NCBI GenBank assembly: GCA_001780165.1
Contig: MFFQ01000026.1
Coordinates: 10,113 to 74,112, forward strand
Direction of reading: 5' to 3'
Length of the DNA: 64,000 nucleotides
From: Candidatus Eisenbacteria bacterium RBG_16_71_46
Lineage (GTDB): Bacteria > Eisenbacteria > RBG-16-71-46
Part shown: in pieces, positions 1 through 64,000 of the stretch
How positions within the stretch are numbered: position 1 is the stretch's first letter
Layout: each line of letters begins with the position of its first letter
Program-made: the position numbers and the translations under genes
The notes under the pieces: model-generated
What the model was told of the DNA's origin: nothing
Databases searched by the model: none
The model's input: only the letters and a program-made list of their open reading frames with translations

Positions 1-798
1 CTCGTGGTGGACAACGGCTCGACCGACGGTTCGGTGGAGGCACTGCGGGCGGCATTTCCGGCCGCCGAGATCCTGGCGCTTTCCGAGAACCGGCGCTTCG
101 CCGGCGGCAACAACGCCGGGCTCGAGCGCGCACTCGCGGCCGGCGCCGACGCGGTGATGCTGCTCAACAACGACACCGAGGCCGATCCCGGGCTCTACGA
201 GCGGCTGGTGCTGGCGCTCGAACAAGACCCGCGCGCGGGGGCGGCGGCGCCGCTCATCTACTTCGCCCCGCCCTCGGACCGCATCTGGTACGCCGGCGGC
301 CGCTGCGTGCCCGCGCTCGGGCTCGCCGCGCACCGCGGCCTGCGCACGCGCGACCGCGGCCAGCACCGCGCGGTCGAGCCCACCGGCTACCTCACCGGCT
401 GCTGCCTGCTCGCCACGCGCGAGGCGTGGGAGCGCGTGGGGATGCTGGACGAGCGCTACGTCATCTACGCCGAGGACGCCGACTGGAGCCTGCGCGCGCG
501 CGCTGCCGGCTACCGGTTGCTGTTCGTGCCCACCGCGCGCCTGTGGCACAAGGTGTCCTCCAGCGCGGGCGAGGCCAGCGCGTGGAAGATCTACCAGCGC
601 CTGCGCGCCAACCTCACGCTCTTCGCCCTCCATGCGCGCGGCATCGGCCGGTTCACCTGGCTGCCGGCGTTCCTGCTCCAGCAGGCCGCACTCGCCGCCT
701 GGCTGCTCGCGCGCGGCCGCGCCGCCGCCGCCGCCGCGATCCCGCGCGCGCTGTGGGACGCGGCACGCGGACGCCCCGCGGCCGAGGTGCGGGGATGA
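1..798 (+). CDS. Glycosyltransferase family 2, 5'-truncated by the window edge.
   Basis: ORF 4..798 shows a GT2 fold (VVDNGSTDGS, DxD-like EDAD). The frame is open to nt 1, so the true start is upstream of the window. Confidence 0.8.
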   Translation, partial: LVVDNGSTDGSVEALRAAFPAAEILALSENRRFAGGNNAGLERALAAGADAVMLLNNDTEADPGLYERLVLALEQDPRAGAAAPLIYFAPPSDRIWYAGGRCVPALGLAAHRGLRTRDRGQHRAVEPTGYLTGCCLLATREAWERVGMLDERYVIYAEDADWSLRARAAGYRLLFVPTARLWHKVSSSAGEASAWKIYQRLRANLTLFALHARGIGRFTWLPAFLLQQAALAAWLLARGRAAAAAAIPRALWDAARGRPAAEVRG

Positions 799-847
799 GG
801 CTTGGCACCCGGATCGCGCTGTGGGCGCCGCGCGGGCGGAAGGCGCC

Positions 848-1678
848 GTGAGCACGCCAACCCCCTGGGCGCGCAAGCCCGAGCGCGGGCCCGATCAGCC
901 GCCGCTCTTCCTGCGCGAGTTGATCGCGGCCGCGCCCTCCGGCGCGCGCGTGCTCGACGCGGGCTGCGGCCCGGGCTCCTGGCCCTACCCGGAGCGGACC
1001 GATCTCCGCATCACCGCCTTCGACGTCAAGTTCCCGCCCGGACCCCCGCCGCGCGCCGCGCACGTGGCCGCCTTCCGCGGCGACTTGGCATGGCTGCCGC
1101 TCAGGGCGGAGAGCTTCGACCTCACGGTGTGCCACTACGTGCTCGAGCACGTCGAGGCACTGGCGCCGTGCTGCGACGAGTTGGCGCGGGTGACCCGCCC
1201 CGGGGGCACGCTCTACCTCGCCGTGCCGCGCTCGGCCTCGTTCGACGACCGGCTCTACCGCTTCGCCGGACTGTTCGCCAAGTACGCGCTGCTCAAGCTC
1301 GGCAAGCGGCTCGAGCACCAGCAGCGCTTCGACCTCCAGAAATCGCTCGACCTGTTCTACGCGCGGGGCATGACCCTCGAGGCCTACGCGTGCGTGCCCG
1401 CCGGGTTCTCGTGGATGAACGACCCGCGCACCAAGCCCTGGCAGGGGGGCTTCACCCGCGTTCTCGCCTGGATCCACCGCGCGCTGGGGCTCGACCTCGC
1501 GCGCGACGCCAACTTCGTCCTGGCGCTGCGTAAGACGGGCACGCGCGGCGTGCGCCGGGTGAGCCACGTCTGCCGTGCCTGCGGCGAGCACGCCGTTCTC
1601 GATCCGCCGGCGCCCTCGCCCACGGCATGGACCTGTCCCTGGTGCGGGGCCGAGAATCCCCTCGGGAGGCCGCGGTGA
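848..1678 (+). CDS. Class I SAM-dependent methyltransferase.
   Basis: Motif I reads VLDAGCGPGS, and an acidic/hydrophobic motif follows. The C-terminus has a CxxC...CxxC zinc ribbon. GTG at 848 is the first in-frame start after the upstream gene stop at 798. Confidence 0.7.
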   Translation: MSTPTPWARKPERGPDQPPLFLRELIAAAPSGARVLDAGCGPGSWPYPERTDLRITAFDVKFPPGPPPRAAHVAAFRGDLAWLPLRAESFDLTVCHYVLEHVEALAPCCDELARVTRPGGTLYLAVPRSASFDDRLYRFAGLFAKYALLKLGKRLEHQQRFDLQKSLDLFYARGMTLEAYACVPAGFSWMNDPRTKPWQGGFTRVLAWIHRALGLDLARDANFVLALRKTGTRGVRRVSHVCRACGEHAVLDPPAPSPTAWTCPWCGAENPLGRPR

Positions 1679-2697
1679 GGGTGCTGCACGCCCCGGCCGA
1701 GATCGCCGGGCAGGCCTCGACCCTGGCACGCGCGCTGCGCGGGCTCGGGGTCGAGGCGCATTCGCTCGCCTACAACCCGGGCTTCCCCCAGTACCAGCCC
1801 GACGAGATGCGCCCCTACGACGCGTGGCCGCCGCTACCGCGCTACGCCGGCTACCTGGCGGGCACGCTGCGCCACCTCGCGCGCTACGACGTCTACCACT
1901 TCCATTTCGGACGCACGCTCATCCCGCCGCACAACGTCGACCTGCCGCTCTACCACGCGCTGGGGCGCCGGGTGGTCTTCCACTACCACGGCTGCGACGT
2001 GCGCGACCGCGCCCACATGCTCGCCAGCCACGCGCGCGCGACCTGCACCGAGTGCGATCCGTTCTGCCGTCCCGCGCGCCAGAAGACCATCCTCGCGAGC
2101 GCGCGCCGCTGGGCCGACGCCGAGCTGGTGTCCACGCCCGACCTGCTCGAGAGCGCGCCGCGGGCGCAGCACCTGCCGGTCGCGGTGGACCTGGCGCTCT
2201 ATCCGTTCACGACGGCGCGGGCGGAGCCCCGGCTCGTGCTCCACGCACCCACCAACCGCCTCATCAAGGGCACGCGCTACGTCGAGGCGGCCTTCGAGCG
2301 GCTGCGGCCGCGGTTCCCCGGCGTGCGTTTTCTCACCGTCGAAGGGCTGCCGTGGAGCGGGCTGCGCGAGCTGATGGCGGACGCCGACGTGGTGGTGGAC
2401 CAGCTCTTCATGGGCTGGTACGGCATGGTGGCGGTCGAGGCCATGGCGCTCGGAAAGCCGGTGCTGTGCTTCATCCGCGAGGATTTCGAGCCGCGGCTGC
2501 GCGACTGCCCGGTGGTGCGCTGCACGGTGGAGAACCTCGCCGCGCGCCTCGAGGCGGTGCTCGGCGACGCGTCGCGGCGGGCGCGCCTGGGCGAGCAGGG
2601 TCGCGCCTACGCCAAGCGCGAGCACGCGGCGGCGGCGGTGGCCGAGCGCCTGGTCGCCCTCTACCGCTCGTTCCCCGGGAGTGCGGCGCGTGCGTGA
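1675..2697 (+). CDS. Glycosyltransferase family 4 (group 1 GT).
   Basis: GT-B C-terminal domain with EAMALGKPV. The GTG start overlaps the upstream stop (GTGA), which suggests translational coupling. Confidence 0.75.
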   Translation: MRVLHAPAEIAGQASTLARALRGLGVEAHSLAYNPGFPQYQPDEMRPYDAWPPLPRYAGYLAGTLRHLARYDVYHFHFGRTLIPPHNVDLPLYHALGRRVVFHYHGCDVRDRAHMLASHARATCTECDPFCRPARQKTILASARRWADAELVSTPDLLESAPRAQHLPVAVDLALYPFTTARAEPRLVLHAPTNRLIKGTRYVEAAFERLRPRFPGVRFLTVEGLPWSGLRELMADADVVVDQLFMGWYGMVAVEAMALGKPVLCFIREDFEPRLRDCPVVRCTVENLAARLEAVLGDASRRARLGEQGRAYAKREHAAAAVAERLVALYRSFPGSAARA

Positions 2698-4174
2698 GGC
2701 GCTCGGGCACCTGCGCCGCGACGCGGTGATCTACGGCTTCGGCCAGGCGCTGGGCCGCGGCGTGCAGTTCCTGCTGGTGCCGATCTTCACCCGCGCGCTG
2801 CTCCCCGAGGTCTACGGGGTGGCCGACCTGGTGCTCGCCTATTCGCAATTCGTGGTGCTGGTGCTGGTGTTCGGCATGGACGGGGCGCTGGTGCGCTTCT
2901 TCTACCAGGAGCCCGACCGCGACGCGCGCCGCCGCATGGTGTCCACCTCGCTCGCCTGGCGGATCGGGAGCGGCGTGCTGTTCTCGCTGCTGTTCGTGGT
3001 GCTCAGCCGCTCGATGGCGGGCTCGCTCATCGGCTCCGAGGTCTACCGCAAGTACGTGACGATCGGCGCGCTCACGCTGCCGTTCTCGCTGCTGGTGCTG
3101 TTCTCCAACGACGTGCTGCGGGTGACGTTCCAGCCCTGGAAGTTCATCGCCCTCAATACCCTGCAGGCGGTGGTGACGGCCGCGCTGTCGTGGTGGCTGG
3201 TGGTGCCGCGCGACATCGGCGTGGCGGGGGTGCTCTACGGCAAGCTCGGCGGCGACGCGGTGGCGGCGCTGGCCGGACTGGCGCTCATCCGGCTCAACCT
3301 GACGCCGCGCCTGAGCCTCCGGGCGCTCGCCCGGATGCTCGCCTTCGGCTGGCCGTTGGTGCCCACCGCCTTCGCCTACGGTGTGATCTCCGCCGCCGAT
3401 CGCTTCTTCCTGCAACGCACGCGCAGCCTGGAGGAGGTCGGCGTCTACGCCGTGGCGGTCAAGTTCTTCTCGGCCGCCATGCTCGGGGTCTCGGCCTTCT
3501 CGCTCGCCTTCTTTCCCTTCGCCCACGCCCGGGCGCACGAGCCGGAGGCACCCCGGCTCTACGCGCGCGTGCTCGCGCTCTACGTCTCGCTCGGGAGCCT
3601 GGCCGCGATGCTGGTGGGGCTCTTCGCCCCCGAGGCGCTCGCCGTGCTGGTGCCGCCCGGCTACCGCGAGGCGGCGCGGCCGGCGCTGGTGCTCGGCTTT
3701 GCGGCGGTCGCCTACGGCGCTTACTATGTCGCCTGTCTCGGCGTGCAGCTGGCGCTCAAGACCCCGCACCTGATCTGGACCGCGCTGGCCGGCGCCGTGG
3801 TGGCGATCGGGGCCAACGTGGTGGCGACGCCACGGTACGGGGTCATGGGCGCGGCGGTGGCGACGCTGGCCGGCAACGTGGCGCTTGCGGTGCTCACCTA
3901 CGCGGTGTCGCAGCGCGTGTACCGGCTGCCGTATCGCGGTGCGAGGCTGGTGGCGCTGTACGCCGTCGCGGTGATCCTCGCCTGGCTGGGCCAGACGCTG
4001 GCGCCCGAGGGCGCCACGGGCGCGGCGATCAAGCTCGGTTTGGGCCTGCTGTTCGCGGTGCTGTGCGTGGCGGTGGGGATCTGGACCGAATGGGGGTCGG
4101 TGGGGAGCCCGGTCGGGGAGGGTGGGCCCCCCGGTCCGCCGGCGTCCAGGGCGATGGGCGGGCCCTCCGACTAG
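2681..4174 (+). CDS. Polysaccharide-unit flippase, Wzx-like (MOP/MATE superfamily).
   Basis: About 12 predicted TM helices. The N-terminus (GFGQALGRGVQFLLVPIFTRAL) matches the PST/Wzx family. Confidence 0.75.
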   Translation: MRRVREALGHLRRDAVIYGFGQALGRGVQFLLVPIFTRALLPEVYGVADLVLAYSQFVVLVLVFGMDGALVRFFYQEPDRDARRRMVSTSLAWRIGSGVLFSLLFVVLSRSMAGSLIGSEVYRKYVTIGALTLPFSLLVLFSNDVLRVTFQPWKFIALNTLQAVVTAALSWWLVVPRDIGVAGVLYGKLGGDAVAALAGLALIRLNLTPRLSLRALARMLAFGWPLVPTAFAYGVISAADRFFLQRTRSLEEVGVYAVAVKFFSAAMLGVSAFSLAFFPFAHARAHEPEAPRLYARVLALYVSLGSLAAMLVGLFAPEALAVLVPPGYREAARPALVLGFAAVAYGAYYVACLGVQLALKTPHLIWTALAGAVVAIGANVVATPRYGVMGAAVATLAGNVALAVLTYAVSQRVYRLPYRGARLVALYAVAVILAWLGQTLAPEGATGAAIKLGLGLLFAVLCVAVGIWTEWGSVGSPVGEGGPPGPPASRAMGGPSD

Positions 4175-4188
4175 AAAGGACGCTGGAG

Positions 4189-6243
4189 ATGTGCGGGATT
4201 GCGGGGATGCTCGATCGCGGAGGCCGCGCGGACCTCGGCCGGCTGCAGCGCATGTCCACGCTGTTGCGCCACCGCGGACCGGATGACGAGGGCATCGTGC
4301 TGCTCGACGCCCGCAGCGGCGCGTGGCTGACCCTGGGCGGGGCGGACACGCCCGCCGACGGCTACGCCAGTGCGGTGCGCTACGCCCCGGGGCGCCACGA
4401 CGGCGACATCGCGCGCGCCAGCTACGGGGTCGGGCTCGCGCACCGGCGATTGTCGATCGTGGACCTGAGCCCGTCCGGCCACCAGCCGATGAGTCGCGCC
4501 GACGGCCGCAGCTGGATCGTGTACAACGGAGAGATCTACAACCACGTCGAGCTGCGCGCCGAGCTCGAGGGGCTGGGCGAGCGATTCGTCAGCAGCAGCG
4601 ACACCGAGGTGATCCTCGCCGCGTACCGCCGTTTCGGGCGCGGCTGCCTGGCGCGGTTCAACGGCATGTTCGCCTTCGCGCTGTGGGACGGCGAGCGGCG
4701 CGAGCTGTTGTGCGCGCGCGACCGGCTGGGGATCAAGCCCTTCTACTACCAGTACGACGGCGAGCGTTTCGTCTTCGCCTCGGAGCCGCGCGCGCTGGTC
4801 CTCACCCAGCCGCGCCGCATCGCGCCGCGCCTCGAGGCGGTGCGCGATCTGGTGGCGCTCGACTGGGTGGACCACGAGGCGCACACCTTCTTCGAAGGGC
4901 TGTTCCAGCTGCCGGCGGGACACGCGCTCACCGTGGGGGAGCAGGGCTTCGCCGTCCACCGCTGGTGGGAGCTGGATCCCTCGGCCAGCGCGCCGGGCGA
5001 TCCCGAGGACTGGGACCGCGAGTTCGAGCGCCTGTTCACCGATGCCGTGCGGCTGCGGCTGCGCGCGGACGTCGAGGTCGGCTCCTGCCTGTCGGGCGGG
5101 CTGGACTCCACCGCGGTGGTGACCACCGCCGCGCGGCTGGCCACGCGGCCGCTCCACACCTTCACCTGCGCCTACGAAGAGGGTCCCGCCTTCGACGAGC
5201 GGCCTTACATGCGCGCCGCGGTCGAGGCCAGCCGCGCCGCCTCGCACGTGGTGATCCCGGACGGCGCGGACTTCTGGAGCGTCTTCGACCGGCTCGCCGA
5301 GCATCAGGCCGAGCCCACCGCCGGGCCGGGGCTCTACTCGCAGTGGAAGGTGATGGAGCTGGCGCACGAGGCCGGACTCAAGGTGCTGCTCGACGGCCAG
5401 GGCGGCGACGAGACCCTGGCCGGCTATCCCCGCTACCTGCCGCTGCGCCTGCGCGACCTGCTCGCCGGCGCGCGGCTGATCTCGTTCGCGCGCCTGTTCG
5501 GCCCGGTCGCCGCGCGACTCGGCGCCACCACCACCCTGGCACTCGCGCTGGAGCCCTGGCTGCCGCCCGCGGTCGTGGCGCCGCTGCGGCGGCGTTTCGG
5601 TCAAGGGAAGGACCGCGTGCTCTCCCCCACGCTGCGCGCGCTGGAGCGCGGTGCGTTGCCGCGGCCGCCGGGCGGCTTCCGCACCGCGGTCGCGCGACAG
5701 ATGGCGTTCGATGCCCGGCAGCGCCTGCTCCCCTCGCTGCTCCGCTACGAGGACCGCAACAGCATGGCGTTCTCGATCGAGACCCGGCTGCCGTTCCTGG
5801 ACTACCGCCTGGTCGAGTTCGCCTTCTCGCTCAGGGACGGCGTCAAGCTCGAAGGGGCGACGACCAAGGCGATCCTGCGCCGCGCACTCGGCGACCGCAT
5901 CCCGCGCGCGGTGCTCGAGCGCCAGGACAAGATGGGTTTCGAGACCCCCACCGACGTCTGGCTGCGCAGCCGCTTCGCCGGAGAGGTGCGCCGGCGATTG
6001 CTCACGCCGGGGCCGCTCCACGAGTGGCTGGATCCCAAGACGCTGGGCGCGGAGCTCGAGGACTACCTCGCCGACCGGCGCGCGATCGGGCTTCAGGTGT
6101 GGCGCTGGCTCTCGCTCGATGCCTGGGCGCGACGTTTCCTCGAACGCGACCCCCGGGTGGCCGAGCGCGCGCCCGAGATCCCCCTCCACGCGGGAAGGCA
6201 CCAGTCCTACGTCGAGGTGATGCGCGCGCTGCAGGGCGCCTAG
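4189..6243 (+). CDS. asnB: Asparagine synthase (glutamine-hydrolysing), AsnB family amidotransferase.
   Basis: The N-terminus is MCGIAG, the Ntn glutaminase motif. The central region has the PP-loop motif SGGLDS. GGAG lies 8 nt upstream of the ATG. The 3190..6243 track ORF is an N-terminally over-extended version of this gene. Confidence 0.85.
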   Translation: MCGIAGMLDRGGRADLGRLQRMSTLLRHRGPDDEGIVLLDARSGAWLTLGGADTPADGYASAVRYAPGRHDGDIARASYGVGLAHRRLSIVDLSPSGHQPMSRADGRSWIVYNGEIYNHVELRAELEGLGERFVSSSDTEVILAAYRRFGRGCLARFNGMFAFALWDGERRELLCARDRLGIKPFYYQYDGERFVFASEPRALVLTQPRRIAPRLEAVRDLVALDWVDHEAHTFFEGLFQLPAGHALTVGEQGFAVHRWWELDPSASAPGDPEDWDREFERLFTDAVRLRLRADVEVGSCLSGGLDSTAVVTTAARLATRPLHTFTCAYEEGPAFDERPYMRAAVEASRAASHVVIPDGADFWSVFDRLAEHQAEPTAGPGLYSQWKVMELAHEAGLKVLLDGQGGDETLAGYPRYLPLRLRDLLAGARLISFARLFGPVAARLGATTTLALALEPWLPPAVVAPLRRRFGQGKDRVLSPTLRALERGALPRPPGGFRTAVARQMAFDARQRLLPSLLRYEDRNSMAFSIETRLPFLDYRLVEFAFSLRDGVKLEGATTKAILRRALGDRIPRAVLERQDKMGFETPTDVWLRSRFAGEVRRRLLTPGPLHEWLDPKTLGAELEDYLADRRAIGLQVWRWLSLDAWARRFLERDPRVAERAPEIPLHAGRHQSYVEVMRALQGA

Positions 6244-6386
6244 GCTCCGTTTGAAAACGCCCGGGGGCAAGGCGTCGCGGTCGCGCGAGGACGACCGTGG
6301 CCGACCACGCTGCGCGTGGTGCCCGGCCACGTCGGAGCGAGGAGCCGACCGCGCAACGTAGCCCTCGGGCGTTTTCGAACGGAGCC
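6243..6386. repeat. Palindromic repeat element, family A, copy 1, in inverted orientation relative to copies 2 and 3.
   Basis: The terminal inverted repeats are AGGCTCCGTTTGAAAACGCCCG and its complement CGGGCGTTTTCGAACGGAGCCT. An internal hairpin reads CGTGGCCG...CGGCCACG. The conserved core GGGCAAGGCGTCGCG is shared with 40308-40454 and 56518-56647. Confidence 0.85.
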
Positions 6387-6388
6387 TC

Positions 6389-7516
6389 GTGGACCTGGTC
6401 GTCCTGTCGGAAGTGCGCTGGAGCTACTTCCGCACCCGCAAGCAGTTCCTGCTGTCGCGCTTCCCCGAGCGCTGGCGCGTCTTCTACGCCCAGCCCCCCG
6501 CGGCGGGGACGGACGACCCGTGGCGAGCGCGGCGCGAGGGGCGCGTCACCTACTTCACGGTGCCGTTTCTCAAGCCCGGCACCACCCAGCCGCTGTACAA
6601 CCGGCTGATGCGGGCCGGCGCGGCGCGCGCCACGGTCGAGCGCTGCGCCGAATCCTGGCTGCGCCTGATGCTGGCGCGGCTCGGGGTCGAGCCGCGACCG
6701 GTGGTGCTGGCGTCCAACATCTACTGCCCCGGAGCGCTTTCGCGGCTGCCCCGGAAGTTGTTATTCTACGACTTCAATGACAGCCCACTGCAGTTCGCCG
6801 GGGTGCCGGCCTGGGCCCCGGACTACTGGCGCCGCACCCGCGACCAGGTGGACGCGTTCTTCGTCGTGTCCGAGTACTACCGGCGCGAACTGAGCGCGCA
6901 GACGCGGAGGCCCGTGATCCTGCTCGGTAACGGCGTCGAGGTCGACCACTTCCAGGCCCCGCGGGCGGTTCCGCCCGAGTTGGCGTCCCTGCCGCGCCCG
7001 CTCATCGGTTACGTCGGCCTGCTCTCGCATTTCCTCGATTTCGAGACGCTCGAGGCCCTGCGCCAGGCGCGCCGCGGCGGCACGCTGGTCCTGGTCGGCC
7101 CCGGCACCCCGGCCACCGACGCCGCGGTGCGGGAGCTGGCCGGGCGCGAGGGGGTGGCGGTCCTGGGCCCCAGGCCCTATGCGGAGATCCCGGCCACCAT
7201 GCAGGCCCTGGACGTCGGGGTCATTCCTTTTCGGGCGAACGATCCCTTCGTGCAGGGTATCAATCCCAATAAGGTCTACCAGTACCTCGCCTCCGGCCTT
7301 CCCGTGGTAACCACCCCGGTGCTCGATCTCGAACCCCGCCCTCCGCACCTTCAGTTCGCCGCCGGGCCCGCCGCGATGCGGGCGGCGGTGGAGCGGGCGC
7401 TGGACGCACCGCCGGATCGCGCGGCCCGCGTGGCGCTGGCCCGCTCCCACGATTGGGGAGGGCTCGCGAGCCGGATGGTCGAGGAGATCGAGCGGCGGAT
7501 CCCCGCGGCCGGCTGA
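6389..7516 (+). CDS. Glycosyltransferase family 1/4 (TuaH-like).
   Basis: GT-B fold with GYVGLLSHFLDFE and VIPF...NPNKVYQYLASGLPVV. The GTG start is 2 nt after repeat copy 1. Confidence 0.7.
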   Translation: MDLVVLSEVRWSYFRTRKQFLLSRFPERWRVFYAQPPAAGTDDPWRARREGRVTYFTVPFLKPGTTQPLYNRLMRAGAARATVERCAESWLRLMLARLGVEPRPVVLASNIYCPGALSRLPRKLLFYDFNDSPLQFAGVPAWAPDYWRRTRDQVDAFFVVSEYYRRELSAQTRRPVILLGNGVEVDHFQAPRAVPPELASLPRPLIGYVGLLSHFLDFETLEALRQARRGGTLVLVGPGTPATDAAVRELAGREGVAVLGPRPYAEIPATMQALDVGVIPFRANDPFVQGINPNKVYQYLASGLPVVTTPVLDLEPRPPHLQFAAGPAAMRAAVERALDAPPDRAARVALARSHDWGGLASRMVEEIERRIPAAG

Positions 7517-7555
7517 CCGGCCGCCCACCCACCCCCTCCAACCCCGGAATCCTGC

Positions 7556-9991
7556 ATGGCCGATCGCAAGGCAGCAAAGCGTGAGAACGTGCGCCGCGAG
7601 GCGCCGCGGCCGGGCGCGCGCGGGGCGAGGTCCCCCTTCACGCTCGGCAGCGGATGGGCGGCGGTACTGCTGGCGCTGCTCGTCGTGATCTTCTTCCACC
7701 AGGTGCTCCTGGAGGGGAAGACCTTCGTCGCCCCCGACACCACCGCGCCCGCCGGCTTCGTCCGCATGGGGGAGAAGGCGCTCTACCAGGACCACGTCTA
7801 TCCCCTGTGGAATCCGTACGTCTTCCTCGGCATGCCCTCGTTCGCGAGCGGCGCCTACAATCCGTTGATCTATCCTCCCGACTGGCCGCTGGCGCTGCTG
7901 CAGAAGGTGGTGCCGCTGCCCGACATGACCTGGCTGCTGCTCTACTATTTTCTCGGCGCGCTGTTCCTGTTCCTGCTGGCGCGGGAGTGGGGGGCGCGGC
8001 CGGAGGGCGCGCTGCTCGGCGCGGTCGCGTTCGTGTTCGCGCCCAACCTGGTGGCGGTGGGCTCGCACGGCCACGGCAGCCAGCTGGTGGACTCGGCCTA
8101 CCTGCCGCTCCTGTTGTGGCTGGCCACCCGCTGGATGCGTGGTGGCCGGGTCTCCGACCTGGCCTGGCTCGCCCTCGCGGGCGGATTCCAGCTGCTGCGC
8201 GGCCACGTGCAGATCTGCTTCTACACCTGGCTCGCGGTCGGGCTCTACGTCGCGGTGGAATGGGGGGCGGCCCTGCGCTCGCCGGGCACGCTGCTGCCGC
8301 GGCTCGCGCGCGGCGCCGGGATCGCGGCGGCGGCGGCGGTGGCCTTCGGGCTCGCCGGCTTCTACAACCTGCCGCTGCGCGACTACGCCCAGCACTCGAT
8401 CCGCGGCGCGGGGGCGGGGGGCGGCGTCGGCATGGACTACGCGACCCAGTGGTCCATGGCGCCCTACGAGCTGCCCGCGACCGTGATCCCCGGCTGGGTG
8501 GGCTTCGGCGGCCGGAGCTACTGGGGGGCGATGCCGTTCACCGACTACCCGAACGCCTACATCGGCATGGTGGCCGTGGTGCTGGCGCTGCCCGCCTTCC
8601 TCGCCGGCGGCGCGGTGCGGATCTTCGCCCTGATCCTCGGGGCACTCGCCCTGCTCATCTCCTTCGGCAGCCACTTCCCGCTCTACGGTTTCCTCTACGC
8701 GCACCTGCCGCTGTTCAACAAGTTCCGCGTGCCGGTGATGGTCATCCTCCTCTTCCAGCTCGCGGCGGCGCTGGGGCTGGCGTGGGGCTGGAGCACCGTG
8801 CTCGCGGCGGGGGGCACGCGCACCGACGCCTCGCGGCGACTCGGGCGACTGCTCGTCGGCACCGCCGTGGCACTGGGCCTGATGCTCGTCTTCGGCGTGC
8901 TGCTGCAAGGCGCCTGGCGCCACGCCTACGAGCAGGCGGCGCTCTCCCATCGGCAGGCCTTCAGCGCCGATCTCGCGCGAATCGCGTTCCGCGGGGTCAG
9001 CGGCGACATCCTGCGCGCGGGCGTGCTGGGGCTGATCGCGATCGGCGCCATGGTGCTCGCGGCGCGCGGGCGGATCGCGCCGTCGCTGGCGAGCGTCGCG
9101 GTGCTGCTGCTGCTGCTGATCGAGTTGTGGCCGGTCAGCGGGCGGGTGATGGGGCCCGTCATCGGACCCGTGAACACCTACGGCCTCGAGACGGGACGCG
9201 ACGATGTCGTCGAGTTCCTCGAGAAGGCCGGTCCGCCCGGGACCTTTCGCGTCTTCCCGATGGACGAGTTCCAGAGCAATCGCTTCGCCGGCTTCGGCAT
9301 CGCCTCGCTCGGCGGCTACCACGCGGCCAAGCCGCGCCTCTTCCAGGACTTCCTCTCCGACCGCATGGAGGACAACCTGCCCTGGCTCCGGCTGCTCAAC
9401 GTGCGCTACATCATCGTCCAGCAGCCGCTTTCCTCGGTGCCACCGTTCGCGCGCGAGATCTTTCGCGGATCGGCGATCGTCTACGAGCACCTGCTCGCCC
9501 TGCCGCGCGCGACGGTGGTCGGGAGTTATCGCGTGGTGCGGCCGGCCCGCGCCATCCTCGACTCGGTGGCGTCGGGGCGTGAGGACCCGGCCGGCGTCAC
9601 CAACCTCGAAACGGATCCGCAGCTCACGCTCGGGCCGGTGGACGGGGCGCAGGCCGCGATCGAGTCCTACGATCTCAACCGCGTCGCGGTGCGGGTGACC
9701 ACGCCGGGACCCGCGCTGCTGCGGCTGGCCGACCTCTGGTACCCGGACTGGCGGGCAACCGTGGACGGTCGGGAGGCTCCGGTGCTGCGGGCCGACTACC
9801 TGCTGCGCGCCGTGCCGGTGCCCGCGGGCGAGCACCGCGTCGTCTTCGAGTTCCGCTCCCCCGCGGTGAGGCGCGGGCTGCTGCTGTCGCTGGCGAGCCT
9901 GGCGCTGGTGCTGGCGGCATTCGGGGTGGATCTCGTTCGCCGGCGTCGCGCGGCACGGCCCGTGGCTCCTGGGGCGGTGGAGGGGAACTGA
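7556..9991 (+). CDS. YfhO-family integral membrane glycosyltransferase (GT-C-like).
   Basis: 811 aa with many TM helices and a large C-terminal extracytoplasmic domain. This is the YfhO architecture. It sits next to a polyprenol-P-sugar synthase gene. Confidence 0.7.
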   Translation: MADRKAAKRENVRREAPRPGARGARSPFTLGSGWAAVLLALLVVIFFHQVLLEGKTFVAPDTTAPAGFVRMGEKALYQDHVYPLWNPYVFLGMPSFASGAYNPLIYPPDWPLALLQKVVPLPDMTWLLLYYFLGALFLFLLAREWGARPEGALLGAVAFVFAPNLVAVGSHGHGSQLVDSAYLPLLLWLATRWMRGGRVSDLAWLALAGGFQLLRGHVQICFYTWLAVGLYVAVEWGAALRSPGTLLPRLARGAGIAAAAAVAFGLAGFYNLPLRDYAQHSIRGAGAGGGVGMDYATQWSMAPYELPATVIPGWVGFGGRSYWGAMPFTDYPNAYIGMVAVVLALPAFLAGGAVRIFALILGALALLISFGSHFPLYGFLYAHLPLFNKFRVPVMVILLFQLAAALGLAWGWSTVLAAGGTRTDASRRLGRLLVGTAVALGLMLVFGVLLQGAWRHAYEQAALSHRQAFSADLARIAFRGVSGDILRAGVLGLIAIGAMVLAARGRIAPSLASVAVLLLLLIELWPVSGRVMGPVIGPVNTYGLETGRDDVVEFLEKAGPPGTFRVFPMDEFQSNRFAGFGIASLGGYHAAKPRLFQDFLSDRMEDNLPWLRLLNVRYIIVQQPLSSVPPFAREIFRGSAIVYEHLLALPRATVVGSYRVVRPARAILDSVASGREDPAGVTNLETDPQLTLGPVDGAQAAIESYDLNRVAVRVTTPGPALLRLADLWYPDWRATVDGREAPVLRADYLLRAVPVPAGEHRVVFEFRSPAVRRGLLLSLASLALVLAAFGVDLVRRRRAARPVAPGAVEGN

Positions 9992-10707
9992 TGGAGAAGC
10001 TGGTCATCATCCCCACCTACGACGAGTGCCAGAACATCGGGCCGATGCTCGACCGGCTGCTCGCCCTGCCTCACGACCTTCACGTGCTGGTGGTGGACGA
10101 CCGTTCGCCGGATGGGACCGCCGAGGTCGTCCGGGGGCGCATGGCCCGCGAGCCGCGCGTGCACCTCATCGAGCGCCCGGGCAAGCAGGGGCTGGGCTCG
10201 GCCTACCGCGAGGGGTTCCGCTACGCCCTCGAGAACGGCGCCGAGTACATCTTCGAGATGGACGCGGACTTCTCGCACGACCCCGATGCCATCCCCGAGT
10301 TCCTGCGGCACGCGGACGAGGTCGACCTGGTGCTCGGCTCCCGCTATCTCAAGGGGGTGACGGTCGTCAACTGGCCTTTGCGACGCCTGATCCTCTCGTA
10401 CGCCGCAAACCTGTACACTCGTGTGGTGACCGGGATGCCGGTCAACGACGCGACGGGCGGCTTCAAGTGCTTCCGGCGCCGGGCCCTCGAGGGCATCCGT
10501 CTGGACCGCGTGCAATCGGACGGCTACGCATTCCAGATCGAGGTGTCGTTCAAGTGCTGGAAGCGCGGCTTTCGGCTCCGGGAGATCCCGATCATGTTCG
10601 TCGATCGGCGCGCCGGGGAGTCCAAGATGAATCGGCGGATCATCGTCGAAGCCGCCTGGAGGGTGTGGCAGCTGCGGCTGCGCGATCTGTTCGGCCGATT
10701 GGAGTGA
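9991..10707 (+). CDS. Polyprenol-monophosphate sugar synthase (GT2, dolichol-phosphate mannosyltransferase-like, CsbB/GtrB-like).
   Basis: GT2 motifs (IIPTYDE, VVDDRSPDGT, DADFSHDP). The length is 238 aa. ATG overlaps the YfhO stop (TGATG). Confidence 0.85.
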   Translation: MEKLVIIPTYDECQNIGPMLDRLLALPHDLHVLVVDDRSPDGTAEVVRGRMAREPRVHLIERPGKQGLGSAYREGFRYALENGAEYIFEMDADFSHDPDAIPEFLRHADEVDLVLGSRYLKGVTVVNWPLRRLILSYAANLYTRVVTGMPVNDATGGFKCFRRRALEGIRLDRVQSDGYAFQIEVSFKCWKRGFRLREIPIMFVDRRAGESKMNRRIIVEAAWRVWQLRLRDLFGRLE

Positions 10708-10714
10708 GTGAAAC

Positions 10715-12961
10715 ATGAAGAGGATGCTCCCGGCGCTGCTCGCGGGCCTGCTGCTCGGGGCCGCGCCTTCGCCCGCCGCGGCCGCGGGCGCGTGGAACAC
10801 GTACCTGCACGCCACCGTGTACAACGACCTGCTCGCCACGCGTGACACGGTGTGGTGCGCGACCGGGGACGCCGGCCTGTTGATCTTCGACCGGACGGCG
10901 AGCGACTTCGTGCCGGCCCTGCGGCGCGAGCCCGGCGGGCTCGCCAGCAACCGCCTCACCTCGCTCGCCGTGGACCGGACGGGCCGGCTGTGGATCGGCA
11001 CCTCGGACAAGGGCGTGAGCCGCCTGTCCGCCGACCACGCCTCCTGGGGCCTGGTGAACAAGTTCGACGGCCTGCCCTCCGTGGCGATCAACGTGCTCGA
11101 GGCCGACGGCGACTCGGTATGGATCGGCACTGATTCCGGCATCGCGCTGTGGGACGGATCGCAGATCGCGGGCGCGCTGCCCGACGGCGTCAATCCGTCG
11201 CCGTTCGCCAGCGACAACATCGTCGGCATCGTCGTCCGCGCGGACTCGCAATTCATCGCCACCAGCGGGGGCATGTACCTGCGGCGCCGGCTTCCGGGCG
11301 GGGGCGACGACATCAGCACGATCAACGGCGGCTTGCTGTCCACCACGATCCAGGGGCTCGCTTCCGACGGCTACGCGGTGTTCGCGCGGGTCCAGGATCA
11401 GCCGTACCTCTTCAACTTCTCGACCGGGCAGTGGCAGCAGACCGGCGGCGTCGGGGCGGTCTATCGGATCCGGGACGGCAACGGCCTGATCACGCTCACC
11501 AGCAGCCTCGGCGTCTACCGCTGGACCGGCATCCAGTGGACGCTGCTCTCCGGCTCGCCGGTGTCGGGGAACGCGGCGTCCACCATCCTGGCGGCCGCGG
11601 CGGATTCCACCGGGCGCAGGTTCGTCGCCAACGGCGCCGGTCTGTACGAAGAGCCCGCCGCGCCCGGGGCGTGGATGCTGCACACGCCCGAGGGACCGCC
11701 CGGAAACGTCCTCATCAACCTGGCGATGGACGGCCCGCGCATCTACGCCATCACGTTCGATCAAGGCGTCGGCCGCTTCGATGGCACACGGTGGCGCAAC
11801 TGGTTCCCGACGCCGGCGAGCTGTCAGACCGGGTGCGACACCACATTCCTCAATCCGCTGTTCAGCATCGCGGCGCTCGTGGACGAGCAGGGACGCAAGT
11901 GGATCGGGTGCTGGTCCGTGGCGATGGAGATCTTCGACGATTCGGTCTCGCCCCCTCAGTTCGTGCGACCCACGTATCCGCCCGGCGAAGGCATCAACCC
12001 GGAGCGCCACACCTTCGCGGTGGCCTCGGCGCTCGATTCGACGTACGGGCACTGGTTCGGGATGGACACGCCGGATCTCGGCAATCCCGAGCTGGCGCCG
12101 ATCGGGCTCGACTACTACGACGCCACCGGCGCCTGGGTCGCCAACTACCGGCCGGAGAACACTCCCTCCATGCCCGGCGGCAAGATCCGCGGACTGGCCG
12201 TGGATCGCCGGGGCCGGGTGTGGGTGGGCTACTCGGGCCAGGGTGTCGCGTACTTCGACGTCCCGGCCCTCGGCGATCAACTCGACCTCCACCCGGTGAC
12301 GGGCACGTCCAGTCTCGACGTCCAGGGGATGGCGGCGATCGGCGACACGCTCTGGGTCTTCGCCAACAACGAGCTGCAGCAGTACTCGGCCGCCACCGCG
12401 CAGCTCAAGCGGTCGTTCCCGGTGCCCGCCGGCTCGGCCGGCAACTTCGCGATCTATCCCCTGGCCGTGGCGCGCGACGGCAGCGTGTGGCTCGGCACCG
12501 TCAGCGGCATCCGCGTCTACGAGCCGGACGGACGCACGCGCGCCGACTACACCACGGCCAATTCGCCGCTCGCCAGCGACGAGGTGCGCAGCATCCGGAT
12601 CAACCCCTCGACCGGGCTGGCGTGGATCGCCACCGCCGCCGGGCTCAACTCGTTCGATCCGGGGTACGTGCCGCCGCCGCCCCCGCAGCTTGCCCGGCTG
12701 GACGCGCGCGTGTACCCGAATCCCGCCCCGCTCTCGGCGATCGGGGTATCGCTCAGCGTGCTCGGCAACGCCTCGGACTACCGAGGCGAGATCTACGATC
12801 TCTCCGGTCGCGTGCTGCGCCGTTTCAGCGGAGTCGGCAATCGGCGCATGGTGTGGAACGGTCGCGACGGCGACGGCCGGGTGGTGCGACCGGGCATCTA
12901 CTTCATCCGGTTCGAGGCGGGCGGGAGGACGTCGGTCGCGCGTGTCGTGCTGCTGCGTTGA
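10715..12961 (+). CDS. Secreted beta-propeller (two-component-regulator propeller-like) protein with a T9SS-type C-terminal sorting domain.
   Basis: N-terminal signal peptide (MKRMLPALLAGLLLGAAPSPAAAAGA). Repeated WIGT/GL propeller blades. The last ~80 aa (YPNP...IYDLSGRVLRR...WNGRD...GIYFIRF...VLLR) match the Por/T9SS CTD (TIGR04183-like) or FlgD-Ig-like domain. Confidence 0.7.
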   Translation: MKRMLPALLAGLLLGAAPSPAAAAGAWNTYLHATVYNDLLATRDTVWCATGDAGLLIFDRTASDFVPALRREPGGLASNRLTSLAVDRTGRLWIGTSDKGVSRLSADHASWGLVNKFDGLPSVAINVLEADGDSVWIGTDSGIALWDGSQIAGALPDGVNPSPFASDNIVGIVVRADSQFIATSGGMYLRRRLPGGGDDISTINGGLLSTTIQGLASDGYAVFARVQDQPYLFNFSTGQWQQTGGVGAVYRIRDGNGLITLTSSLGVYRWTGIQWTLLSGSPVSGNAASTILAAAADSTGRRFVANGAGLYEEPAAPGAWMLHTPEGPPGNVLINLAMDGPRIYAITFDQGVGRFDGTRWRNWFPTPASCQTGCDTTFLNPLFSIAALVDEQGRKWIGCWSVAMEIFDDSVSPPQFVRPTYPPGEGINPERHTFAVASALDSTYGHWFGMDTPDLGNPELAPIGLDYYDATGAWVANYRPENTPSMPGGKIRGLAVDRRGRVWVGYSGQGVAYFDVPALGDQLDLHPVTGTSSLDVQGMAAIGDTLWVFANNELQQYSAATAQLKRSFPVPAGSAGNFAIYPLAVARDGSVWLGTVSGIRVYEPDGRTRADYTTANSPLASDEVRSIRINPSTGLAWIATAAGLNSFDPGYVPPPPPQLARLDARVYPNPAPLSAIGVSLSVLGNASDYRGEIYDLSGRVLRRFSGVGNRRMVWNGRDGDGRVVRPGIYFIRFEAGGRTSVARVVLLR

Positions 12962-12977
12962 CCGGGCGAGGGACCTC

Positions 12978-14006
12978 GTGACCCCCCATCGCCTGGAGGC
13001 CCCGCCCGCCGGGTGGGACCTTCTGCTCGAGCGCGACCCCAATGCCTCGCCGACGCACCGGCCGGAGGTCTGGGCCGCGCTCGCGGCGTCGCTGCCCGGC
13101 ATGCGCCCGTGCTTCATCGCCGCCGAGGAGGACGGCCGGATGCGCGGCGGCGCGCCGGTGCTGATCGAGCGCCGGGCGGGGATGCACTGGCTCCACGCGC
13201 TGCCCTTTCTGCTGCCGGGGACACCCCTCGCCGAGCCCGGCGCCCATCGCGCGGTGGATGCTGCCGTCGCCGAGGGGCTGGCGTCGCTGCAGCGCGAGCT
13301 GGGGGCGGTCGGCGGCGAATGGGCGCTCTACCGTCCCCAGGGCCCGCCGCTCGATCCGGCCGCCGCGGCCCGCGTGAGCGGCGAGAACCGGATGTTCGAG
13401 ACTGCGGTGATCGACCTCGACCAGGGGCTCGAGCCCGTGCGGCGTCGCATGAACCGCAAGACCCGCCAGGAGCTGGGGCGCGCGCGGGCCAACGGTCTGA
13501 CGTTCGGCGAGGAGCCGGGGATGCTGGCGGATGCCTACGCGCTGCATCTGAGCCAGTCGCGGGGCTGGTCCTGGAATCGCCCGCCGCCACTCGAGCTGCT
13601 GCGGCGCCTCATGCATTCGACGGCCGCAGGCGTCTCACCCGTGGCGCGTCTCTTCACGGTGCGCGACGCGCGCGGGCTGCTGACCGCGGCGCTGGTGCTC
13701 GACCACCGGCACGAGTCCATGGTGTGGTGGAGCGGGTCGCATCGCGACGCCCGGGAGCGGCACGCCTTCGGCTTCCTGCTGTGGTCCATCGCCGAGTGGG
13801 CACAGCGCGCGGGCCGCGCCCGCCTCAACCTCGGCGCCAGCGGCGGCAGCGAGGCGGTCTGGGCGTTCAAGCGGGCGCTGGGGGCCACGGGGCAGCGCTA
13901 CCCGGTGCGCTGGCTCGACGCGCGTCACGCGACCCCGGTCGGGCGCCTGGCCGCCGGGATCCAGGCGCGCCTGCGGCGCGGCCGAGTCCGCGGAGAGCCG
14001 GCGTGA
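12978..14006 (+). CDS. FemAB-like/GNAT-fold acyl- or aminoacyl-transferase (BioF2-like).
   Basis: About 340 aa with the duplicated GNAT-like pattern seen in FemXAB/peptidoglycan-bridge enzymes. GTG at 12978 is the first start after the upstream stop. The 12690 start in the track overlaps the previous gene. Confidence 0.55.
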   Translation: MTPHRLEAPPAGWDLLLERDPNASPTHRPEVWAALAASLPGMRPCFIAAEEDGRMRGGAPVLIERRAGMHWLHALPFLLPGTPLAEPGAHRAVDAAVAEGLASLQRELGAVGGEWALYRPQGPPLDPAAAARVSGENRMFETAVIDLDQGLEPVRRRMNRKTRQELGRARANGLTFGEEPGMLADAYALHLSQSRGWSWNRPPPLELLRRLMHSTAAGVSPVARLFTVRDARGLLTAALVLDHRHESMVWWSGSHRDARERHAFGFLLWSIAEWAQRAGRARLNLGASGGSEAVWAFKRALGATGQRYPVRWLDARHATPVGRLAAGIQARLRRGRVRGEPA

Positions 14007-15088
14007 GGATCGCCACGCTGTCCAACGCCGCGGTCGTCCATACGCAGCGCTGGGTCGAGCACTTCCGCGCGCGCGGGCACGAGGTGGGACTGTGGTCGCT
14101 CGAGCCGGGGCCGCCGCGGCTCGGCGCGCGCCCCCTGCCGCGCCTGCCGCTCCCGGGATTCCTGCGCTACCCGCTCGCCGCGCCCGCGCTGCGCCGCGAG
14201 CTCGCGGCCTTCGCGCCCGACGTGGTGGATGCGCACTTCGTTCCCAACTACGGACTCCTGGGCGCGCTGGCGGGCCGGCGGCCGCTCGCGGTCACGGCGT
14301 GGGGGTCCGACCTGCTGGTGGTTGGCCCGCGCGACGCGTTGCAGCGGGCGCGCGCGCGGTTCGTGCTCCGGCGCGCGGATCTGGTGCTCGCCGACAGCGG
14401 CAACCTCGCCGCCGCGGCGCGCCGGCTCGGCGCCGCGCCGGCCCGCGTCCGCGAGATCCCCTGGGGCGTGGACCTGCGGCGTTTCCGCGACCGCGACGCG
14501 CGCGAACCGGGACTGCTGCTGAGCGCGCGCATGCACGAGCCGGTCTACGACATTCCCACGGTGCTGCGCGGGGCGGCCGTGGTGCTCGCGCGCCTGCCCC
14601 ACGCGCGCCTGGTGGTGACCGGCGACGGCAGCCTGCGGCCGGCGCTCGAACGGATGGCGGCGGAGCTGCTGCCGCGCGGGCGCGTCACCTTCACCGGGCG
14701 GCTCGAGCTGGACACCCTCGCCGCTTGGCTGGCGCGCGCCGAGGTCTACCTCTCGGCGTCGCGGTCGGACTCGACTTCGCTCTCGCTGCTCGAGGCGATG
14801 GCGTGCGGCGCCGTTCCGGTGGTGAGCGACCTCGAGGGCAACCGCGAATGGGTGGGCGAGGGTGACGGCGCGCGGCTGTTCCCGCCGGGCGATGCCGCCG
14901 GCCTCGCCGCGGCGGCGCTGCGCGCGCTCGACGATCCCGGCTGGACCGCGGCGGCGCGCGCGCGCAATCGCGCGGTCGTGACGGAACGCGCGGATCGGGA
15001 GGCCAACATGGCCCGGATCGAGGCGCTGTTCGCGGAGTTGGCCGGAGCGGCGCGCGAGCCCGCGGCGGGGCGGAGCGCGAACCGGTGA
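14003..15088 (+). CDS. Glycosyltransferase family 4.
   Basis: GT-B C-terminal domain with SLSLLEAMACGAVPVVSD. The GTG start overlaps the upstream stop (GTGA). Confidence 0.75.
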   Translation: MRIATLSNAAVVHTQRWVEHFRARGHEVGLWSLEPGPPRLGARPLPRLPLPGFLRYPLAAPALRRELAAFAPDVVDAHFVPNYGLLGALAGRRPLAVTAWGSDLLVVGPRDALQRARARFVLRRADLVLADSGNLAAAARRLGAAPARVREIPWGVDLRRFRDRDAREPGLLLSARMHEPVYDIPTVLRGAAVVLARLPHARLVVTGDGSLRPALERMAAELLPRGRVTFTGRLELDTLAAWLARAEVYLSASRSDSTSLSLLEAMACGAVPVVSDLEGNREWVGEGDGARLFPPGDAAGLAAAALRALDDPGWTAAARARNRAVVTERADREANMARIEALFAELAGAAREPAAGRSANR

Positions 15089-16371
15089 GCGCCCGCCGCC
15101 TGCTGGTGCTCTGCTACTTCTATCCGCCGCTCGCGGGGGGCGGAGTGCACCGCGTGCTCGGCTTCACCCGCTACTTGCCGCGGCACGGCTGGGCGTGCAC
15201 CGTGGTGTGCGCGGGGGAGGACGACTACTGGGTGACCGACTCGAGCCTGCTCGCGCGCGTCCCGGCCGAGACCGCTGTCGTGCGGGTGCGGGGCGGCAGC
15301 GCGCTCTCGGCGTGGCTGGCGTGGCGTCGGCGCGATCGCGGGCGGAGGCCGGGAGGCGTATTCGCCGGGCTGCGGCGGCTGAGCGACTGGTTCCTGATGC
15401 CGGACTCCTACGTGGGCTGGGCTCGGCGGGCGCGCAGGGTGGCCGCGGGGCTGCTGGCCGCCGGCGACTTCGATGCGGTGCTCTCCAGCTCGCCGCCGGA
15501 CAGCGTGCACCTCGCGGCGCTCGACGTGCGCCGCCGCTTCGGGCTGCCCTGGGTGGTCGACTTCCGTGACCCCTGGATTCCCCTCTACTTCCGAGAGCCG
15601 CCGAGCGGCTGGCACCGCGCGCGGCAGGCGGCGCTCGAGCGCCGCGTGATCGAGGGTGCCGACCTCGTGCTCACCGCCTCCGCCACGCACGCCGGAATGC
15701 TCGGCGCGCGCTCCGGCGCGCGCGCGCGCCGCGTGCTCCACCTGGCGAACGGCTACGAACCGGATGCCGCGACCGCGGCGCCGCCCGCCGCGGCGCTCGC
15801 GGAGTCGTTCCTCGTGGTGTTCACCGGCACGCTGTCCCAAATGCCCGACGCCGAGGTGTTCTTCGAGGCCCTCCACGACCTGTTCGCGCGCCGCTCCGAG
15901 GCGCGGCGCCGCCTGCGGGTGGTGATCGCCGGCCCCTTCGAGTCCCACTACGAGGACCGCGCGCGCGCGCTCGGGCTCACCGGGATCGTGCGCTTCGCAG
16001 GACCCCTGGCGCACGGCGAATCGCGCGCGCTGCAGCGGCGCGCCGACCTGTTGCTGCTGTGGAAATTCCGCGGGTTCCCCACCATGGTGCCGGGCAAGGT
16101 CTACGAGTACCTGGATGCCGGGCGCCCGCTGCTGGGATTGCTCGAGGCGCAGGACGAAGTCGCCGAGCTGGTGCGGCGGGCGGGCGGCACCGTCGTCGCG
16201 CCCGGCGACCGCTCCGCACTCGCGGACGCGATCGAGCGCCGCTACCTCGCGTGGTGCGAGGGCGGCGCCGCCGCCTCGGCGCGGCCGGATTGGCTCGTGG
16301 ACCACACGCGCGAGGCCCTGACGGTCCGGCTGGCTTCGGCCCTGGACGCGCTGGTGGAGGCCCGAGCGTGA
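15085..16371 (+). CDS. Glycosyltransferase family 4.
   Basis: The N-terminus YFYPPLAGGGVHRVLGF and a C-terminal EYLDAGRPLL fit a GT4. GTGA overlap with the upstream gene. Confidence 0.75.
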   Translation: MSARRLLVLCYFYPPLAGGGVHRVLGFTRYLPRHGWACTVVCAGEDDYWVTDSSLLARVPAETAVVRVRGGSALSAWLAWRRRDRGRRPGGVFAGLRRLSDWFLMPDSYVGWARRARRVAAGLLAAGDFDAVLSSSPPDSVHLAALDVRRRFGLPWVVDFRDPWIPLYFREPPSGWHRARQAALERRVIEGADLVLTASATHAGMLGARSGARARRVLHLANGYEPDAATAAPPAAALAESFLVVFTGTLSQMPDAEVFFEALHDLFARRSEARRRLRVVIAGPFESHYEDRARALGLTGIVRFAGPLAHGESRALQRRADLLLLWKFRGFPTMVPGKVYEYLDAGRPLLGLLEAQDEVAELVRRAGGTVVAPGDRSALADAIERRYLAWCEGGAAASARPDWLVDHTREALTVRLASALDALVEARA

Positions 16372-17924
16372 GCGCCGACCCGCGGCCGCCGCTGAGCCGC
16401 GTCGAGCGCATCGGCCTGCTCGGGGCCCTCGCGCTCGTGATGGTGCTGATGTGGCCGCTGCGCCATTACCTCACCGACGACACCTTCATCCACCTCCAAT
16501 ACGCGCGCCACCTGGCTCGGGGCGAGGGCCTGGTGTTCAACCTGGGCGAGCGCGTGTACGGGTGCACCAGCCCGCTGTGGGTGGGGCTCATCTCCGCCGG
16601 CGTGGCGCTCGGCCTCGACGGCCTCCGGGTCGCGCGGGTACTCGGCCTGCTCGCGACCCTCGCGTCGGTCGTGCTGTTCTTTCAGCTCATGCGCCACACC
16701 CTGCGCACGCCCGGACTGCGCGTCCTCGCCACCCTGACGTGGGCCGCGCACGCCTGGATGCTGCGCTGGTCGCTCTCGGGGATGGAGACCCCGCTCGCGG
16801 TCGCGCTGACCCTCGCCGGCTTCGTGGCCTTCACCTCCGGGCCGCGATGGGGCACGCGAGCGGCGCTCAGCGGAACGTCGTGGGCGCTGGCCGCGCTCGC
16901 GCGGCCGGAGGGGGTCTTCCTGCTGATGCTGTGGGGCCTGTATCTGCTGCTCGATGCCGATGGACGCGACGGGCTGCGGCGGGCGGTGTTCGGCGTGCTG
17001 CCCGCGCTCGCGATCTACGGCGGCTGGCTGGTGTTCGCGCGCTCCTACTTCGGGACCTTCTGGCCGCAGACGCTGTCTGCCAAGACCGCGGGCGCCACCG
17101 GTCTCGCCTACGAGATCGGAAACCTCTGGCGCCAGGCGCGCATCGTCGGGGCGAGCGACGGCGTGCTGGTGGTGCTGCTGGTGGCCGCGGTTGCGGCCAC
17201 CCTGGTCACGGCCGGCCGGCGCCCGTGGCGCTGGGAGCCGGCGCGGCTGCTGCCCTGGGCCTGGACGCTGGGGCTGCCGGCGCTCTACGTCGCGCGCGGC
17301 GTGCCGGTGATCTCGCGCTACCTGCTCGTGCTGCTGCCGGTGCTGGCGATGCTGGCCTGGCGCGCGGCCGAAGGCTGGTGGACGGGAGGGGAACCCGACC
17401 CGCGCCGGGTGCGGCGCGCGCTGGCGCTCGGTGGCATCGTGGCGGTGCTGTCGCTCGCGCTCAATCTCACGGTCTACCGCGCGGTGGTGGTGCCGCAGGT
17501 GCGCTCGTTCACCGCCGGGCTCGAACGCACGCTGGTGTGGTGGGGGCGCTGGCTCGGCGAGCACGCCGCGCCGGGTGACGCCGTCGCGACGCCCGACATC
17601 GGGGCGATCGGCTACTTCAGCGGCCGGCGGGTGCTCGACCTCGGAGGCCTGGTGACGCCCGGCATGGTGCCGTTGCTCGAGCAGGCGCCCGAGGAGGACG
17701 TCATCGCCGGCTTCGGCTTCGCCGCCGTGGGCCGCCCGGCGTTCCTGGTGGATCGCGACCCGGCGCCCGACCGCCTGCTCGCGGGCGGGCGTTACGCGGC
17801 GTGCCTGGTCGCGCTCGGTCACGCCGAGGCGCCGAACCTCGGCATCGCGCGGCCGGGCCCCGTGATCTACACCGTCTATCGGATCCGCTGGTCGGCGTAC
17901 GACTCGCTCCGAGTCGGGGGCTGA
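16368..17924 (+). CDS. GT-C fold membrane glycosyltransferase (ArnT/PMT, GT83/GT39-like).
   Basis: Multi-TM protein. A DDTFIH motif sits in the first extracytoplasmic loop, the catalytic DD/DE motif of ArnT/PMT-like enzymes. GTGA overlap with the upstream gene. Confidence 0.65.
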   Translation: MSADPRPPLSRVERIGLLGALALVMVLMWPLRHYLTDDTFIHLQYARHLARGEGLVFNLGERVYGCTSPLWVGLISAGVALGLDGLRVARVLGLLATLASVVLFFQLMRHTLRTPGLRVLATLTWAAHAWMLRWSLSGMETPLAVALTLAGFVAFTSGPRWGTRAALSGTSWALAALARPEGVFLLMLWGLYLLLDADGRDGLRRAVFGVLPALAIYGGWLVFARSYFGTFWPQTLSAKTAGATGLAYEIGNLWRQARIVGASDGVLVVLLVAAVAATLVTAGRRPWRWEPARLLPWAWTLGLPALYVARGVPVISRYLLVLLPVLAMLAWRAAEGWWTGGEPDPRRVRRALALGGIVAVLSLALNLTVYRAVVVPQVRSFTAGLERTLVWWGRWLGEHAAPGDAVATPDIGAIGYFSGRRVLDLGGLVTPGMVPLLEQAPEEDVIAGFGFAAVGRPAFLVDRDPAPDRLLAGGRYAACLVALGHAEAPNLGIARPGPVIYTVYRIRWSAYDSLRVGG

Positions 17925-17986
17925 TCGGTGCACGCGCGTGCAGTAGGATTCGCGCGTCGCGCGGGAATCATCCGCCTCGTTTTTCT

Positions 17987-18015
17987 TTGACAGGGGCTTG
18001 CAGCGCGCCTAATGT
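17987..18015 (+). promoter_or_regulatory. Candidate sigma70-type promoter of the dcw cluster (Pmra).
   Basis: TTGACA at 17987-17992, a 17-nt spacer, and TAATGT at 18010-18015. It lies about 70 nt upstream of mraZ. Confidence 0.55.
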
Positions 18016-18085
18016 GCCGCCTCGTGGGGACCAGTGGGGAATTGTGGAGCCCAGTGGTAGAGAGTCGTGAACCGAGGCGGGAACC

Positions 18086-18538
18086 ATGTCGTCCTTCTAC
18101 GGCGGAGAGATCCACGCGATCGACCACAAGGGTCGCGTCAGCATCCCCGCGACGCTGCGTCGCGCCGAGGGGAAGCGGACGTCGATCCCGCGGTTCTTTC
18201 TCGCGCCCGGCTTCGACGGCTGTCTCGCGCTCTACAGTCCCGAAGGATGGAACAAGATCGAGGAGCAGCTGCAGGCGCTGCCGCTGGGGGACCGCGAAGC
18301 CCGCGCCTTCCAGCGCGCCTTCCTGCGCCACGTGTGCAAGGTGGCGGTGGATGCACAGGGACGGATCACCATCCCACCGTCGCTGCTGAGCCTTGCGGGT
18401 TTGGGCAAGGAAGCCCTCCTGCAAGGCTTGATGAATCGCATCGAGATCTGGAACCCCGAGCGCTTCACCGGCGAATCGGATGCGGTCGAAGGCAAGCTCG
18501 AGGACATGGCGGCGCGGGTGATCGGAGGCCGGTCGTGA
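18086..18538 (+). CDS. mraZ: Transcriptional regulator MraZ.
   Basis: Two DXXXR-type MraZ repeats (IDHKGRVSIP and DAQGRITIP). Its position at the head of the dcw cluster is typical. Confidence 0.9.
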   Translation: MSSFYGGEIHAIDHKGRVSIPATLRRAEGKRTSIPRFFLAPGFDGCLALYSPEGWNKIEEQLQALPLGDREARAFQRAFLRHVCKVAVDAQGRITIPPSLLSLAGLGKEALLQGLMNRIEIWNPERFTGESDAVEGKLEDMAARVIGGRS

Positions 18539-18987
18539 GCAGCACGTTCGCACCCCAGCCGCGCGTGGCCCTGGTGATGAATCTCGATCTGAGCCACGGT
18601 CGCCACGGCGCCACGGCCCGGATCGAGCTTCACGAGCGCGACCAGGGACGGGTGGCGCTGGTCCAGCTCGGCGGCTGGCTCGACGCCGTGGCACTCGGCC
18701 GGCTCGAGGATACGTTGCGCGACCTCGAGCTGCGGGGCGTGTCCCAGCTCCTCCTCGACTGCGCCGCCGTGCGCCACATCGACTACCGCCTGGTGCCGGC
18801 CCTGGTCGCGGCCCTCGATCGCTTCGAGGTGCGCGCGGGCGGGTGCGTGGTGTGCGGGCTCTCGAACTACCTCCGCGACCTCTTCAGGCTCGCGGGCTGC
18901 GAATCGAGCATGCGCTGCTGGCCGTCAGCCGCCGAGCTGCTCGAGCCGCCCGCCGCTCCCGAGCCCGGTCGTGAGCGCGCGTCATGA
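18535..18987 (+). CDS. STAS-domain protein (anti-sigma factor antagonist-like).
   Basis: About 150 aa with a SpoIIAA-like pattern (ARIELHERDQGRVALVQLGGWLDAVALGRLEDTL...LLLDCAAVRHIDYRLV...AGG). GTGA overlap with mraZ, and the 3' end overlaps rsmH. Confidence 0.55.
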   Translation: MSSTFAPQPRVALVMNLDLSHGRHGATARIELHERDQGRVALVQLGGWLDAVALGRLEDTLRDLELRGVSQLLLDCAAVRHIDYRLVPALVAALDRFEVRAGGCVVCGLSNYLRDLFRLAGCESSMRCWPSAAELLEPPAAPEPGRERAS

Positions 18988-19900
18988 GCCGGTCCTGCTG
19001 GCCGAGACCCTGTCGTTCCTCGCGAACGGCGGGGGGCTCTACCTCGACGCCACGCTGGGCGACGGAGGGCATGCCGGGTCGCTGCTCGAGCGCGAGCCGG
19101 GCGCCCGCGTGCTCGGCTGCGATCGCGATCCCGCCGCACTCGCCTTCGCGCGCGAGCGGCTGTCGCGATTCGGGGACCGGCTGGTGATCGCCCACGCGAG
19201 CTTCCGTGAGCTGCCCGACGCCCACGCGCGGGCGGGAGGCGAGCCGTTCACCGGCGCGCTCTTCGATCTCGGCTTGTCGTCGCGACAGATCGACGATCCC
19301 GCCCGGGGCATGAGCTTCATGGCGACCGGGCCGCTCGACCTGCGCATGGACCCGACGCGCGGCGAGACCGCCGTGGAGCGGCTGCGACGCGCGGAGGCCG
19401 ACGAGGTGGCGGAGGTGCTGCGGACCCACGGCGACCTGCGCGAGGCGCGCCGTCTGGCGCCGGCGCTGGTGGCCGAGGCGCGGCGCGGAGGACTGGCGAC
19501 GACGCGCGACCTCGCCGCCCTGATCGATCGCGCGCTCGGTGGACGGCCGCATCCGCGCCGCCACGCCCGCGTGTTTCAGGCGCTGCGGATCTGGGTCAAC
19601 GACGAATCCGCGGATCTCGATGCCGCGCTCACCTGGCTGCCGGGGGCGATGATGCCCGGCGGTGTGGTCGTCACCCTCGCCTATCACTCGGGCGAGGATC
19701 GTAAGATCAAGCGCGCGCTGCGCGGCGGGAACCGCCTCCGCCCGTCGCGTCGCCTGCCGGAGTTGACCGAGGAGCGGCCTCCCGAGGGGCCGTGGCAAGA
19801 GCTCACCCTGAAAGTCGTGACCCCCTCGAACGAGGAGAGGGCCTCGAACCCGCGCGCACGGAGCGCGAGGCTGCGGGCCTTTCGGAGGAAGTCCACATGA
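18971..19900 (+). CDS. rsmH: 16S rRNA (cytosine1402-N4)-methyltransferase RsmH (MraW).
   Basis: HEPVLL N-terminus with the DATLGDGGH and FDLGLSS motifs. Length 309 aa. Confidence 0.9.
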   Translation: MSARHEPVLLAETLSFLANGGGLYLDATLGDGGHAGSLLEREPGARVLGCDRDPAALAFARERLSRFGDRLVIAHASFRELPDAHARAGGEPFTGALFDLGLSSRQIDDPARGMSFMATGPLDLRMDPTRGETAVERLRRAEADEVAEVLRTHGDLREARRLAPALVAEARRGGLATTRDLAALIDRALGGRPHPRRHARVFQALRIWVNDESADLDAALTWLPGAMMPGGVVVTLAYHSGEDRKIKRALRGGNRLRPSRRLPELTEERPPEGPWQELTLKVVTPSNEERASNPRARSARLRAFRRKST

Positions 19901-20334
19901 GAGCTGCACTCCGTCGCCCCCGTCCGTCGTGGCGCGCCACCGAGACGCGCCCGTTTCGACCCGAGCTGTGGCTCATCGCCGCAGCCGTGGTCGGCATGCT
20001 GCTGGTCGAGGTGTGGCAGAGCTCGCGCGTCACGGAGCTCAGTCTCGGGCTCGATCGCACCCGCACGGCGCTCGTGCAGGCGCAGGCGCACTACCAGTAC
20101 GCCCGCGCCGATCTCGACCGCCAGGCCACCCGCGCCGAACTCGCCCCGCTCGCATCCGCGCTGGGGCTGGCGCCAGCCGACGCGCAGCAGATCGTCGTGC
20201 TGCCCTCCGAGTACCTGGCCGCGGAGCGGCCGGGCGAGCGGCAGGGACGCACCGAACCGCTGCTCGCATGGGCGGAAAGGGCTTCGCGTGTTCTCGTGCC
20301 GGAAGCGACGGCGCGCGATCGCGCAGGACACTGA
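19897..20334 (+). CDS. ftsL: Cell division protein FtsL-like.
   Basis: Small bitopic protein with one TM (LWLIAAAVVGMLLVEVW) followed by a coiled coil. It sits between rsmH and ftsI. ATGA overlap with rsmH. Confidence 0.7.
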   Translation: MRAALRRPRPSWRATETRPFRPELWLIAAAVVGMLLVEVWQSSRVTELSLGLDRTRTALVQAQAHYQYARADLDRQATRAELAPLASALGLAPADAQQIVVLPSEYLAAERPGERQGRTEPLLAWAERASRVLVPEATARDRAGH

Positions 20335-20443
20335 TCGACCCAGACGATCGGACCTGACGACCGGATATGACCGGCCGCACCACCGCACCGCGCTTGTGAC
20401 GGCCCGGCGGTCTGCGTGAACCGCCGTTCCACGGAGGGAAGAT

Positions 20444-22575
20444 TTGGCCCACATGGACATGCGCAGGAGTCGGGTGCTGGTGGCTGCGGCCGGTCTGTTA
20501 CTCGGGCTGGCCCTGCTGTGGCTGCGCGCGGGCTGGCTCCAGCTCGTGATGCACGAGGCCTACGAGCAGCGGGCCGAGCGGAACCAGGAGCAGCGCGTCC
20601 TGATCAAGCCGGCGCGCGGCAATCTGTTCGACCGCTACGGGCGTCCCCTGGCGCGCGACCTACCCACCTATTCCATTTCCGCCGCCCCCGCGGAGATGCA
20701 GGACCCGCGCCGCACGGCGCGCGATCTCGCGCGGCTGCTCCATCTCGACCGCCGCCGGCTCGAGCGGCAGTTCGCCTCCCGCCCGCGATTCCTCTGGGTG
20801 GCGCGTCAGGTGCCCCCGGCGCCGGGGCAGGAGGTGGCGGGCTGGAGCCGGCGCGGCCTGTACGTCTCGATCGAGACCCGGCGCGAGTATCCGCTCGGCG
20901 CCGCGGCGGGAGAGATCATCGGCCGCACCAACGTCGACAACGAAGGGGTGGACGGTCTCGAGCTGCAGCTGGACGGTGACCTGCGCGGGAGGCCGGGCTG
21001 GGCCACCCTGATTCGCGACGGGCGCGGCCACTCCCACTCGCTGCCGCGCGGCCTGCGGCGCAGTCCCGAGGACGGCCGCAGCGTCGTGCTGACGCTGGAC
21101 GCGGACCTCCAGTCGATCCTCGAGTCGCACCTCGGTCACGTGGTGGACACGCTCAACGCCGAGCGCGGCTTCGCCCTGTTCATGGATCCTCGCACCGGCG
21201 AGGTGCTGGCCTCGGTGGGCGTGCCGCACCTGCCCCCGGGTCGGGCGCGCAACTGGACCATCACCGACCAGTACGAGCCGGGGTCGACCTTCAAGCTGGT
21301 GGTGGCCGCCACCGCGCTCGAGGAGGGGCTGGCGACGCCCGACCAGTGGTTCGAGGCGGCCGCGAACGGCGTGGGGCAAGTGGCGCCCGGCGCGGTGTTC
21401 CACGACGTTCACAAGGAGCCGCGCTACCGCTTCCGTGACGCCCTGCGCTGGTCGAGCAACATCGTCATGGGGCGCCTCGGCGTCCTGGTCGGCGACGAAC
21501 GCCTCTACCGCTACGCCACGTCGCTCGGCTTCGGCAGCATCAGCGGCATCGACTTCCCCGGCGAGGCGAGCGGCCGGCTGCGCAGCCCCGCCCAATGGTC
21601 CGCGCGCTCCGCCCCGACCATCGCGATCGGGCACGAGGTGTCGGTGACCCCACTGCAACTCGTGCTCGCCTACGCCTCGATCGCCAACGGCGGCCTGCTC
21701 ATGCAGCCGCAGCTGGTGCGCGAGGTGCGCACGGCCGAAGGCGAGGTCGTGCGGCGCTTCACGCCCCATGCCTCGCACCGCGTGTTCAGCGAGCGCACCG
21801 CGGCGCTCATGCGGGCGCTGCTGGCCGCGGTGGTGGACAGCGGCACGGCGCAGGCGGCCCGGCTACCGGGATTTCACGTCGCGGGCAAGACGGGCACGTC
21901 GCAGAAGTACGACGCCAGCATCGGCACCTACGCGCGCGGGAAGTACCTGTCCTCGTTCGTGGGCTTCGCGCCCGCCGAGGATCCGGTGCTGGTCGGCCTG
22001 GTGGTGATCGACGAACCCAAGGGCGGGCACTACTACGGGGGCGAGGTGGCCGCGCCGGTGTTCCGCAAGGTGATCGAGGACCTGCGCCGCGTGCCCCATG
22101 GCATGTTCGAGTACGACGCGAACCGCGTCGCCGCGCGCCCCCCGGCGCCGGCACCGGTGACGGTGCCCGACCTGCGGCTGATGGTGCCGGCCGCGGCGGA
22201 ACGGCGGCTCGCGGATCACGAGCTACGCGCCCGTTTCGAGGGCGAGGGCGCGCGCGTCCTCGCGCAGTCGCCGGCGTGCGGCGTGGCGGTGGGACGCGGC
22301 TCCAGCGTGACGATGTGGCTGGCCCCCCCGGTGGATTCGCTCGAGCGCTGCATGCCGGATCTCGCGGGTCTCAGCGTGCGCGAGGCCCTGCGCCGGCTGA
22401 CGAGGCTCGAGCTGCGCCCCCAGATCCTCGGCAGCGGCACCGTGGTGCGGCAGTCGCCCGCGGCGGGGACGGCGCTCGAGCCCGGCGCGGGCTGCCGCCT
22501 GTGGTGCGAGCCTGGCGTGCGGGCCGTCGGGCTCGCGCCGGCCCAGCCGGGTATCATGGCGCGAAACGGAGAGCC

Positions 22576-22579
<4 letters not shown>
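20444..22579 (+). CDS. ftsI: Peptidoglycan D,D-transpeptidase FtsI (PBP3-like) with a C-terminal PASTA region.
   Basis: STFK and KTGT transpeptidase motifs; an SSN motif is also present. The TTG start lies 6 nt after GGAGG. ATG at 20453 is an alternative start. Confidence 0.85.
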
Positions 22580-24044
<1,465 letters not shown>

Positions 24045-24051
<7 letters not shown>

Positions 24052-25466
24052 TCGCCGCGAGCTCGGCCGCGCCGGCGCTGACGCTCACCCGCGTGGCGCA
24101 GCTGGTGCACGGCGACCTCGTCGTGCGCCAGGTGCCGCGCGACGCCTCCGCGCGCGAGGCCTTCCTGCGCACCGCCATCGAGGGCGCGAGCATCGACACC
24201 CGCGCGCTCGAGCCCGGCCAGCTGTTCGTGCCGTTGCGCGGCGAGCATGCGGACGGCCACGACTTCCTCGACGAGGCGTTTCGCTGCGGCGCCGCCGCGG
24301 CGCTGTGCGAGCGGTCGCGCCACGCCGCCCTGGCCGGACGCGAGCCCGGACCGCTGATCGTGGTGGAGGACGTCACCGGCGCGCTGCTCACCCTCGCTCG
24401 GCGTCACCGCGAGGGCTGGCCGGGCCTGGCGCTCGCGGTCACCGGCAGCGCGGGCAAGACCACCACCAAGGACCTGGTGGCCGCGGCCTTCGCCAGCGCG
24501 GGGCCCACGCTCAAGACCGAGGGGAATCTCAACAACCAATGGGGCGTGCCGCTCACGCTGCTGCGGCTGCGCCCGGAACATCGGGTGGCGGTGGTGGAGC
24601 TGGCGATGAACCACCCGGGCGAGATCGCCGCGCTCGCGCAGGTCGCGTTGCCCGGCGCCGCGGTGATCACCAACGCCGGCAGCGCCCACCTCGAGCACCT
24701 GGGGTCCCTGGAGGCGATCGCGCGCGAGAAGGCGTCGCTGGCCTTCGCGCTCGCGCCCGGCGCGGTGGCGTTCGCGGGCGCGGATTCGCCGCGGCTGCTC
24801 GCGGCACTCTCCGGGGCGCCGTGCCGGATCGTGACCTACGGGTTCGCGCCCGCGGCCGACGTGCGCCCGCGGCACGTGGATGACCTCGGCGCCGAGGGCA
24901 GCCGCTTCGAGGTCGAAGGTTTCCCGCCGGTGCGGCTTCAGCTGGTGGGCCGCCATCAGGTCGCGAACGCGCTGGCCGCGATCGCGGTCGCTCGCGAATA
25001 CGGCCTCGATCCCGCCGCGGTGGCGCGGGCGCTCGAGACCCACCGCCCCGGCCGCGGGCGCATGGAGGTGCGACGCGCCCGAGGCGCGACGTTGCTGGTG
25101 GACTGCTACAACTCCAATCCCGAGTCCGCGCGCGCCGCGCTCGACACCCTGGCCGCGTGGCCGCGGGCCCGCCGGCGCATCGCCGTGCTCGGCGACATGC
25201 TCGAGCTCGGGCCCGAGGCTCCCGCCCTCCATCGCGCGGTGGGGGCGGCGGTGCGCGAGGCGGAGCTGTGGGCGCTGGGCCGCCACGCGGGCGACTACGG
25301 GGCCGGTGGCCGGAGCGCGGGGGTCGAGGTGCGCGAGTTCGCGGACCTGCCGAGCCTGCGTGCCGCCGTGGCCGGGGCCCTCGAGCGCGATGTCGTCGTC
25401 CTGCTCAAGGCGTCGCGCGGCGTGGCGCTCGAGCGCGTGCTCGAGGGCCTCGAGGCGGAGGGTTAG
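24045..25466 (+). CDS. murF: UDP-N-acetylmuramoyl-tripeptide--D-alanyl-D-alanine ligase MurF.
   Basis: Mur ligase P-loop GSAGKTTTK. It follows murE and overlaps it by 7 nt. Confidence 0.85.
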
Positions 25467-25470
25467 CGGC

Positions 25471-26562
25471 GTGTTCTACGAATGGGTCTATCCGCTCCAC
25501 GAGCTGCCCGGGCTCTCGGCGCTGAACGTCTTCCGCTACATCACGTTTCGCGCCGCGTACGCCGCGATCACGGCGCTGCTGGTGTGCTTCGTCCTGGGGC
25601 CGCCGATGATCGAATGGCTCCGGCGCGTCAAGCTCGGGCAGCGGGTGCGGGCCGAGGGACCGCAGAGCCACCTCGCCAAGGCGGGCACGCCGACCATGGG
25701 AGGCGTGCTCATCCTCGCCGCCATCGTGGTGCCGACGTTGCTGTGGGGCAACCTCCACTCGCGCCCGTTGTGGCTCGCGCTGCTCGCCACCGTCTGGCTC
25801 GGCGCGATCGGCTTCCTGGACGACTATTTGCGCGTCGTCAAGGGGTTCCCCAAGGGCCTGCTCGGGCGCTACAAGCTCACCGGGCAGTTCGCCATCGGGC
25901 TCGCGATCGGGCTGATTCTCGTGCTGTGGCCCGAGCCCGGGCTGCCGGGAACGACCACCCACGTCCCGTTCCTCAAGTTCCGCTTCATCGACTTCGGCTG
26001 GTTGTTCGTTCCTTTCGTGATCCTGGTGATCACCGGCGCCTCGAACGCCGTCAACCTCACCGACGGGCTCGACGGTCTCGCCTCGGGGTTGATGGCGATC
26101 GCCGCGCTGACCTTCGCCGGGATGTGCTACCTCAGCGGCCACATCAAGATCTCCGAGTACCTCAACATCAGCTACCTCCCCTATGGCGGGGAGCTCACCG
26201 TGTTCTGCGCGGCAGTGCTCGGGGCCTCGCTCGGCTTCCTCTGGTACAACTGCCATCCGGCCGACGTGTTCATGGGCGACACCGGGTCGCTCGCGCTGGG
26301 CGGCGCGCTCGGCACCGTGGCGGTGCTGATCAAGCGCGAATTCTGGCTGGTCCTGGTGGGCGGCGTGTTCGTCGCCGAGGCGATGTCGGTGATGCTCCAG
26401 GTCGCGTCCTTCAGGCTGTGGGGCCGGCGGGTCTTCCGCATGTCGCCGCTCCACCATCACTTCGAGCTCAGGGGCTGGGCGGAGTCGCGCGTGGTGCTAC
26501 GCTTCTACATCGTTGGGGCGCTGCTCGCCCTGCTCTCGCTCTCGACCTTCAAACTCCAATGA
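25471..26562 (+). CDS. mraY: Phospho-N-acetylmuramoyl-pentapeptide transferase MraY.
   Basis: NAVNLTDGLDGLA and HHHFEL motifs with about 10 TM helices. Confidence 0.9.
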   Translation: MFYEWVYPLHELPGLSALNVFRYITFRAAYAAITALLVCFVLGPPMIEWLRRVKLGQRVRAEGPQSHLAKAGTPTMGGVLILAAIVVPTLLWGNLHSRPLWLALLATVWLGAIGFLDDYLRVVKGFPKGLLGRYKLTGQFAIGLAIGLILVLWPEPGLPGTTTHVPFLKFRFIDFGWLFVPFVILVITGASNAVNLTDGLDGLASGLMAIAALTFAGMCYLSGHIKISEYLNISYLPYGGELTVFCAAVLGASLGFLWYNCHPADVFMGDTGSLALGGALGTVAVLIKREFWLVLVGGVFVAEAMSVMLQVASFRLWGRRVFRMSPLHHHFELRGWAESRVVLRFYIVGALLALLSLSTFKLQ

Positions 26563-27953
26563 CGATCGACGCCCGCCACCCGCTTCCCGGGACCCGACCG
26601 CTGGTGGTCGGCGCAGCGCGCTCGGGCCTGGCCGCGGCACGCCTGCTGCGCGCCCACGGCCTCGCGGTGCGGGTCTGCGACGCCCGCGCCGCCGCCGAGC
26701 GGCCGGAGGCGGCGCGGGACCTCGAGGCGCTCGGGGCCGAGACGCGATGGGGGCGCGACGACCCGGCGCTGCTCGAGGGCCGCGACTTCGTGGTGTGGAG
26801 CCCGGGCATTCCGGTCGCGCACCCCACCGCCGCCGCGGCGCGGGCGGCGGGCCTCCCGCTGCTCTCCGAACTCGAGCTCGGCTTCCTCGCCGCGCACGCC
26901 CCGCTGGTGTGCGTGACCGGCACCAACGGCAAGAGCACCACGACCGACCTGGTTGGCGCCATCCTGCGCGCCGCCGGGCGCGAGGTGGAGGTGTGCGGCA
27001 ACATCGGACGCGCCTTGTGCGACGTGGCGGAGTCGGTCGGGCCGACCGGGCTGCTGGTGGTCGAGGTGTCCTCGTTCCAGCTCGAGACCGTGGACCGGCT
27101 CAAGCCCTTCGTCGCCACCTGGCTCAACCTCACGTCCGACCACCTCGATCGCCACCACGACTTCGAGACCTACGGGGCTCTCAAGCAGAAGTTGTTCGCC
27201 CGGCAGGGCGAGGGGGACTACGCGGTGCGGAACGCGGACGATCCCGAGGTCGTCCGGCGGCGCGCCGGGGCCGCGACGCCGCTCGCGTTCTCCCGCCGCG
27301 GGCCGGTGGACGAGGGCGCCTGGCTCGAGGCCGGCGAGATCGCGCTGGCGTGGCGCGGGGGTACCGAACGCGTGCTCCCGTCGCGCGAGCTGCGGCTGCG
27401 CGGCCCGCACAACCTGGCGAACGCGCTCGCGGCCCTGGCCACGACCCTGCCGCTCGAGGTCGCTCCCGAGCTGCTGCGTCGCACGCTGCGGAGCTACGCT
27501 GGCCTCGAGCACCGGCTCGAGCTGGTGGCCGTCGTGGAGGGCGTCCAGTTCGTGAACGACTCCAAGGCCACCAACGTCGGTTCGCTCGAGGTGGCGCTCG
27601 CGAGCTTCGACGATCCGGTGGTGCTCATTGCGGGGGGACGCGACAAGGGACAGGACTTCGCGCCCCTCCTCGAGACCGTGCGCCGCCGCACTCGGCTGGT
27701 GGTGCTCATCGGCGAGGGTGCGGAGCGCATCACGACCGCGTGGCCCGGGGTGCCGGTCCGTCGCGCGGCGACGCTGGCGGAGGCCGTGGATCTCGGTTTC
27801 GACGCGGCCCGCGCGCAGGTCGCGGCGGGCGGCCGCGTGGTCCTGCTCTCGCCGGGGTGCGCGTCGTTCGACATGTTCTCGGACTTCGAGGATCGCGGCC
27901 GGCGTTTCAAGGCCGAGGTCACCCGTCTGCAGACGAAGGAGGCCCACACGTGA
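26559..27953 (+). CDS. murD: UDP-N-acetylmuramoylalanine--D-glutamate ligase MurD.
   Basis: Rossmann-like N-terminal domain followed by the GTNGKSTT P-loop. ATGA overlap with mraY. Confidence 0.9.
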   Translation: MTIDARHPLPGTRPLVVGAARSGLAAARLLRAHGLAVRVCDARAAAERPEAARDLEALGAETRWGRDDPALLEGRDFVVWSPGIPVAHPTAAAARAAGLPLLSELELGFLAAHAPLVCVTGTNGKSTTTDLVGAILRAAGREVEVCGNIGRALCDVAESVGPTGLLVVEVSSFQLETVDRLKPFVATWLNLTSDHLDRHHDFETYGALKQKLFARQGEGDYAVRNADDPEVVRRRAGAATPLAFSRRGPVDEGAWLEAGEIALAWRGGTERVLPSRELRLRGPHNLANALAALATTLPLEVAPELLRRTLRSYAGLEHRLELVAVVEGVQFVNDSKATNVGSLEVALASFDDPVVLIAGGRDKGQDFAPLLETVRRRTRLVVLIGEGAERITTAWPGVPVRRAATLAEAVDLGFDAARAQVAAGGRVVLLSPGCASFDMFSDFEDRGRRFKAEVTRLQTKEAHT

Positions 27954-29086
27954 ACCGCGGCGACCGCTGGCTGCTGGTGCTGCCGCTCGCCCTCACCGCG
28001 CTGGGCGTGGTGATGGTGTACTCGTCGAGCGCGATTCTCGGCATCACGCGCTATCAGGATCCCAACTATTTCTTCGCCAAGCAGCTGTTCCGCGCCGTGC
28101 TGGGCGTGATCGTGATGCTGCTGGTGTCGCGCGTGCCGCTCCACCGCCTCGAGCGCCTGGCGCCGGCCCTGATCCTGGTCGGGGCCGGGCTGCTGGCGCT
28201 GGTCGGGGTGGCCGGGCACATGTCGAACGGCGCGACGCGCTGGCTGCGCCTCGGCATGCTCACCGTGCAGCCGACCGACGTCGGGCGGCTCACGGCGGTC
28301 GTGTTCCTCGCCTGGTGGCTCAAGCGCCGCCCGCCGGCCGAGCACGGGCTGGTGCGCGGCCTGTTTCCGCCGCTCGCCGTGGTCGGCGGGCTGGCCGGCC
28401 TGATCCTGATCCAGCCCAACCTGAGCAGCGCGACCCTGCTGGCGCTGACCGGTTTCGGAATGGTGTTCCTCGCCGGCGCCCCGCTGCGGCACCTCGCGGT
28501 GCCGCTGGGCGTGGGAGCGGTGGTGGGGGCGGTGACGCTGCGCACCCACCCCTACATGATGGAGCGGGTCGAGACCTTCGTCCGCTTCCTCGGCACCGGC
28601 ACGCTCGACAGCCGAGGCTCCGGCTGGCAGCTCGACCAATCGCTGATCGCCATCGGCTCGGGTGGCTGGTTCGGCCGCGGGCTGGGCGGCGGATTGCAGA
28701 AGTACCTGTTCCTGCCCGAGGCGCACACCGACTTCATCTTCTCGATCCTGGCCGAGGAGCTGGGGTTCGTCGGCGTGACCGCGCTGCTCGTGCTGGTGGG
28801 GCTGCTCCTGTGGCGCGGGATGCGGGCGACGGCACGCGCCGGAGGGCCGTTCGCGTTCCTGCTCGCCGGAGGGCTCACGCTCCAGATCGGTCTTTACGCG
28901 CTGGTCAACCTGGCGGTCGCCACCGGGCTCGCCCCGACCACCGGCCTGCCGCTGCCGTTCGTCTCCTACGGTGGCTCGGCGCTGCTCGCCAACATGGCCG
29001 CCGCCGGCGTGCTGTACCGCGTGAGCGCGGCCAACGACGAGCGCGAGGCGCTGGCCCGCCAGCGCTGGTCGCGGGAGACGCCATGA
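27950..29086 (+). CDS. ftsW: Peptidoglycan glycosyltransferase FtsW (SEDS family).
   Basis: SEDS signature PEAHTDFIFS...LPLPFVSYGGS. GAAGGAGG lies upstream. GTGA overlap with murD. Confidence 0.85.
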   Translation: MNRGDRWLLVLPLALTALGVVMVYSSSAILGITRYQDPNYFFAKQLFRAVLGVIVMLLVSRVPLHRLERLAPALILVGAGLLALVGVAGHMSNGATRWLRLGMLTVQPTDVGRLTAVVFLAWWLKRRPPAEHGLVRGLFPPLAVVGGLAGLILIQPNLSSATLLALTGFGMVFLAGAPLRHLAVPLGVGAVVGAVTLRTHPYMMERVETFVRFLGTGTLDSRGSGWQLDQSLIAIGSGGWFGRGLGGGLQKYLFLPEAHTDFIFSILAEELGFVGVTALLVLVGLLLWRGMRATARAGGPFAFLLAGGLTLQIGLYALVNLAVATGLAPTTGLPLPFVSYGGSALLANMAAAGVLYRVSAANDEREALARQRWSRETP

Positions 29087-30222
29087 AGGTCGTGATCGCG
29101 GGCGGTGGCACCGGCGGACATGTCTACCCCGGCATCGCGGTGGCCGAGGAGATTCGCAACACGCGTCCCTCGTGGGAGGTGCTCTTCATCGGCAGCCGTC
29201 GCGGCCTCGAGGTCCAGGCGGTGCCCGAGGCGGGCTTCCGCATCCGCTACATCCTCGCCCGCGGCTTTCCGCGCCGGGCGTGGTGGCGCTGGCCGATGGC
29301 CCTGCTCACCAACATCCTCGGGTTCGTCCAGGCAATGTGGGTGGTGGGCGCCGAGCGGCCCGACGTGGTGCTCGGCACCGGCGGCTACGTCAGCGCGCCG
29401 GTGGCGCTCGCCGCGGTGGTGCACCGCCGGCCGCTGCTGCTCCAGGAGCAGAACAGCATCCCGGGCATCGCCAATCGCTGGCTCGCCCGCATCGCCAGCG
29501 AGGTCCATCTCTCGTTCATCGAGGCCCGCACCTACTTCAAGCGCAAGGACAACCTCAAGGTGAGCGGCAACCCGGTGCGCGCCCACATCCTGAGCGGCGA
29601 CCGTGCCACCGGGCTCAAGGAGTTCGGCCTGCTCGCCGGCAAGCCCACGGTGTTCGTCTTCGGCGGCAGCCGCGGCGCCCACCGCATCAACGAGGCGGCG
29701 CTCGAGGCGATGCGCCGGCTCAAGGGCCGGGTGGATGTCCAGTTCATCCTCCAGACCGGGCGCGAGGACTTCGAGTGGGCGCGGAACCTGGTGGAGATCG
29801 AGCAGCTCCCGGCGCGGGTCATGCCATTCATCCGGCGCATCCACATGGCCTATGCCGCGGCCGATCTCGTCGTGTGTCGCTCGGGGGCGATGACCCTGGC
29901 CGAGATCGCCGCGTGCGGCACCCCGGCGATCCTCGTGCCGTATCCGTACGCCGCGCACAATCACCAGGTCGTCAATGCCGGCAATCTCGTGGACCGCGGC
30001 GCCGCGGCGATGATCCTCGACCGCGAGCTGAGCGGCGAGCGGCTGGCGCAGGAGATCGCCCACTGGCTCAGCGATCGCCAGGCCCTGAGCCGCATGTCGG
30101 CGAACTCGCGCACCTTCACCCGGCCCGACGCGGCGGGGAAGATCGTGCTCAGCCTCGAGCGCTGGTCCACCGGGCGCCCCGCGCCGCCGGTGGAACCCGA
30201 GGACGACGAGGAGTCCGGCTGA
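29083..30222 (+). CDS. murG: UDP-GlcNAc:lipid I N-acetylglucosaminyltransferase MurG.
   Basis: N-terminal GGGTGGHVYP motif. GT28 architecture. ATGA overlap with ftsW. Confidence 0.9.
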   Translation: MKVVIAGGGTGGHVYPGIAVAEEIRNTRPSWEVLFIGSRRGLEVQAVPEAGFRIRYILARGFPRRAWWRWPMALLTNILGFVQAMWVVGAERPDVVLGTGGYVSAPVALAAVVHRRPLLLQEQNSIPGIANRWLARIASEVHLSFIEARTYFKRKDNLKVSGNPVRAHILSGDRATGLKEFGLLAGKPTVFVFGGSRGAHRINEAALEAMRRLKGRVDVQFILQTGREDFEWARNLVEIEQLPARVMPFIRRIHMAYAAADLVVCRSGAMTLAEIAACGTPAILVPYPYAAHNHQVVNAGNLVDRGAAAMILDRELSGERLAQEIAHWLSDRQALSRMSANSRTFTRPDAAGKIVLSLERWSTGRPAPPVEPEDDEESG

Positions 30223-31616
30223 TGTACGGGCGCACGCACCGCATCCACTTCATCGGCGTCGGCGGCGTCGGCATGTCGGGGATCGCCGAGGTGCTGCTCA
30301 CGCTCGGCTACGAGGTCTCGGGCAGCGATCTCAAGCAGAGCGAGACCACCGACCGCCTGCTCGGGCTCGGGGGCCGCATCTTCATCGGGCACGCGGCGTC
30401 GAACGTGGAGGGGGCGCAGGTCGTGGTGCACTCGACCGCGATCCGCCCCGACAACGTCGAGCTGATCGCGGCCCGCGCCGCCGACATGACCGTCATCGGC
30501 CGCGCCGAGATGCTGGCCGAGCTCATGCGCATGAAGTACGGCATCGCGGTGGGCGGAGCGCACGGCAAGACCACGACGACCTCGATGATCGCCGCGGTGC
30601 TGGCGCGCGGCGGCCTCGATCCCACGATCGTGGTCGGGGGCCGGCTCCACGCCATCGGCTCCAACGCCCGCCTCGGCCTCGGCCCGTTCCTGGTCGCCGA
30701 GGCGGACGAGAGCGACGGCTCCTTCCTGCGGCTGTCGCCGGCGGTGGTGGTGGTCACCAACATCGACCGCGAGCACCTGGATTTCTTCTCGGGCCTCGAA
30801 GAAATCCGGCAGTCGTTCGTCTACTTCGCCAACCGCGTCCCCTTCTACGGGGTGGCGGTGCTGTGCGCCGACGACGAGCAGGTGCGCGAGATCGTGCCGC
30901 GCGTGACCAAGCGCGCGCTGCTCTACGGAACCCGGCCCGAGGCCCAGGTGCGGGGCGAGGACCTGCGGCTGTTGCCCGACGGCTCCCGCTTCCGCGTGGT
31001 CGGCTTCGGTCGCGAGCTGGGCGAGATCGAGCTGCGGGTCCCGGGTCGCCACAACGTGCTCAACGCCCTGGCCGCGGTGGCGGTGGGGCTGGAGGTCGAG
31101 GTCGGCTTCGGGCAGATCGCCGAGGCGCTGGCGACCTTTGGCGGGGTCTCGCGCCGATTCGAAACCCGCGGCGAGGTGAACGGCATACGCGTGGTGGACG
31201 ATTACGCGCACCATCCCACCGAGATCCGCGCCAGCCTCGCCGCCGCGCGCGCCGCCGGCCGCCAGGTGTTCGCGCTGTTCCAGCCTCACCGCTACAGCCG
31301 CACCGGCGCGCTGCGCGAGGAATTCGGCTTAGCCTTCGGCGACGCCGATCGGGTATGGGTGTTGGACATCTACCCGGCGGGCGAGACGCCGCTCGAGGGG
31401 GTGAGCGGGAACACCGTGGTCGAGAGCGCGCGGCGCCAGGGCGCCCGCCACGTCGAATACGCCGCCGACCCGCACCAGGCCGCCGCCGCCGCCGCCGCCG
31501 CCGCGCGCCCCGGGGACCTGGTGATCACCCTCGGCGCGGGCGACGTCGGGAAGCTGGCCGACGAGATCCTGCGCCTGCTCGCCCGCGAGCTGGGCGTGGC
31601 GGGGAGCAAGGCCTGA
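30222..31616 (+). CDS. murC: UDP-N-acetylmuramate--L-alanine ligase MurC.
   Basis: HFIGVGGVGMSG N-terminus and P-loop GAHGKTTTTS. Overlaps the murG stop by 1 nt. Confidence 0.9.
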   Translation: MYGRTHRIHFIGVGGVGMSGIAEVLLTLGYEVSGSDLKQSETTDRLLGLGGRIFIGHAASNVEGAQVVVHSTAIRPDNVELIAARAADMTVIGRAEMLAELMRMKYGIAVGGAHGKTTTTSMIAAVLARGGLDPTIVVGGRLHAIGSNARLGLGPFLVAEADESDGSFLRLSPAVVVVTNIDREHLDFFSGLEEIRQSFVYFANRVPFYGVAVLCADDEQVREIVPRVTKRALLYGTRPEAQVRGEDLRLLPDGSRFRVVGFGRELGEIELRVPGRHNVLNALAAVAVGLEVEVGFGQIAEALATFGGVSRRFETRGEVNGIRVVDDYAHHPTEIRASLAAARAAGRQVFALFQPHRYSRTGALREEFGLAFGDADRVWVLDIYPAGETPLEGVSGNTVVESARRQGARHVEYAADPHQAAAAAAAAARPGDLVITLGAGDVGKLADEILRLLARELGVAGSKA

Positions 31617-32434
31617 TGGCGCTCTACCAGGGACGTGCCCTGCGAGACGATCGCCCGCGGCGCCCGACCGGACGCCTGCGGCGGATCGCCCGCGTGCTCG
31701 GCATGCTCGCGCTGCTGGCGCTGCTCGCGCACCTGCCGTGGCAGGGGCTGCGGCGGCGCTTGGGCGTCGTGACCCGCATCGACGTCGAAGGCGTGCACTA
31801 CGTGCCCAGCGAGCGCGTGCTGGCGATTGCCGGCCTCGCCCCGGGCCAGGACCTGTTCTCGCTCGAGCTCGACCGCGCGCGCCAGGCGCTGCTGCTCCAT
31901 CCCCGGGTGGCGGGGGCGGTCGTCGAGCACCGCTGGCTTCGCGGCCTGCGGGTCCGCATCCAGGAACGGTTGCCAGTGCTGCTGGTCCAGCACGGCGTAC
32001 CGTGGGAGCTGGACTCGGCCGGCGTGCTGCTGGCGCCGCTGCAGCCGGGCGTGGTGGCCGACGTGCCGCTGCTCACCGGGCCGCGCTTCGACGCGCTGCC
32101 GGCCGGCGCGCAGATCCGCAGCGAACCGGTGGCGCGCGGGCTGGCGTGGGCGCAGGCGCTCGCCGAGCGTGAGCTGCAGCTCAGCGGCCGGGTGTCGGAG
32201 GTGGACGTTTCCGATCCGTCGTCCACCGGGCTCACGCTGCTGGGCGGTACGCGCGTGCTGGCGCCGGCGTGGCCGCCGGGCACGCGCCGCCTCTCGGCGC
32301 TGCGCGTGGTGCTCGCCGATCTGGAGCGGCGTGGGACGGTGGCCGAGCAGGTGGACCTGCGCTTCGAGAACCAAGTGATCGTGCAGCCCCTCGAGGGCCC
32401 GAAAATCCCTCGCGACGGCCCGCGCAAGGGCTGA
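31616..32434 (+). CDS. ftsQ: Cell division protein FtsQ (POTRA domain).
   Basis: Single N-terminal TM followed by a POTRA-like region (VTRIDVEGVHYV). Its position between murC and ftsA is typical. TGATG overlap with murC. Confidence 0.75.
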   Translation: MALYQGRALRDDRPRRPTGRLRRIARVLGMLALLALLAHLPWQGLRRRLGVVTRIDVEGVHYVPSERVLAIAGLAPGQDLFSLELDRARQALLLHPRVAGAVVEHRWLRGLRVRIQERLPVLLVQHGVPWELDSAGVLLAPLQPGVVADVPLLTGPRFDALPAGAQIRSEPVARGLAWAQALAERELQLSGRVSEVDVSDPSSTGLTLLGGTRVLAPAWPPGTRRLSALRVVLADLERRGTVAEQVDLRFENQVIVQPLEGPKIPRDGPRKG

Positions 32435-32464
32435 CCGCGATGGCACAGGGAGGTGAGTAGGACC

Positions 32465-33703
32465 ATGGGACAGGCAGGGCGGACGTACGTCGGGCTCGAC
32501 ATCGGAACCACCAAGATCTCGTGCATCATCGCCGACATGAACGGTGGGGCCGAGCTGCGGGTCGTCGGGGTCGGCACCGCGACGAGTGAGGGCCTGCGCC
32601 GCGGGGTGGTCGTCGACCTCGAGAAGACCGTGGCCAGCATCCAGCGCGCGGTGGACGAGGCGGAGCGCATGGCGGGCATGTCGATCAAGAGCGTCTACGC
32701 GGGGATCGCGGGAGATCACATCCGCAGCATCAACAGCCGCGGCGTCATCGCGGTCTCGCGCAAGGACAACGAGATCGGTCCGGCCGACGTCGAGCGTGTG
32801 ATCGAGGCCGCCAAGGCGATCGCGATCCCGATGGATCGCGAGATCATCCACGTCATCCCTCAGGAGTTCATCGTCGACGACCAGAACGGCATCAAGGACC
32901 CGGTGGGCATGAGCGGCGTGCGGCTCGAGGCGGAGGTCCACATCATCACCGGGGCGGTGACCTCGGCGAAGAACATCTGCCGCTCGATCCAGAGGGCCGG
33001 CCTCAAGGTGTACGACCTGGTGCTCGAGCCGCTGGCATCGAGCCACGCGGTGCTCGGCTCCGACGAGCGGGATCTCGGCGTAGTGCTGCTCGACTGCGGC
33101 GGCGGCACCACCGACGTCGCGGTGTTCTTCGAGGGCTCGATCCGCCACACGGCGATCGTGCCGTTCGGCGGGGCGAACGTCACCAATGACATCGCCATCG
33201 GGCTGCGCACGCCCATCGACAAGGCCGAGCAGATCAAGATCCAGCACGGAGTCGCCCTGGCCGCGCTGGTTTCGTCGGAGGAGATGCTGACGGTCTCGGG
33301 CGTGGGCGGTCGCGCCGACCGCCGCATCTCGCGACACGTGCTGGCGTCCATGATCGAGCCGCGCATGGAGGAGATCTTCGTCCTGGCCAACAAGGAGGTG
33401 AAGAAGAACCACTTCGCCGAGTTGCTCGGCGGCGGCGTCGTGCTCACCGGCGGGACCTCGCTGATGCCGGGCGTCGTCGAGCTGGCCGAGCAGGTGTTCG
33501 AGATGCCGGTGCGGCTCGGAGCCCCCCACGGGCTGGGCGGGCTCTCGGCGAACGTCGCCGATCCACGATTCTCCACCGGCGTCGGGCTGGTGCTTCACGG
33601 CGCGCTCAGCGAGAGCGGCGACACCAACGGAAGGGAGCGTCGCGGATCGTCGGACCGCCGGAGCGGTTTCGACCTGCGCCGCTGGTTCAGCGACTTGTTC
33701 TAG
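32465..33703 (+). CDS. ftsA: Cell division protein FtsA.
   Basis: Actin-like ATPase motifs ([18 protein letters not shown]). GGGAGGTGA lies 7 nt upstream of the ATG. GTG at 32453 is an alternative start. Confidence 0.9.
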
Positions 33704-33795
33704 ACCCATCACCGCCTCACCCCTGGAGGGCGTCGCGCGGCCGGCGGAACGGCCGCCGCCGCGGGTCCGCCGGGGAGGGCACAGGGAGTGGTGCC

Positions 33796-34959
33796 ATGTT
33801 CGAGCTGGAGATCGAGACCACCTCGTCGGCGAAGCTCAAAGTCATCGGATGCGGAGGCGCCGGCGGCAACGCCGTCAACCGCATGATCGGCGCCGGCCTG
33901 CGCGGCGTGGAGTTCATCGTCGCCAACACCGACATGCAGGCGCTCAACCAGTCGCTGGCGCCCCACCGGATCCAGATCGGGCTCAACTCCACACGCGGTC
34001 TCGGGGCGGGGGGCGATCCGTCGGTGGGCCGGCGCGCCGCCGAGGAGGACGAGCCGGGGATCAGCGATGCCCTCAACGACAGCGACATGGTCTTCATCAC
34101 GGCGGGCATGGGCGGCGGCACCGGGACCGGCTCGGCGCCGGTGGTGGCGCGGCTCGCGAAGCAGACCGGGGCGCTGACCGTGGCGGTGGTGACCAAGCCG
34201 TTCCTCTTCGAGGGCCGGCGCCGCATGCGGCAGGCCGAGGAGGGGCTCGCGGAGCTGCGCGCCGAGGTCGACACCCTGATCGTCATCCCCAACGAGCGCC
34301 TGCTGGCGGTGGTCGAACGCGGCACCGCGCTGTCGGAGGCCTTTGCCGTGTGCGACGAGGTGCTGCTCAAGGCGACCAAGGGCATCTCCGACCTGGTGAC
34401 GGTTCCCGGGCTGGTCAATCTGGACTTCGCCGACGTCAAGGCGGTGATGTCGAACCGCGGCAATGCGCTGATGGGCACCGGCCGCGCCTCGGGGCCGTCG
34501 CGCGCCGCCGAGGCGGCGCAGGCCGCGGTCTCGAGCCCGCTGCTCGAGGACGTCTCGATCGCCGGCGCCGAGGGGGTGCTGGTCAATATCACCGGCGGGC
34601 GCGACCTCACGCTGCACGAGGTCAACGAGGCCGCGGGGGTGGTGGTGAGTGCGGCGGGAGACGACGCCAACGTCATCTTCGGGGCGGTGATCGATCCCAA
34701 TCTGGACGGCGAGATGATCCTCACCGTGATCGCCACCGGATTCGGGGCCACCGAACCGCGGCTCAAGCTGCTCGATCGCACACGTGCCGCGGTCGCCGCC
34801 GCGACGCCCCGCGCCGGGGAGGACGAGGAGGACCTGCGTCACCCGCAGCCGTGGAAGCGCGGCGAGGAGAGCGCCGCGCGGCCCAATCGCTGGGGCCGCA
34901 GCGCCACGCGCGGCGAGTCGCTGGAGGTGCCGACATTCCTGCGCAAACAGATGGACTAG
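33796..34959 (+). CDS. ftsZ: Cell division GTPase FtsZ.
   Basis: Tubulin signature GGGTGTG and the NTDMQAL motif. A C-terminal variable linker is followed by a conserved tail. Confidence 0.95.
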
Positions 34960-35230
34960 GGCGCCGTCCGCACACGCCCGCGGGTCAGGCGCCGCGGGGG
35001 TCGCTTCCGTCGGGCGCGGTGCTCGACGCGCCCACCCTCCCTGGCTCCTGCGCGTCTGCGGAGCTCGCGCGGAGGTCCCCGCCCGCGGAGGCCCGCCGGG
35101 CACGGAGCACGATGCAAGCGACGCCCGCGACGCCTCGTCCGCGGGCGCTCGAGAACGGCGCCCGGAGCGTGTCGCGAGGCCGAACGCGGCGCGGTGAAAG
35201 GAGGGGGAGCTGGGCTTCTTCTCTACTCTG

Positions 35231-36946
35231 TTGAAGTGGGGCCACAACCGCCATTACAACCGCGGCATGCTGCACTTCAACCGCGGCGAATTCGCGCGCG
35301 CGGCGGCGTGCTTCGAATCGGCGCTGGCCGAAGTGCGCGATCCCAGCGACCCCGACCACTCGCTCGCCGCGTGCTACGCGGCCGAGGCGCGCGCCCAGCT
35401 CGGGCTGGCGTTCTTCCACGCCGGTGATTTCGCGCGCGCCGAACAGGAGTTCACCCGGGCGCTCGAGGAAAACCCGAACTTTCCCGACCTCCGCTACTGC
35501 CGGGCGCGCATCTACGAGCGCTCGGGGCGGCTCGCGGAGGCGATCGCCGACCTCGAGCAGGCGATCGGCGAGCATCCGCACTACCTCGACGCCTGGCTGC
35601 TGCTCGCGGTGTGCCGCGGGCAGCTCGGCGACGCCGAGCGCTCGACCGCGGCGCTCGAGCGCGCCTGCGCCCTCGGGCTCGAGCTGCCGGCCGGGGTGTC
35701 CGCGGCGCGCACCCTCACCTGGGGCGTGGCGGACTGGCAGGGCCTGGGGCGCGGCGCGGCGGCCGCGGCGGCCGCGGCGGAGCCCAGCGCGGCCCCGCGG
35801 GCGCTCCAGGAGGCGCTCGAGCGCTACGGCGCCGGTGACCTCGCCGGAGCGGCCGAGGAGCTGCGACGGGCGGTGCGCGAGCGCCCCGGCTTCGCGGATC
35901 TCCGCTGCCGGCTCGCCGGGGTGCTGCTCGAGGCGGGCGCCGTGGACGAGGCGCTGGGCGAGCTGGAGCAGGCGTTGCGCATCAATCCCGGCTACCTCGA
36001 GGCGCGCCTGCTCGCGGCTCGCGCGCGCCTCGAGCGGGGGGAGGCCCCCGAGGCGGTGGCCCACGTCGAGGCCGCGCTCGCCGCGCACCCCGAATACCCC
36101 GACCTGCACTTCTGGCTCGGGCTCGCGCGATTCCGCTCCGGCGACCTTGCCGCCGCCGCCACCGCGCTGGAGCGGGCGGTGGCGCTCAACCGGCAGTTCG
36201 CCAGGGCCCAGCGCCTGCTCGGGCTGGTCTACCACGTGCTCGGCCGCCCCGAGGATGCGCTGCGGGCGATCCGCCGCGGGCTGGCGCGCGACCGCGAGCT
36301 GCCGGGCGCGGCCATCGAGGTCGCCACGGTGCTCGCGGCGCGGGGGGAGGAGAGCACGGCCGAGACCGAGCTGCGCCGGGCGCTGGCGGTCCAGGCCGAT
36401 TACCCGGACCTTCACCTGGCACTGGGTCGCCTGCTCGCCGCGCGCGGGGAGCTCGAGCGCGCGGCCGACGCCTACCGGGCGGCGCTGGCGCTGGAGCCGG
36501 CCTATGCCGCGGCGATTCGCGACCTGGCCGAGATCGAGATCGCCCTCGGCGCCCCGGCTGCTGCCGTGGCGCGGCTCGAAGCGCTGATCCTGACCCATCC
36601 GGAGTGGGCCGACGCCCACGCCCTGTTGGGCCGCGCGCGGATGCTGAGGGGAGATGCGGCCGGCGCCGAGACCGCGCTGCGCGCCGCCCTGCTGCTGAAC
36701 CCCGGCTTCGCCGCGGCGCGCGCCGAGCTGGGGTGGGCGATCCTCGCGCAGGACCGCAGCCGCGATGCCGACGCCGAGTTCGCCCGGGCGGTCGAGATCG
36801 ACCCGCTGAGCGCGCTGGCGCGACAGCAGCTCGAATGGCGCGAGCTGCTCGCGGTGCATCGGGAGGAGGAGCAGGGGCCGGCGCCCCCCGACTCCGGCGG
36901 CAGGGCCGGCCGCGCGCGCGGGGCGCGCCGGGACGTCAGGCGCTGA
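35231..36946 (+). CDS. Tetratricopeptide-repeat protein.
   Basis: At least 10 tandem TPR-like 34-aa units spanning the protein. AAAGGAGGGGGAG lies upstream. The start is ambiguous: TTG at 35231 or ATG at 35267. Confidence 0.6.
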
Positions 36947-37154
36947 TCAGCTTGCGCCGGCCGCGGGTCGCCTTCTGCACGCGGTTGCCGCGCAGGCAGC
37001 GGGTGCAGACGTCCAGGTTCCGCACCCGTCCTTCGACGAGCGCGCGCACGCGCTGGAGGTTGGGCCTCCAGACGCGTTTCGTGATGTTGTGCGCGTGGCT
37101 CACGTTGTTGCCCGTCATCTTGCCCTTGCCGCAGATCTCACACTGGTGGGCCAC
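36936..37154 (-). CDS. rpmB: 50S ribosomal protein L28.
   Basis: The minus-strand translation [37 protein letters not shown] is the L28 signature. It starts at GTG with GGAGGA 8 nt upstream. The track ORF 36936..37514 is over-extended. Confidence 0.85.
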
Positions 37155-37329
37155 TGCTGATCCTCCCGGAGGGCCTCGTCGGCCGTGGAGTTGAGGGTGA
37201 AGAAAGGCGCTGGACCATAGCAGCCCGGGAATGTCGCTGTAAAGCGCCGCCGGCGGGCCCCGCGGGCCCCCCGGCCCCCGCTGGGCCACGGCGTCGGCTA
37301 CCATGCCGGGGACGCGGGAGGATCGGGCC

Positions 37330-39498
37330 ATGAGCGGGAGGGAGAAGCAGGCGCCGGGGGTCGGAGTGGGCGCGGCGCGGGTGCGGGCCGGGCCTCCCGG
37401 CGGCGCCTCCCCGGCACCGGCGCGGCGGCGGCTCGAGCCCGGCACCCGGATCCAGTTCCTTCCCGGAATCGGCCCCAAGCGCGCGCAGCTCTTCGAGCGC
37501 CTCGAGCTGGTCACGCTCGAGCACCTGATGCGCCACTACCCGCGCGCCTACCTCGATGCCCGGCGGTTCGTGCCGATCGCGGCCCTCCGCCCGGGCGAGC
37601 TGCTCACGGTGAGCGGTACGGTGCGCCACGCCGCGGCGCTGCGCACCCGCGGCGGACGCGCGGACTTCGTCGCCACGCTCGAGGACGACAGCGGCACCGT
37701 CGGGTGCTACTTCTTCGGCCAACCCTTCCTGGCCCGCACGCTCAAGCCCGGCGTGCGCGTGGTGGTGAGCGGCGAACTCGACCCGATCGAGCGACGCCTG
37801 TTCAACCCGCTGTTCGAGGTGTTCGAAGGGGATCTCGAGGAGCTGCTCGACGTCGGGCGCCTGGTGCCGGTGCACCCGCTCACGCGCGGCGTCACCGCGC
37901 GGGGCATGCGCCGCGCGGTGCGCCTGGCGCTGGATGCCGCCGCCGCCGCCGTGGCGGACCCGGTGCCGGCCGAGGTCGCGCGCGCCCACGGGCTCGGGCC
38001 GCTGGCCGAGGCGCTGGAGCAGATCCACTTTCCCGACGACGATGCCCGGCTCGCGACGGCCCGCCGCCGGCTCGCATTCGAGGAGCTGTTCCTGCTCCAG
38101 ACCGTGCTCGAGGTGCGGCGCCGGGCGCTCGGCGAGCAGGGCCGGGGCCTGAGCCTCACCGGCTCCGGCGCCCTGGTCCGGCGGGCGATCGCCGCACTTC
38201 CCTTCACGCTCACGCCCGACCAGGCCCAGGCACTCGAGGAGATCGAGGCCGACCTGCGCGCGCCGCGGCCGATGCACCGGCTGCTGCTCGGCGACGTCGG
38301 GAGCGGCAAGACGGTGGTGGCGCTGCTCGCGGCCCTCCACGCCATCGAGGGCGGCCTTCAGGCGGCGTTCATGGCGCCGACCGAGATCCTGGTGCGCCAG
38401 CACGCGGCGACCCTCGCCCGGCTTGCCGTGGCGGCGGGGGTGGAGATCGTCACGCTCACCGCCGCCACGCCCACCGCCGAGCGGCGCGCCGTCGCCGCGC
38501 GATTGCAGGCGGGCGAGCCGTTGCTCGCGGTCGGCACCCATGCCCTGCTCGAGGAGAAGGTGCGCATGCCGCGTCTCGGCCTCGCGATCGTGGACGAGCA
38601 GCATCGCTTCGGCGTGCGCCAGCGCGCGACGCTGGCGCACAAGGGCGTGATCCCCGACGTGCTGGTCCTCACCGCGACGCCGATCCCGCGCTCGCTGGCG
38701 CTCGCCTACTACGGCGACCTCGAGGTCAGTCGGCTGCGGGCGCGTCCCCCGGGGCGCGGCCGGCTGGTGACGCGGATCGCCGGGGAGCAGAAGTTCCCGC
38801 AGGTCATCGAATTCATGGCCCGCGAGATCGGGGCGGGGCGCCAGGCGTTCGTCGTGGTCCCGGTCATCGAGGAGGGCGCGCGCGTCGAGCACCGCGCGGC
38901 GGAGGTGGAATTCGAGCGCCTGTCCCAGCACCCGTTGCTGCGCGGCTTCCGCGCCGGGCTGCTGCACGGACGCCTGCGTCCGGACGCCAAACAGCAGGTG
39001 ATGGAAGAGTTCGCCTCGGGCGCGATCCAGATGCTGGTCGCGACCTCGGTGGTGGAGGTGGGGGTGGACGTGCCCAACGCCAGCCTGATGGTGATCGAGA
39101 ACGCGGACCACTTCGGGCTGACCCAGCTGCACCAGTTGCGTGGGCGGGTGGGGCGCGGCGAGCACCGCGCGGTGTGCGTGTTGGTGCCGGGCCCGGGCGC
39201 CGGAGCGCTCGCCCGCGAGCGGCTCGAGGTGCTCACCCGGACCGACGACGGCTTCGCCATCGCCGAGGAGGACCTGCGCCTGCGCGGGCCGGGCGAGCTG
39301 TGGGGGACGCGCCAGAGCGGGCTGCCCAGGCTCCGTCTCGCCGACCTGCGCGACGAGCCGCTGCTGCTCGAGACCCAGGCCGCGGCGCGGGCCGCGGTGC
39401 AATCCGACCCGCGGCTGGCGGCCCCGGAGCACGGCATGCTGCGCGAGACGCTCCTGGCCCGCTACAGCGAGCCCCTGGCGCTGGCGCTCGCCGGATGA
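37330..39498 (+). CDS. recG: ATP-dependent DNA helicase RecG.
   Basis: OB-fold wedge region followed by superfamily-2 helicase motifs ([28 protein letters not shown]). ATG at 37330 sits 7 nt after GGGAGGA. ATG at 37303 is an alternative start. Confidence 0.9.
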
Positions 39499-39572
39499 AA
39501 GCGGAGTTTCCACTGCGGGGGTTTTTGCGGCAGAATGCCGCCATGGGCAAGCCCGCACGCAAGCCGGACTCC

Positions 39573-40118
39573 ATGACCGTCAGCTGTCCCCACTGCTCGA
39601 GCCGCTACCTTCTGCCCGAACGGCTCATGGGGAAGGCCGGGGCGAAGGTGCGCTGCCCCCAGTGCCGCAAGGCCTTCGTGGTCAGGAGCCCGGCCCCGGC
39701 CGATGAGAAGGCCTCCGGAGCGGCGCCCATCGAAGTCCCGCCGCCGGCCGAGGCGAAAGCGGCGGTGATCGCCACCGACGTTTCGGAGCCGGCCGAGGAG
39801 CAGCCCGCGGCGCGCGAGCCCCTGGAGGCCGGGACCGCGACCCACGGCCGCGCCGCCGCCGGGCCGGAGCCCCCGCCCGGTGCGAGCCCGGCCGAGATCG
39901 CCCGCATCCTGCTCGACGATCTGAACGCGCGCTCCGGCGAGGCCATGGTCCAGGCCCTGGCGCGCGGCCATCTGTTCGCGGAATTCGGGCGGGACCTGGT
40001 GGCCGTCTTCGAGGAGTACCGCCGGCGCGCGGGCCCCGAAGCCGGCTCGGGGCCTTTCCGCGAAGCGCTCCGCGAGCGGTGGGGAGTGGACCTGAGCCCG
40101 GTGGCCGACAAGGACTAG
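39573..40118 (+). CDS. MJ0042-type zinc-ribbon domain protein with a Pro/Ala-rich linker.
   Basis: N-terminal CPHC-x14-CPQC zinc ribbon (MTVSCPHCSSRYLLPERLMGKAGAKVRCPQCRKAFVV), then a low-complexity linker and a C-terminal helical region. ATGs at 39495 and 39543 are alternative upstream starts. Confidence 0.55.
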   Translation: MTVSCPHCSSRYLLPERLMGKAGAKVRCPQCRKAFVVRSPAPADEKASGAAPIEVPPPAEAKAAVIATDVSEPAEEQPAAREPLEAGTATHGRAAAGPEPPPGASPAEIARILLDDLNARSGEAMVQALARGHLFAEFGRDLVAVFEEYRRRAGPEAGSGPFREALRERWGVDLSPVADKD

Positions 40119-40307
40119 CCTGGACTATTCAGTGCGCCGCCTGCGACCGCGATCTGCGCGCCATCCGCGGCGTCGTTCCACCGGCCGCTTCCTCGACGTG
40201 AGCGACACGGGACCCGCTTCGCGGGTGCCCCTCGCGGCCGGTGGAACTCCTTGCGGCTGTCGCGCATCTCGCGGTCTCGGCTGGCGGTTCATGAATAGTC
40301 CAGGCTA
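40116..40307. repeat. MITE-like palindromic element B (192 bp) with perfect 16-bp terminal inverted repeats.
   Basis: The left end is TAGCCTGGACTATTCA and the right end is its exact reverse complement TGAATAGTCCAGGCTA. The interior is itself a long imperfect palindrome. Its first three nt, TAG, form the stop codon of the zinc-ribbon gene. Confidence 0.75.
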
Positions 40308-40454
40308 GGCTCCGTCCGCAAACGCCCGCGGGCTGCGTTGCGCGGGCGGCTCTTCGCTCCGACGTGGCCGGGCACCGCGCGCAGCGTGGTCGGCCACGAC
40401 TCCGCTCCTCGCTCGACCGCGACGCCTTGCCCTCGGGCGTTTGCGAACGGGGCC
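40308..40454. repeat. Palindromic repeat element, family A, copy 2.
   Basis: GGCTCCGTCCGCAAACGCCC...GGGCGTTTGCGAACGGGGCC. The core matches copy 3 and the reverse complement of copy 1. It directly abuts element B. Confidence 0.85.
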
Positions 40455-40487
40455 TCTACCGCTGCCGCGCCCGCTGCCGGCGGGCGC

Positions 40488-41126
40488 CTACTTGAGCAGC
40501 TTGAAGGCGTGCCCCCACTCGTTGCGCAGGAGGCCCGGGATGCACCACAGCATGCACAGCGGCTCGATCGCACGGGCGGCCTGGACGCGGCCCATGTCCG
40601 CGGTTTCCCAGCCGAACTGATCGAGAACGCCGCTCACGGTCTGCTTGGCCTGCTCGTCGTCGCCGCAGATGAACATGGTGGGCTTGCCGCCCGGGTACTG
40701 CGGGTGGACCATGCGCGCGTTGCCGACGGAATTGAACGCCTTGACGAAGCGCGCGTCGCGGAACTCGCGCTGGAACCGCTCCATGAGCGATTCGTCGAGG
40801 CTGGTGAAGAATTTCAGCACGCCATGGGTGGGCGGTGCGTCCGCGATCGGGTTGGTCGCGTCGATCACCGGCTTGCCCGCGAGGTTCGACGTCCCCGCGG
40901 CGCGCAGGGCGTCGGCCGCCACCGAGCCCTTGACGGCGAGCACGATCAGCTCGCCGAAGCCCGCCGCGCCGGCGAAGCTGCCGGTGCGGCCCTTGGGATT
41001 CTGGGCCGCCCACTCCGCCAGCTTGGCGGGCGTCCGCGTCCCGAGCATCACCTCGTGGCCGTGTTGAAGAAAGCCGCCGGCCAGCGCCTTGGCCACGTCA
41101 CCCGATCCGAGAATTCCGACCTTCAT
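40488..41126 (-). CDS. NADPH-dependent F420 reductase-like NAD(P)-binding oxidoreductase (NpdG family).
   Basis: The N-terminus MKVGILGSGDVAKALAGGF is a Rossmann GxGxxG motif. Length 212 aa. GGGGGAG lies upstream. The track ORF 40488..41414 is over-extended. Confidence 0.65.
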   Translation of the reverse strand: MKVGILGSGDVAKALAGGFLQHGHEVMLGTRTPAKLAEWAAQNPKGRTGSFAGAAGFGELIVLAVKGSVAADALRAAGTSNLAGKPVIDATNPIADAPPTHGVLKFFTSLDESLMERFQREFRDARFVKAFNSVGNARMVHPQYPGGKPTMFICGDDEQAKQTVSGVLDQFGWETADMGRVQAARAIEPLCMLWCIPGLLRNEWGHAFKLLK

Positions 41127-41346
41127 GCCGTGCTCCCCCTGGAAGAGTCGCTCGCATCGCGCGAGACGAGTGGACTCCGGCCCGCGCCTGCGGTGCGGAT
41201 CGGAGGAGGTTTTGCAGCCAGGGCGCGACCCGCATCGCGCGCCCGACGCCGGGCAGCTTGCGCTCGGCGGGCGATGCCGGCGACCGCGGACGCCCACCCG
41301 CCGCGTTGGCTTGGATGAGTCGAAGCCGCCATTGGCTCGGGCTTTT

Positions 41347-41931
41347 TCAAGCGGCTCCGCGGTGCGCCGTCCCACAACGCGCCGACGGAACGCCCTCCCG
41401 CACGGGCTCGACACTCCTCCGCCGCCGGGCGAGGAGCAGCGCGCCGAGTCCCCGAGCGAGCGCCATGAGCGGGCCCCGCCGCCCGGCGTAGAGGCCGAGG
41501 ACGTAGGCCCAGCCGATCGGATAGCCGCGCCGCGCCTTCCTCGCCAGCGGTCCGAGCCGCTCGAAACCGGCGTGCTCGAGCTCGACGCGCGTGCGGCCGG
41601 CCGCCGCGGTGAAGCGCACCTCGATGTCCTGCGCGATGGCGGGATCGCGCCCGGGGTGCCAGGTGAAGGCCACCCGGCGCGGCGGGTCCCATGCGGTCAC
41701 GGTTCCCCAGACGCTCTCGCGCCCGCCGCGGATGCGCTCGACGATGCGACCGCCCACCCGGCCTTCCATCGTCACGCCCTCCGCCTCGCCTTGTCCCACC
41801 GAATGCGAGGCGAGCGGCCACCAACTCGCCATCTCGGCGGTGAACCGATGGAACGCCTGCTCGGGAGAGGCTTTGACGGTCACGATCTTTCGAATCGGGG
41901 TGAACACGGGAGTGGTTTGGGGCCTGGTCAT
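41347..41931 (-). CDS. SRPBCC-superfamily protein (AHSA1/activator-of-Hsp90-ATPase-like).
   Basis: The N-terminus IVTVKASPEQAFHRFTAEMASWWP matches the AHSA1/polyketide-cyclase fold pattern. The start was chosen at MTRPQ, which overlaps the upstream ArsR-like stop (ATGA). The C-terminal ~40 aa are unusually long. Confidence 0.55.
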   Translation of the reverse strand: MTRPQTTPVFTPIRKIVTVKASPEQAFHRFTAEMASWWPLASHSVGQGEAEGVTMEGRVGGRIVERIRGGRESVWGTVTAWDPPRRVAFTWHPGRDPAIAQDIEVRFTAAAGRTRVELEHAGFERLGPLARKARRGYPIGWAYVLGLYAGRRGPLMALARGLGALLLARRRRSVEPVREGVPSARCGTAHRGAA

Positions 41932-42140
41932 GGGTCTCGCTCCTCGCAGGACCGTGCGTGGCTCCTGAGCACCTCGGTCCACATGCGATCCGCGTACGCG
42001 CGCATCACCGCGATGCCCGCCGGATCGGCACGGTATAGGCGCCGGCGTCCGTCGGGCCGGCTCCGCACCAGCCGCGCCCGCCGCAGCACGGCCAGATGCT
42101 GGGACACCGCGCCGGCAAGCGCGGGATCCGCGTGGCGCCG
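41928..42140 (-). pseudogene. ArsR/SmtB-family HTH regulator, C-terminal half only (likely a truncated remnant).
   Basis: The minus-strand translation VSQHLAVLRRARLVRSRPDGRRRLYRADPAGIAVMRAYADRMW matches the recognition-helix and wing region of ArsR. No matching N-terminal half exists in any frame before the MFS gene end at 42163. Confidence 0.35.
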
Positions 42141-42162
42141 GCGGAAGCGGGGGCCTCGGGAG

Positions 42163-43560
42163 TTACGGGGCCTCCATCCGCCCCGACTCGCGCCGGCCCC
42201 CCAGGATGGTGAGCGCGCCCGCGAGCGCCACCAGTACGGCGCTCACCAGCAGCGCCGCCTCGGTCCCGAAGAAGCGCGTCACCCACGCCGCCACCGTCAC
42301 CGACGCCAGGAACATCAGGCGCATCAGGAAGTCGCGCGCGCTGAACACCCGCCCGCGCTGGCGCGGCTCGGTGCCCTCCTGGAGCAGGGTCTCGGAGAGC
42401 ACGAAGGCCGGCGCGGCGGAAAGGCCGATCAGGAACCCGGCGATCGCGAACACGGCGAATCGCGTGCTCACCGCGAAGACCACCAGGCCCGCGCCCACCA
42501 GCACCAGGCCGCCGCCGAGCAGCACCGGGCGGGGCAGCCGGCGCCCGTGCGTGTTCACCCACCAGGTGCCGAGCCCGGCGCCGAGGCCGAGCACGGTGAG
42601 CAACACGCCCAGCCGCTCCATGCCGGGGATCGCCGCCGCCCGCTGGATGTGCTGATTGCCGGCCACGTGCAGGAAGCCGCCGCCGATCCACACCGCGGAG
42701 AGTCCGATCAGCGCCACCCACACCGCCCGCCGTCGGCGGGTGAGGCGCCAGCCCTCGCGCACCTCCTGCAGGTAGCTTCCCGCCGAGATCTCGGGCGGTG
42801 GGGTCGTGACCGCGTGCGGCTGGTAGCGGACGAGCGCGAGCGCCACGACCGAGACCAGGTAGGTGCCGGAGTTGATCAGCAGCGCGGTGGGCCAGCCCCA
42901 GTGATCCACGATCCATCCACCGAGCAGCGCTCCAATCGCGGTGGAGGCGATGCCCGCCCCCGACAGCAGGGCGTTCGCGGTGAGCAGCTGCTTCGGGGCC
43001 ACGATCTCCGGGGTGATGGCGCTCTTCGCCGGGAGAAAGAAGACGTTGGCGGTGAACAGGGCGAAGACCAGCGCGTAGACCGGCACCGTGTGGTGGAGCA
43101 TCGCGTAGGCGAGCGGGATGAGCAGCACGATGACCGCGCGGATGAGATCGGAGACGATCAGCACCCGCTTGAGGTTCATCCGGTCCACCCAGGCGCCGGT
43201 GAACGGGGCGAACAGCAGCACCGGCGCGAGCATGACGTTGGCGAGCAACGACAACAGCCAGGGGGAGTTGGGATCCCGGAACTGGCGGGTGTGCTCGGCG
43301 AGCAACCCGACCAGGGCCAGGTAGGTGAGCCGCTCGCCGAGAATCGAGATGAGCTGCCCCCACCACAGCGCCGCGAAGTTGCGCTGGGTGAGGATGGGCG
43401 GCGGCTCTGGGGCCCCTGGGCCGTCCGGCGGCTCACCGTCGCCGGCGGTCGCTCCGGCGCTCGTCGCGGTCGAACGACTCGGGCGTTTCGACCGTGTGAG
43501 TCCGTGCACGCGACGCCTCTCCGCTCGATGCCCGCCGGGGTGCGGCGCGCCCGCACCCAT
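42163..43560 (-). CDS. MFS transporter.
   Basis: Twelve to fourteen predicted TM helices, with RNFAALWWGQLIS at the N-terminus. The N-terminal ~60 aa are low-complexity, so the true start may be internal. Confidence 0.7.
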   Translation of the reverse strand: MGAGAPHPGGHRAERRRVHGLTRSKRPSRSTATSAGATAGDGEPPDGPGAPEPPPILTQRNFAALWWGQLISILGERLTYLALVGLLAEHTRQFRDPNSPWLLSLLANVMLAPVLLFAPFTGAWVDRMNLKRVLIVSDLIRAVIVLLIPLAYAMLHHTVPVYALVFALFTANVFFLPAKSAITPEIVAPKQLLTANALLSGAGIASTAIGALLGGWIVDHWGWPTALLINSGTYLVSVVALALVRYQPHAVTTPPPEISAGSYLQEVREGWRLTRRRRAVWVALIGLSAVWIGGGFLHVAGNQHIQRAAAIPGMERLGVLLTVLGLGAGLGTWWVNTHGRRLPRPVLLGGGLVLVGAGLVVFAVSTRFAVFAIAGFLIGLSAAPAFVLSETLLQEGTEPRQRGRVFSARDFLMRLMFLASVTVAAWVTRFFGTEAALLVSAVLVALAGALTILGGRRESGRMEAP

Positions 43561-43645
43561 CGCCCGAAACGTGCCCCCCGCTCCCGCGGGCGAGAAGCGC
43601 TGCGCGTGCGGCCGCCGGATCGCGTCCCGCCCTGACCGCCCGAAG

Positions 43646-44452
43646 CTACGACGCGCCGCGGCCGCGGCGCAACCGCCGGCGTGGGGCGCCGGGCCCCGGG
43701 CGCGCCCGCCGCTCGGCCTGGTCCAGAGCGCGCGCGATCGCCACGGTGCGGAACGCCGCGGTGGCGGTCGAGGCCAGGGCGATGAAGGCCACCGCCAGTA
43801 CCAGCAAGCTGCCCGCGGCCCAGTGGAGGGCGGTGACCGCCACCGGATCGAGCAGCGACGCCAGCGCGAGCAGCACCAGGCGTTCGGCGCGCTGCATCAG
43901 CCCGCCGCGAAAGCTCACCCCCAGGCCCTCGCCGCGGGCGCGCGTGTAGCTGACCAGCAGCGAGCCGCCCAGGGCCAGGGCCACCGCGAGGATCCTCAGC
44001 GGCGACCCGGCGTAGAACATGGCCATGCCGGCGAAGGCGAAGGCCTCGGCGAATCGATCGAGCGTGGAATCCAGAAACGCGCCCGCGGGCGAGATCATGC
44101 CGCGCGCGCGCGCGATGCGGCCGTCGAAGACGTCGGCCGCGCCGCCGAGCAGCACCAGCCAGCCGCCCGCCGCCGGGGCGCCCTGAGCGTAGGCCACCCC
44201 GGCCGCCGCACCGAGGCCCACGCCCGCGAGATTGAAGACCAGCGGGGACACGCGGGCGCGCACCAGCGCCCGCTCGAGCGGCGCGATGACCCACATCAGC
44301 CAGTCGCGCACCCAGTGGCCGAGCAGCACGGTGGTGGGGCGGGCCGCCACCTCGGGGTCGCGGGGCCGTCCGCGCGAGACCAGCGCGTAGAGCGGCATGG
44401 TGAGCAGCAGGGCGGCCGCCGCGGCCAGAGCGAAGGCGTCGAGCGGGCTCAT
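43646..44452 (-). CDS. CDP-alcohol phosphatidyltransferase family protein.
   Basis: Catalytic motif DVFDGRIARARGMISPAGAFLDSTLDRFAE (D-G-x2-A-R-x8-G-x3-D-x3-D). Six TM helices. Length 268 aa. Confidence 0.8.
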   Translation of the reverse strand: MSPLDAFALAAAAALLLTMPLYALVSRGRPRDPEVAARPTTVLLGHWVRDWLMWVIAPLERALVRARVSPLVFNLAGVGLGAAAGVAYAQGAPAAGGWLVLLGGAADVFDGRIARARGMISPAGAFLDSTLDRFAEAFAFAGMAMFYAGSPLRILAVALALGGSLLVSYTRARGEGLGVSFRGGLMQRAERLVLLALASLLDPVAVTALHWAAGSLLVLAVAFIALASTATAAFRTVAIARALDQAERRARPGPGAPRRRLRRGRGAS

Positions 44453-46233
44453 CGGCCCCGCCCGGACCGGCGTCCGCGCAGGACGCGGATCGCCTTGGCC
44501 CACAGGAACACCAGCGGCCAGCGGCGCTCGCGACCGGTGAGCTCGATGGTCACGCCGGCACGTCGCTCGACCTTGTGCACCACGTAATCGAGCCAGCCGT
44601 CGTAGAGCGCCACGTACTTGCCCCAGCGCAGTGTCGCCCGCGCCTTGCTGGCGGCGAGGAAGCCGCGTGACCGCAGCCGAGCGAGCCGGCCCGGCGGACG
44701 CGGATCCCGGTACGCCGCGCCGTCGCGCGCGACCCGGCCGCGGGCCGCGAGGTGCTCGAGCAGGGCGGCGTACATCGGCGACAGGGTCTCGCGCTGGGCC
44801 GCGATCAGCGCGTCGAGGCGCTCCGCGCCCTCCGGGCGGATCTCGGCGGCGTAGGAAACCCGCAGGAGCGCCGTCCAGTAGGATTCGGCCGCGAAGCTCG
44901 AGGGGAGGTGGGCGCGGCCCCAGTCGAAGGTCGCCGCCCGTGCCGCGACCAGCGCGTCGACGACCGTCGCGCGCGCGGCATCGTCGCGGGCCCAGGCGAG
45001 TTGGACCTGCTGGAACAGGCGCGCGCGCGTGAAGTTGTCCTTCGCCCGCGGCGAGCAGGCGCGCCTGAGGTCGGCGAGGCTCAGGACCGCGCACTTGGCC
45101 TCCTCAGGCGGGCTCCCGGCCGAGACCGCGATCACGTTCGGCGGCAGCATCCGGTTGAGCAGGGCCGCTCCCGCCGGGGCGAGCCGCAGCCGCCCGGTCG
45201 CCGCCAGCGCCCGGTAGCCCTCGGCGTAGCGCTCCAGGATCACGAAATAGTCGCGAGCGCTATCCGCGGTCACGCCCGATCCCTGGGCGTGGGAGCCGTA
45301 GTGGAGGAGGGCGAGCGTGCCCGGTCCGAAGGCGCGGGCCAGGCCGCCGGCGATCCGCGCCGCGGCCGGGTCCGGCGGATGCTCCAGATCGCGCGCGAGG
45401 GCCGCGCGCAGGGCGGGATCAGCAGGCGGCATCGGCATGCCGCGAGGTGGCGGGGGGGCGGCGCGCATCCGCCCCAGGGCTTCGACCATGCGCGCGCGCA
45501 GCTCGCGAACGAAGCCGTCGTGAGCCGCGGGGTCGGCAGGGGCGGTGAACGGACCCAGCACCACCGCGCGGGCGGATGTCCCCGCGAGCCGGCGCGCGAC
45601 GTCGCCCAGGGTCCGCAGCCGCCACCAGCCGTCCACCACGACGGCATAGACCGGGCGGCCCGCGACGCGGGGGAGGATGATCCGCAGGCCCGAGGTCATG
45701 AAGGGCAGCATCTCACCATTGCGTGAGCGATGTCCTTCGGGAAAGATCAGCAGGGATTGCTCGCCTCGGGCGACCTCGTCGGCCGCGGCCGCCAGGGTTT
45801 CCCGCTCCTTTTCGGTGACCCGGCCGCCCTGGGCGACGAACGGGCAGCGGGCGAGGTGCATGATGTAGGAGATCCCCGGGATCCCCCGCGCATAGCTTGC
45901 GCGCGTCGGAATGAGCGGGTAGGGTCCCGGCCCGAGCAGGAAGGCCAGCGGCACGTCGAACAGCGACTGGTGATTCATCAGCACGAGACAGCTCTCCCCG
46001 GGGAGGGCGCCCTCGACCTCCAGCCGCAGGCCGGCCAGCCGCCGGGCCGGCGCCAGGACCGCGCGGGCCTGGAGTCGAAGCCACGCCCGCATCAACGCCC
46101 GGCGGCTGGCCGGGCGCAAGGCGACCAGCGGCCCGATGACCAGGCGTTGGATGGGCGCCATGATGAACAGGACGTAGGTGGAGTAGACTGCGAGAAATAG
46201 GAGGCTACGCCCTGCTCGGCTCAGTCGCGTCAC
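44449..46233 (-). CDS. Fusion protein: N-terminal lysophospholipid acyltransferase (PlsC/AGPAT-like) plus C-terminal nucleotidyltransferase-fold domain (Tam41/Mmp37-like).
   Basis: LPLAT motifs NHQSLFDVP (HX4D) and FPEGHRS lie in the N-terminal ~300 aa. The C-terminal ~330 aa carry an NTase-like G-S-x10-DxARD pattern (LLHYGSHAQGSGVTADSARDYFVILE). The start is ambiguous: GTG at 46233, ATG at 46161, or ATG at 46302. One TM helix lies upstream of ATG 46161. Confidence 0.6.
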   Translation of the reverse strand: MTRLSRAGRSLLFLAVYSTYVLFIMAPIQRLVIGPLVALRPASRRALMRAWLRLQARAVLAPARRLAGLRLEVEGALPGESCLVLMNHQSLFDVPLAFLLGPGPYPLIPTRASYARGIPGISYIMHLARCPFVAQGGRVTEKERETLAAAADEVARGEQSLLIFPEGHRSRNGEMLPFMTSGLRIILPRVAGRPVYAVVVDGWWRLRTLGDVARRLAGTSARAVVLGPFTAPADPAAHDGFVRELRARMVEALGRMRAAPPPPRGMPMPPADPALRAALARDLEHPPDPAAARIAGGLARAFGPGTLALLHYGSHAQGSGVTADSARDYFVILERYAEGYRALAATGRLRLAPAGAALLNRMLPPNVIAVSAGSPPEEAKCAVLSLADLRRACSPRAKDNFTRARLFQQVQLAWARDDAARATVVDALVAARAATFDWGRAHLPSSFAAESYWTALLRVSYAAEIRPEGAERLDALIAAQRETLSPMYAALLEHLAARGRVARDGAAYRDPRPPGRLARLRSRGFLAASKARATLRWGKYVALYDGWLDYVVHKVERRAGVTIELTGRERRWPLVFLWAKAIRVLRGRRSGRGR

Positions 46234-46300
46234 GAGGGACCGAGGCTGCGAGCCGGGGACCGCGGAGTCGGTGGGTGGGTCGTCCAAGCGGAGGGCACCC

Positions 46301-47575
46301 ATGGCAGCTCGGATGGACGTGAGAATCAAGGAAGAATTCTCCGATTACGACTACAGTAGCTTCTATTACTCGTCAAGCGACGACGTCTTCGCGATCCTCG
46401 ATCCCTACACCCGCTGGTACGACGAGGCGCAGCTCCGCGGCTACCACCTCTACGCCCAGCCGATGTCCACGCGCCCGCGCACGCGCATCGACCTCGAGGA
46501 CAAGCTCGATCGGAAGCGCGTCAATCTGCTCAACCTGTCGTCGTACAATTACCTGGGATTGTCCTACCGCGCCGAGGTGCTGGACGCCGCACGCCGCGCC
46601 CTAGACCAGTACGGACTCGGCGCCTCGGGCTCGCCGGTGCTCAGCGGCACCATGGACGTCCACCTCGAGCTCGAGCGCGAGCTGGCGGCCTTCAAGCGCA
46701 AGCCGGCGGCGATGCTGTTCCCCACCGGCTACAGCACCAATGTCGGCCTGATCCAGGGCCTGATGCGCCCCGGAGACCTCATCGTCGCCGACCAGAACTC
46801 CCACGCCAGCATCGTGGACGGCGCCATCCTGTCCAAGGCCGAGGTGCGCTTCTTCAAGCACAACCTCCCCGAGGAGGTCGAGCGCAAGCTGCGGGGCGCC
46901 ACGGGCAAGAAGCTGGTGATCGTCGAGGGCGTCTACTCCATGGACGGCGACGTCTGCCGCCTGCCCGAGATCGTCGAGATCGCGCGACGCCACGGCGCCC
47001 GCGTGATGATCGACGAGGCCCACTCGAGCTTCATCTACGGCGAGAGCGGCCGCGGGGTGGCCGAGCACTTCGGGCTCGAGGACGAGATCGACATCCACGT
47101 CGGCACCCTGTCCAAGGCCCTCGGCGGCCAGGGCGGTTTCGTCGCCGGCTCCGAGAGCCTCTACAAGTACCTGCAGGGCTTCGCCCGCGCGCGGCTGTTC
47201 TCCTGCGCGCTGTCGCCGGTGGTCGCCGCGGGCGTGCTGGAGGCGCTGCGCATCGCGGCGCGCGAGCCCGAGCTGCGGGCCCGGTTGTGGGACAACGTCG
47301 CCTATATCCGCAGCCGGCTCCGCGAGGAGGGCATCGACACCGGAGAGTCGACCTCGCAGGTGATCCCGGTGCTGGTGCGCAACGACCGCCGGATCTTCGA
47401 GATCGCCCGCCGGCTCCAGGATGCCGGCCTCTACCTGCAGCCGATCGTCTACCCGGCCGTGGCCAAGCACCGCTCGCGGTTCCGCATCTCGGTCTCGGCG
47501 GCGCACACCCGCGAGCAGCTCGACGAAGGGGTGGGGATCCTCGCCCGCGTCCTGCGCGAGGAGGGCGTGCGATGA
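46301..47575 (+). CDS. Alpha-oxoamine synthase family PLP-dependent acyltransferase (serine palmitoyltransferase/BioF/KBL-like).
   Basis: NLSSYNYLGL, a DEAHS motif and the PLP-lysine motif GTLSKALGG. A ~85-aa N-terminal extension resembles Spt more than KBL/BioF. ATG at 46313 is an alternative start. Confidence 0.8.
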   Translation: MAARMDVRIKEEFSDYDYSSFYYSSSDDVFAILDPYTRWYDEAQLRGYHLYAQPMSTRPRTRIDLEDKLDRKRVNLLNLSSYNYLGLSYRAEVLDAARRALDQYGLGASGSPVLSGTMDVHLELERELAAFKRKPAAMLFPTGYSTNVGLIQGLMRPGDLIVADQNSHASIVDGAILSKAEVRFFKHNLPEEVERKLRGATGKKLVIVEGVYSMDGDVCRLPEIVEIARRHGARVMIDEAHSSFIYGESGRGVAEHFGLEDEIDIHVGTLSKALGGQGGFVAGSESLYKYLQGFARARLFSCALSPVVAAGVLEALRIAAREPELRARLWDNVAYIRSRLREEGIDTGESTSQVIPVLVRNDRRIFEIARRLQDAGLYLQPIVYPAVAKHRSRFRISVSAAHTREQLDEGVGILARVLREEGVR

Positions 47576-48270
47576 AGGGGGCCGGTCCGTGCCGCTACCA
47601 GTATCGTGACGCGATCAACGGCTTCTTCGAGATCCCGACCGGGACCGCCCACGCCATCCTGCCCGCGGGCCTGCAGCCGGTCGAGCCGCATCACGGCTCG
47701 AGCGTGCTGGGTGTCACCGCGTTCGAGTTCCACGATTCCCCGGCCGGCGCCTATCGCGAGATCGCGCTCTCGATCTCGGTGGCGCCTCGCATCCTCGCGG
47801 GCGAATCCATGCCGCGCGCCGCGCTCTATCCGTTCCTGGTCGCCACCACCACGCGCGCCTCGCGCCAGCACGGCATCGAGGTCTGGCGCCTGCCGCACCA
47901 CGACCGCGACCTCGAGATCGCGTTCGACCGCGGCGAGCGCCGGGTGACCGTGACCGCCTCCGAGGGCCGACGCCGGCTCCTCGCGCTCACCGTCTTCGAC
48001 GCGCCTGAGGCCAACTGGCAGTCGGTCGAGCACCGCTACCAGACCTTTTCGCGTGACGACTCGGGGTCCTACCTCTCGGCGCTCGAGATGAGCGGTCCGT
48101 TCATGGAGCACGAAGAGGAGCGCGGCCGGCTCGAGCTGGAGCCCCGCGCCTTCTCCGCCGCATTCGACCTCGGCGACATCGACCCCGTTCCCTTCCGCGA
48201 GCAGTGGATGAAGGACGGGGTGGAGACCATCCATCCGCTCCAGCCGCTGGTGACGCACGCGGCACGATGA
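47572..48270 (+). CDS. Acetoacetate-decarboxylase-like (ADC-fold) protein.
   Basis: 232 aa. YQYRDAINGFFEIP and internal beta-rich segments suggest an ADC-like fold. ATGA overlap with the upstream gene. Confidence 0.4.
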   Translation: MKGAGPCRYQYRDAINGFFEIPTGTAHAILPAGLQPVEPHHGSSVLGVTAFEFHDSPAGAYREIALSISVAPRILAGESMPRAALYPFLVATTTRASRQHGIEVWRLPHHDRDLEIAFDRGERRVTVTASEGRRRLLALTVFDAPEANWQSVEHRYQTFSRDDSGSYLSALEMSGPFMEHEEERGRLELEPRAFSAAFDLGDIDPVPFREQWMKDGVETIHPLQPLVTHAAR

Positions 48271-49172
48271 CCCCGCGGGTGTGTGTGATCGTGAACCCCG
48301 CCGCGGGCCGGGGCCGCGGGGGACGCATGCTGCCCGCGGTGCGCGCCGCGTTTTCCGCGGTGGGTGTGGGCGACGTGCGGACCACGACCGGTCCGGGTGA
48401 GGAGGGGGATCTCGCGCGACGGGCGATCGCCGAAGGGTGCACGACCCTGGTCGGCGTCGGCGGCGACGGCACCTGGAGCAACGTGGCCGCGGCCATCCTG
48501 GCGGCGGGGGCCGATTGCCGCCTCGGCCTGCTCGCGGCCGGCACCGGCAACGACTTCGCCAAGACCGTGGGGGCGCCCGCGCGCGACCTGGCCGCCAGTG
48601 CCCGGCTCGCGGTCGAGGGGCCCGATCGGCACGTGGACGTCGGGACCGTCGAGGGGCACACCTTTCTCAACATCGCCGGTTTCGGCATCGACATCGCGGT
48701 GCTCGAGGAACTCGGCCGCGTGCGCTGGCTCCGCGGCGACGCGCTCTACCTCTTCGCGGCGTTGCGCCAACTCTTCGGCTATCCGGGCCTCGAGGTCGAG
48801 GTCGCCTCGCCGGCCGGCCGGCGGGGGGGTGGGCGCCACCTCATGCTGATCATCGCCAACGCCCGCCGCTTCGGCGGCGCCTTTCACATCGCCCCCGGAG
48901 CCGACCCCGCCGACGGCCTGCTCGACGCGGTGTCGGTGCTGGACGCGCCGCTGCTCGGGCGCTTCCGGCTGTTCGGCGCCGTCACCCGGGGTCGCCACGG
49001 CGCCCACCCGGAGGTGCGGACCGAGCAGGCCGCCCGCTTCACCTTGCGCTTTCCCGCGCCCCCCGCCTACGAGACCGACGGCGAGTACCGCCGCGCGCAA
49101 TCCCGCGAGCTGGAGGTGGCGTGCCTCCCGCGCGCGATCCGCATCGTCACCCCGGTGCCGGCGGTCATGTGA
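48267..49172 (+). CDS. Diacylglycerol-kinase catalytic-domain lipid kinase (YegS/BmrU/sphingosine-kinase-like).
   Basis: VIVNPAAGRGRG followed by GVGGDGT and GTGNDFA, which is the DAGK_cat signature. ATGA overlap with the upstream gene. Confidence 0.8.
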   Translation: MTPRVCVIVNPAAGRGRGGRMLPAVRAAFSAVGVGDVRTTTGPGEEGDLARRAIAEGCTTLVGVGGDGTWSNVAAAILAAGADCRLGLLAAGTGNDFAKTVGAPARDLAASARLAVEGPDRHVDVGTVEGHTFLNIAGFGIDIAVLEELGRVRWLRGDALYLFAALRQLFGYPGLEVEVASPAGRRGGGRHLMLIIANARRFGGAFHIAPGADPADGLLDAVSVLDAPLLGRFRLFGAVTRGRHGAHPEVRTEQAARFTLRFPAPPAYETDGEYRRAQSRELEVACLPRAIRIVTPVPAVM

Positions 49173-50413
49173 TGAAGGCGATACGCTTCGCCGCACCGCT
49201 CCCGACCTACCTGCTGACGCTCGCCGCGGGGCGGCTCTCGCCGCGGTTTTACGTCGGACCGCTCGCCTGCACCCGCTACGGCGAGGTGCCCGATCCCGCG
49301 CTGCCCGCGCCGGACTGGGTCAGCGTGCGCACGCGACTCGGCGGCATCTGCGGCAGCGACCTCGCGATCGTGACCCTCGGCGCCAGCCCGTCGACCTCTC
49401 CGTTCTCGTCGTTTCCGTTCGTGCTCGGGCACGAGAACGTCGGCGAGATCGTGGAGCTCGGTGCCGACGTCCGCGGCTTCGACCGCGGGCAGCGCGTGGT
49501 GGTGAACCCGCTGCTGAGCTGCGTGCCGCGAGCGATCCGCCCGGCGTGCGCGGCGTGCGCCGCCGGACGGCCGTCGCGCTGCGCGCACTTCACCGACGGT
49601 GCCCTCGCCCCCGGGATGTTCATCGGGACCACGCGCGGCGTGGGGGGAAGCTGGGGCGAGTGTTTCACCGCCCATGCGTCCCAGCTGGTCGCCGTACCGG
49701 AGAGCCTGTCGGACGAGGAGGCGGTGTTGGTCGAGCCGCTCGCCTGCGCGGTCCACGCGGTACGCTCGCACCTGCCGCCCGCGGGGGAGCGGGCGCTGGT
49801 CGTGGGGGCGGGCTCGATCGGTCTGCTCACCGTGGCCGCGCTGCGCGCGCTGGCGCCGGCCTCACCGGTCACGGTGCTGGCGCGGCACGTCTTCCAGGGC
49901 GAGCACGCCGAGCGGCTCGGGGCGGAGCGCGTCGTGATCGCCCGCGGGAGATACGTCGACGCGCTGGCCGAGGCCGCCGGGGCGCGGTTGCTGAGACCCG
50001 TCCTCGGCGAGCGCATCGCCGTGGGCGGATTCGACCGCACGGTCGTGTGCACCGGCGACTCGCGAGCGATGGAGGACGCGCTGCGGATGACGCGCGCCGG
50101 CGGGACGATCGTACTGCTCGGCAACGCGGTCCATCTGAAGGGCGTGGATTGGGCCCCCCTGTGGCTCAAGGAGCTGACGCTGGCCGGGAGCCTGGCCTAC
50201 GGCGCCCACGCGCATGGCGGGGCGACCCGGCACGCCTTCGAGGAGGCGGTGGCGCTGATCGCGGGTGGGCGCGCTGCGGTGCGCCCGCTGGTCACGCACA
50301 CCTTCCCGCTCGCCGACCACGCGCGCGCGCTCGCGACCGCGGCCGACCGCGGCGGCGCGCACAGCATCAAGGTGGCGTTCCGGCCGGGGCCGCCGGCCCC
50401 CGGGCCCGTCTGA
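49172..50413 (+). CDS. Zinc-dependent medium-chain dehydrogenase/reductase (threonine/sorbitol dehydrogenase-like).
   Basis: GICGSDL, the structural-zinc cysteine cluster CxxCxxGxxxxC and the Rossmann motif GAGSIGL. TGATG overlap with the lipid kinase gene. Confidence 0.8.
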   Translation: MKAIRFAAPLPTYLLTLAAGRLSPRFYVGPLACTRYGEVPDPALPAPDWVSVRTRLGGICGSDLAIVTLGASPSTSPFSSFPFVLGHENVGEIVELGADVRGFDRGQRVVVNPLLSCVPRAIRPACAACAAGRPSRCAHFTDGALAPGMFIGTTRGVGGSWGECFTAHASQLVAVPESLSDEEAVLVEPLACAVHAVRSHLPPAGERALVVGAGSIGLLTVAALRALAPASPVTVLARHVFQGEHAERLGAERVVIARGRYVDALAEAAGARLLRPVLGERIAVGGFDRTVVCTGDSRAMEDALRMTRAGGTIVLLGNAVHLKGVDWAPLWLKELTLAGSLAYGAHAHGGATRHAFEEAVALIAGGRAAVRPLVTHTFPLADHARALATAADRGGAHSIKVAFRPGPPAPGPV

Positions 50414-51768
50414 TGCCGGAGGTCGATCCTCCCCCGGGACCGTCCCCGGCCGAGCCCGGCCCGCCCGCGGCCTCGGCGGGCGAGGGGACCGCCGCGCCCG
50501 CTCCGCGCCGCGCTCGCCTTCATCTTCGTTACCGTGGTGCTCGAGGTCCTGGCGCTCGGCACCATCCTGCCGGTGCTGCCGCGGCTGGTCGAGACCTTCA
50601 GGGGCGGCGATACCGCGCGCGGCCGAGATCTACGGTCTGTTCGGCACCGTCTGGGCGATGATGCAATTCGTCTTCTCTCCCGTGATGGGCGCGCTCTCCG
50701 ATCGCTTCGGTCGCCGCAAGGTGATCCTGACCTCGAACTTCGGCCTCGGCTTCGACTACATCCTCATGGCTCTGGCACCCACGATCGGCTGGCTGTTCGT
50801 GGGCCGGGTCAGCTCCGGCATCAACGGGGCGAGCTTCACCACCGCGGGCGCCTACATCGCCGACGTCACGCCTCCGGAGAAGCGTGCCGCGGGGTTCGGC
50901 ATGATGGGCGCCGCGTGGGGGCTCGGCTTCGTGCTGGGGCCGGCGCTGGGCGGCGTGCTGGGCGGGATCGATCCGCGGCTGCCGTTCTTGGGCCGCGGCG
51001 GGGATGACGCTGCTCAACGCCCTCTACGGTCTGTTCGTGCTGCCGGAGTCGCTGTCGCGCGCGCGCCGCCGAGCATTCGCCTGGCGGCGCGCCAACCCGG
51101 TCGGATCGCTCAGGCTGCTGCGCTCGCATCCCGATCTGCTCGGAATCGCCTCGGTGAGCTTCCTCTACTACCTCGCCCATCACGTCCTGGCGAGCGTCTT
51201 CATCCTCTACGCCGGCTACCGCTACGGCTGGGGCGAGACCACGGTCGGCCTCACCCTCGCGGCGGTGGGCATCTGCAACATCGCGGTGCAGGGTGGCCTG
51301 GTGCATCCGGTGGTGGCGCGCTTCGGCGAGCGACGCACGCTGCTCGTGGCGCTGTTCTTCGGCGCCGTGGGGTTCGCGATCTACGGGCTGGCTCCGACCG
51401 GTACCGCGTTCTGGCTCGGGACTCCGGTTTTTTCCGTGATCAAGCTCTACTCGCCCGCGGCCCAGGGGCTGATGACGCAGCGCGTCGGCTCCTCGGAGCA
51501 GGGACAGCTCCAGGGCGCCAACAGCAGCATCATGGGGATCACCGGGCTGTTCGGACCGGTCCTGTTCACGCTCACGTTCGCCAGCTTCATCGGCGCGCGA
51601 CGGACTTGGCACCTGCCCGGCGCCCCGTTCCTGCTCGCGGCCGCGCTGATGCTCGTCGCCGTGACTCTGGCCTGGCGCGTCACGCGCCCGCGCCGCGAAC
51701 CGTCGTCTGCCGGGAGGCGTCAGGCCGCGGAGTTGAGCGCTCCGCGGCGCCCGAGCACTTCGCGGTAG
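50413..51768 (+). pseudogene. MFS transporter (TetA/TCR-like), interrupted by two to three +1 frameshifts.
   Basis: Canonical MFS segments lie in three different frames. TM1 LAFIFVTVVLEVLALGTILPVLPRLVETF runs from 50507. AEIYGLFGTVWAMMQF...GALSDRFGRRKV...PFLG runs 50610-51000. MTLLNALYGLFVLPES... runs from 51004 to the end. The shifts fall in G/C runs near 50600 and 51000. Confidence 0.6.
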
Positions 51769-52862
51769 ACCGCCTCGATCTGATCCGTCACGCGTGGCCA
51801 GGCGAAGTCGAGCGCCCGGGTCCGACCGCGCTGGCGCAGGGCCGCCTGCCGTGCGGGATCGTCCACCAGCTGGACCAAGGTCCGGGCCAGCGCCGAGACG
51901 TCCTCGGGCGGAAAGACCAGGCTGTCCTCGCCGGGTTTGACCACCGAGCGATAGCCGGGGATGTCGGAGGCCACCACCGCGCATCCGGCCGCCATCGCCT
52001 CGAGCAGCACGATGCCGAAGCTCTCGTTCCCCGTGGCGGGAGAGACGAAGATGTCTCCGGTGGTGTACCAGCGCGGCAGGTCGGTGCTGGGCACGTGACC
52101 GAGGAAGTGCACGTGCTGGCGGATCGCGGCGGGCACGGTGGACTCGAAGTGCGATCGCAGGTAGGAATCCCCGACGATCAGTAACCGGGCGCGATAGCGG
52201 GTGCGCTCCAGCACCTCCGGCATCGCGCCCAGCAGGTGCTGCAGGCCCTTGCGCGGGTCGAGCCGGCCCACGAACAGCAGGTTCACACGCTGCGGGTCGC
52301 GCCACTCCTCGAACGGCGGGGCGTCGGCCCGGAAACGCTCGACGTCGACCCCGTTGGGGATGACGTGGTAGGGCCCCGGGTAGTACCGCGCCGCCGAATC
52401 GCGGGCGGTGCGCGAGACCGCGATGCGCGCGTCGAGGCGTCCGACGGTGTCGCTCAGGTACGACTTGAAGGTGTCCTGCAGAAAGCTGCGCCCGGCAGTG
52501 GTGTGGAAGGTCCCGACCTGCGCGCAACGCGCGGCCCGCACCGCGAGGATGGGCAGGCTGGGGGCGTTCGGGCTGTGGGTATGCAGCAGGTCGAAATCGT
52601 GCTTCCGGATCAGACCGCGCAGTTGCCGGCTCAGGTTCAGGCCGAGCGTGAAGTCCACGAACGCGCGATTGAACGGTATCAGGATGTTGTAGCCCACACG
52701 CTCGACGCCCGCTGCGTGATTGGACTCCCCGTCGCGGAAGCGGCTGGTGATGATCGTCACCTCGTGGCCGCGCCGGCGCAGCTCGACGGCGGTCGAGTGC
52801 ACGTGCTCGGTGACGCCGCCGTAGCGCGGGTAGTAGGACTGGGTGACGATTCCGATCTTCAC
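51720..52862 (-). CDS. GT4 glycosyltransferase, PimA-like (phosphatidylinositol alpha-mannosyltransferase-like).
   Basis: VKIGIVTQSYYPRYGGVTEHV at the N-terminus and ESFGIVLLEAMAAGCAVVASD in the C-terminal half. Length 380 aa. It starts at GTG with GGAG upstream. The track ORF 51720..53801 is over-extended. Confidence 0.7.
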   Translation of the reverse strand: MKIGIVTQSYYPRYGGVTEHVHSTAVELRRRGHEVTIITSRFRDGESNHAAGVERVGYNILIPFNRAFVDFTLGLNLSRQLRGLIRKHDFDLLHTHSPNAPSLPILAVRAARCAQVGTFHTTAGRSFLQDTFKSYLSDTVGRLDARIAVSRTARDSAARYYPGPYHVIPNGVDVERFRADAPPFEEWRDPQRVNLLFVGRLDPRKGLQHLLGAMPEVLERTRYRARLLIVGDSYLRSHFESTVPAAIRQHVHFLGHVPSTDLPRWYTTGDIFVSPATGNESFGIVLLEAMAAGCAVVASDIPGYRSVVKPGEDSLVFPPEDVSALARTLVQLVDDPARQAALRQRGRTRALDFAWPRVTDQIEAVYREVLGRRGALNSAA

Positions 52863-53764
52863 GCTTCCAGGCTCCGGGCCGCCCCGGCCGGCGCCTCGTG
52901 CTCGCTCGGCATGCCCTCCCACAGCGGGCGGAATATGCACCACTGCCCCAGGTGCTCGCGGATGTGGCGTTCGACGGTCGTGGCCACGGCCGTGTGGAGG
53001 GCGTCGGTGCTGGCAAAGGTCTCGGGATCGAGCGGGGGCTCGAGCACGATGCGAAAGCGGCCGGGCTCGAGTCGCTCGCAGTAGCCGCAGATGATGAGCG
53101 CTCCGGTGCGCTGCGCCAGCACGCCGGGCCCGGCGGGGAAGGGGGTCTCGCGCCCAAACATCTCGACGCTCGTTCCGTGTCGATAGACGTCGCCGTCCAC
53201 CATCAGGGCGACGAAGTCGTTGTGCTCGAGCGCGCGCAGCAGCCGCCGGAAGCCATCTTCGGGCGCCACGGTGTGGATGGCGAGCTCGCTCTTCGTCTCG
53301 CGCACCGCGGGGGTGAGCCAGCGGCTGATCTGCACGCCCGCCACCGCGAAGATGGTGTAGCCCCAATGCGCGAGCATCACCGCCCCCAGCTCCCAGTTCC
53401 CGATGTGGGTCGAAGCCAGGATCACGCCGCGCCCACGCGCCGCCGCGCGCTCGAGGTGCTCGCGCCCCACCACCTCGATCGAGTCGAGCAGGTCCTCGCG
53501 GGTGAGGTGGGGGAGACGGAAGAACTCGAACAGCATGCAGTTGTAGCTGTACATCATCGAGCGGACCACCCGCAGGCGCTCGCGCCGGGTGGCGCGCGGC
53601 ATCGCCGCGGCGAGGTTGGTGAGCGCGGCGTGCCGGCGGGCGGGAAACGCCCGAAAATGCAGTTCGGTGAGCACGCGGGCGAGGAAGTACCCCACCCTCA
53701 AAGGTAGGCCAGCCATCAGGGATGTCAGCCAGCCGAAAACGAGTCGAGACATCCTGTTCCCCAC
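52859..53764 (-). CDS. LpxL/HtrB-family lipid acyltransferase (PatA-like).
   Basis: The LABLAT/LpxL-family acyltransferase HX4D motif STHIGNWELG. Length 301 aa. Its stop overlaps the pimA-like GTG start (GTGA). Confidence 0.65.
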   Translation of the reverse strand: MGNRMSRLVFGWLTSLMAGLPLRVGYFLARVLTELHFRAFPARRHAALTNLAAAMPRATRRERLRVVRSMMYSYNCMLFEFFRLPHLTREDLLDSIEVVGREHLERAAARGRGVILASTHIGNWELGAVMLAHWGYTIFAVAGVQISRWLTPAVRETKSELAIHTVAPEDGFRRLLRALEHNDFVALMVDGDVYRHGTSVEMFGRETPFPAGPGVLAQRTGALIICGYCERLEPGRFRIVLEPPLDPETFASTDALHTAVATTVERHIREHLGQWCIFRPLWEGMPSEHEAPAGAARSLEA

Positions 53765-54046
53765 TCTCCAAGAAACGGCGGGCAGGCCGATTGCGCCGCA
53801 ACGTACGGCTTGGCTGGAAACCCTGTCAAGCCCGGACCGGGGCGCATTCCCGGCGCACGCACGCCTGATCCGGCGTGCTGCCAGCGGGTTGCGGCGTTCG
53901 GTGATTGACCTGCCGCGGTCCGCCCACTACGATGCGCGCAAGCCTTGGATGGCGAAGCCGGGCCCGGGCCCGGCTTCGCGCGTCGTCGCGGCGCGGCGGC
54001 CGCCCGCGGCGATCGCCGTCGCGTGGTTTCGCCGGGAGGAACGCCG

Positions 54047-54463
54047 ATGTCCAGCCAAAAACTGGTGCGTTGCGAGTTGCGTCCCCGGGGAAAGAACGCG
54101 CCGGGCTCCCCGCGCTACATCCCGCTCGAGATCTTCGGTCTCTGGGAATACATGATGAGCACCAAACACGCCTTCGAGGTGCTCGACGCCCGGGCCTCGC
54201 TGTGGCTGGACATGGAAGACTCTCCGGAGGCGGCTTACAGCGCGGGCCAATACGAGCGGGTGACCGAGGTCACGGCGTTCGTCTATTCGGGCCGCGACGA
54301 GATGTTCACCCGGGCCTGCCGCTACTTCCCCTCGGAGCAGATCGACCACCTCAAGCCGATCTTCCTCTCCCACTACCAGGACAATGGTTCCAGGCTCCAG
54401 ACCCAAGTGCGCGAGCGCGTGGGGATCTGGCTCCACCGCGACTCCACCACGACCACGATCTGA
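54047..54463 (+). CDS. Hypothetical protein.
   Basis: 138-aa ORF with GGGAGGA 7 nt upstream of the ATG. No recognisable motif. About 410 nt of non-coding sequence with GC-rich hairpins follows it. Confidence 0.4.
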   Translation: MSSQKLVRCELRPRGKNAPGSPRYIPLEIFGLWEYMMSTKHAFEVLDARASLWLDMEDSPEAAYSAGQYERVTEVTAFVYSGRDEMFTRACRYFPSEQIDHLKPIFLSHYQDNGSRLQTQVRERVGIWLHRDSTTTTI

Positions 54464-54875
54464 ACACCCCGGTGGGGCCCAACCCCCGCCCGCATGCCCG
54501 CTTGCGCCGCCGGCCTCCCGGCCGGGAGCACCACGGCGAGCCGCCCCCCCGGGGGGCGTCGCCCGCGCCAGCCCTCCGGAATTCGCTGAAGGCCGTCTTT
54601 CTGCCCGCCGATACACCGCGCGAAGGATGGTGCCCGCGTGGCGTCGAGCGGGGGGGCCTGCGGCGCCCCCGCTTCGGAGCGCGACGCCGGGCGCTCGCAC
54701 AGGAGATGCGCGACCCCATCCGGTGCGTGAGGGCTCGATCGGGCCTCGTGCGTCAGGCATGGGTGCCGTCGAACGGTTCGATCCACCTTCGAAGTACCTT
54801 TGGAGAAAGGGCGGCAAGGGGCTCCATGGGAATCCGCTTCGTGACAGGGTGGGGTCGCACAGGGAGGAACACACC

Positions 54876-55970
54876 GTGGTCGTGGTGAGCTATTCGGGCA
54901 AGGAGATCAACGCCAAGCTGGTGTACTACGGCGCCGGCCTGAGCGGGAAGACCACTAACCTCGAAGCCATCTACGAGGCTGTGCCCGAGACCAGCCGCGG
55001 CAAGATGGTGAGCATGAAGACACAGTCGGATCGCACCCTGTTCTTCGACCTGCTTCCGCTGGACCTGGGCGAGATCATGGGGTTCAAGACGCGCTTCCTG
55101 CTGTACACGGTCCCCGGGCAGGTGTTCTACAACGCCACCCGCAAGCTGGTGCTCAAGGGGTCGGACGCCATCGTGTTCGTCGCCGACAGCGAAGTCGGCA
55201 AGATGGAGGAGAACAAGGAGAGCCTCGCCAACCTGCGCGCGAACCTGGCCGAGTACAACCTCAGCCTCGATCAGATCGCCTGGGTGATCCAGTACAACAA
55301 GCGCGACCTCCCGAACGTGTACACGATCGAGGAGCTGAACGCCGAGCTCAATCCGGGCGGCAAGGTGCCGTTCTTCGAGGCCGTGGCCACCCAGGGCAAG
55401 GGCGTGTTCGAAACCTTCCGCGGAATCTCCCACATGCTGATGGAGAAGGTGACGCGGGACCTGCGGCGGGCCCCCGGGGGCTCCGGCTCGCGGCCGACGC
55501 ACCCGGCCGCCGAGGCCCCGGCTCCGCCCGCCCGTCATGCCCAAGCCGCCGCACCGTCCGCGCCAGGGCACGTGATCGCCCGCGAGGCCTTCCAGAGCCC
55601 GGCGTTCGAGGAGAACGGCTCCGAGCAGGTGGACTACGGTCGCGAGATCGAGCTGCCGGAGGAGATTCCGGCGCCGCGCGCGAGCGCCGCACCGCGGGCC
55701 CAGGCCGCTCCCCCGGCGGCGCCCGCCGCGCCCGCGCCGGTCCGCGAGCCCAGCCGGCCGGCGCCGCGCGCCGCGGTGGCGACGCCCCACGCCCCTGCGC
55801 CGCCGGCGCCCCAGGCTCAGGCGCCCGCAGCGCGCCCACGGCCCTCGATCGAGGCGCTGGCCCGCGTCGAGGCCGAGGCGCGGAGCGACGCAGTGGTGGT
55901 TCCGATCACGATTCCGCGCGGCACCTCGCGCGAGATCGTGCTGCGGATCGTCATCAGCGACGGCGAGTAG
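54876..55970 (+). CDS. MglA-like Ras-superfamily small GTPase with a Pro/Ala-rich C-terminal extension.
   Basis: The N-terminal ~190 aa align with MglA (SYSGKEINAKLVYYGAGLSGKTTNLEAIYE, TVPGQVFYNATRKL and NKRDL are the G1, G3 and G4 motifs). Next comes a ~130-aa PA-rich low-complexity segment, then a ~35-aa C-terminal domain. GTG starts 7 nt after GGGAGGA. Confidence 0.7.
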   Translation: MVVVSYSGKEINAKLVYYGAGLSGKTTNLEAIYEAVPETSRGKMVSMKTQSDRTLFFDLLPLDLGEIMGFKTRFLLYTVPGQVFYNATRKLVLKGSDAIVFVADSEVGKMEENKESLANLRANLAEYNLSLDQIAWVIQYNKRDLPNVYTIEELNAELNPGGKVPFFEAVATQGKGVFETFRGISHMLMEKVTRDLRRAPGGSGSRPTHPAAEAPAPPARHAQAAAPSAPGHVIAREAFQSPAFEENGSEQVDYGREIELPEEIPAPRASAAPRAQAAPPAAPAAPAPVREPSRPAPRAAVATPHAPAPPAPQAQAPAARPRPSIEALARVEAEARSDAVVVPITIPRGTSREIVLRIVISDGE

Positions 55971-56062
55971 CGCTTATCGCGCGATTTGACCAAAGCTTGA
56001 AACCCGCGGCGGCGGTCATCGTTCCGGTTGACTTCGGAGGCGCGGGTTCCTACCTTCATCCC

Positions 56063-56518
56063 ATGCGCCACTCGACTCTGCTCGCGGCACCCGTCCTGAT
56101 GATCGCCCTCGCGCTGCTCGCGGGACCCACGGCGGCGCAGTCGCCGCTCGGCATGCCCGCGCTCGGCGCGTACTCGCCCAGAGTCCCGGTGACCGGACTC
56201 GGCCTCGCGAGTTGGTTCGACCCCTCGCGCCTCCATCTGTCCACGTCGGTGAGCGTGGGCACGGGCTTCGGCGGCGGCGCCCAGGGGCTGCAGGTCACCA
56301 GCCTGAACTACCAGTTCCGCGCGCCGATGACGATGAGCGTGAGTCTCGGCAACGCCCTCGGCGGCCCCGCCGGCGCCCGTGGCTCCTCGATCTTCCTCGA
56401 GGGCCTGCGCATGGCCTACCAGCCGAGCCCGTCGATGCTCTTCCAGATCCGCTACCAGGATCTCCGCTCGCCGCTGCAGTACCAGTCCTCACCGTACGAT
56501 CCCTTCCGGTTCCACTAG
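56063..56518 (+). CDS. Small secreted protein with a signal peptide (hypothetical).
   Basis: MRHSTLLAAPVLMIALALLAGPTAAQSP looks like a Sec signal peptide with an AXA site. A promoter-like TTGACT-17-TACCTT lies upstream. Confidence 0.45.
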   Translation: MRHSTLLAAPVLMIALALLAGPTAAQSPLGMPALGAYSPRVPVTGLGLASWFDPSRLHLSTSVSVGTGFGGGAQGLQVTSLNYQFRAPMTMSVSLGNALGGPAGARGSSIFLEGLRMAYQPSPSMLFQIRYQDLRSPLQYQSSPYDPFRFH

Positions 56519-56647
56519 TCTCTGTCTGGAAAGGCCCGAATGGCTGCGTTGCGCGGTCGGCTCCTCGCTCCAACGTGGCCAGAAGGCCACGATTCCGCTC
56601 GTCGCTCGACCGCGACGCCTTGCCCTCGGGCGTTTCCAGACAGAGCC
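56518..56647. repeat. Palindromic repeat element, family A, copy 3.
   Basis: AGTCTCTGTCTGGAAAGGCCC...GGGCGTTTCCAGACAGAGCCT. It has the shared core and a shorter internal hairpin (CGTGGCCagaaGGCCACG). It lies between the secreted-protein stop codon and the trpA start. Confidence 0.85.
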
Positions 56648-56654
56648 TGATCGG

Positions 56655-57452
56655 ATGCCGGCGGCTGTAGGCCGCCTCGGTCGCGCGTTTGCCGCGGCGC
56701 CGGGCGCCACCGGCCTCATCCCGTTCATCACCGTGGGCTACCCGTCTCTCGATGCCTCGCTCGAGATGCTGCGCGGGTTCTCGCGCCTCGGGGCGCGTGC
56801 TGTCGAGATCGGGATCCCGTTCTCCGATCCCATCGCCGATGGCCCCGAGATCCAGCGCGCCTCGGAGTGGGCGCTCGGCCACGGCGTCGGAGCGCGGCAG
56901 GCGCTGGAGCTCGCCGCGGCGCTGCGCCGCGAGTCCGAGCTTCCGGTGGTGCTCATGACCTACGCGAATCCGGTGCTGCGCATGGGAATCCGGTCGTTCG
57001 CCACCGGCGCGCACGCCGCGGGCGCGGACGCCATCATCCTGTCGGACCTGCCGCCGGACGAGTCGCCCGAGGTGTGGCAGGCGCTGGACGCCGCGAGCCT
57101 CGACACCGTGATGCTGGTGGCGCCCACCACCGAGCCGAAGCGCCTCCGACTGCTGCTCGAGCGCAGCCGCGGCTTCGTCTACTGCCTCGCCCGCACGGGC
57201 ATCACCGGCCGCTCGGGCGGCGACACGGGCTCGCTGCCGAAGCGCGTGGCCGAGCTGCGGGCGCGTACGGCGCTGCCGATCGCGGTGGGCTTCGGGATCG
57301 CCGGTGCCGACCAGGCACGCGCGCTGCGCGGCCTGGTGGACGCGGTCGTGGTCGGCGCCGCGTTCATGCGCGCGGTGAGCGAGGATCCCGAGCACGGCGC
57401 GGTCGAGCGCGTGCTGGCGCTCGCCGCGGAGTTGCTCGCGGCGCTCGCCTGA
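56655..57452 (+). CDS. trpA: Tryptophan synthase alpha chain.
   Basis: LIPFITVGYP, EIGIPFSDPIADGP and GFGI motifs. Length 265 aa. No trpB is adjacent. Confidence 0.9.
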   Translation: MPAAVGRLGRAFAAAPGATGLIPFITVGYPSLDASLEMLRGFSRLGARAVEIGIPFSDPIADGPEIQRASEWALGHGVGARQALELAAALRRESELPVVLMTYANPVLRMGIRSFATGAHAAGADAIILSDLPPDESPEVWQALDAASLDTVMLVAPTTEPKRLRLLLERSRGFVYCLARTGITGRSGGDTGSLPKRVAELRARTALPIAVGFGIAGADQARALRGLVDAVVVGAAFMRAVSEDPEHGAVERVLALAAELLAALA

Positions 57453-57838
57453 AACGAGCCGGCCCCCCCCGGCACGCGGCGCCCGCCGGACGGACCGGGG
57501 CGGGCGTCCATTCCCACCCCGATCCATCGCCTTCCGGCGGGCCCAAGCGAAACCTGGGCACCAGGGACGCGTCAGCGGGTTCGGCGTTGAGGCGACGAGC
57601 GGGTCGAGCGAGCGGGATGCGCCGCCGCGAGGAGCGACCGAGCCAACGCGTGGATCGGCGACTTCAGCGGTCCGCTACCTGCGAATCCACCACAGCAGAT
57701 CGAGGAGCATGACCATCAGGCCGATTTCCACGGTCCACCTCCAACGTCGAGGGGTCGTGCATGTCGAGCACGGTCAACCGTTCGGATCGGCCGCCCGCGG
57801 GTTGGCAGCGCGGGCGGGGAAGACGTCGTCCTGACGCC

Positions 57839-60277
57839 TCACCCTTCGTCATCGGCCGCGGCGGCCCGCCACTTGAGCGCATTCTGCGGGGTCGCCGCGC
57901 GGGCCGTCGCCGGGTCCGTCAGCTGCTTGAGCACCACGACGGTGAGATCGTCGAGCGGGCGGTCGGCGAAGCTCCGCACCGCGTCGAGCACACCCGCCAG
58001 GATGTCGGCCGCGCGCCGGTGGGCGTGGGCGTCGAGCGCCCGCCGCACCCGCCCGACGCCGAACATCTCGTCGCCGCGCCGCGCCTCGGTCAGACCGTCC
58101 GTATAGAGCAGCGCGACGTCGCCCGCGCGCAGCTCGACACGATCCTCCGGGTAGTCGGCCGTGGCGCTCACCCCGAGCAGCACGCCGCCGGCGGTGTACT
58201 CCTCGAACGAGCCCCGCCTGCGGCGCACCAGCGGGGGCGTGACACCGGCGTTGGCGACGCACAGGCGCCCCGTGGAGGCTTCCACCCGGGCGCACAGCAG
58301 ACCGACGAACTTTTCAGGCTGATCCAGATCCACGAGTTCCAGGTTGAGCGCGCGCAGCACGTCGCCCGGGTTCGGACGGAGCCGCGCCTCGTGACGGAAG
58401 CGCGCCTGCACCCCGGCCAGGACCAGCGCCGCCGGCATGCCGCGCCCGGCGGCATCGCCCACCGCCAGCGTGAACGTGCGTGGAGCGGTCTCGACGAAAT
58501 CGTAATAGTCGCCCCCCACCGGTTCGGAGAGCAGGGCGGCGGCCGCGCAGTCGAGCGTCGGGTAGGCGGGGGCATGGCGCGGCAGCAGGTGAGCCTGGAT
58601 CGCGCCCGCCTCGCGCAGCGCGCGGTCGAGCGCGCCGTGCGAGCTGGCGGCGCGACGCAGCTCGGCGTTCTCGAGCGAGACGTCGAGGCGCGCCGCGAAG
58701 TCCTCGATCTCCGCCGACTCGCGCCGGCTGAGCCACGGTCCGGCGATGCGGCGTCCGAGCAGGATGACCGACTGCAGGGGGCCGCCGCCGGCGGGCAGCA
58801 GCCAACCCACCCCCGCGCGCTCGAGCGCCTCGCGATCGCTGGCGTCGAGATCGGCCTCGTCCACCGCCACCGGTGCGCCGGGGGAGAGTCGCGGGGCGAA
58901 GCGATCGCGCGGGCGGAAGCTGCTGAGGGCACCGCAGGTGGCGGCGAGCTCCGGGCCCCCGGGGCCGGACACGAGCGCGGCGCAGCCGTCGAGCCTCAGC
59001 GCCCGCGCCAGCGCATCGCACGCCCACTCGAGCAGGTGCAAGGGGTTTTCATCACGCCCACCGGGAGGCGCGGCGAGCACGCCCAACGCGCGATCGTCGG
59101 CGTCGCGGCCGGCGGCGAACGACCGCAACCAGGGATTCGCCGGCCCGGCGAGGGCCGCGCCCATGGCGAGGAGCGCGAGGGAGCCGCCGGCCATGCCCGC
59201 GCCAAACCCGGGCCAGCGTCCGGCGGCGATCCACTGGCCCACGACATAGCCGCCCGCGCCGGCGAACGCCAGCACCGTCGTCGCCACCACCGCCCGCAGC
59301 GCCACGCGGAAGTCGAACACGCGGTGCACCACGGTCGCCCATGCGAACGAGGCCGGCACCAGCAAGGTGAGCAGGACGGCTCCCCGCTCGCCCGGAACCT
59401 CGGTGCCCGGCGAGAGGCTGCGCACCGCGATGAGCGCGGTGATCGGCGCCGCGCCGAAGATCGTGCCCACCAGCGCGACGCGCAGGCGCCGGCGCGCGTC
59501 CCCCGACGCGGCGCGCAGGTAGGAGCGCACGAACAGGCCGAGCGCGATCAGCAGGCCGGCGGCGAACCACACGCCGCCCGCGGCGGCGAGCAGGGTGAGA
59601 TCGGACTCGAACCCGGGCCTCCCGAGGGAGCGCAGCCCCAGCACCGTGAGGGCGGCGGCAAACAGCAGCAGCGACCCGATGTAGCTCGCCGCCACGAGCG
59701 CACCGAGCCCTCCGCGGACCTGCCTCGACCCCGGGAACTGGGCGAAGAAGTGGATGCAGAGCGCGGCCAGGAACGCGGCCGCCGCGGCCTGGATGACCTC
59801 GTGGGTCAGGGTGAGCGCGGTCGAGGCCAGATGGGGCGGAGGCACGAGCAACAGGGTGAACGCGAGGCACAGCAGCAGGAAGGTGCGCGTGAGCCGGTCG
59901 CGGCGTTCGCTCCACACCCAGCCCCCGAGCAGCAGGAACCCGCAGGCGACCGCCAGCAGGGCGCCGTGCAAGCGCCGCTCCCCGTCCGGCAGCGGCACCG
60001 GGGCGAGCCAGGCCACCCGGCGCTCGCTGCCGCGCCGAATCTCGAGCGGCAGAGGCCTCTCGGGAACGGCCGCGGAGAGCGGGTTGCTGATCAGGCTGCG
60101 GGGGCTGGCCGCGAGCACGTCCCCGGGGGCGAGGCCGGCCTGCTGGCCCGGACTTCCGGGCTCGATCGTCGCCACCCGGTCCCCCTGGAGCGCCACGCCC
60201 GTATACGGTTGCAGGGGCAGCGTCAACGCGGAGAGCGCCAGGATGGCCGCGACCGGAAACAGGAGCAGCGAAAACAC
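57839..60277 (-). CDS. Membrane sensor Ser/Thr phosphatase: N-terminal PDZ domain, polytopic TM region, and C-terminal PP2C/SpoIIE-type phosphatase.
   Basis: PDZ-like GVALQGDRVATIEPGSPGQQAGLAPGDVL. At least eight TM helices. C-terminal PP2C motifs (GGDYYDF, AVGDAAGRGMPAAL, YTDGLTEAR). The start is uncertain: GTG at 60277 or further upstream to 60361. Confidence 0.7.
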   Translation of the reverse strand: MFSLLLFPVAAILALSALTLPLQPYTGVALQGDRVATIEPGSPGQQAGLAPGDVLAASPRSLISNPLSAAVPERPLPLEIRRGSERRVAWLAPVPLPDGERRLHGALLAVACGFLLLGGWVWSERRDRLTRTFLLLCLAFTLLLVPPPHLASTALTLTHEVIQAAAAAFLAALCIHFFAQFPGSRQVRGGLGALVAASYIGSLLLFAAALTVLGLRSLGRPGFESDLTLLAAAGGVWFAAGLLIALGLFVRSYLRAASGDARRRLRVALVGTIFGAAPITALIAVRSLSPGTEVPGERGAVLLTLLVPASFAWATVVHRVFDFRVALRAVVATTVLAFAGAGGYVVGQWIAAGRWPGFGAGMAGGSLALLAMGAALAGPANPWLRSFAAGRDADDRALGVLAAPPGGRDENPLHLLEWACDALARALRLDGCAALVSGPGGPELAATCGALSSFRPRDRFAPRLSPGAPVAVDEADLDASDREALERAGVGWLLPAGGGPLQSVILLGRRIAGPWLSRRESAEIEDFAARLDVSLENAELRRAASSHGALDRALREAGAIQAHLLPRHAPAYPTLDCAAAALLSEPVGGDYYDFVETAPRTFTLAVGDAAGRGMPAALVLAGVQARFRHEARLRPNPGDVLRALNLELVDLDQPEKFVGLLCARVEASTGRLCVANAGVTPPLVRRRRGSFEEYTAGGVLLGVSATADYPEDRVELRAGDVALLYTDGLTEARRGDEMFGVGRVRRALDAHAHRRAADILAGVLDAVRSFADRPLDDLTVVVLKQLTDPATARAATPQNALKWRAAAADDEG

Positions 60278-60410
60278 GTGGGACGTGGTGGAGCGGTCCA
60301 AGGCGCATCCCCCATGCGTGTGGAGCCCCCGAAAGGCTAGCAGTCGCGGGGGTCGTGTCAAGCCGCAGTCGCGGCATGGACGCGGCGGCGGGTTGAGGCT
60401 ATTCTCGGCT

Positions 60411-60437
60411 TAAGTAGCTGGCAGTTCTTGCCGATAC
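60411..60437 (+). promoter_or_regulatory. Candidate sigma28 (FliA/SigD)-type promoter upstream of csrA.
   Basis: TAAG, 15 nt, then GCCGATAC. Compare the consensus TAAA-N15-GCCGATAA. It lies about 55 nt upstream of csrA. Confidence 0.45.
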
Positions 60438-60492
60438 GCTGACTGTCCACAGGCGATGCGCGCCCGGACCCCGGAGCGGAGGACGCTTCACC

Positions 60493-60720
60493 ATGCTGGT
60501 CCTAACAAGGAAGTTAGGCGAAAACATCCGGATCGGAGATTCGGTGAAGATCACCGTGCTGGAAGTGCGCTCGGGCCAGGTGAAGCTCGGCATCGAAGCG
60601 CCGCCCGAGGTGAAGGTGCATCGCGAGGAAATCTATGCCCGGATCCAGGAAGAAAATCGGCGGGCGGAGCGGCAGAAGGCCGAGGGTGGAGCCGCGCCGA
60701 CCAAGGAGCCGGACAAGTAG
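60493..60720 (+). CDS. csrA: Carbon storage regulator CsrA.
   Basis: [25 protein letters not shown]...GIEAP is the canonical CsrA sequence. Length 75 aa. Confidence 0.95.
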
Positions 60721-60820
60721 GGGCACGACGGCCCCGGGTCAGGTGCCGCATTCAGGTGCCGGCCCGCGTGGAGAGCGGCAGGGACGCGTGCGGCGCGCGG
60801 GTGAACGTTCGAGGGGAGCC

Positions 60821-61024
60821 ATGACGGCGACACAGCGTGCGCGTCGCAGCGACCGCCGAGCGGGTGGCGAGCTGACGCGTTGGGTCAAGCCCGGCGACCC
60901 GGGTCGCGTGCGTTGGAATCGCGTGCTCACCGCTCAGGCCCGCATGGCCAGCGGCTACTACGAGCGCCCCGATGTGCGCGAATGTCTGGTGGACGCGATC
61001 ATGGCGGAGCTCGCCCGACACTAG
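60821..61024 (+). CDS. flgM: Anti-sigma-28 factor FlgM-like.
   Basis: The C-terminus ASGYYERPDVRECLVDAIMAEL matches the conserved FlgM sigma28-binding helix pattern (G-x-Y-x-V-D-x3-A-x2-M). GAGGGGAG lies upstream. The start may be further upstream (GTG). Confidence 0.5.
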   Translation: MTATQRARRSDRRAGGELTRWVKPGDPGRVRWNRVLTAQARMASGYYERPDVRECLVDAIMAELARH

Positions 61025-61102
61025 AGCCCCGCCCGCCATGCTGCCCGCGGCGGGCTTCGGCGTTTGCACTCGATTGCTATACTGCGCGCCCATGGAGCGT
61101 GC

Positions 61103-62329
<1,227 letters not shown>

Positions 62330-64000
62330 CGACGAGCGCTCGATCCGCTTCGGGATCGGCGAGTGGGCGCGGGACGCCGGCTTCCAGGCGCTCGAGGCCG
62401 CGAGCGGGCGGGAGGCGCTCGATCGCCTCCGCGACCAGTCGGTGGACATCGTGGTGCTCGACCTGCGGCTCGGCGACATGGACGGCCTCCAGGTGCTCAA
62501 GCGCCTGCGCGAGGAGGACGCCAACGTCCCGATCATCATGCTGAGCGCCCACGCCACTTTCGATCACGTCGTGCAGGCGGTGAAGTCGGGGGCCTTCTGG
62601 TTCCTGCCCAAGCCGCTCGACACCGAGCAGCTCGCGGCGCTGGTGGACCGCGCGCTCGAGAACGCGCGCCTCAAGCGCGAGGTGGAGCTTCACCGCCGCG
62701 AGCGGTCCCAGCCCCTGATCGGCGAGAGCGCCGGGCTCAAGCGCGCCCTCCAGCGCCTCGAAAAAGCCGGGCGCAGCGGCACCGCCACCGTGCTCATCCA
62801 GGGCGAGACGGGCTCGGGCAAGGGGCTGCTGGCGCGCTACCTCCACGCGCACAGCGCTCGCGCCAAGGGCCCGTTCGTGGAGCTCAACTGCAGCGCGATT
62901 CCCGAGCAGTTGCTCGAGAGCGAGCTCTATGGGCACGAGAAGGGCGCGTTCACCGACGCCAAGCGCTTCCGCAAGGGGCTCTTCGAGCTGTCCGACGGCG
63001 GCACGCTGTTCCTCGACGAGATCGGGGAGATGACCCCGGGGCTCCAGGCCAAGCTGCTCCACGTGCTCGAGACCCGCACCTTCCGGCGGGTCGGCGGCGC
63101 CCACGACATCACCGTGGACGTGCGCGTGATCGCCGCCACCCATCGCGATCTCCCCCGCGCGGTGGCCGAGAACCGCTTCCGCGAGGACCTCTACTTCCGC
63201 CTCAACGTCGTGCCGATCGAGGTGCCGGCGCTGCGCGAGCGGCGCGACGACATCCCGGCGCTGTGCGGACACTTCATCGCCCATTTCTGCCGCGAGCTCG
63301 GGCGGCCCGCGGCAACCCTCCACCCCGCGGCGCTCAAGGCGCTGGTGGACTACCCCTGGCCGGGCAACGTGCGCGAGGTGAAGAACGTCATCGAGCGCGT
63401 GGTGCTGCTCGAGGCCGAGGACGAGATCCGCCTCGAGCACTTGCCGCCCGAGGTGCATCGCCAGAAGAGTGCGGCCACCGGCGGTGAGGCGTTCCCGGCC
63501 GGGGTCGTGCGCCCGCTGGCCGAGATCGAGAAGCTGGCGATCGAGCACGCGCTCCGCGTGTGCGATGGCAACAAGACGCGCGCCGCGCAGCTACTCGGCA
63601 TCTCGCGCCAGACCCTGCGCACCAAGCTCAAGGATTACTCGCTGGGCGACGATACCGAAGAGGGAGCCGAAACCGCCTGAGTTCCGGCCGGGCGCACCGC
63701 CGTCCCCGGCGGTGCCGCCGTCGCCCCGTCCCGGCCGGCGGCGACCAGCTTCGTTCCGGGTTTGCGGTCGGGCGGAACGAGCTTGGGCGGGCGAATTGCA
63801 AACGGCTTTCCCGGTTTGTGCACGGTCCGGGCGGAATGGTGGCCCCGGGGGAGGGCTGCGGCCCGTCGCCGGCGTGACCACCGCGCGCCGCTAAACCCCG
63901 TTCCTGCAAACTGAATGGCCGCCCCGTCCTGGGGCGCTCGCCGCTCCCCCAGAAGCTCCACCGCGCCGCTCCCGGCGCGTGGCGCGCGTGCCGTTTTCCC

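What the first reader, a model, noticed from the sequence alone, without database searches (positions are those of the whole stretch)
6243..6386. Three-copy palindromic repeat family with compensatory substitutions in the terminal stem.
Three elements of 130-147 bp share a conserved core. The copies are 6243-6386 (inverted), 40308-40454 and 56518-56647. The core includes GCTGCGTTGCGCGG.CGGCTC.TCGCTCC.ACGTGGCC and CGCTCGACCGCGACGCCTTGCCCTCGGGCGTT. Their 20-nt terminal inverted repeats differ between copies but stay self-complementary. The left arms read tttgaaaa, tccgcaaa and tctggaaa, and the right arms read ttttcgaa, tttgcgaa and tttccaga. This covariation points to selection on the stem (RNA or DNA hairpin), not recent copying. 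An internal hairpin, CGTGGCC(G)-loop-(C)GGCCACG, is also kept, with loop lengths from 4 to 20 nt. The ORFs that span the copies share a peptide (GHVGA[RK]SRPRN[VA]A.GR.RTEP). That peptide is a repeat artefact and not a protein. I do not recognise this as a named REP, BIME or MITE family.
Basis: seen in the sequence. Interest (0 to 1): 0.8.

Follow-up and report, generated by a model that had tools for sequence, protein, structure and literature searches.

The report
Stop-codon-seeking palindromic mini-transposon family
The three repeats are real copies of a small, GC-rich, hairpin-forming mobile element (a MITE) of the uncultured soil phylum Eisenbacteria; it lands on the TA of rare CTAG/TAG stop codons, and its outer stem keeps changing in matched pairs, so it is a new family of a well-known kind of element, not a new kind of system.

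Summary
Three 130-147 bp copies sit at the stated coordinates in a 72.8% GC window from Candidatus Eisenbacteria RBG_16_71_46. Public scans yielded 63 distinct full copies at 56 sites, all true genome hits in Eisenbacteria MAGs. The terminal helix covaries strongly: 20 of 27 pairs change on both sides, and 203 cells are compensated against 71±8 in shuffles.

The anatomy is that of a non-autonomous transposon:
- Terminal inverted repeats flanked by TA (consensus CTA|GGCTCC…GGAGCC|TAG).
- An orthologous empty site (CTAGTG) in two other Eisenbacteria genomes.
- Truncated copies, tandem dimers and a longer variant.
- At 44 of 56 sites one end coincides with a gene's TAG stop codon; CTAG is 16-fold depleted here and is found mostly at stop codons.

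Compensation appears between paralogous lineages (50% of differing pairs) but not between orthologous copies (0 of 11). G·U and A·C mismatches are balanced (44:48). So pairing is kept or produced during propagation; there is no sign of in-situ selection on one RNA strand.

I found no Rfam family, no transposase and no named family that match. The window also holds a fourth, longer relative (34959-35163) and a second unrelated palindromic element (40118-40305). Verdict: new member of a known kind, moderate interest.

The parts
6243..6386 (-). Copy c1 (long-apex form). It lies between the TAG stop of asnB (6241-6243, where TA comes from the flank and G is the element's first base) and the GTG start of a group-1 glycosyltransferase at 6389.
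   Evidence: The empty orthologous site is shown.
40308..40454 (+). Copy c2 (long-apex form). It is stacked directly on the family-B element and shares the TA at 40306-40307 with it. A convergent gene ends at 40488.
56518..56647 (+). Copy c3 (short-apex form). Its left end forms the TAG stop (56516-56518) of a 151-aa hypothetical gene. The trpA start (ATG at 56655) lies 7 nt after the element.
34959..35163 (+). A fourth, longer relative with the same kind of arms (GGGCGCCGTCCGC... / ...GAACGGCGCCC) and the same right inner block (GACGCC) but a different interior of about 130 nt. It follows the TAG stop of ftsZ directly (34957-34959). A remnant of a dimer-type left arm (GGAGCGTGTC) comes after it.
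   Evidence: Weak nhmmer hits, sequence and fold, and an alignment with the long variants in L138 and L114.
40308..40331 (+). Left arm of the covarying terminal stem in c2. It pairs with 40431-40454.
40431..40454 (+). Right arm of the covarying terminal stem in c2.
40363..40398 (+). Apical hairpin CGTGGCC...GGCCACG in c2, carrying the 18-nt nested-hairpin insertion. Copy c3 has the 4-nt loop form at 56574-56591.
   Evidence: the loop-closing pair 66-87 covaries: GC 19, UA 19, CG 11.
40118..40305 (.). Family B, a second and unrelated palindromic MITE-like element (GCCTGGACTATTCA...TGAATAGTCCAGGC). It is flanked by TA on both sides and sits on the TAG stop of the Zn-ribbon gene 39525-40118.
   Evidence: DNA dG -75.4, z -9.98; further copies in L130, L129, L113, L109.
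6241..6243 (+). A TAG stop codon formed from the target TA plus the first base of the element. The same arrangement occurs at 56516-56518, 34957-34959 and 40116-40118.

Best explanation
This is a family of non-autonomous transposons (MITEs) of Candidatus Eisenbacteria. Copies are 129-151 bp long and 66-75% G+C, and each is one long imperfect palindrome.

Shown:
- Copies are flanked by TA. The ancestral ends read CTA|GGCTCC...GGAGCC|TAG.
- They insert at the TA of CTAG.
- In this 73% GC genome CTAG is 16-fold depleted and survives mostly as '..C TAG' stop codons. As a result, about four in five copies sit exactly on a gene's stop codon, which is rebuilt as TA plus the element's first G.
- Elements stack on each other's regenerated TA sites, giving dimers and the family B + c2 pair.
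- The unused TAG end often reads CCTGG or CCAGG.

Inferred:
- Movement is catalysed in trans by a transposase that I did not find. A TA-duplicating DDE enzyme of the IS630/Tc1-mariner type is the simplest candidate.
- The outer 24-bp arms carry little sequence-specific information, whereas the asymmetric inner core is the conserved part. The core holds two direct CTCNTCGCTC motifs in an internal loop beside the apical hairpin.
- Only lineages whose arms still pair go on to make new copies. The reason would be either that the active intermediate is a folded single strand or cruciform, or that pairing makes an insertion next to a stop codon tolerable.
- Once inserted, a copy decays by one-sided changes.
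- As a by-product, the element places a very stable hairpin directly after the stop codon, and a GGAG 4-11 nt before the next start codon in c1 and c3. This may affect mRNA 3' ends or translational coupling, but none of that has been shown.
For: Family and host:
- 11 true copies among genome contigs, all in Eisenbacteria MAGs.
- 59 metagenome loci, giving 70 full copies, 63 of them distinct.
- The window protein P0121 is named Candidatus Eisenbacteria bacterium RBG_16_71_46.

Mobility:
- The asnB->glycosyltransferase junction is empty in L142 and L143 (..CTAGTGGAC..). In the window it reads CC-TA-[GGCTCC...GGAGCC]-TC-GTGGAC, which is a TA duplication with one later change.
- The c3 junction is empty in L157 (TAG, then 13 nt, then GTG).
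- TA is present at the left end of 51 of 63 copies and at the right end of 26 of 63, with a further 15 reading TG.
- The C before the right-hand TAG stays C whatever base precedes the left-hand TAG, so the repeated unit is TA and not NTAG.
- Truncated copies, tandem dimers and long variants occur.
- L113 carries a different subfamily, in the opposite orientation to c2, next to the same family-B end.

Target:
- 44 of 56 independent sites have an element end exactly on a called gene's stop codon.
- The window has 528 TA, of which 13 are in stop codons, and only 10 CTAG against 157 expected. Six of the 10 are stop codons and 3 are element ends.

Hairpin constraint at the level of lineages:
- In paralogous pairs, 6939 of 13891 differing stem pairs are compensated. 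In strict orthologous pairs the figure is 0 of 11.
- The arms are twice as diverse as the core columns not forced by my pattern (0.254 against 0.126).
- G·U 44 against A·C 48.

Known kind: bacterial MITEs are under 200 bp, carry TIRs, have 5'TA3' at their termini, make target-site duplications, and give transcripts that fold into long stem-loops (Delihas 2008, PMC2229807).
Against: - No transposase, and no longer element with matching ends, was found in about 1 Mb of related loci. The enzyme family is therefore an inference from the TA flanks alone.
- A dsDNA-binding DDE transposase does not by itself explain why the two arms must stay complementary at variable positions.
- A tyrosine (HUH) enzyme that inserts 3' of CTAG and cleaves an element-borne CTAG would mimic a TA or CTAG duplication. 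One filled/empty pair cannot separate the two models.
- TA is intact at both ends in only 19 of 63 copies.
- The element is oriented non-randomly towards the abutting gene (31:11, p=0.003). A symmetric TA insertion does not predict this, so some selection acting at the level of the transcript is likely.
- Gene calls come from my own GC3-based caller.
- The metagenome copies were found with a pattern that fixes 35 core bases.
Confidence: 0.62

Rival explanations
1. REPIN-like element mobilised as a folded single strand. A tyrosine HUH transposase (RAYT or IS200/IS605 type) would recognise the hairpin and its conserved asymmetric internal loop, cleave at CTAG, and insert 3' of a CTAG in the target. 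The apparent TA/CTAG 'duplication' would then be one target copy plus one copy carried by the element.
For: - Complementarity is maintained between propagating lineages but not in situ. [quoted passage not shown]
- The inner core is conserved while the stems vary.
- Copies are extragenic, lie next to gene 3' ends, and occur in tandem clusters.
- The left TA is better kept than the right TA.
- The orientation bias is 31:11.
Against: - There is no conserved GTAG. The base before TAG is C in about 70% of copies.
- The most conserved parts are internal, whereas in REPINs the ends are conserved and the spacer varies.
- No RAYT-like gene was seen next to any copy, although this was not tested with a profile.
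- Non-tandem copies in the same locus point the same way 4 times and opposite ways 5 times, so there is no strict replication-strand orientation.
- The TA-flanked TIR anatomy matches classical TA-duplicating MITEs.
Confidence: 0.2
2. A host-function structured RNA or 3'-UTR device. The hairpin would be selected because it acts in the transcript, for example as a 3'-end stabiliser, a terminator, an RNase III site, or a translational-coupling module that releases a GGAG when the ribosome reaches the TAG at the base of the stem. Spread by transposition would be secondary.
For: - The hairpin is very stable and starts at the stop codon.
- The orientation bias towards the upstream gene is 31:11.
- The preferred orientation puts C/U-rich loops in the mRNA. 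The other orientation would put GGAGCGAGGAGC there (read from the sequence).
- In c1 and c3 the next start codon lies 2 and 7 nt after the element, with a GGAG or AGAG in the 3' arm.
- c1 is tolerated between two genes that overlap (TAGTG) in the empty state.
Against: - There is no excess of G·U over A·C, either on the consensus strand (44:48) or on the mRNA strand (19:13, not significant).
- Orthologous copies accumulate unpaired changes, and only 13 of 63 stems are perfect.
- The T-run after the stem is not conserved. It covaries with the A-run (TTTTC, TTTGC, TTCTC, TCCCC), and the terminator scan finds nothing at c3.
- Distances to the downstream start are mostly tens to hundreds of nt.
- There is no Rfam match.
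- The site is empty in related genomes with the same operon.
Confidence: 0.13
3. The complementarity is produced mechanically and not by selection. In this model, template switching within quasipalindromes, or arm-to-arm conversion during replication, copies a change from one arm into the other.
For: Every arm variant, including a nearly complete replacement, is matched in the other arm while the core is unchanged. In L052, GGAGTAGAGCGGGGACG pairs with CGTCCCCGCTCTACTCC. Template-switch mutation in quasipalindromes is an established process in bacteria (my own knowledge, not checked here).
Against: - Orthologous copies show 11 one-sided and 0 corrected differences.
- The conserved bulges and the asymmetric internal loop of the inner stem are not 'perfected'.
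- The median stem carries 2 mismatches.
Confidence: 0.05

Closest known systems
Correia / NEMIS elements of Neisseria
   Same: Both are 100-155 bp non-coding repeats with long TIRs (24-26 bp) and TA at the termini. Both occur next to genes, come in long and short forms that differ by an internal segment, and give transcripts that fold into long hairpins. No transposase has been assigned to either (PMC2229807; the remaining details are from my own knowledge).
   Different: There is no sequence similarity. The Eisenbacteria element is GC-rich and not A+T-rich. No IHF site was looked for. Its outer arms are the variable, covarying part, whereas in Correia elements the arms are the conserved part. 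About 80% of its copies sit exactly on a stop codon.
ERIC / IRU (RU-1) of enterobacteria
   Same: Both are imperfect palindromes of about 127 bp over their whole length, with TA ends. Both lie in transcribed intergenic regions, and both have larger variants made by internal insertions at fixed sites (PMC2229807 and PMC2759123).
   Different: The sequences are unrelated. The ERIC TIR is short (7 contiguous bp). ERIC shows no reported stop-codon or CTAG targeting. The host phylum and base composition are different.
RUP of Streptococcus pneumoniae (IS630-Spn1-dependent MITE)
   Same: Both insert at a TA target, have TIRs, and are about 107-150 bp long. RUP is the best precedent for trans-mobilisation by an IS630-family transposase (PMC2229807).
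   Different: For RUP, the TIRs match a known IS. Here no parent IS was found, so the IS630 assignment rests only on the TA flanks.
REPINs (REP doublets forming hairpins) with RAYT transposases
   Same: Both are long hairpins made of inverted halves. Compensatory changes keep the hairpin in both. Both are extragenic and form tandem clusters, and in both the propagating entity is the unit under selection (PMC3116915).
   Different: REPINs have conserved ends and a variable spacer, which is the reverse of this element. They also have a GTAG-type motif, no target duplication, and an adjacent RAYT gene. None of these last three features was found here.

Membership tests
Bacterial MITE (Correia/ERIC/RUP type, as defined in Delihas 2008, PMC2229807) | Small size (under about 200 bp) and multiple copies in unrelated genomic contexts | tested here: met
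   Copies are 129-151 bp. There are 63 distinct copies at 56 sites with different flanks.
Bacterial MITE (Correia/ERIC/RUP type, as defined in Delihas 2008, PMC2229807) | Terminal inverted repeats | tested here: met
   There are 24-27 paired terminal positions, and 91.5% of cells in helix 1 are paired.
Bacterial MITE (Correia/ERIC/RUP type, as defined in Delihas 2008, PMC2229807) | 5'TA3' at the termini and a target-site duplication | tested here: met
   TA is present on the left in 51 of 63 copies, on the right in 26 of 63 (plus 15 TG), and on both sides in 19 of 63. One filled site can be compared with two empty orthologous sites; the result is consistent with a TA duplication plus one substitution. 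This rests on a single informative site.
Bacterial MITE (Correia/ERIC/RUP type, as defined in Delihas 2008, PMC2229807) | No protein encoded | tested here: met
   Indels between copies are 1, 2, 3 and 18 nt long. No protein cluster shares words with the spanning 'peptide'. No ORF lies inside an element.
Bacterial MITE (Correia/ERIC/RUP type, as defined in Delihas 2008, PMC2229807) | A+T-rich sequence | tested here: not met
   The copies are 66-75% G+C in a 72.8% GC window. This feature describes low-GC hosts and has no mechanistic role.
Bacterial MITE (Correia/ERIC/RUP type, as defined in Delihas 2008, PMC2229807) | Presence/absence polymorphism (evidence of mobility) | tested here: met
   The asnB->GT junction is empty in L142, L143 and L144. 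The hypothetical->trpA junction is empty in L157. These genomes share only 57-75% amino-acid identity with the window, so no close-strain polymorphism has been seen.
IS630 / Tc1-mariner-derived MITE | TIRs that match those of an autonomous IS630-family element in the same genomes | tested here: inconclusive
   No solitary arm next to a transposase, and no 0.7-3.5 kb element with matching inverted ends, was found in about 1 Mb of loci. Whole genomes could not be searched.
IS630 / Tc1-mariner-derived MITE | Duplication of exactly TA | tested here: inconclusive
   The evidence is the same as for the TA feature above. It cannot be told apart from Y1-type insertion 3' of CTAG using one site.
REP / REPIN with RAYT | A conserved GTAG-type tetranucleotide at the 5' foot of each REP | tested here: not met
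   The base before TAG is C in about 70% of copies and G in about 16-20%. The empty site shows that the TAG belongs to the target.
REP / REPIN with RAYT | Conserved ends with a variable spacer that keeps the hairpin | tested here: not met
   Here the pattern is reversed. The arms are the variable, covarying part (diversity 0.254) and the inner core is the conserved part (0.126).
REP / REPIN with RAYT | An associated RAYT gene flanked by the repeats | not tested
   The loci were not scanned with a Y1-transposase profile. None of the annotated neighbours is a transposase.
Described structured RNA family (Rfam 15) | A match to a curated covariance model | tested here: not met
   There are 0 hits at gathering score over the whole window. 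The only hit at E up to 5 across family B + c2 is a chance mir-187 match (E 2.8), and it lies in family B.
Intrinsic (Rho-independent) terminator | A short GC-rich stem followed by a conserved U-run | tested here: not met
   The terminator scan finds 0 sites around c3. The T-run in the 3' arm is replaced by TTTGC, TTCTC or TCCCC, together with its partner bases.

The most novel reading that the evidence does not exclude
The element spreads through a folded single-stranded (or cruciform) intermediate. A protein would read its conserved asymmetric internal loop (two direct CTCNTCGCTC motifs beside the apical hairpin) and require only that the outer 24 bp pair. This would be a hairpin-dependent mobilisation system that still leaves TA/CTAG repeats and homes to stop codons, and it would match neither classical DDE MITEs nor REPIN/RAYT. 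A related possibility is that Eisenbacteria have co-opted the element as a stop-codon-adjacent RNA module that affects 3'-end stability or translational coupling.
Probability: 0.15. Interest if true: 0.6.

Novelty: new member of a known kind. Interest (0 to 1): 0.35.

Why it matters
This is, as far as I could find, the first repeat family described for Candidatus Eisenbacteria, a phylum known only from metagenomes. It has three practical consequences:
- The elements break and mis-join assemblies. Locus L087 joins the left flank of one site to the right flank of another.
- They can generate spurious ORF calls.
- They mark TAG stop codons.

It also gives an unusually clean example of two general points. 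First, in a very GC-rich genome a TA/CTAG-specific element is funnelled onto stop codons, because those are almost the only CTAG sites left. Second, the 'covariation' of a mobile hairpin can be located at the level of propagating lineages and not of resident copies, using the contrast between orthologous and paralogous copies. This is a caution for anyone who reads covariation in multicopy elements as proof of a functional RNA. If the hairpin turns out to be required for mobilisation, the family would be a tractable model alongside REPINs.

Tried and rejected
About 70 of its 82 loci were chance matches in other GC-rich phyla, so the family's absence outside Eisenbacteria is not established.
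- Searching the protein database with the spanning 'peptide' to harvest more copies found nothing.
- Rfam at gathering score and at E up to 5 found nothing relevant. The plasmid collection gave no match.
- The search for a parent IS found only a solo-arm remnant (L134 9792-9814), an arm-like sequence near the end of L100, and chance inverted repeats.
- Looking up the exact c3 upstream protein in 9 assemblies gave only filled sites from the same organism.
- The idea that the element generally donates a Shine-Dalgarno sequence to the next gene was rejected. It fits c1, c3 and L126, but most downstream starts are 40-400 nt away.
- The idea that older copies (more core changes) have more stem mismatches found no support (Spearman -0.09, p=0.49).
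- A 4-bp NTAG duplication was rejected, because the right-hand C does not follow the base before the left TAG.
- Protein coding, attC sites, retron ncRNA and a CRISPR array were considered and dropped on anatomy: no ORF conservation, the conserved part is the centre and not the ends, and there is no RT and no array.
- My first GC3 gene caller missed many genes and called antisense frames. I replaced it.
Full report
**1. The observation**

Each runs from GGCTCC to GGAGCC: 6243-6386 (reverse orientation), 40308-40454 and 56518-56647. They align at 83% mean column identity. A profile built from them finds only these three in the window at E 1e-45 to 1e-52, and each also matches its own reverse strand because the whole unit is an imperfect palindrome. 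A covariance model run with filters off again finds exactly three (E 1e-31, 1e-24, 3e-24; the next hit has E 0.07). Each copy folds into one long hairpin on either strand (-81 to -108 kcal/mol; z -5.8 to -9.7; no shuffle folds as well). The window is 72.8% G+C.

**2. Host and wider family**

The 151-aa protein upstream of copy c3 is identical to one named 'Candidatus Eisenbacteria bacterium RBG_16_71_46'. The asnB gene upstream of c1 has its best homologues in Eisenbacteria/Eiseniibacteriota MAGs.

I ran two public scans:
Profile search showed that true copies were present only in 11 loci, all from Eisenbacteria MAGs.
- A metagenome scan with a two-block pattern gave 59 loci.

Together these yield 70 full-length copies, 63 of them distinct, aligned as A2 with 152 columns.

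One caveat applies throughout. The two blocks GCGCGGNCGGCTCNTCGCT and CGACCGCGACGCCTTG were required by my search pattern, so their invariance in A2 is not evidence of conservation.

**3. Covariation**

I counted pairs on the full-hairpin structure. Helix 1 (columns 1-29 with 125-152) has 27 pairs, and 20 of them change on both sides. Examples:
- Pair 8-145: CG 36, UA 17, AU 4.
- Pair 11-142: CG 31, UA 25.
- Pair 14-139: AU 48, CG 12, GC 2.
- Pair 15-138: AU 32, GC 22.

Over the whole structure there are 203 compensated cells, against 70.6±8.4 in shuffles (0 of 500 reach the observed value) and 15-34 when the partner columns are slid by 1-3. One copy (L052) has arms that differ from the common type at 9 of 15 positions (GGAGTAGAGCGGGGACG / CGTCCCCGCTCTACTCC) yet pair perfectly, and its core is unchanged. 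The loop-closing pair of the apical hairpin also covaries (GC 19, UA 19, CG 11). The inner helix (columns 31-46 with 107-121) does not vary, largely because of my search pattern, so it says nothing either way.

**4. What kind of element it is**

Several features mark it as a mobile insertion.

(a) *Ends.* The consensus is C-TA-GGCTCC...GGAGCC-TA-G. TA is present at the left end in 51 of 63 copies and at the right end in 26 of 63, with another 15 reading TG. The C before the right-hand TAG remains C whatever base precedes the left-hand TAG, so it belongs to the element and the repeated unit is TA, not NTAG.

(b) *Empty sites.* In two other Eisenbacteria genomes (three loci) with the same operon (polysaccharide synthase - asnB - group-1 glycosyltransferase - YfhO-like), asnB and the glycosyltransferase overlap by one base..CC TAG TG GAC CTG.. 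(L142) and ..CC TAG TG GAT CTC.. (L143). The window reads ..GCC TA[GGCTCC...GGAGCC]TC GTG GAC CTG... This is the element plus a second copy of TA that has since changed to TC. The c3 junction (hypothetical gene -> trpA) is empty in a more distant relative (GG TAG, 13 nt, GTG).

(c) *Degenerate and composite forms.* There are 5'- or 3'-truncated copies, tandem dimers whose second unit has its own conserved left-arm variant (GGAGCGTGTCCGAG...), and a variant of about 205-270 nt with the same arms and right inner block but a different interior.

(d) *Independent hits at one site.* L113 carries a different subfamily, in the opposite orientation to c2, next to the same family-B end.

No ORF lies inside any form.

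**5. Stop-codon association**

I called genes with a codon-position GC model and merged copies that share both flanks into 56 independent sites. At 44 of these sites, one end of the element coincides exactly with the stop codon of a called gene (31 at the consensus-left end, 11 at the right end, 2 at both). The stop is always TAG, made of the flanking TA plus the element's first G.

All four A-type elements and the family-B element in the window trace to four TAG stops: asnB, ftsZ, a Zn-ribbon protein and a hypothetical protein.

The explanation is target availability. The window has 528 TA dinucleotides, only 13 of them in stop codons. It has only 10 CTAG where base composition predicts 157. 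Six of the 10 are stop codons and three are element ends. An element that prefers TA in a CTAG context has almost nowhere else to land without destroying a gene. About 70% of left flanks have C before TAG.

The unused end often reads CCTGG (right, 15 copies) or CCAGG (left, 5 copies). Both are the same CTAGG->CCAGG change seen from opposite strands. This resembles the very-short-patch-repair bias known from E. coli, but that comparison comes from memory and I did not test it.

**6. Where the compensation happens**

Eight pairs of copies share both flanks, meaning the same site in different samples. They differ at 11 stem positions, all one-sided, with none compensated. Between paralogous copies, 6939 of 13891 differing stem pairs (50%) are compensated double changes. 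Only 13 of 63 copies have a perfect 22-bp stem, and the median copy has two mismatches.

Mismatches that would be G·U on the consensus strand (44) and on the opposite strand (48) are balanced. Oriented by the abutting gene, the count is 19 G·U against 13 A·C on the mRNA strand (p=0.38).

So new lineages arise with paired arms and resident copies then decay. There is no signature of an RNA selected on one strand. The arms are twice as diverse as the core columns my pattern did not force (0.254 against 0.126). This reverses the usual MITE pattern, in which the transposase-binding ends are the conserved part. The conserved core holds an asymmetric internal loop with two direct CTCNTCGCTC motifs on either side of the apical hairpin.

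**7. Mechanism**

*Shown:*
- The element is a TA-flanked, TIR-bearing, non-coding mobile insertion.
- It homes to CTAG/TAG.
- It is present or absent at orthologous sites in related genomes.
- Arm complementarity is a property of propagating lineages.

*Inferred:*
- Mobilisation in trans by a transposase I did not find. I looked for solitary arms and for 0.7-3.5 kb units with matching inverted ends in about 1 Mb of related DNA and found only remnants.
- TA duplication is the hallmark of IS630/Tc1-mariner and of several bacterial MITEs (PMC2229807; PMC2170065, listed), so that is the default candidate.

A dsDNA-binding DDE enzyme does not explain why variable arm positions must stay complementary. 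Three possibilities remain:
- The active form is folded (single strand or cruciform).
- Only foldable insertions are tolerated next to stop codons, so only they persist long enough to seed new copies.
- The enzyme is of the HUH tyrosine type, as for REPINs, where compensatory changes are also common (PMC3116915).

The last option is weakened by four observations: no GTAG motif, the reversed conservation pattern, the TA-flanked TIR anatomy, and the lack of a consistent orientation among non-tandem copies in one locus (4 the same, 5 opposite). One filled/empty pair cannot exclude it.

**8. Possible effects on the host**

The orientation towards the abutting gene is biased 31:11 (p=0.003). A symmetric TA insertion does not predict this. 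In the preferred orientation the mRNA carries the C/U-rich version of the internal loops, whereas the other orientation would carry GGAGCGAGGAGC. Avoidance of Shine-Dalgarno-like sequence just after a stop codon is a plausible reason, but I did not test it.

In c1 and c3 the next start codon lies 2 and 7 nt beyond the element, with GGAG or AGAG in the 3' arm. In the empty state, the c1 gene pair is translationally overlapped. A ribosome stopping at the TAG at the base of the stem could free that GGAG. This arrangement is not general, because most downstream starts are tens to hundreds of nt away.

The element is not a canonical terminator. The T-run in the 3' arm covaries away (TTTTC, TTTGC, TTCTC, TCCCC), and a terminator scan finds nothing at c3.

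**9. Comparison with known families**

There is no Rfam match at gathering score over the window. Only one chance hit appears at E up to 5, and it lies in family B. The plasmid collection gives no match. Full-text searches found no paper on repeats in Eisenbacteria.

By anatomy the element meets the published description of bacterial MITEs: under 200 bp, TIRs, terminal TA, target duplication, and transcripts that fold into long stem-loops (PMC2229807). The exception is that it is GC-rich. The closest analogues:
- Correia/NEMIS: long TIR, TA ends, long and short forms, transposase unknown.
- ERIC: a whole-length palindrome with insertion variants.
- RUP: TA target, IS630-dependent.
- REPINs, for the covariation.

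I file it as a new family of a known kind. Membership of the IS630-derived subclass is not established.

**10. The 'peptide'**

Most of the six frames are open across the copies, as expected at 73% GC. Copies differ by indels of 1, 2, 3 and 18 nt. A search of 5.8 billion protein clusters found no sequence sharing even three 5-residue words with the peptide.

**11. Verdict**

Novelty: new member of a known kind. Interest 0.35. The stop-codon homing and the orthologue/paralogue contrast are neat and useful, but a specialist in bacterial repeats would not be very surprised.

Noticed in passing
window 40118-40305 (TA at 40116-40117 and 40306-40307): A second, unrelated palindromic MITE-like element ('family B': GCCTGGACTATTCA...TGAATAGTCCAGGC, 188 nt) folds as one long hairpin (DNA dG -75.4, z -9.98). 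It sits on the TAG stop of gene 39525-40118 and is stacked directly against copy c2. Further copies or ends occur in L130, L129, L113 and L109.
   Followed up: partly
window 34959-35163: A longer relative of the studied element lies directly after the TAG stop of ftsZ. It has the same arms and right inner block but a different interior, and it resembles the long variants in L138 (about 1880-2159, minus strand), L119 (from 13175) and L114 (about 2700-2900). A remnant of a dimer-type left arm (GGAGCGTGTC, 35164-35173) follows it.
   Followed up: partly
whole window; CTAG at 4171, 6240, 33700, 34956, 40115, 40305, 46601, 56515, 60337, 61021: CTAG occurs only 10 times where base composition predicts about 157, a 16-fold depletion. 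Six of the 10 are stop codons. Across the called genes of all the loci analysed, stop codons are TGA 244, TAG 169 and TAA 13.
   Followed up: partly
alignment A2, columns 1-2 and 151-152 (for example L132, L083, L105, L117 on the left; L061, L003, L119, L116 on the right): Element ends not used as stop codons often read CCAGG (left, 5 copies) or CCTGG (right, 15 copies) where CTAGG or CCTAG is expected. This is the same CTAGG->CCAGG change seen on opposite strands. It is reminiscent of Dcm/Vsr-type very-short-patch repair bias, which I did not test.
   Followed up: no
L131 2149-2409, L134 1367-1645, L101 2475-2657, L138 6367-6568, L110 and L094 right flanks: Tandem dimers occur in which the second unit has its own conserved left-arm variant (T-GGAGCGTGTCCGAGC.CCG...), different from the first unit's left arm. 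This suggests that the dimer itself propagates as a unit.
   Followed up: partly
L087 1879-2011 compared with L016/L039/L104 and L041/L141: L087 joins the left flank of one insertion site to the right flank of another, across the element. This is either an assembly chimera at the repeat or recombination between copies.
   Followed up: no
L155 952-1142 (MAG GCA_040961615.1): A degenerate relative of the element (right part ..GGTCGCCTTGCACTC..GTGATTTCAGACACCGCC) follows the TAG stop at the orthologous hypothetical->trpA junction. It contains a different nested palindrome. It could be an old orthologous insertion or an independent hit. The same MAG has the asnB site empty.
   Followed up: partly
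window 6375-6391 and 56636-56657: In c1 and c3 the next gene's start codon (GTG at 6389; ATG at 56655 according to public gene calls) lies 2 and 7 nt after the element. The only Shine-Dalgarno-like sequence (GGAG or AGAG) is therefore inside the 3' arm of the hairpin.
   Followed up: partly
window 54445-54485 and 54847-54887: A 41-nt inverted repeat (76% complementary) has its arms 361 nt apart in a 386-nt intergenic region. It is unrelated to the studied family.
   Followed up: no
window about 20444-34959: This stretch is a complete division/cell-wall (dcw) cluster. Three or four Mur ligase paralogues share the GxxGKT motif repeats reported as direct repeats D1 and D3, and the cluster ends with ftsZ (33796-34959).
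   Followed up: no

Follow-up and report, generated by a model that had tools for sequence, protein, structure and literature searches.

A STAS-domain gene fixed between mraZ and rsmH encodes a probable regulator of the cell-division operon that lacks the serine switch of anti-sigma factor antagonists

The second gene of the mraZ operon in Candidatus Eisenbacteria bacterium RBG_16_71_46 (18535..18987, + strand; GTG start, 150 codons plus stop) encodes a protein that consists of a STAS domain only. The switch serine of anti-sigma factor antagonists is absent from this protein, so that it is probably not an antagonist of this type but a regulator of the cell-division operon that has not been described before. 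The gene was found in a 64,000-nucleotide stretch of DNA (hereafter, the window) between mraZ and rsmH, which stand at the head of the dcw cluster, the best conserved group of bacterial genes for division and cell-wall synthesis, and it is a fixed, lineage-wide part of this operon in at least three phyla. We found no paper that connects a STAS gene with mraZ, rsmH or the dcw cluster.

The identity of the neighbouring genes was established by domain searches. The upstream gene, mraZ (18086..18538, +), codes for the dcw transcriptional regulator and was recognised by both Pfam MraZ (3e-26) and TIGR00242 (105 bits, above the cut-off). The downstream gene, rsmH (also called mraW; 18971..19900, +; GTG start), codes for the 16S rRNA m4C1402 methyltransferase (Methyltransf_5, 1.2e-74; TIGR00006, 226.6 bits, above the cut-off). 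It is followed by an ftsL-like gene (19897..20334, +), which gave no match in the Pfam search and was assigned from the ORF table, from a public gene call at the equivalent position in a related locus (L059) and from the conserved order, with ftsI downstream.

The window has a G+C content of about 73%, and over the bases of the STAS gene long open reading frames occur in many frames, as would be expected if the ORF were spurious or an annotation artefact. Against this, codon usage is frame-specific. In a log-odds score trained on the long genes of the window, the STAS frame reached +51.9, close to the value for mraZ (+53.6), while the other + frames gave -75 and -116 and the reverse frames +4, -27 and -134. 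The product is identical to a deposited hypothetical protein of Candidatus Eisenbacteria bacterium RBG_16_71_46 (protein P0001), and the gene boundaries are the same in the public gene calls of three independent assemblies. Homologues at E<=1e-3 number 322, and hundreds of them share conserved motifs. The mean pairwise distance of the STAS protein within Eisenbacteria is 0.51, as compared to 0.47 for RsmH, 0.53 for FtsI and 0.72 for MraZ, which means that it is about as conserved as RsmH and FtsI and more so than MraZ. The dN/dS ratio is about 0.45 and thus below 1. Together with the conserved gene order, the Pfam domain above threshold and the confident predicted fold described below, these results indicate that the 150-residue ORF noticed between mraZ and rsmH is a genuine gene. 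The probability that it is a spurious GC-rich ORF, the possibility that the sequence-only reading had named as fatal to its own proposal, is negligible in view of the STAS fold and of the presence of the gene in related dcw clusters. Candidate RNA elements under the ORF were also considered; all Rfam matches were below threshold (c-di-GMP-II-GCG, 28.7 vs. 47.9 bits; mir-61) and were taken as chance.

The STAS gene is tied closely to both of its neighbours. Its GTG start overlaps the TGA stop of mraZ as GTGA (4 nt), and a GGAGG Shine-Dalgarno sequence (18523..18527, +) within the 3' end of mraZ precedes the GTG by 7 nt. At the other end, the 17 nt GTGAGCGCGCGTCATGA (18971..18987, +) code in two frames for both the C-terminus of the STAS protein, ..(R)ERAS followed by the stop, and the N-terminus of RsmH, MSARH. 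The ATG of the ftsL-like gene in turn overlaps the rsmH stop as ATGA, so that mraZ, the STAS gene, rsmH and ftsL are joined by overlaps of 4, 17 and 4 nt. Both junctions of the STAS gene, which had been described from the letters alone, were thus read again in the sequence, and they imply co-transcription and translational coupling. They are also conserved across 56 related genomes, and so the proposed embedding in the dcw operon was supported. In detail, the 17-nt overlap with rsmH is present in 55 of 56 Eisenbacteria loci, and in the 56 loci mraZ and the STAS gene overlap by 4 nt or 1 nt or are up to 7 nt apart. GGAG-rich junctions were seen again in related loci. Outside Eisenbacteria, a short gap takes the place of the overlap between the STAS gene and rsmH, and the C-terminal ..xAS of the STAS protein is conserved only in lineages with the rsmH overlap.

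Upstream of the STAS-containing operon, we observed a predicted MraZ operator, GTGGGGaccaGTGGGGaattGTGGAGcccaGTGGTA (18024..18059, +), with four GTGG boxes at a 10-bp period. The pattern search returned two overlapping matches, as compared to 0.02 expected, and this is the sole such site in the 64 kb. The four-box arrangement agrees with the published consensus of MraZ-binding repeats (PMC12957436; bioRxiv 10.1101/2022.02.09.479790). Given its position ahead of the operon, the STAS protein is predicted to be made under MraZ control.

The same gene order was recovered in every context that could be read. It is mraZ-STAS-rsmH-ftsL-ftsI in all 56 GTDB Eisenbacteria genome loci with both flanks, and mraZ-STAS-rsmH in all 11 look-ups of the gene context in more distant members, among which are the cultured Archangium violaceum (Myxococcota; CP069338.1) and the Latescibacteria MAG DG_63. 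A 178-aa variant (P0172 type), which was considered as a possible Eisenbacteria paralogue located elsewhere in the genome, was rejected as such: a metagenome scan with the single protein P0172 as query gave ten loci, and all ten again had the order mraZ-STAS-rsmH. The gene upstream of mraZ differs by phylum, being a glycosyltransferase or membrane protein gene in Eisenbacteria and Latescibacteria and other genes in Myxococcota, and across phyla the STAS gene has only mraZ and rsmH as constant neighbours. By contrast, mraW/rsmH comes directly after mraZ in E. coli, many Firmicutes and Mycoplasma (bioRxiv 10.1101/2022.02.09.479790). The module described here shares with the pair found elsewhere the flanking genes, the GTGG-repeat operator and the downstream ftsL-ftsI order, and differs from it in the third gene fixed between the two. 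The sequence-only reading had called this gene inserted. Its location between mraZ and rsmH is correct, but the word is misleading, since the gene is fixed across at least three phyla and is not a local insertion. The starts of the STAS gene and of rsmH lie in nearly identical 16-nt junctions, which were considered as an insertion scar, and this candidate was discarded: elsewhere these junctions have only GTGAGC or less in common, and six similar two-copy repeats occur within the same 1.2 kb. The resemblance is probably due to chance and to the constraint on start contexts.

The assignment of the product to the STAS domain, proposed at first from its likeness to SpoIIAA, was borne out at the level of both sequence and predicted structure. 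Pfam STAS (PF01740) matched residues 37-134 with 38.7 bits (gathering score 22.6), and STAS_2 (PF13466) gave 33.3 bits (gathering score 29.2). The AF2 model has a pLDDT of 82 and a pTM of 0.75. A Foldseek search of this model against the PDB returned 35 matches at E<=1e-3, all of them STAS proteins or domains, with SpoIIAA first and SpoIIAA, RsbV, TM1442 and RsfB as the best matches.

The residues conserved in the family are concentrated in two motifs. The first, HxDYR (H81-I-D83-Y84-R85; codons 18775..18789, +, with Y84 at 18784-18786), is located at the beta3-alpha2 junction, helix alpha2 beginning at residue 84 in the AF2 model. The second signature, GLSxY (G108-L-S110-N-Y112; codons 18856..18870, +), is located at the beta4-alpha3 junction and is directly preceded by Cys107. 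HxDYR is invariant, and GLSxY invariant or nearly so, in both the alignment of 24 Eisenbacteria-group proteins (A1) and that of the Myxococcota/Latescibacteria group (A2). The residues invariant family-wide, and therefore common to A1 and A2, are D75, H81, D83, Y84, R85, S110, Y112 and G121. The two loop-to-helix junctions at which invariant residues are found are those that we take, from the SpoIIAA-SpoIIAB structures, to be the partner interface of SpoIIAA. The gene belongs, by both motifs and by its position, to a subfamily marked by HxDYR and GLSxY and embedded in the dcw cluster. The Eisenbacteria proteins have in addition a conserved N-terminal extension (residues 10-35, ..LNLELSHGRHGAxARxELHER; 18562..18639, +), for which the model predicts an extra beta strand followed by beta1 (strands at residues 10-20 and 26-35, pLDDT about 89-90); the Myxococcota members, with 125-128 aa, are too short for one.

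According to the sequence-only reading, the protein would be a phosphorylatable STAS protein that links partner-switching signalling to division, with the PDZ-PP2C protein of the window as candidate cognate phosphatase, and a conserved Ser/Thr was to be located. At the expected position we found a tyrosine. Single-sequence and profile alignments to the SpoIIAA structures 1th8 and 1auz place Ser58 of SpoIIAA at Tyr84, and a single-sequence alignment to RsfB likewise puts the phospho-serine position there. Among 300 family sequences, 287 have HxDYR, 4 have HxDFR and the other 9 are without the motif; in the 291 sequences that carry it, Ser or Thr at this position was found in none. The profiles TIGR00377 (30.3 bits, cut-off 53.45) and TIGR02886 (23.5 bits, cut-off 114.75) were not reached. 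As for possible partners, no gene for an RsbW/SpoIIAB-type kinase or a sigma factor was found among the 52 called genes of the 64-kb window, in which the sole HATPase_c protein is a PAS-HisKA histidine kinase, and neither an anti-sigma kinase nor a sigma factor appeared among the genes called, with Pfam annotation, in 14 related loci. No phosphatase gene accompanies the STAS gene in the annotated related loci. The proposed phosphatase is a SpoIIE-domain PP2C protein (57839-60301, - strand) of the Ser/Thr type, whose PDZ domain is a sub-threshold match only; its gene lies 39 kb from the STAS gene on the opposite strand, and no gene-order link between the two was found in the window. PP2C enzymes act on phospho-Ser/Thr substrates, for which the STAS protein offers no site at the aligned position.

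A canonical anti-sigma factor antagonist, tied by an RsbW/SpoIIAB-type kinase and by this PP2C protein to sigma partner switching at division, would fit the best structural matches (SpoIIAA, RsbV and RsfB), the presence of a SpoIIE-domain protein in the window and the many homologues labelled 'anti-anti-sigma factor' by database annotators. Set against the tyrosine, rarely phenylalanine, at the acceptor position, the sub-cut-off TIGR00377 score, the missing serine kinase and sigma factor genes and the distant phosphatase, this model appears very improbable, and on the alignments it is largely refuted by the absence of Ser/Thr. Neither the phosphorylatable residue nor the cognate phosphatase nor the partner-switching link to division proposed at the outset was therefore upheld. 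The idea of Tyr84 as a phospho-tyrosine switch is in turn weakened by the four Phe variants and by the lack of a linked kinase.

The protein resembles SpoIIAA and RsbV in fold and size class (best matches 1til_B, E 2e-7, TM 0.75 on target, and RsbV 6m36), and its conserved residues sit at the same beta3-alpha2 and beta4-alpha3 partner-binding junctions. It differs from them in the invariant Tyr of HxDYR in place of Ser58, with TIGR00377 below cut-off, in the predicted extra N-terminal beta strand of the Eisenbacteria form, and in its genetic context, which is a dcw operon and not a sigma-factor operon, with no kinase, sigma factor or dedicated phosphatase nearby. MlaB of the MlaFEDB lipid transporter is likewise a small STAS protein that acts as an operon-encoded stoichiometric partner without sigma-factor partner switching, a role that is only proposed for the protein studied here. 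However, the structural match to it is weaker (6xgz_B, E 3.8e-4 vs. 2e-7 for 1til_B), and no mla or ABC transporter genes are adjacent, the neighbours being mraZ and rsmH at every locus. Some family members carry the JGI label 'MlaB component'. Automatic labels of this kind, like 'anti-anti-sigma factor', are probably misleading for these genes.

Two further STAS proteins serve as precedents for another mode of action. In CapS, a STAS domain controls the DNA-binding repressor of a neighbouring operon and not a sigma factor (PMC13373217), which is what we propose here. CapS, however, has its own wHTH domain, a phospho-serine (Ser54), a partner kinase, CapK, and an adjacent immune operon (PMC13373217), whereas the protein described here is STAS-only, with no serine at the site and no adjacent kinase gene, and the DNA-binding protein, MraZ, is encoded by a separate neighbouring gene. 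RsfA of Mycobacterium, an anti-SigF antagonist, is STAS-only and has its activity set otherwise than by phosphorylation, being inactivated by a disulfide between two cysteines (PMC7693655). The Eisenbacteria proteins also carry conserved cysteines: in the 24 proteins of this group C76 (end of beta3), C107 (end of beta4) and C128 are invariant and C122 is nearly so. Unlike these, RsfA acts on an anti-sigma factor (UsfX/RsbW), and none is linked to the STAS gene. The cysteines are moreover absent from Myxococcota and Latescibacteria members, and the contexts of C76 and C128 (DC, RCWP) are missing in all 122 other members of the family. Since the cysteines are confined to one lineage, redox control is not the family-wide mechanism.

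Starting from the observed gene, fold, gene order and lost phospho-site, we infer both the partner of the protein and the nature of its input. In this view the mraZ-rsmH regulatory module that opens the dcw operon would have a constant third member, the single-domain STAS protein, which would share a MraZ-autoregulated transcript with its two neighbours and be coupled to each of them in translation. The protein appears to keep the classical partner-binding face of STAS proteins, formed by the beta3-alpha2 and beta4-alpha3 junctions, with the phospho-serine switch on this face replaced by the invariant His-x-Asp-Tyr-Arg / Gly-Leu-Ser-x-Tyr patch. Because of this replacement, its action would most likely consist in direct, phosphorylation-independent protein binding and not in a kinase/phosphatase partner switch. 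The likeliest target may lie in its own module, with MraZ as first choice and RsmH as second; on MraZ, the protein might adjust how MraZ oligomerises or binds DNA, and in this way dcw transcription. A ligand of the polar patch could serve as input, as could, for the Eisenbacteria proteins alone, the redox state of C76, C107, C122 and C128. In E. coli, the gene downstream of mraZ counters MraZ toxicity (bioRxiv 10.1101/2022.02.09.479790), which offers a precedent. Taken as a whole, this explanation of a non-phosphorylated STAS adaptor is plausible, and we hold it tentatively, as somewhat short of probable. Weak mirror-tree values with MraZ and RsmH, the lack of fusions and the lineage-confined cysteines count against it, and from gene order by itself regulation of MraZ cannot be told apart from a function in the divisome or in ribosome methylation. 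The mirror-tree partial correlations over 44 Eisenbacteria loci, obtained with a noisy method, were weak for both STAS-MraZ (0.18) and STAS-RsmH (0.02), as compared to 0.68 for the positive control FtsL-FtsI. Natural MraZ-STAS or RsmH-STAS fusions were found in none of 150 representatives; longer entries in the databases arise from wrongly called starts, from which translation runs through the alternative frame of mraZ. A DNA-mimic anti-repressor, like AbbA for AbrB, was ruled out on the basis of the pI range of the family (5.1 to 10.3, median 8.4).

The second choice of target, taken by itself, leads to a different reading, in which the STAS protein would be an accessory subunit of RsmH, controlling methylation of 16S C1402 or the stability of RsmH, with no direct effect on MraZ or transcription, by analogy with MlaB, which stabilises and regulates the MlaF ATPase. 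It would account for rsmH being always the immediate downstream neighbour and for the 17-nt overlap being the most rigidly conserved junction in Eisenbacteria (55/56). Enzymes can depend on a STAS protein as an obligate partner, as in MlaFB (PMC7367683), whose structures 6xgz and 6xgy are among the fold matches. On the other hand, the partial correlation with RsmH is close to zero, the overlap gives way to short gaps outside Eisenbacteria, and to our knowledge RsmH is functional in most bacteria without such a STAS partner. We consider an RsmH subunit distinctly unlikely.

It is also conceivable that the protein senses a small molecule or the redox state and that its targets, instead of MraZ or RsmH, are divisome or cell-wall synthesis proteins, such as FtsL, FtsI or, encoded upstream, a conserved membrane protein of 518 aa. 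The highest mirror-tree values of the STAS protein were indeed those with this membrane protein (0.41) and with FtsI (0.31), but these are weak in the same 44 loci and the method is noisy; besides, the gene upstream of mraZ varies between phyla, unlike mraZ and rsmH, the sole constant neighbours. The conserved polar His/Asp/Tyr/Arg/Ser/Tyr patch resembles a ligand or partner site, and a nucleotide-binding role for STAS is proposed in a review (PMC8256260) and in PMC5613929. The four conserved cysteines of the Eisenbacteria group, with RsfA as redox precedent, would suit such a sensor, but they are missing outside the core group. We judge this alternative unlikely.

Returning to MraZ as target, a more specific form of the adaptor reading may be put forward, namely that the STAS family is the signal-input subunit of the MraZ repressor, a phosphorylation-independent anti- or co-repressor that would act through the HxDYR/GLSxY face and couple a cue to transcription of the division and cell-wall operon. 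The polar patch might receive this cue by binding a nucleotide or a cell-wall precursor, to which thiol redox state would be added in Eisenbacteria. In this form the proposal is possible but doubtful. The MraZ papers PMC12957436 and bioRxiv 10.1101/2022.02.09.479790 name no signal that controls MraZ, and the role of rsmH/mraW is called unclear there. A STAS gene fixed in Eisenbacteria, Latescibacteria and the cultured Archangiaceae (Myxococcota) is a concrete candidate for this input, carrying a signalling fold in which the usual switch residue is replaced, and culturable myxobacteria make it accessible to study, Archangium violaceum, Cystobacter fuscus and Melittangium boletus being carriers. 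With this family, STAS-only proteins extend beyond the types of the review PMC8256260, which switch partners by serine phosphorylation, and, if the signal-input proposal is true, the family would represent a partner switch with a transcription factor at its centre in place of a sigma/anti-sigma pair.

The gene between mraZ (18086-18538, forward strand; Pfam MraZ 3e-26, TIGR00242 above cut-off) and rsmH (GTG 18971 to 19900, forward; Methyltransf_5 1e-74, TIGR00006 227 bits) runs on the same strand from a GTG at 18535 to a TGA at 18985-18987 and encodes 150 residues. At its 5' end, the GTG and the mraZ stop are merged into GTGA, with GGAGG located 7 nt 5' of the start; at its 3' end it overlaps rsmH by 17 nt. 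Since G+C in the window is about 73% and several frames hold long ORFs, coding potential was checked by codon log-odds scoring, for which the long genes of the window served as training set. The STAS frame scored +51.9 (mraZ, for comparison, +53.6), and the other five frames -75, -116, +4, -27 and -134. The same gene call is found in three independent assemblies, and the databases contain an identical protein, annotated as hypothetical, from Candidatus Eisenbacteria bacterium RBG_16_71_46. The ORF and its two overlaps, as described in the sequence-only reading, are therefore confirmed by the reading frame, by the Pfam and TIGR assignments of the neighbours and by the codon score. Around their starts, the STAS gene and rsmH have junction sequences (18525-18540, GAGGCCGGTCGTGAGC, and 18961-18976, GAGCCCGGTCGTGAGC; both forward) that are identical at 15 of 16 positions. 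An insertion into an ancestral GTGA junction of mraZ and rsmH could have left this scar; chance is the more likely explanation, because other loci have just GTGAGC in common.

When GTDB was scanned at one genome per species, 57 loci encoding relatives were found, mostly labelled Candidatus Eisenbacteria. All 56 with enough flank showed the order conserved 518-aa protein, mraZ, STAS, rsmH, ftsL-like gene and ftsI. In 55 of these 56 loci the STAS gene and rsmH share exactly 17 nt, and the conserved STAS C-terminus ..ERAS is what the start region of rsmH encodes in the other frame; mraZ and the STAS gene overlap by 4 nt or 1 nt or are separated by at most 7 nt. Three loci of typical Eisenbacteria-type order (54-69% identity) come from MAGs labelled Saccharimonadaceae, Verrucomicrobiia and Acidiferrales; mis-binning of the contigs or mislabelling of the MAGs is the probable cause. 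Against 1.8 billion representative proteins, a profile search returned 24 matches at E<=1e-30 and 70 at E<=1e-10; weaker matches included generic and multi-domain STAS proteins, together with a set of 115-180 residues carrying the motif HxDYR (H81-D83-Y84-R85 in the window protein) and a second family signature, GLSxY (G108-Y112 there). All the more distant members whose context was examined lie in mraZ-STAS-rsmH: two Myxococcales-type contigs, the complete genome of Archangium violaceum (CP069338.1), Latescibacteria DG_63, seven further context look-ups and 10/10 metagenome loci of a 178-residue variant, which was dropped as a candidate paralogue for this reason. Cultured carriers, by cluster membership, are Archangium, Cystobacter, Melittangium and Vitiosangium species. 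In three phyla, the operon has the STAS gene as a constant member. The arrangement, which had been proposed as something to seek in related dcw clusters, is confirmed to be more general than first supposed.

Directly 5' of mraZ, four GTGG boxes with a 10-bp period (18024-18059, forward) form a site that is unique in the window (0.02 expected) and agrees with published MraZ-binding repeats (PMC12957436; bioRxiv 10.1101/2022.02.09.479790); they are a predicted MraZ operator. Upstream of mraZ in A. violaceum (3420-3480 of the locus), boxes of GTGG type with the same period (GTGGAtcggaGTGGGaagggGTGGCgtaatGTGGA) were also seen, so the predicted operator appears to accompany the three-gene module in Myxococcota too. 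Immediately before the boxes in the window, TTGACA (17987-17992), a 17-nt spacer and TAATGT (18010-18015) can be recognised by eye; the promoter scan made no call there, because the -10 element agrees at just 3 of 6 positions. A terminator-like hairpin with a T-run (17961-17975, forward) separates this promoter region from a polysaccharide/glycosyltransferase cluster on the same strand (1-17924), which contains GT2, GT4, a Polysacc_synt flippase, asparagine synthase, an Acetyltransf_6/FemAB-like protein and a YfhO-like protein. Acetyltransf_6, Polysacc_synt and GT4 genes also lie 5' of mraZ in four Latescibacteria-type loci (L064-L067). The 518-aa protein (16368-17924, forward), always 5' of mraZ in Eisenbacteria loci, has no Pfam match and is taken, from its sequence, to be a membrane protein. 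No terminator-like site was found between mraZ, the STAS gene and rsmH, and the ftsL-like gene (ATG 19897-20334, forward; no Pfam match, conserved position) overlaps the rsmH stop by 4 nt (ATGA), so that mraZ, the STAS gene, rsmH and the ftsL-like gene are joined in a series by overlaps of 4, 17 and 4 nt. Taken together, the predicted operator, the uninterrupted module and the overlaps suggest that the STAS protein is made from an MraZ-controlled transcript and coupled to both neighbours.

The STAS-like identity and fold claimed at the outset held up. The protein passed the gathering scores of Pfam STAS (38.7 bits against 22.6) and STAS_2 (33.3 against 29.2), and its AlphaFold2 model (24 homologues; mean pLDDT 82, pTM 0.75) has the canonical order beta1-beta2-alpha1-beta3-alpha2-beta4-alpha3. 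Foldseek against the PDB retrieved nothing but STAS proteins at E<=1e-3: the best match was SpoIIAA complexed with SpoIIAB (1til_B, E 2e-7, TM 0.75 on target), followed by RsbV, TM1442, a mycobacterial antagonist and RsfB. Both HMM and fold place it in the STAS superfamily. An extra N-terminal strand (residues 10-20), well predicted in the model, is missing from the Myxococcota relatives. Columns D75, H81, D83, Y84, R85, S110, Y112 and G121 are invariant in both the Eisenbacteria group and the Myxococcota/Latescibacteria group; among aligned Eisenbacteria-group proteins C76, C107 and C128 are also invariant and C122 nearly so, and in the census the C76 and C128 contexts are missing outside this group.

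The protein had also been proposed to be phosphorylatable, with a PDZ-PP2C protein as its cognate phosphatase; neither proposal was borne out. The phmmer alignments to SpoIIAA (1tid, 1th8) and RsfB (8ih8) cover the switch segment, and a profile alignment to SpoIIAA (E 2e-6) takes in the B. subtilis protein (1auz). In both kinds of alignment ..fmDSsGlg.. pairs gap-free with ..hiDYrlvp.., and therefore the phosphorylated Ser58 of SpoIIAA corresponds here to Tyr84, at which helix alpha2 begins in the model. In a family census (n=300), HxDYR was found in 287 members and HxDFR in 4, with Ser/Thr at this position in 0/291; judging from the few Phe variants, the aromatic ring would weigh more than a phosphorylatable hydroxyl. 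Annotation of all 52 callable genes in the window revealed no RsbW/SpoIIAB-type kinase gene and no sigma factor gene, the sole HATPase_c protein being a PAS-HisKA histidine kinase adjoining a sigma-54-type response regulator (61103-63680, forward). Near this pair, and adjoining csrA (60493-60720, forward), the putative phosphatase gene (57839-60301, reverse; 819 aa) does encode a C-terminal SpoIIE/PP2C domain (1e-39), but its PDZ_6 match is sub-threshold (18.7 bits against 27, E 0.0015) and about 600 N-terminal residues have no domain assignment. It lies 39 kb from the STAS gene on the opposite strand, and PP2C enzymes act on phospho-Ser/Thr. With no phospho-serine, no kinase gene of this type or sigma factor gene in the window and a distant PP2C, partner switching by phosphorylation is not supported.

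STAS proteins bind partners through the beta3-alpha2 and beta4-alpha3 junctions, and the conserved polar/aromatic patch sits on both. Our best explanation as a whole, offered tentatively, is that this STAS protein of the mraZ-rsmH module would bind a fellow component of this module directly and independently of phosphorylation. MraZ would be the favoured target, its oligomer state or operator binding being modulated, because the MraZ literature found names no input signal for it (PMC12957436; bioRxiv 10.1101/2022.02.09.479790), its activity needs oligomerisation (PMC12957436) and in E. coli the gene 3' of mraZ counteracts MraZ toxicity (bioRxiv 10.1101/2022.02.09.479790). In CapS, a STAS domain controls the repressor of an adjacent operon (PMC13373217), and RsfA, itself a STAS antagonist, is switched without phosphorylation (PMC7693655). 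That the protein is specifically an MraZ anti-repressor or co-repressor we consider rather unlikely. Mirror-tree partial correlations over 44 Eisenbacteria loci were weak for both STAS-MraZ (0.18) and STAS-RsmH (0.02), as compared to 0.68 for the FtsL-FtsI control; the highest value for STAS, also weak, was with the 518-aa protein (0.41). No natural fusion with MraZ or RsmH occurs among 150 representatives.

With respect to known systems, the protein differs from SpoIIAA/RsbV-type antagonists in the phospho-serine, the linked kinase or sigma factor and the family HMM (NCBIfam anti-anti-sigma factor, 30.3 bits, below the 53.45 cut-off), from MlaB in lacking mla genes and from CapS in lacking the wHTH domain and the kinase; a likeness to RsfA may hold for the Eisenbacteria branch only. 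No paper describing dcw clusters with a STAS gene turned up in the literature searched, and a review of STAS-only proteins contains neither 'tyrosine' nor 'cell division' (PMC8256260). Genes of the subfamily are already public under generic names such as 'STAS domain-containing protein', 'anti-anti-sigma factor' and 'MlaB component'. From gene order, on which alone we infer function, the STAS gene is a testable candidate input to the MraZ/RsmH module, present in culturable hosts.

Follow-up and report, generated by a model that had tools for sequence, protein, structure and literature searches.

We assign a probability of about 0.88 to the reading that element B, a palindromic repeat between two genes in the 64-kb window (the whole stretch of 64,000 nucleotides analysed), is a non-autonomous MITE of the IS1380 family that was inserted in trans, at the CTAG of a stop codon, beside an older palindrome of a second family, family A. 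Element B proper (40119–40304, + strand) is a non-coding foldback MITE of 186 bp; its ends are of the IS1380 type, and it represents the long-apex variant. It follows the gene of a Zn-ribbon protein (39573–40118, + strand), the translation of which matches Pfam PF13717 (Zn_ribbon_4, E = 3e-11) and the product of which is named hypothetical protein A2W00_13120 of Candidatus Eisenbacteria bacterium RBG_16_71_46; the start of this gene is uncertain (39543, 39573 or farther 5′). The original prediction took the leading TAG of element B for the stop codon of this gene, and the TAG at 40116–40118 is indeed that stop. It also called the intergenic region convergent, as it is, since the gene on the far side, which encodes a NADPH-dependent F420 reductase-like protein (F420_oxidored, PF03807; 40488–41126), lies on the minus strand.

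The original prediction described perfect 16-bp terminal inverted repeats, and the 16-mer TAGCCTGGACTATTCA at 40116–40131 does have its exact reverse complement at 40292–40307. The window contains no further match even when three mismatches are allowed; the chance expectation is 0.02, and none of 100 shuffled sequences contained two matches. However, the three outermost nucleotides of both 16-mers are part of a 4-bp direct repeat, CTAG; being self-complementary, this tetranucleotide only appears to extend the inverted repeat. The true terminal inverted repeats are 13 nt long, namely CCTGGACTATTCA on the left (40119–40131, + strand) and its counterpart on the right (40292–40304, − strand), which reads TGAATAGTCCAGG on the + strand. 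They are enclosed by the CTAG target-site duplication, the left copy of which (40115–40118) contains the Zn-ribbon stop codon and the right copy of which (40305–40308) also borders family A copy 2 on its left. Whichever strand is folded, the 192 nt of element B form a single long hairpin (−130.1 and −132.8 kcal/mol; z = −10.8 and −11.5), a stability equalled in none of 200 shuffled sequences. An inner perfect 14-bp repeat (GTTCCACCGGCCGC/GCGGCCGGTGGAAC) is in keeping with the palindromic interior and nested hairpins that had been predicted. Nor does the element, which is 73% GC, encode an ORF, again as predicted; only chance ORFs of 50–58 aa overlap it, and its length falls within the ~50–400 bp of bacterial MITEs.

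Element B is a dispersed repeat. Copies with 91–100% identity occur at at least 10 other loci in metagenome contigs of Ga0154739 and Ga0326597, which are tied to the species of the window by the 99.4% identity between L129 and L136 and by common family A copies. The flanks of these loci are unrelated, and only the element is common with the window; most copies are flanked by CTAG, and several lie at contig ends. Both the further genomic copies and the flanking target-site duplication for which the original prediction had called are therefore present in the same Eisenbacteria population. The sole other strain recovered at the locus (L001/L002, 99.3% identical) has element B too, in a different apex variant. 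No empty site was recovered through homologues of both flanking genes: the Zn-ribbon protein has one close relative, from a strain that also carries element B (other homologues are at most 43% identical), and for the F420 reductase an identical protein is the only close relative, its next best matches (at most 84%) coming from other lineages.

These copies bear directly on the alternative of a single-copy structured terminator or ncRNA gene native to the locus rather than mobile DNA, the reading that the original prediction held in reserve for an element that was unique and had neither a target-site duplication nor a transposase partner. A very stable hairpin between convergent genes, single in the window, is what such a reading would lead one to expect. 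However, near-identical copies stand at at least 10 unrelated loci, they are flanked by 4-bp direct repeats, their ends are common with transposase-encoding ISs of the IS1380 family, and they show no clear orientation bias relative to neighbouring genes. Rfam searches at gathering thresholds were negative for the window and for 18 related loci, and relaxing the E value up to 1 brought no match in 40000–40600 either; a consensus scan of 39800–40800 likewise found no promoter and no U-tract terminator. We regard a native terminator or ncRNA gene as extremely improbable, and as the sole explanation it is ruled out by the multi-copy distribution together with the target-site duplications.

Scanning a genome collection with the 16-mer gave at least 117 loci, on which our comparisons of ends and of paired elements are based. 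Among the matches listed, most read on as CCTGGACTATTCAYRA, a second, inverted end usually lies 90–300 bp away, the length variants found elsewhere span 41–399 bp, and the elements occur in many phyla. One further TIR-like 13-mer, in L130/L127, was rejected as a chance match (CCTGGACTATTTCG); it is 1653 bp from a real element end, with no transposase between the two. A scan of viral contigs with the 16-mer returned six single matches, which we took as chance, and BLAST in distant mode of element B and family A against the PLSDB plasmids gave short chance matches only.

The flanks of the paired elements define the duplication. Identical 4-bp flanks were present in 41 of 65 paired elements among the matches listed (CTAG in 32 of them), and the non-CTAG duplications among these matches (CTAA/CTAA and TTAG/TTAG three times each, also ATAG, CTAT and CTAC) are direct, not inverted, repeats. 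This distinction bears on IS630/Tc1-mariner, the type that the original prediction named first as a possible partner. A MITE of that type would have duplicated TA within CTAG, and its ends would be the 14-nt GCCTGG...CCAGGC. A CTAG target with TA duplication is the classic IS630 pattern, and the junctions in the window (C-TA-GCCTGG ... CCAGGC-TA-G) fit it. However, a TA duplication plus an extra base of the repeat would give inverted flanks, whereas the non-CTAG flanks repeat directly over 4 bp, and the transposases found in full-length elements with the same ends belong to the IS1380 family. An IS630-type origin is consequently very unlikely.

Members of the IS1380 family have ends starting with CC, a 4–5-bp duplication and a full length of ~1.55–2.0 kb. 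Two full-length ISs with the same ends as element B have these features (ends CCTGG.../...CCAGG and a 4-bp duplication): a 1677-bp element in a Planctomycetota MAG (L092), present in at least four copies with protein identity of at least 99.7%, and a 1708-bp element in Saltatorellus ferox Poly30 (L114). The duplication of the former is TTAG on the strand that carries the left end CCTGGACTATTCA (CTAA on the + strand of the locus), and that of the latter is CTAG. Their transposases score 356 and 339 bits, respectively, against the NCBIfam model NF033539, 'IS1380 family transposase' (cut-off 180), and match Pfam PF13701 with E = 6e-119 and 5e-115. A transposase with matching ends, as called for by the original prediction, thus exists in other phyla, although its family is IS1380 instead of the IS630/Tc1-mariner, IS200/IS605 or IS110 types then named; a tblastn search with these two IS1380 transposases found none in the 64-kb window or in any locus fetched from the Eisenbacteria population. 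In their subterminal sequences, both full-length elements are unlike the interior of the MITE, so neither is the direct parent of element B. Together, the multiple copies, the 4-bp target-site duplication and the same-ended ISs with IS1380-family transposases support the original proposal that element B is a MITE.

Like the IS1380-family ISs (IS1380, IS1247, ISEcp1 and ISPme1), element B has CC-initial ends and a short duplication of 4–5 bp, but it lacks a transposase and is only 186 bp long, and its subgroup differs from other members of the family in duplicating 4 bp at NTAG or CTAG. IS1247, for comparison, is 1672 bp long with IR 16/13 and DR 5 (PMC3281130). In the literature searched, we found neither an IS1380-derived MITE nor a paper containing the terminal sequence, which does not prove that none exists. 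S. ferox Poly30, which carries one of the same-ended full-length elements, is cultured, and the specificity of the transposase for these ends and for NTAG is directly testable.

The second component of the tandem, family A copy 2 (40309–40453, + strand), is a 145-bp palindrome with ends GCTCCGTCCGCAAACGCCCG and CGGGCGTTTGCGAACGGGGC. It adjoins element B without a spacer and forms a long hairpin of its own (−101.3 kcal/mol, z = −7.1), which agrees with the original description of two different palindromic elements in spacerless tandem. CTCT follows it at 40454–40457, and we read this as a decayed CTAG. The window holds three other family A copies, each directly 3′ of the TAG stop of an ORF. Copy 1 (6244–6385, − strand), in the orientation opposite to copy 2, lies between the stop of an asparagine synthase gene, asnB (TAG 6241–6243, within CTAG 6240–6243), and the GTG start of a glycosyltransferase gene at 6389; copy 3 (56519–56646, + strand) lies between the TAG stop of the ORF at 55997–56518 (CTAG 56515–56518) and trpA, upstream of the latter; and a fourth, divergent family A-like palindrome (34960–35162, + strand; z = −3.8) directly follows the ftsZ stop (CTAG 34956–34959). 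Pfam supports asnB and ftsZ at these stops and gives no support for the ORF at 55997–56518. The same layout, a gene's TAG followed by family A, thus recurs at 6240, 34956 and 56515, and also in L140 and L143.

Family A ends read GCTSYGTCTGAAAACGYCC. Its flanks are CTAG on both sides in L135 and GTAG/ATAG in L143; in the four window copies and L140, CTAG is found on the stop-codon side only, and the far flanks are CTCG, CTCT, CTGA, CGGA and CCAT. MITEs of the IS5 group have a 4-bp duplication at YTAR or CTAG. MITEPsy1 of Pseudomonas syringae, which derives from the IS5-family element ISPsy2, is a non-coding element of 100 nt with TIRs and targets CTAG or YTAA, of which 4 nt are duplicated (PMC3189936). 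Its end GGAAGGTCTGAAAAAGCC resembles the family A ends (GCTGTGTCTGAAAACGTCC in L143 and GCTCCGTTTGAAAACGCC in the window), and from this resemblance and the CTAG flanks we consider family A to be probably an IS5-type MITE. MITEPsy1 is also like element B in being small and non-coding, with TIRs, a CTAG target and a 4-nt duplication; it differs in its IS5 origin, whereas the ends and partner transposase of element B are those of IS1380.

Palindromic, intergenic and multi-copy, and paired in tandem with a further palindrome in the manner of BIMEs, element B might also be taken for a REP/BIME-like or IS200/IS605-type palindrome, which a Y1 enzyme (RAYT/TnpA) would move or maintain by acting on hairpins in single-stranded DNA. 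To our knowledge, however, REPs and IS200/605 derivatives have no terminal inverted repeats and make no duplication; element B has both TIRs and a 4-bp duplication. Its 186 bp also compare with 20–40 nt for REPs, and the transposase found as its partner is of the DDE type. Mobilization or maintenance by a Y1 enzyme is hardly credible on these grounds.

CTAG is rare in the window, with 10 occurrences where base composition predicts 156 and a Markov estimate 43, and five of the 10 flank family A or B elements. That no spacer separates element B from family A is explained by the use of CTAG by both, as each insertion recreates a bordering CTAG. Similar arrangements occur elsewhere: a truncated element B adjoins family A in L135; L143 contains an array of a gene's TAG, a mini-A, a B remnant, CTAG and B; a TTAG is common to two adjoining elements in L088; and in Acidobacteriota and S. 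ferox, the element or the full IS adjoins another CTAG-flanked MITE family. Of the two explanations first offered for the nesting, a preferred landing site stands, in the form of the CTAG that flanks family A, but the family A hairpin as a target does not, as most other copies of element B have no adjoining family A. IS1397 and ISKpn1, REP-targeting ISs that insert beside or within other repeats, likewise build composite clusters; the adjacency of element B, in contrast, comes from a common, regenerated 4-bp target and not from recognition of the neighbour's hairpin. More generally, a short palindromic target that is common to several families and recreated at their borders, open to the next insertion, accounts for spacerless piles of palindromic repeats.

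We propose that an IS1380-family DDE transposase, supplied in trans, would recognize the 13-nt ends and insert the element into NTAG, usually CTAG, with duplication of the four bases; in RBG_16_71_46, element B may have been mobilized in this way. Family A would have come first, inserting at the CTAG that holds the Zn-ribbon TAG stop, and element B would later have entered the same CTAG. The left CTAG copy would have kept supplying the stop codon and the right copy would have become common with family A. We infer that the right CTAG (40305–40308) is the original stop-codon CTAG, predating the insertion of element B, and the predicted junction of the empty site is GCCGACAAGGACTAGGCTCCGTCCGC. 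The hairpins may in turn affect the 3′ ends of the convergent transcripts.

We assessed docking at stop codons with a test based on GC3; open-frame lengths are unsuited to this purpose, since GC-rich genes also have long open stretches in their other frames. At loci with a GC content of at least 0.6, a gene reads toward the element at 40 ends, and at 39 of these the duplicated TAG is the stop codon of that gene. Roughly half of the ends do not face a gene. The elements show no clear preference for one orientation with respect to the adjoining gene (11 versus 6), consistent with a palindromic target. Insertion-tolerant CTAG sites, rare in GC-rich genomes, are largely stop codons, and these MITEs consequently come to lie at exact gene ends and leave the genes undamaged.

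As a mobile element, element B is genuine but fairly ordinary. Correia/NEMIS elements of Neisseria and ERIC/IRU elements of enterobacteria are 100–160-bp intergenic foldback repeats with inverted ends and length variants that are co-transcribed with their neighbours, and element B resembles them in its intergenic foldback structure, inverted ends and length variants. Unlike element B, Correia elements have a TA duplication and no known autonomous partner, and neither Correia nor ERIC elements are tied to CTAG stop codons or IS1380 or spread across many phyla. With the present reading, a repeat in the uncultured phylum Candidatus Eisenbacteria gains a name and a mechanism, and its ends also identify hundreds of elements that lack annotation in Acidobacteriota, Planctomycetota, Pseudomonadota, Nitrospirota and other phyla. 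Recognizing them is of value for genome annotation and for MAG assembly because copies often end contigs.

In the canonical form of ~175 nt, the interior as well as the 13–16-nt ends is conserved across several phyla. The asymmetric motifs CTACTRCG, CTCGACGT-apex hairpin-ACGCCTGCG and CTCGCTACG recur in Acidobacteriota, Pseudomonadota, Binatota, Nitrospirota and Eisenbacteria, and the stems carry compensatory changes; a purely selfish deletion derivative has no obvious need for such an interior. One possibility, which we consider doubtful, is that an element of MITE origin was co-opted, with gene-end hairpins serving as 3′-end barriers, terminators or mRNA stabilizers and the interior kept for a host function or an element-encoded RNA. 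The interior motifs conserved in at least five phyla, with compensatory stem changes, and the exact placement at stop codons would suit this, and ERIC and Correia elements influence mRNA stability. However, orientation shows no bias toward the adjoining gene, no terminator U-tract is present, roughly half of the ends do not face a gene, target choice together with selection against disruptive insertions yields exact stop-codon placement, and concerted evolution of palindrome arms can give compensatory changes without RNA function. It is similarly unlikely, on our estimate, that the canonical form has a function of its own beyond that of an IS deletion derivative; it might offer the transposase or a host factor a platform to bind, or might be transcribed into a hairpin and in this way shape the docked genes at their 3′ ends. 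If it did have such a function, docking at stop codons would be an evolved safe-harbour strategy and not a by-product of target choice.

The 16-mer TAGCCTGGACTATTCA lies at 40116–40131 and its exact reverse complement at 40292–40307. These are its only two matches in the 64-kb window with up to three mismatches (chance expectation 0.02), and two matches occurred in 0 of 100 shuffles. The 192 nt that they enclose fold as a single long hairpin on both strands (−130.1 and −132.8 kcal/mol; z = −10.8 and −11.5), confirming the near full-length palindrome of the original prediction. The perfect 16-bp terminal inverted repeats described there are exact as sequence, but their outer bases belong to a 4-bp duplication, CTAG at 40115–40118 and 40305–40308, which moves the boundaries inward and leaves an element proper of 186 bp (40119–40304). 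The leading TAG (40116–40118) is, as stated, the stop codon of a zinc-ribbon gene (PF13717), and the region is convergent because the next gene along, F420-reductase-like (40488–41126), is on the minus strand. Copy 2 of the second palindromic family, family A, follows element B directly (40309–40453) with no spacer, also as described, and forms a long hairpin too (z = −7.1).

Scanning one genome per prokaryotic species (596 Gb) for the 16-mer gave at least 117 loci. A 16-mer is also expected by chance in a scan of this size, and some single matches, such as three orthologous Veillonella sites, look like chance; most of the matches listed are not chance: they extend as CCTGGACTATTCAYRA and turn up many times within the same MAGs. 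Among them, a second inverted end usually lies 90–300 bp away, most often 160–195 bp, and the hosts include Acidobacteriota (Aminicenantes, Thermoanaerobaculia), Planctomycetota, Gamma- and Zetaproteobacteria, Nitrospirota, Binatota, Deferrimicrobiaceae, other Eisenbacteria and Chloroflexota. In 41 of the 65 two-ended elements among the matches listed, CCTGG...CCAGG has the same four bases next to it on both sides: CTAG in 32, and otherwise CTAA (three), TTAG (three), ATAG, CTAT or CTAC. Because the non-palindromic flanks are direct and not inverted repeats, these bases are a target-site duplication, and an IS630-type TA duplication is excluded. One 174-bp element with such ends (L094, 3259–3432; 34% GC) is on a contig assigned to the bin of a Thermoplasmatota archaeon; either such elements occur in both domains or the binning is wrong. 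In the Acidobacteriota MAG MFD05684.bin.1.267 (L022, L034, L042, L074, L082 and L089), the elements have 56–60% GC against 68–72% for their loci, which may reflect recent arrival or a composition constraint on the element.

Two of the matches listed are full-length insertion sequences with element B-type ends. One, in a Planctomycetota MAG (L092; 1,677 bp, CTAA duplication, plus strand of the locus), has three further copies with at least 99.7% protein identity; the other is in the complete genome of a cultured strain, Saltatorellus ferox Poly30 (L114; 1,708 bp, CTAG duplication, plus strand of the locus). Each encodes one transposase of ~460 amino acids that matches Pfam PF13701 and the NCBIfam model NF033539, 'IS1380 family transposase' (356 and 339 bits, respectively; cut-off 180). 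The two transposases are just 51% identical, and the ends are nearly the same. Ends starting with CC, a 4–5-bp duplication and a length of ~1.7 kb are traits of the IS1380 family, and the full-length elements, with CC-starting ends, a 4-bp duplication and ~1.7 kb, fit them. The family member IS1247 is 1,672 bp long with a 5-bp repeat (PMC3281130). An IS630-type partner, one of the candidates originally listed, is not borne out, given the NF033539 transposases of the full-length elements and the 4-bp direct repeats. Neither the window nor the element B loci of the metagenome contig sets Ga0154739 and Ga0326597 yielded an IS1380 transposase.

We conclude, with a probability of roughly 0.88, that element B is a MITE of the IS1380 family. 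It behaves as a classical bacterial MITE, displaying the testable defining features of that class. The original observation is confirmed. Its interpretation is supported too, once the boundaries, the partner family and what serves as the landing site are corrected. In our search, which covered published papers, no IS1380-derived MITE was described and no paper contained the terminal sequence; on that literature we rate element B as new within a known class. Its distinguishing aspects are ends and interior conserved across phyla, exact placement at stop codons and a self-renewing target that builds tandem arrays.

A metagenome scan with the end plus a subterminal motif returned 17 loci, which reduce to at least ten distinct loci in Ga0154739 and Ga0326597 once overlapping contigs are merged. 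The element, 91–100% identical to the copy of the window, is all that these loci share with the window; most copies are flanked by CTAG, one (L135) is truncated and several are found where contigs end, as is usual for repeats. The Ga0326597 sample also contains the element B locus of the window itself (L002/L141). We treated the contigs as the same species because two of them (L129 and L136) match at 99.4% identity across 10.8 kb and family A is also present in Ga0154739 (L135 and L140). The refutation originally set for the MITE reading, a unique element lacking both duplication and partner, does not apply: element B is multicopy, carries a CTAG duplication and has candidate IS1380 partners in other phyla.

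In a sister strain, the counterpart of window 40119–40304 (L001 10823–10995; L141 3655–3827) is a 'short-apex' element that matches the canonical ~175-nt form, within flanks 99.3% identical to the window. The two copies differ by an apex replacement and by three substitutions in the right arm, the window element being 13 nt the longer. The 'long-apex' form of the window, which predominates in Ga0154739, is a derived variant. Exchange between copies is the likeliest source of these differences, with re-insertion suggested as an alternative. The zinc-ribbon proteins of the two strains are just 91% identical, against ~99.3% for the surrounding DNA, and an indel breaks the alignment at ~39802–39819, in a central part of the gene that is Pro/Ala-rich and of low complexity.

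CTAG is very scarce in the window (72.8% GC): there are ten sites (4171, 6240, 33700, 34956, 40115, 40305, 46601, 56515, 60337 and 61021), where base composition predicts 156 and a Markov estimate 43. Five of these sites border A or B elements. For loci of at least 0.6 GC, we scored the upstream frame as coding if it had at least 80 open codons and the highest GC3. Among the matches listed, 40 of 80 element ends at such loci face a coding gene, and in 39 of these 40 the duplicated TAG is its stop codon; a cruder open-frame control was uninformative. We attribute this docking to an NTAG target, to the rarity of CTAG where GC content is high and to selection against insertions that disrupt genes. 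The duplication gives the stop codon back and so leaves the gene untouched.

Family A copies likewise directly follow the TAG stops of asnB (CTAG 6240–6243) and of ORF 55997–56518 (CTAG 56515–56518), the latter ORF having no Pfam match. A divergent fourth family A-like palindrome of ~203 bp (z = −3.8) immediately follows the ftsZ stop CTAG (34956–34959) and runs to 35162, before a TPR-protein gene; it appears to be absent from the original list of family A copies. Removing element B and one CTAG from its locus leaves GAC-TAG followed by GCTCCG..., the architecture of the other three family A copies. In the simplest history, family A would have inserted first, into the stop-codon CTAG, and element B afterwards into that same CTAG. 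The far flanks of family A copies have mostly drifted (CTCG, CTCT, CTGA and CCAT), with the stop-codon flank kept; the L135 copy retains CTAG at either end. In their sequence, the ends of family A are similar to those of the IS5-derived MITE MITEPsy1, which duplicates CTAG or YTAA (PMC3189936), suggesting that family A may be an IS5-type MITE.

Such abutment recurs elsewhere. At a gene end in L143 (13680–13800), the stop TAG is followed by a 52-bp mini family A (flanks GTAG/ATAG), a degenerate element B remnant, CTAG and a fresh element B reaching the contig end. An Aminicenantes MAG (L088, 1084–1381) has a 253-bp element and then a 41-bp mini-element, little beyond two ends, with TTAG flanks and a shared middle TTAG. 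In an Acidobacteriota MAG and S. ferox, the MITE or full IS repeatedly adjoins a third CTAG-flanked palindromic family with ends GAGTCTGCGC... (GAGTCTGCGCGGCAGAAAC; ~50 to 313 bp; L077 5405–5454, L087 7258–7305, L022 4080–4392, L034 901–1171, L042 2307–2577, L089 460–748 and L114 3459–3617). The preferred landing site originally suggested is therefore the regenerated tetranucleotide, in the window CTAG, and not the hairpin of the neighbor.

Many elements fold as one end-to-end hairpin. In an alignment of 21 elements from Eisenbacteria, Acidobacteriota, Thermoanaerobaculia, Pseudomonadota, Binatota and Nitrospirota, homology reaches well past the ends, defining a ~175-nt unit with conserved blocks at fixed positions: CTACTRCG, CTCGACGT, an apex hairpin, ACGCCTGCG and CTCGCTACG. 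Two-sided, pair-keeping changes occur in 14 of 31 predicted pairs; we do not take them as evidence of RNA function, because concerted evolution of palindrome arms can also cause them. Orientation relative to the adjacent gene has no clear bias (11 against 6). Element B and related loci matched nothing in Rfam, and the element B locus showed no consensus terminator. These results argue against a strand-specific RNA role. Elsewhere in the window, the direct-repeat families D1 and D3 (22883–30602) are a conserved ATP-binding motif (GGCAAGACCAC...) and not mobile repeats, carried by what we presume are paralogous Mur ligase genes of the cell-division cluster.
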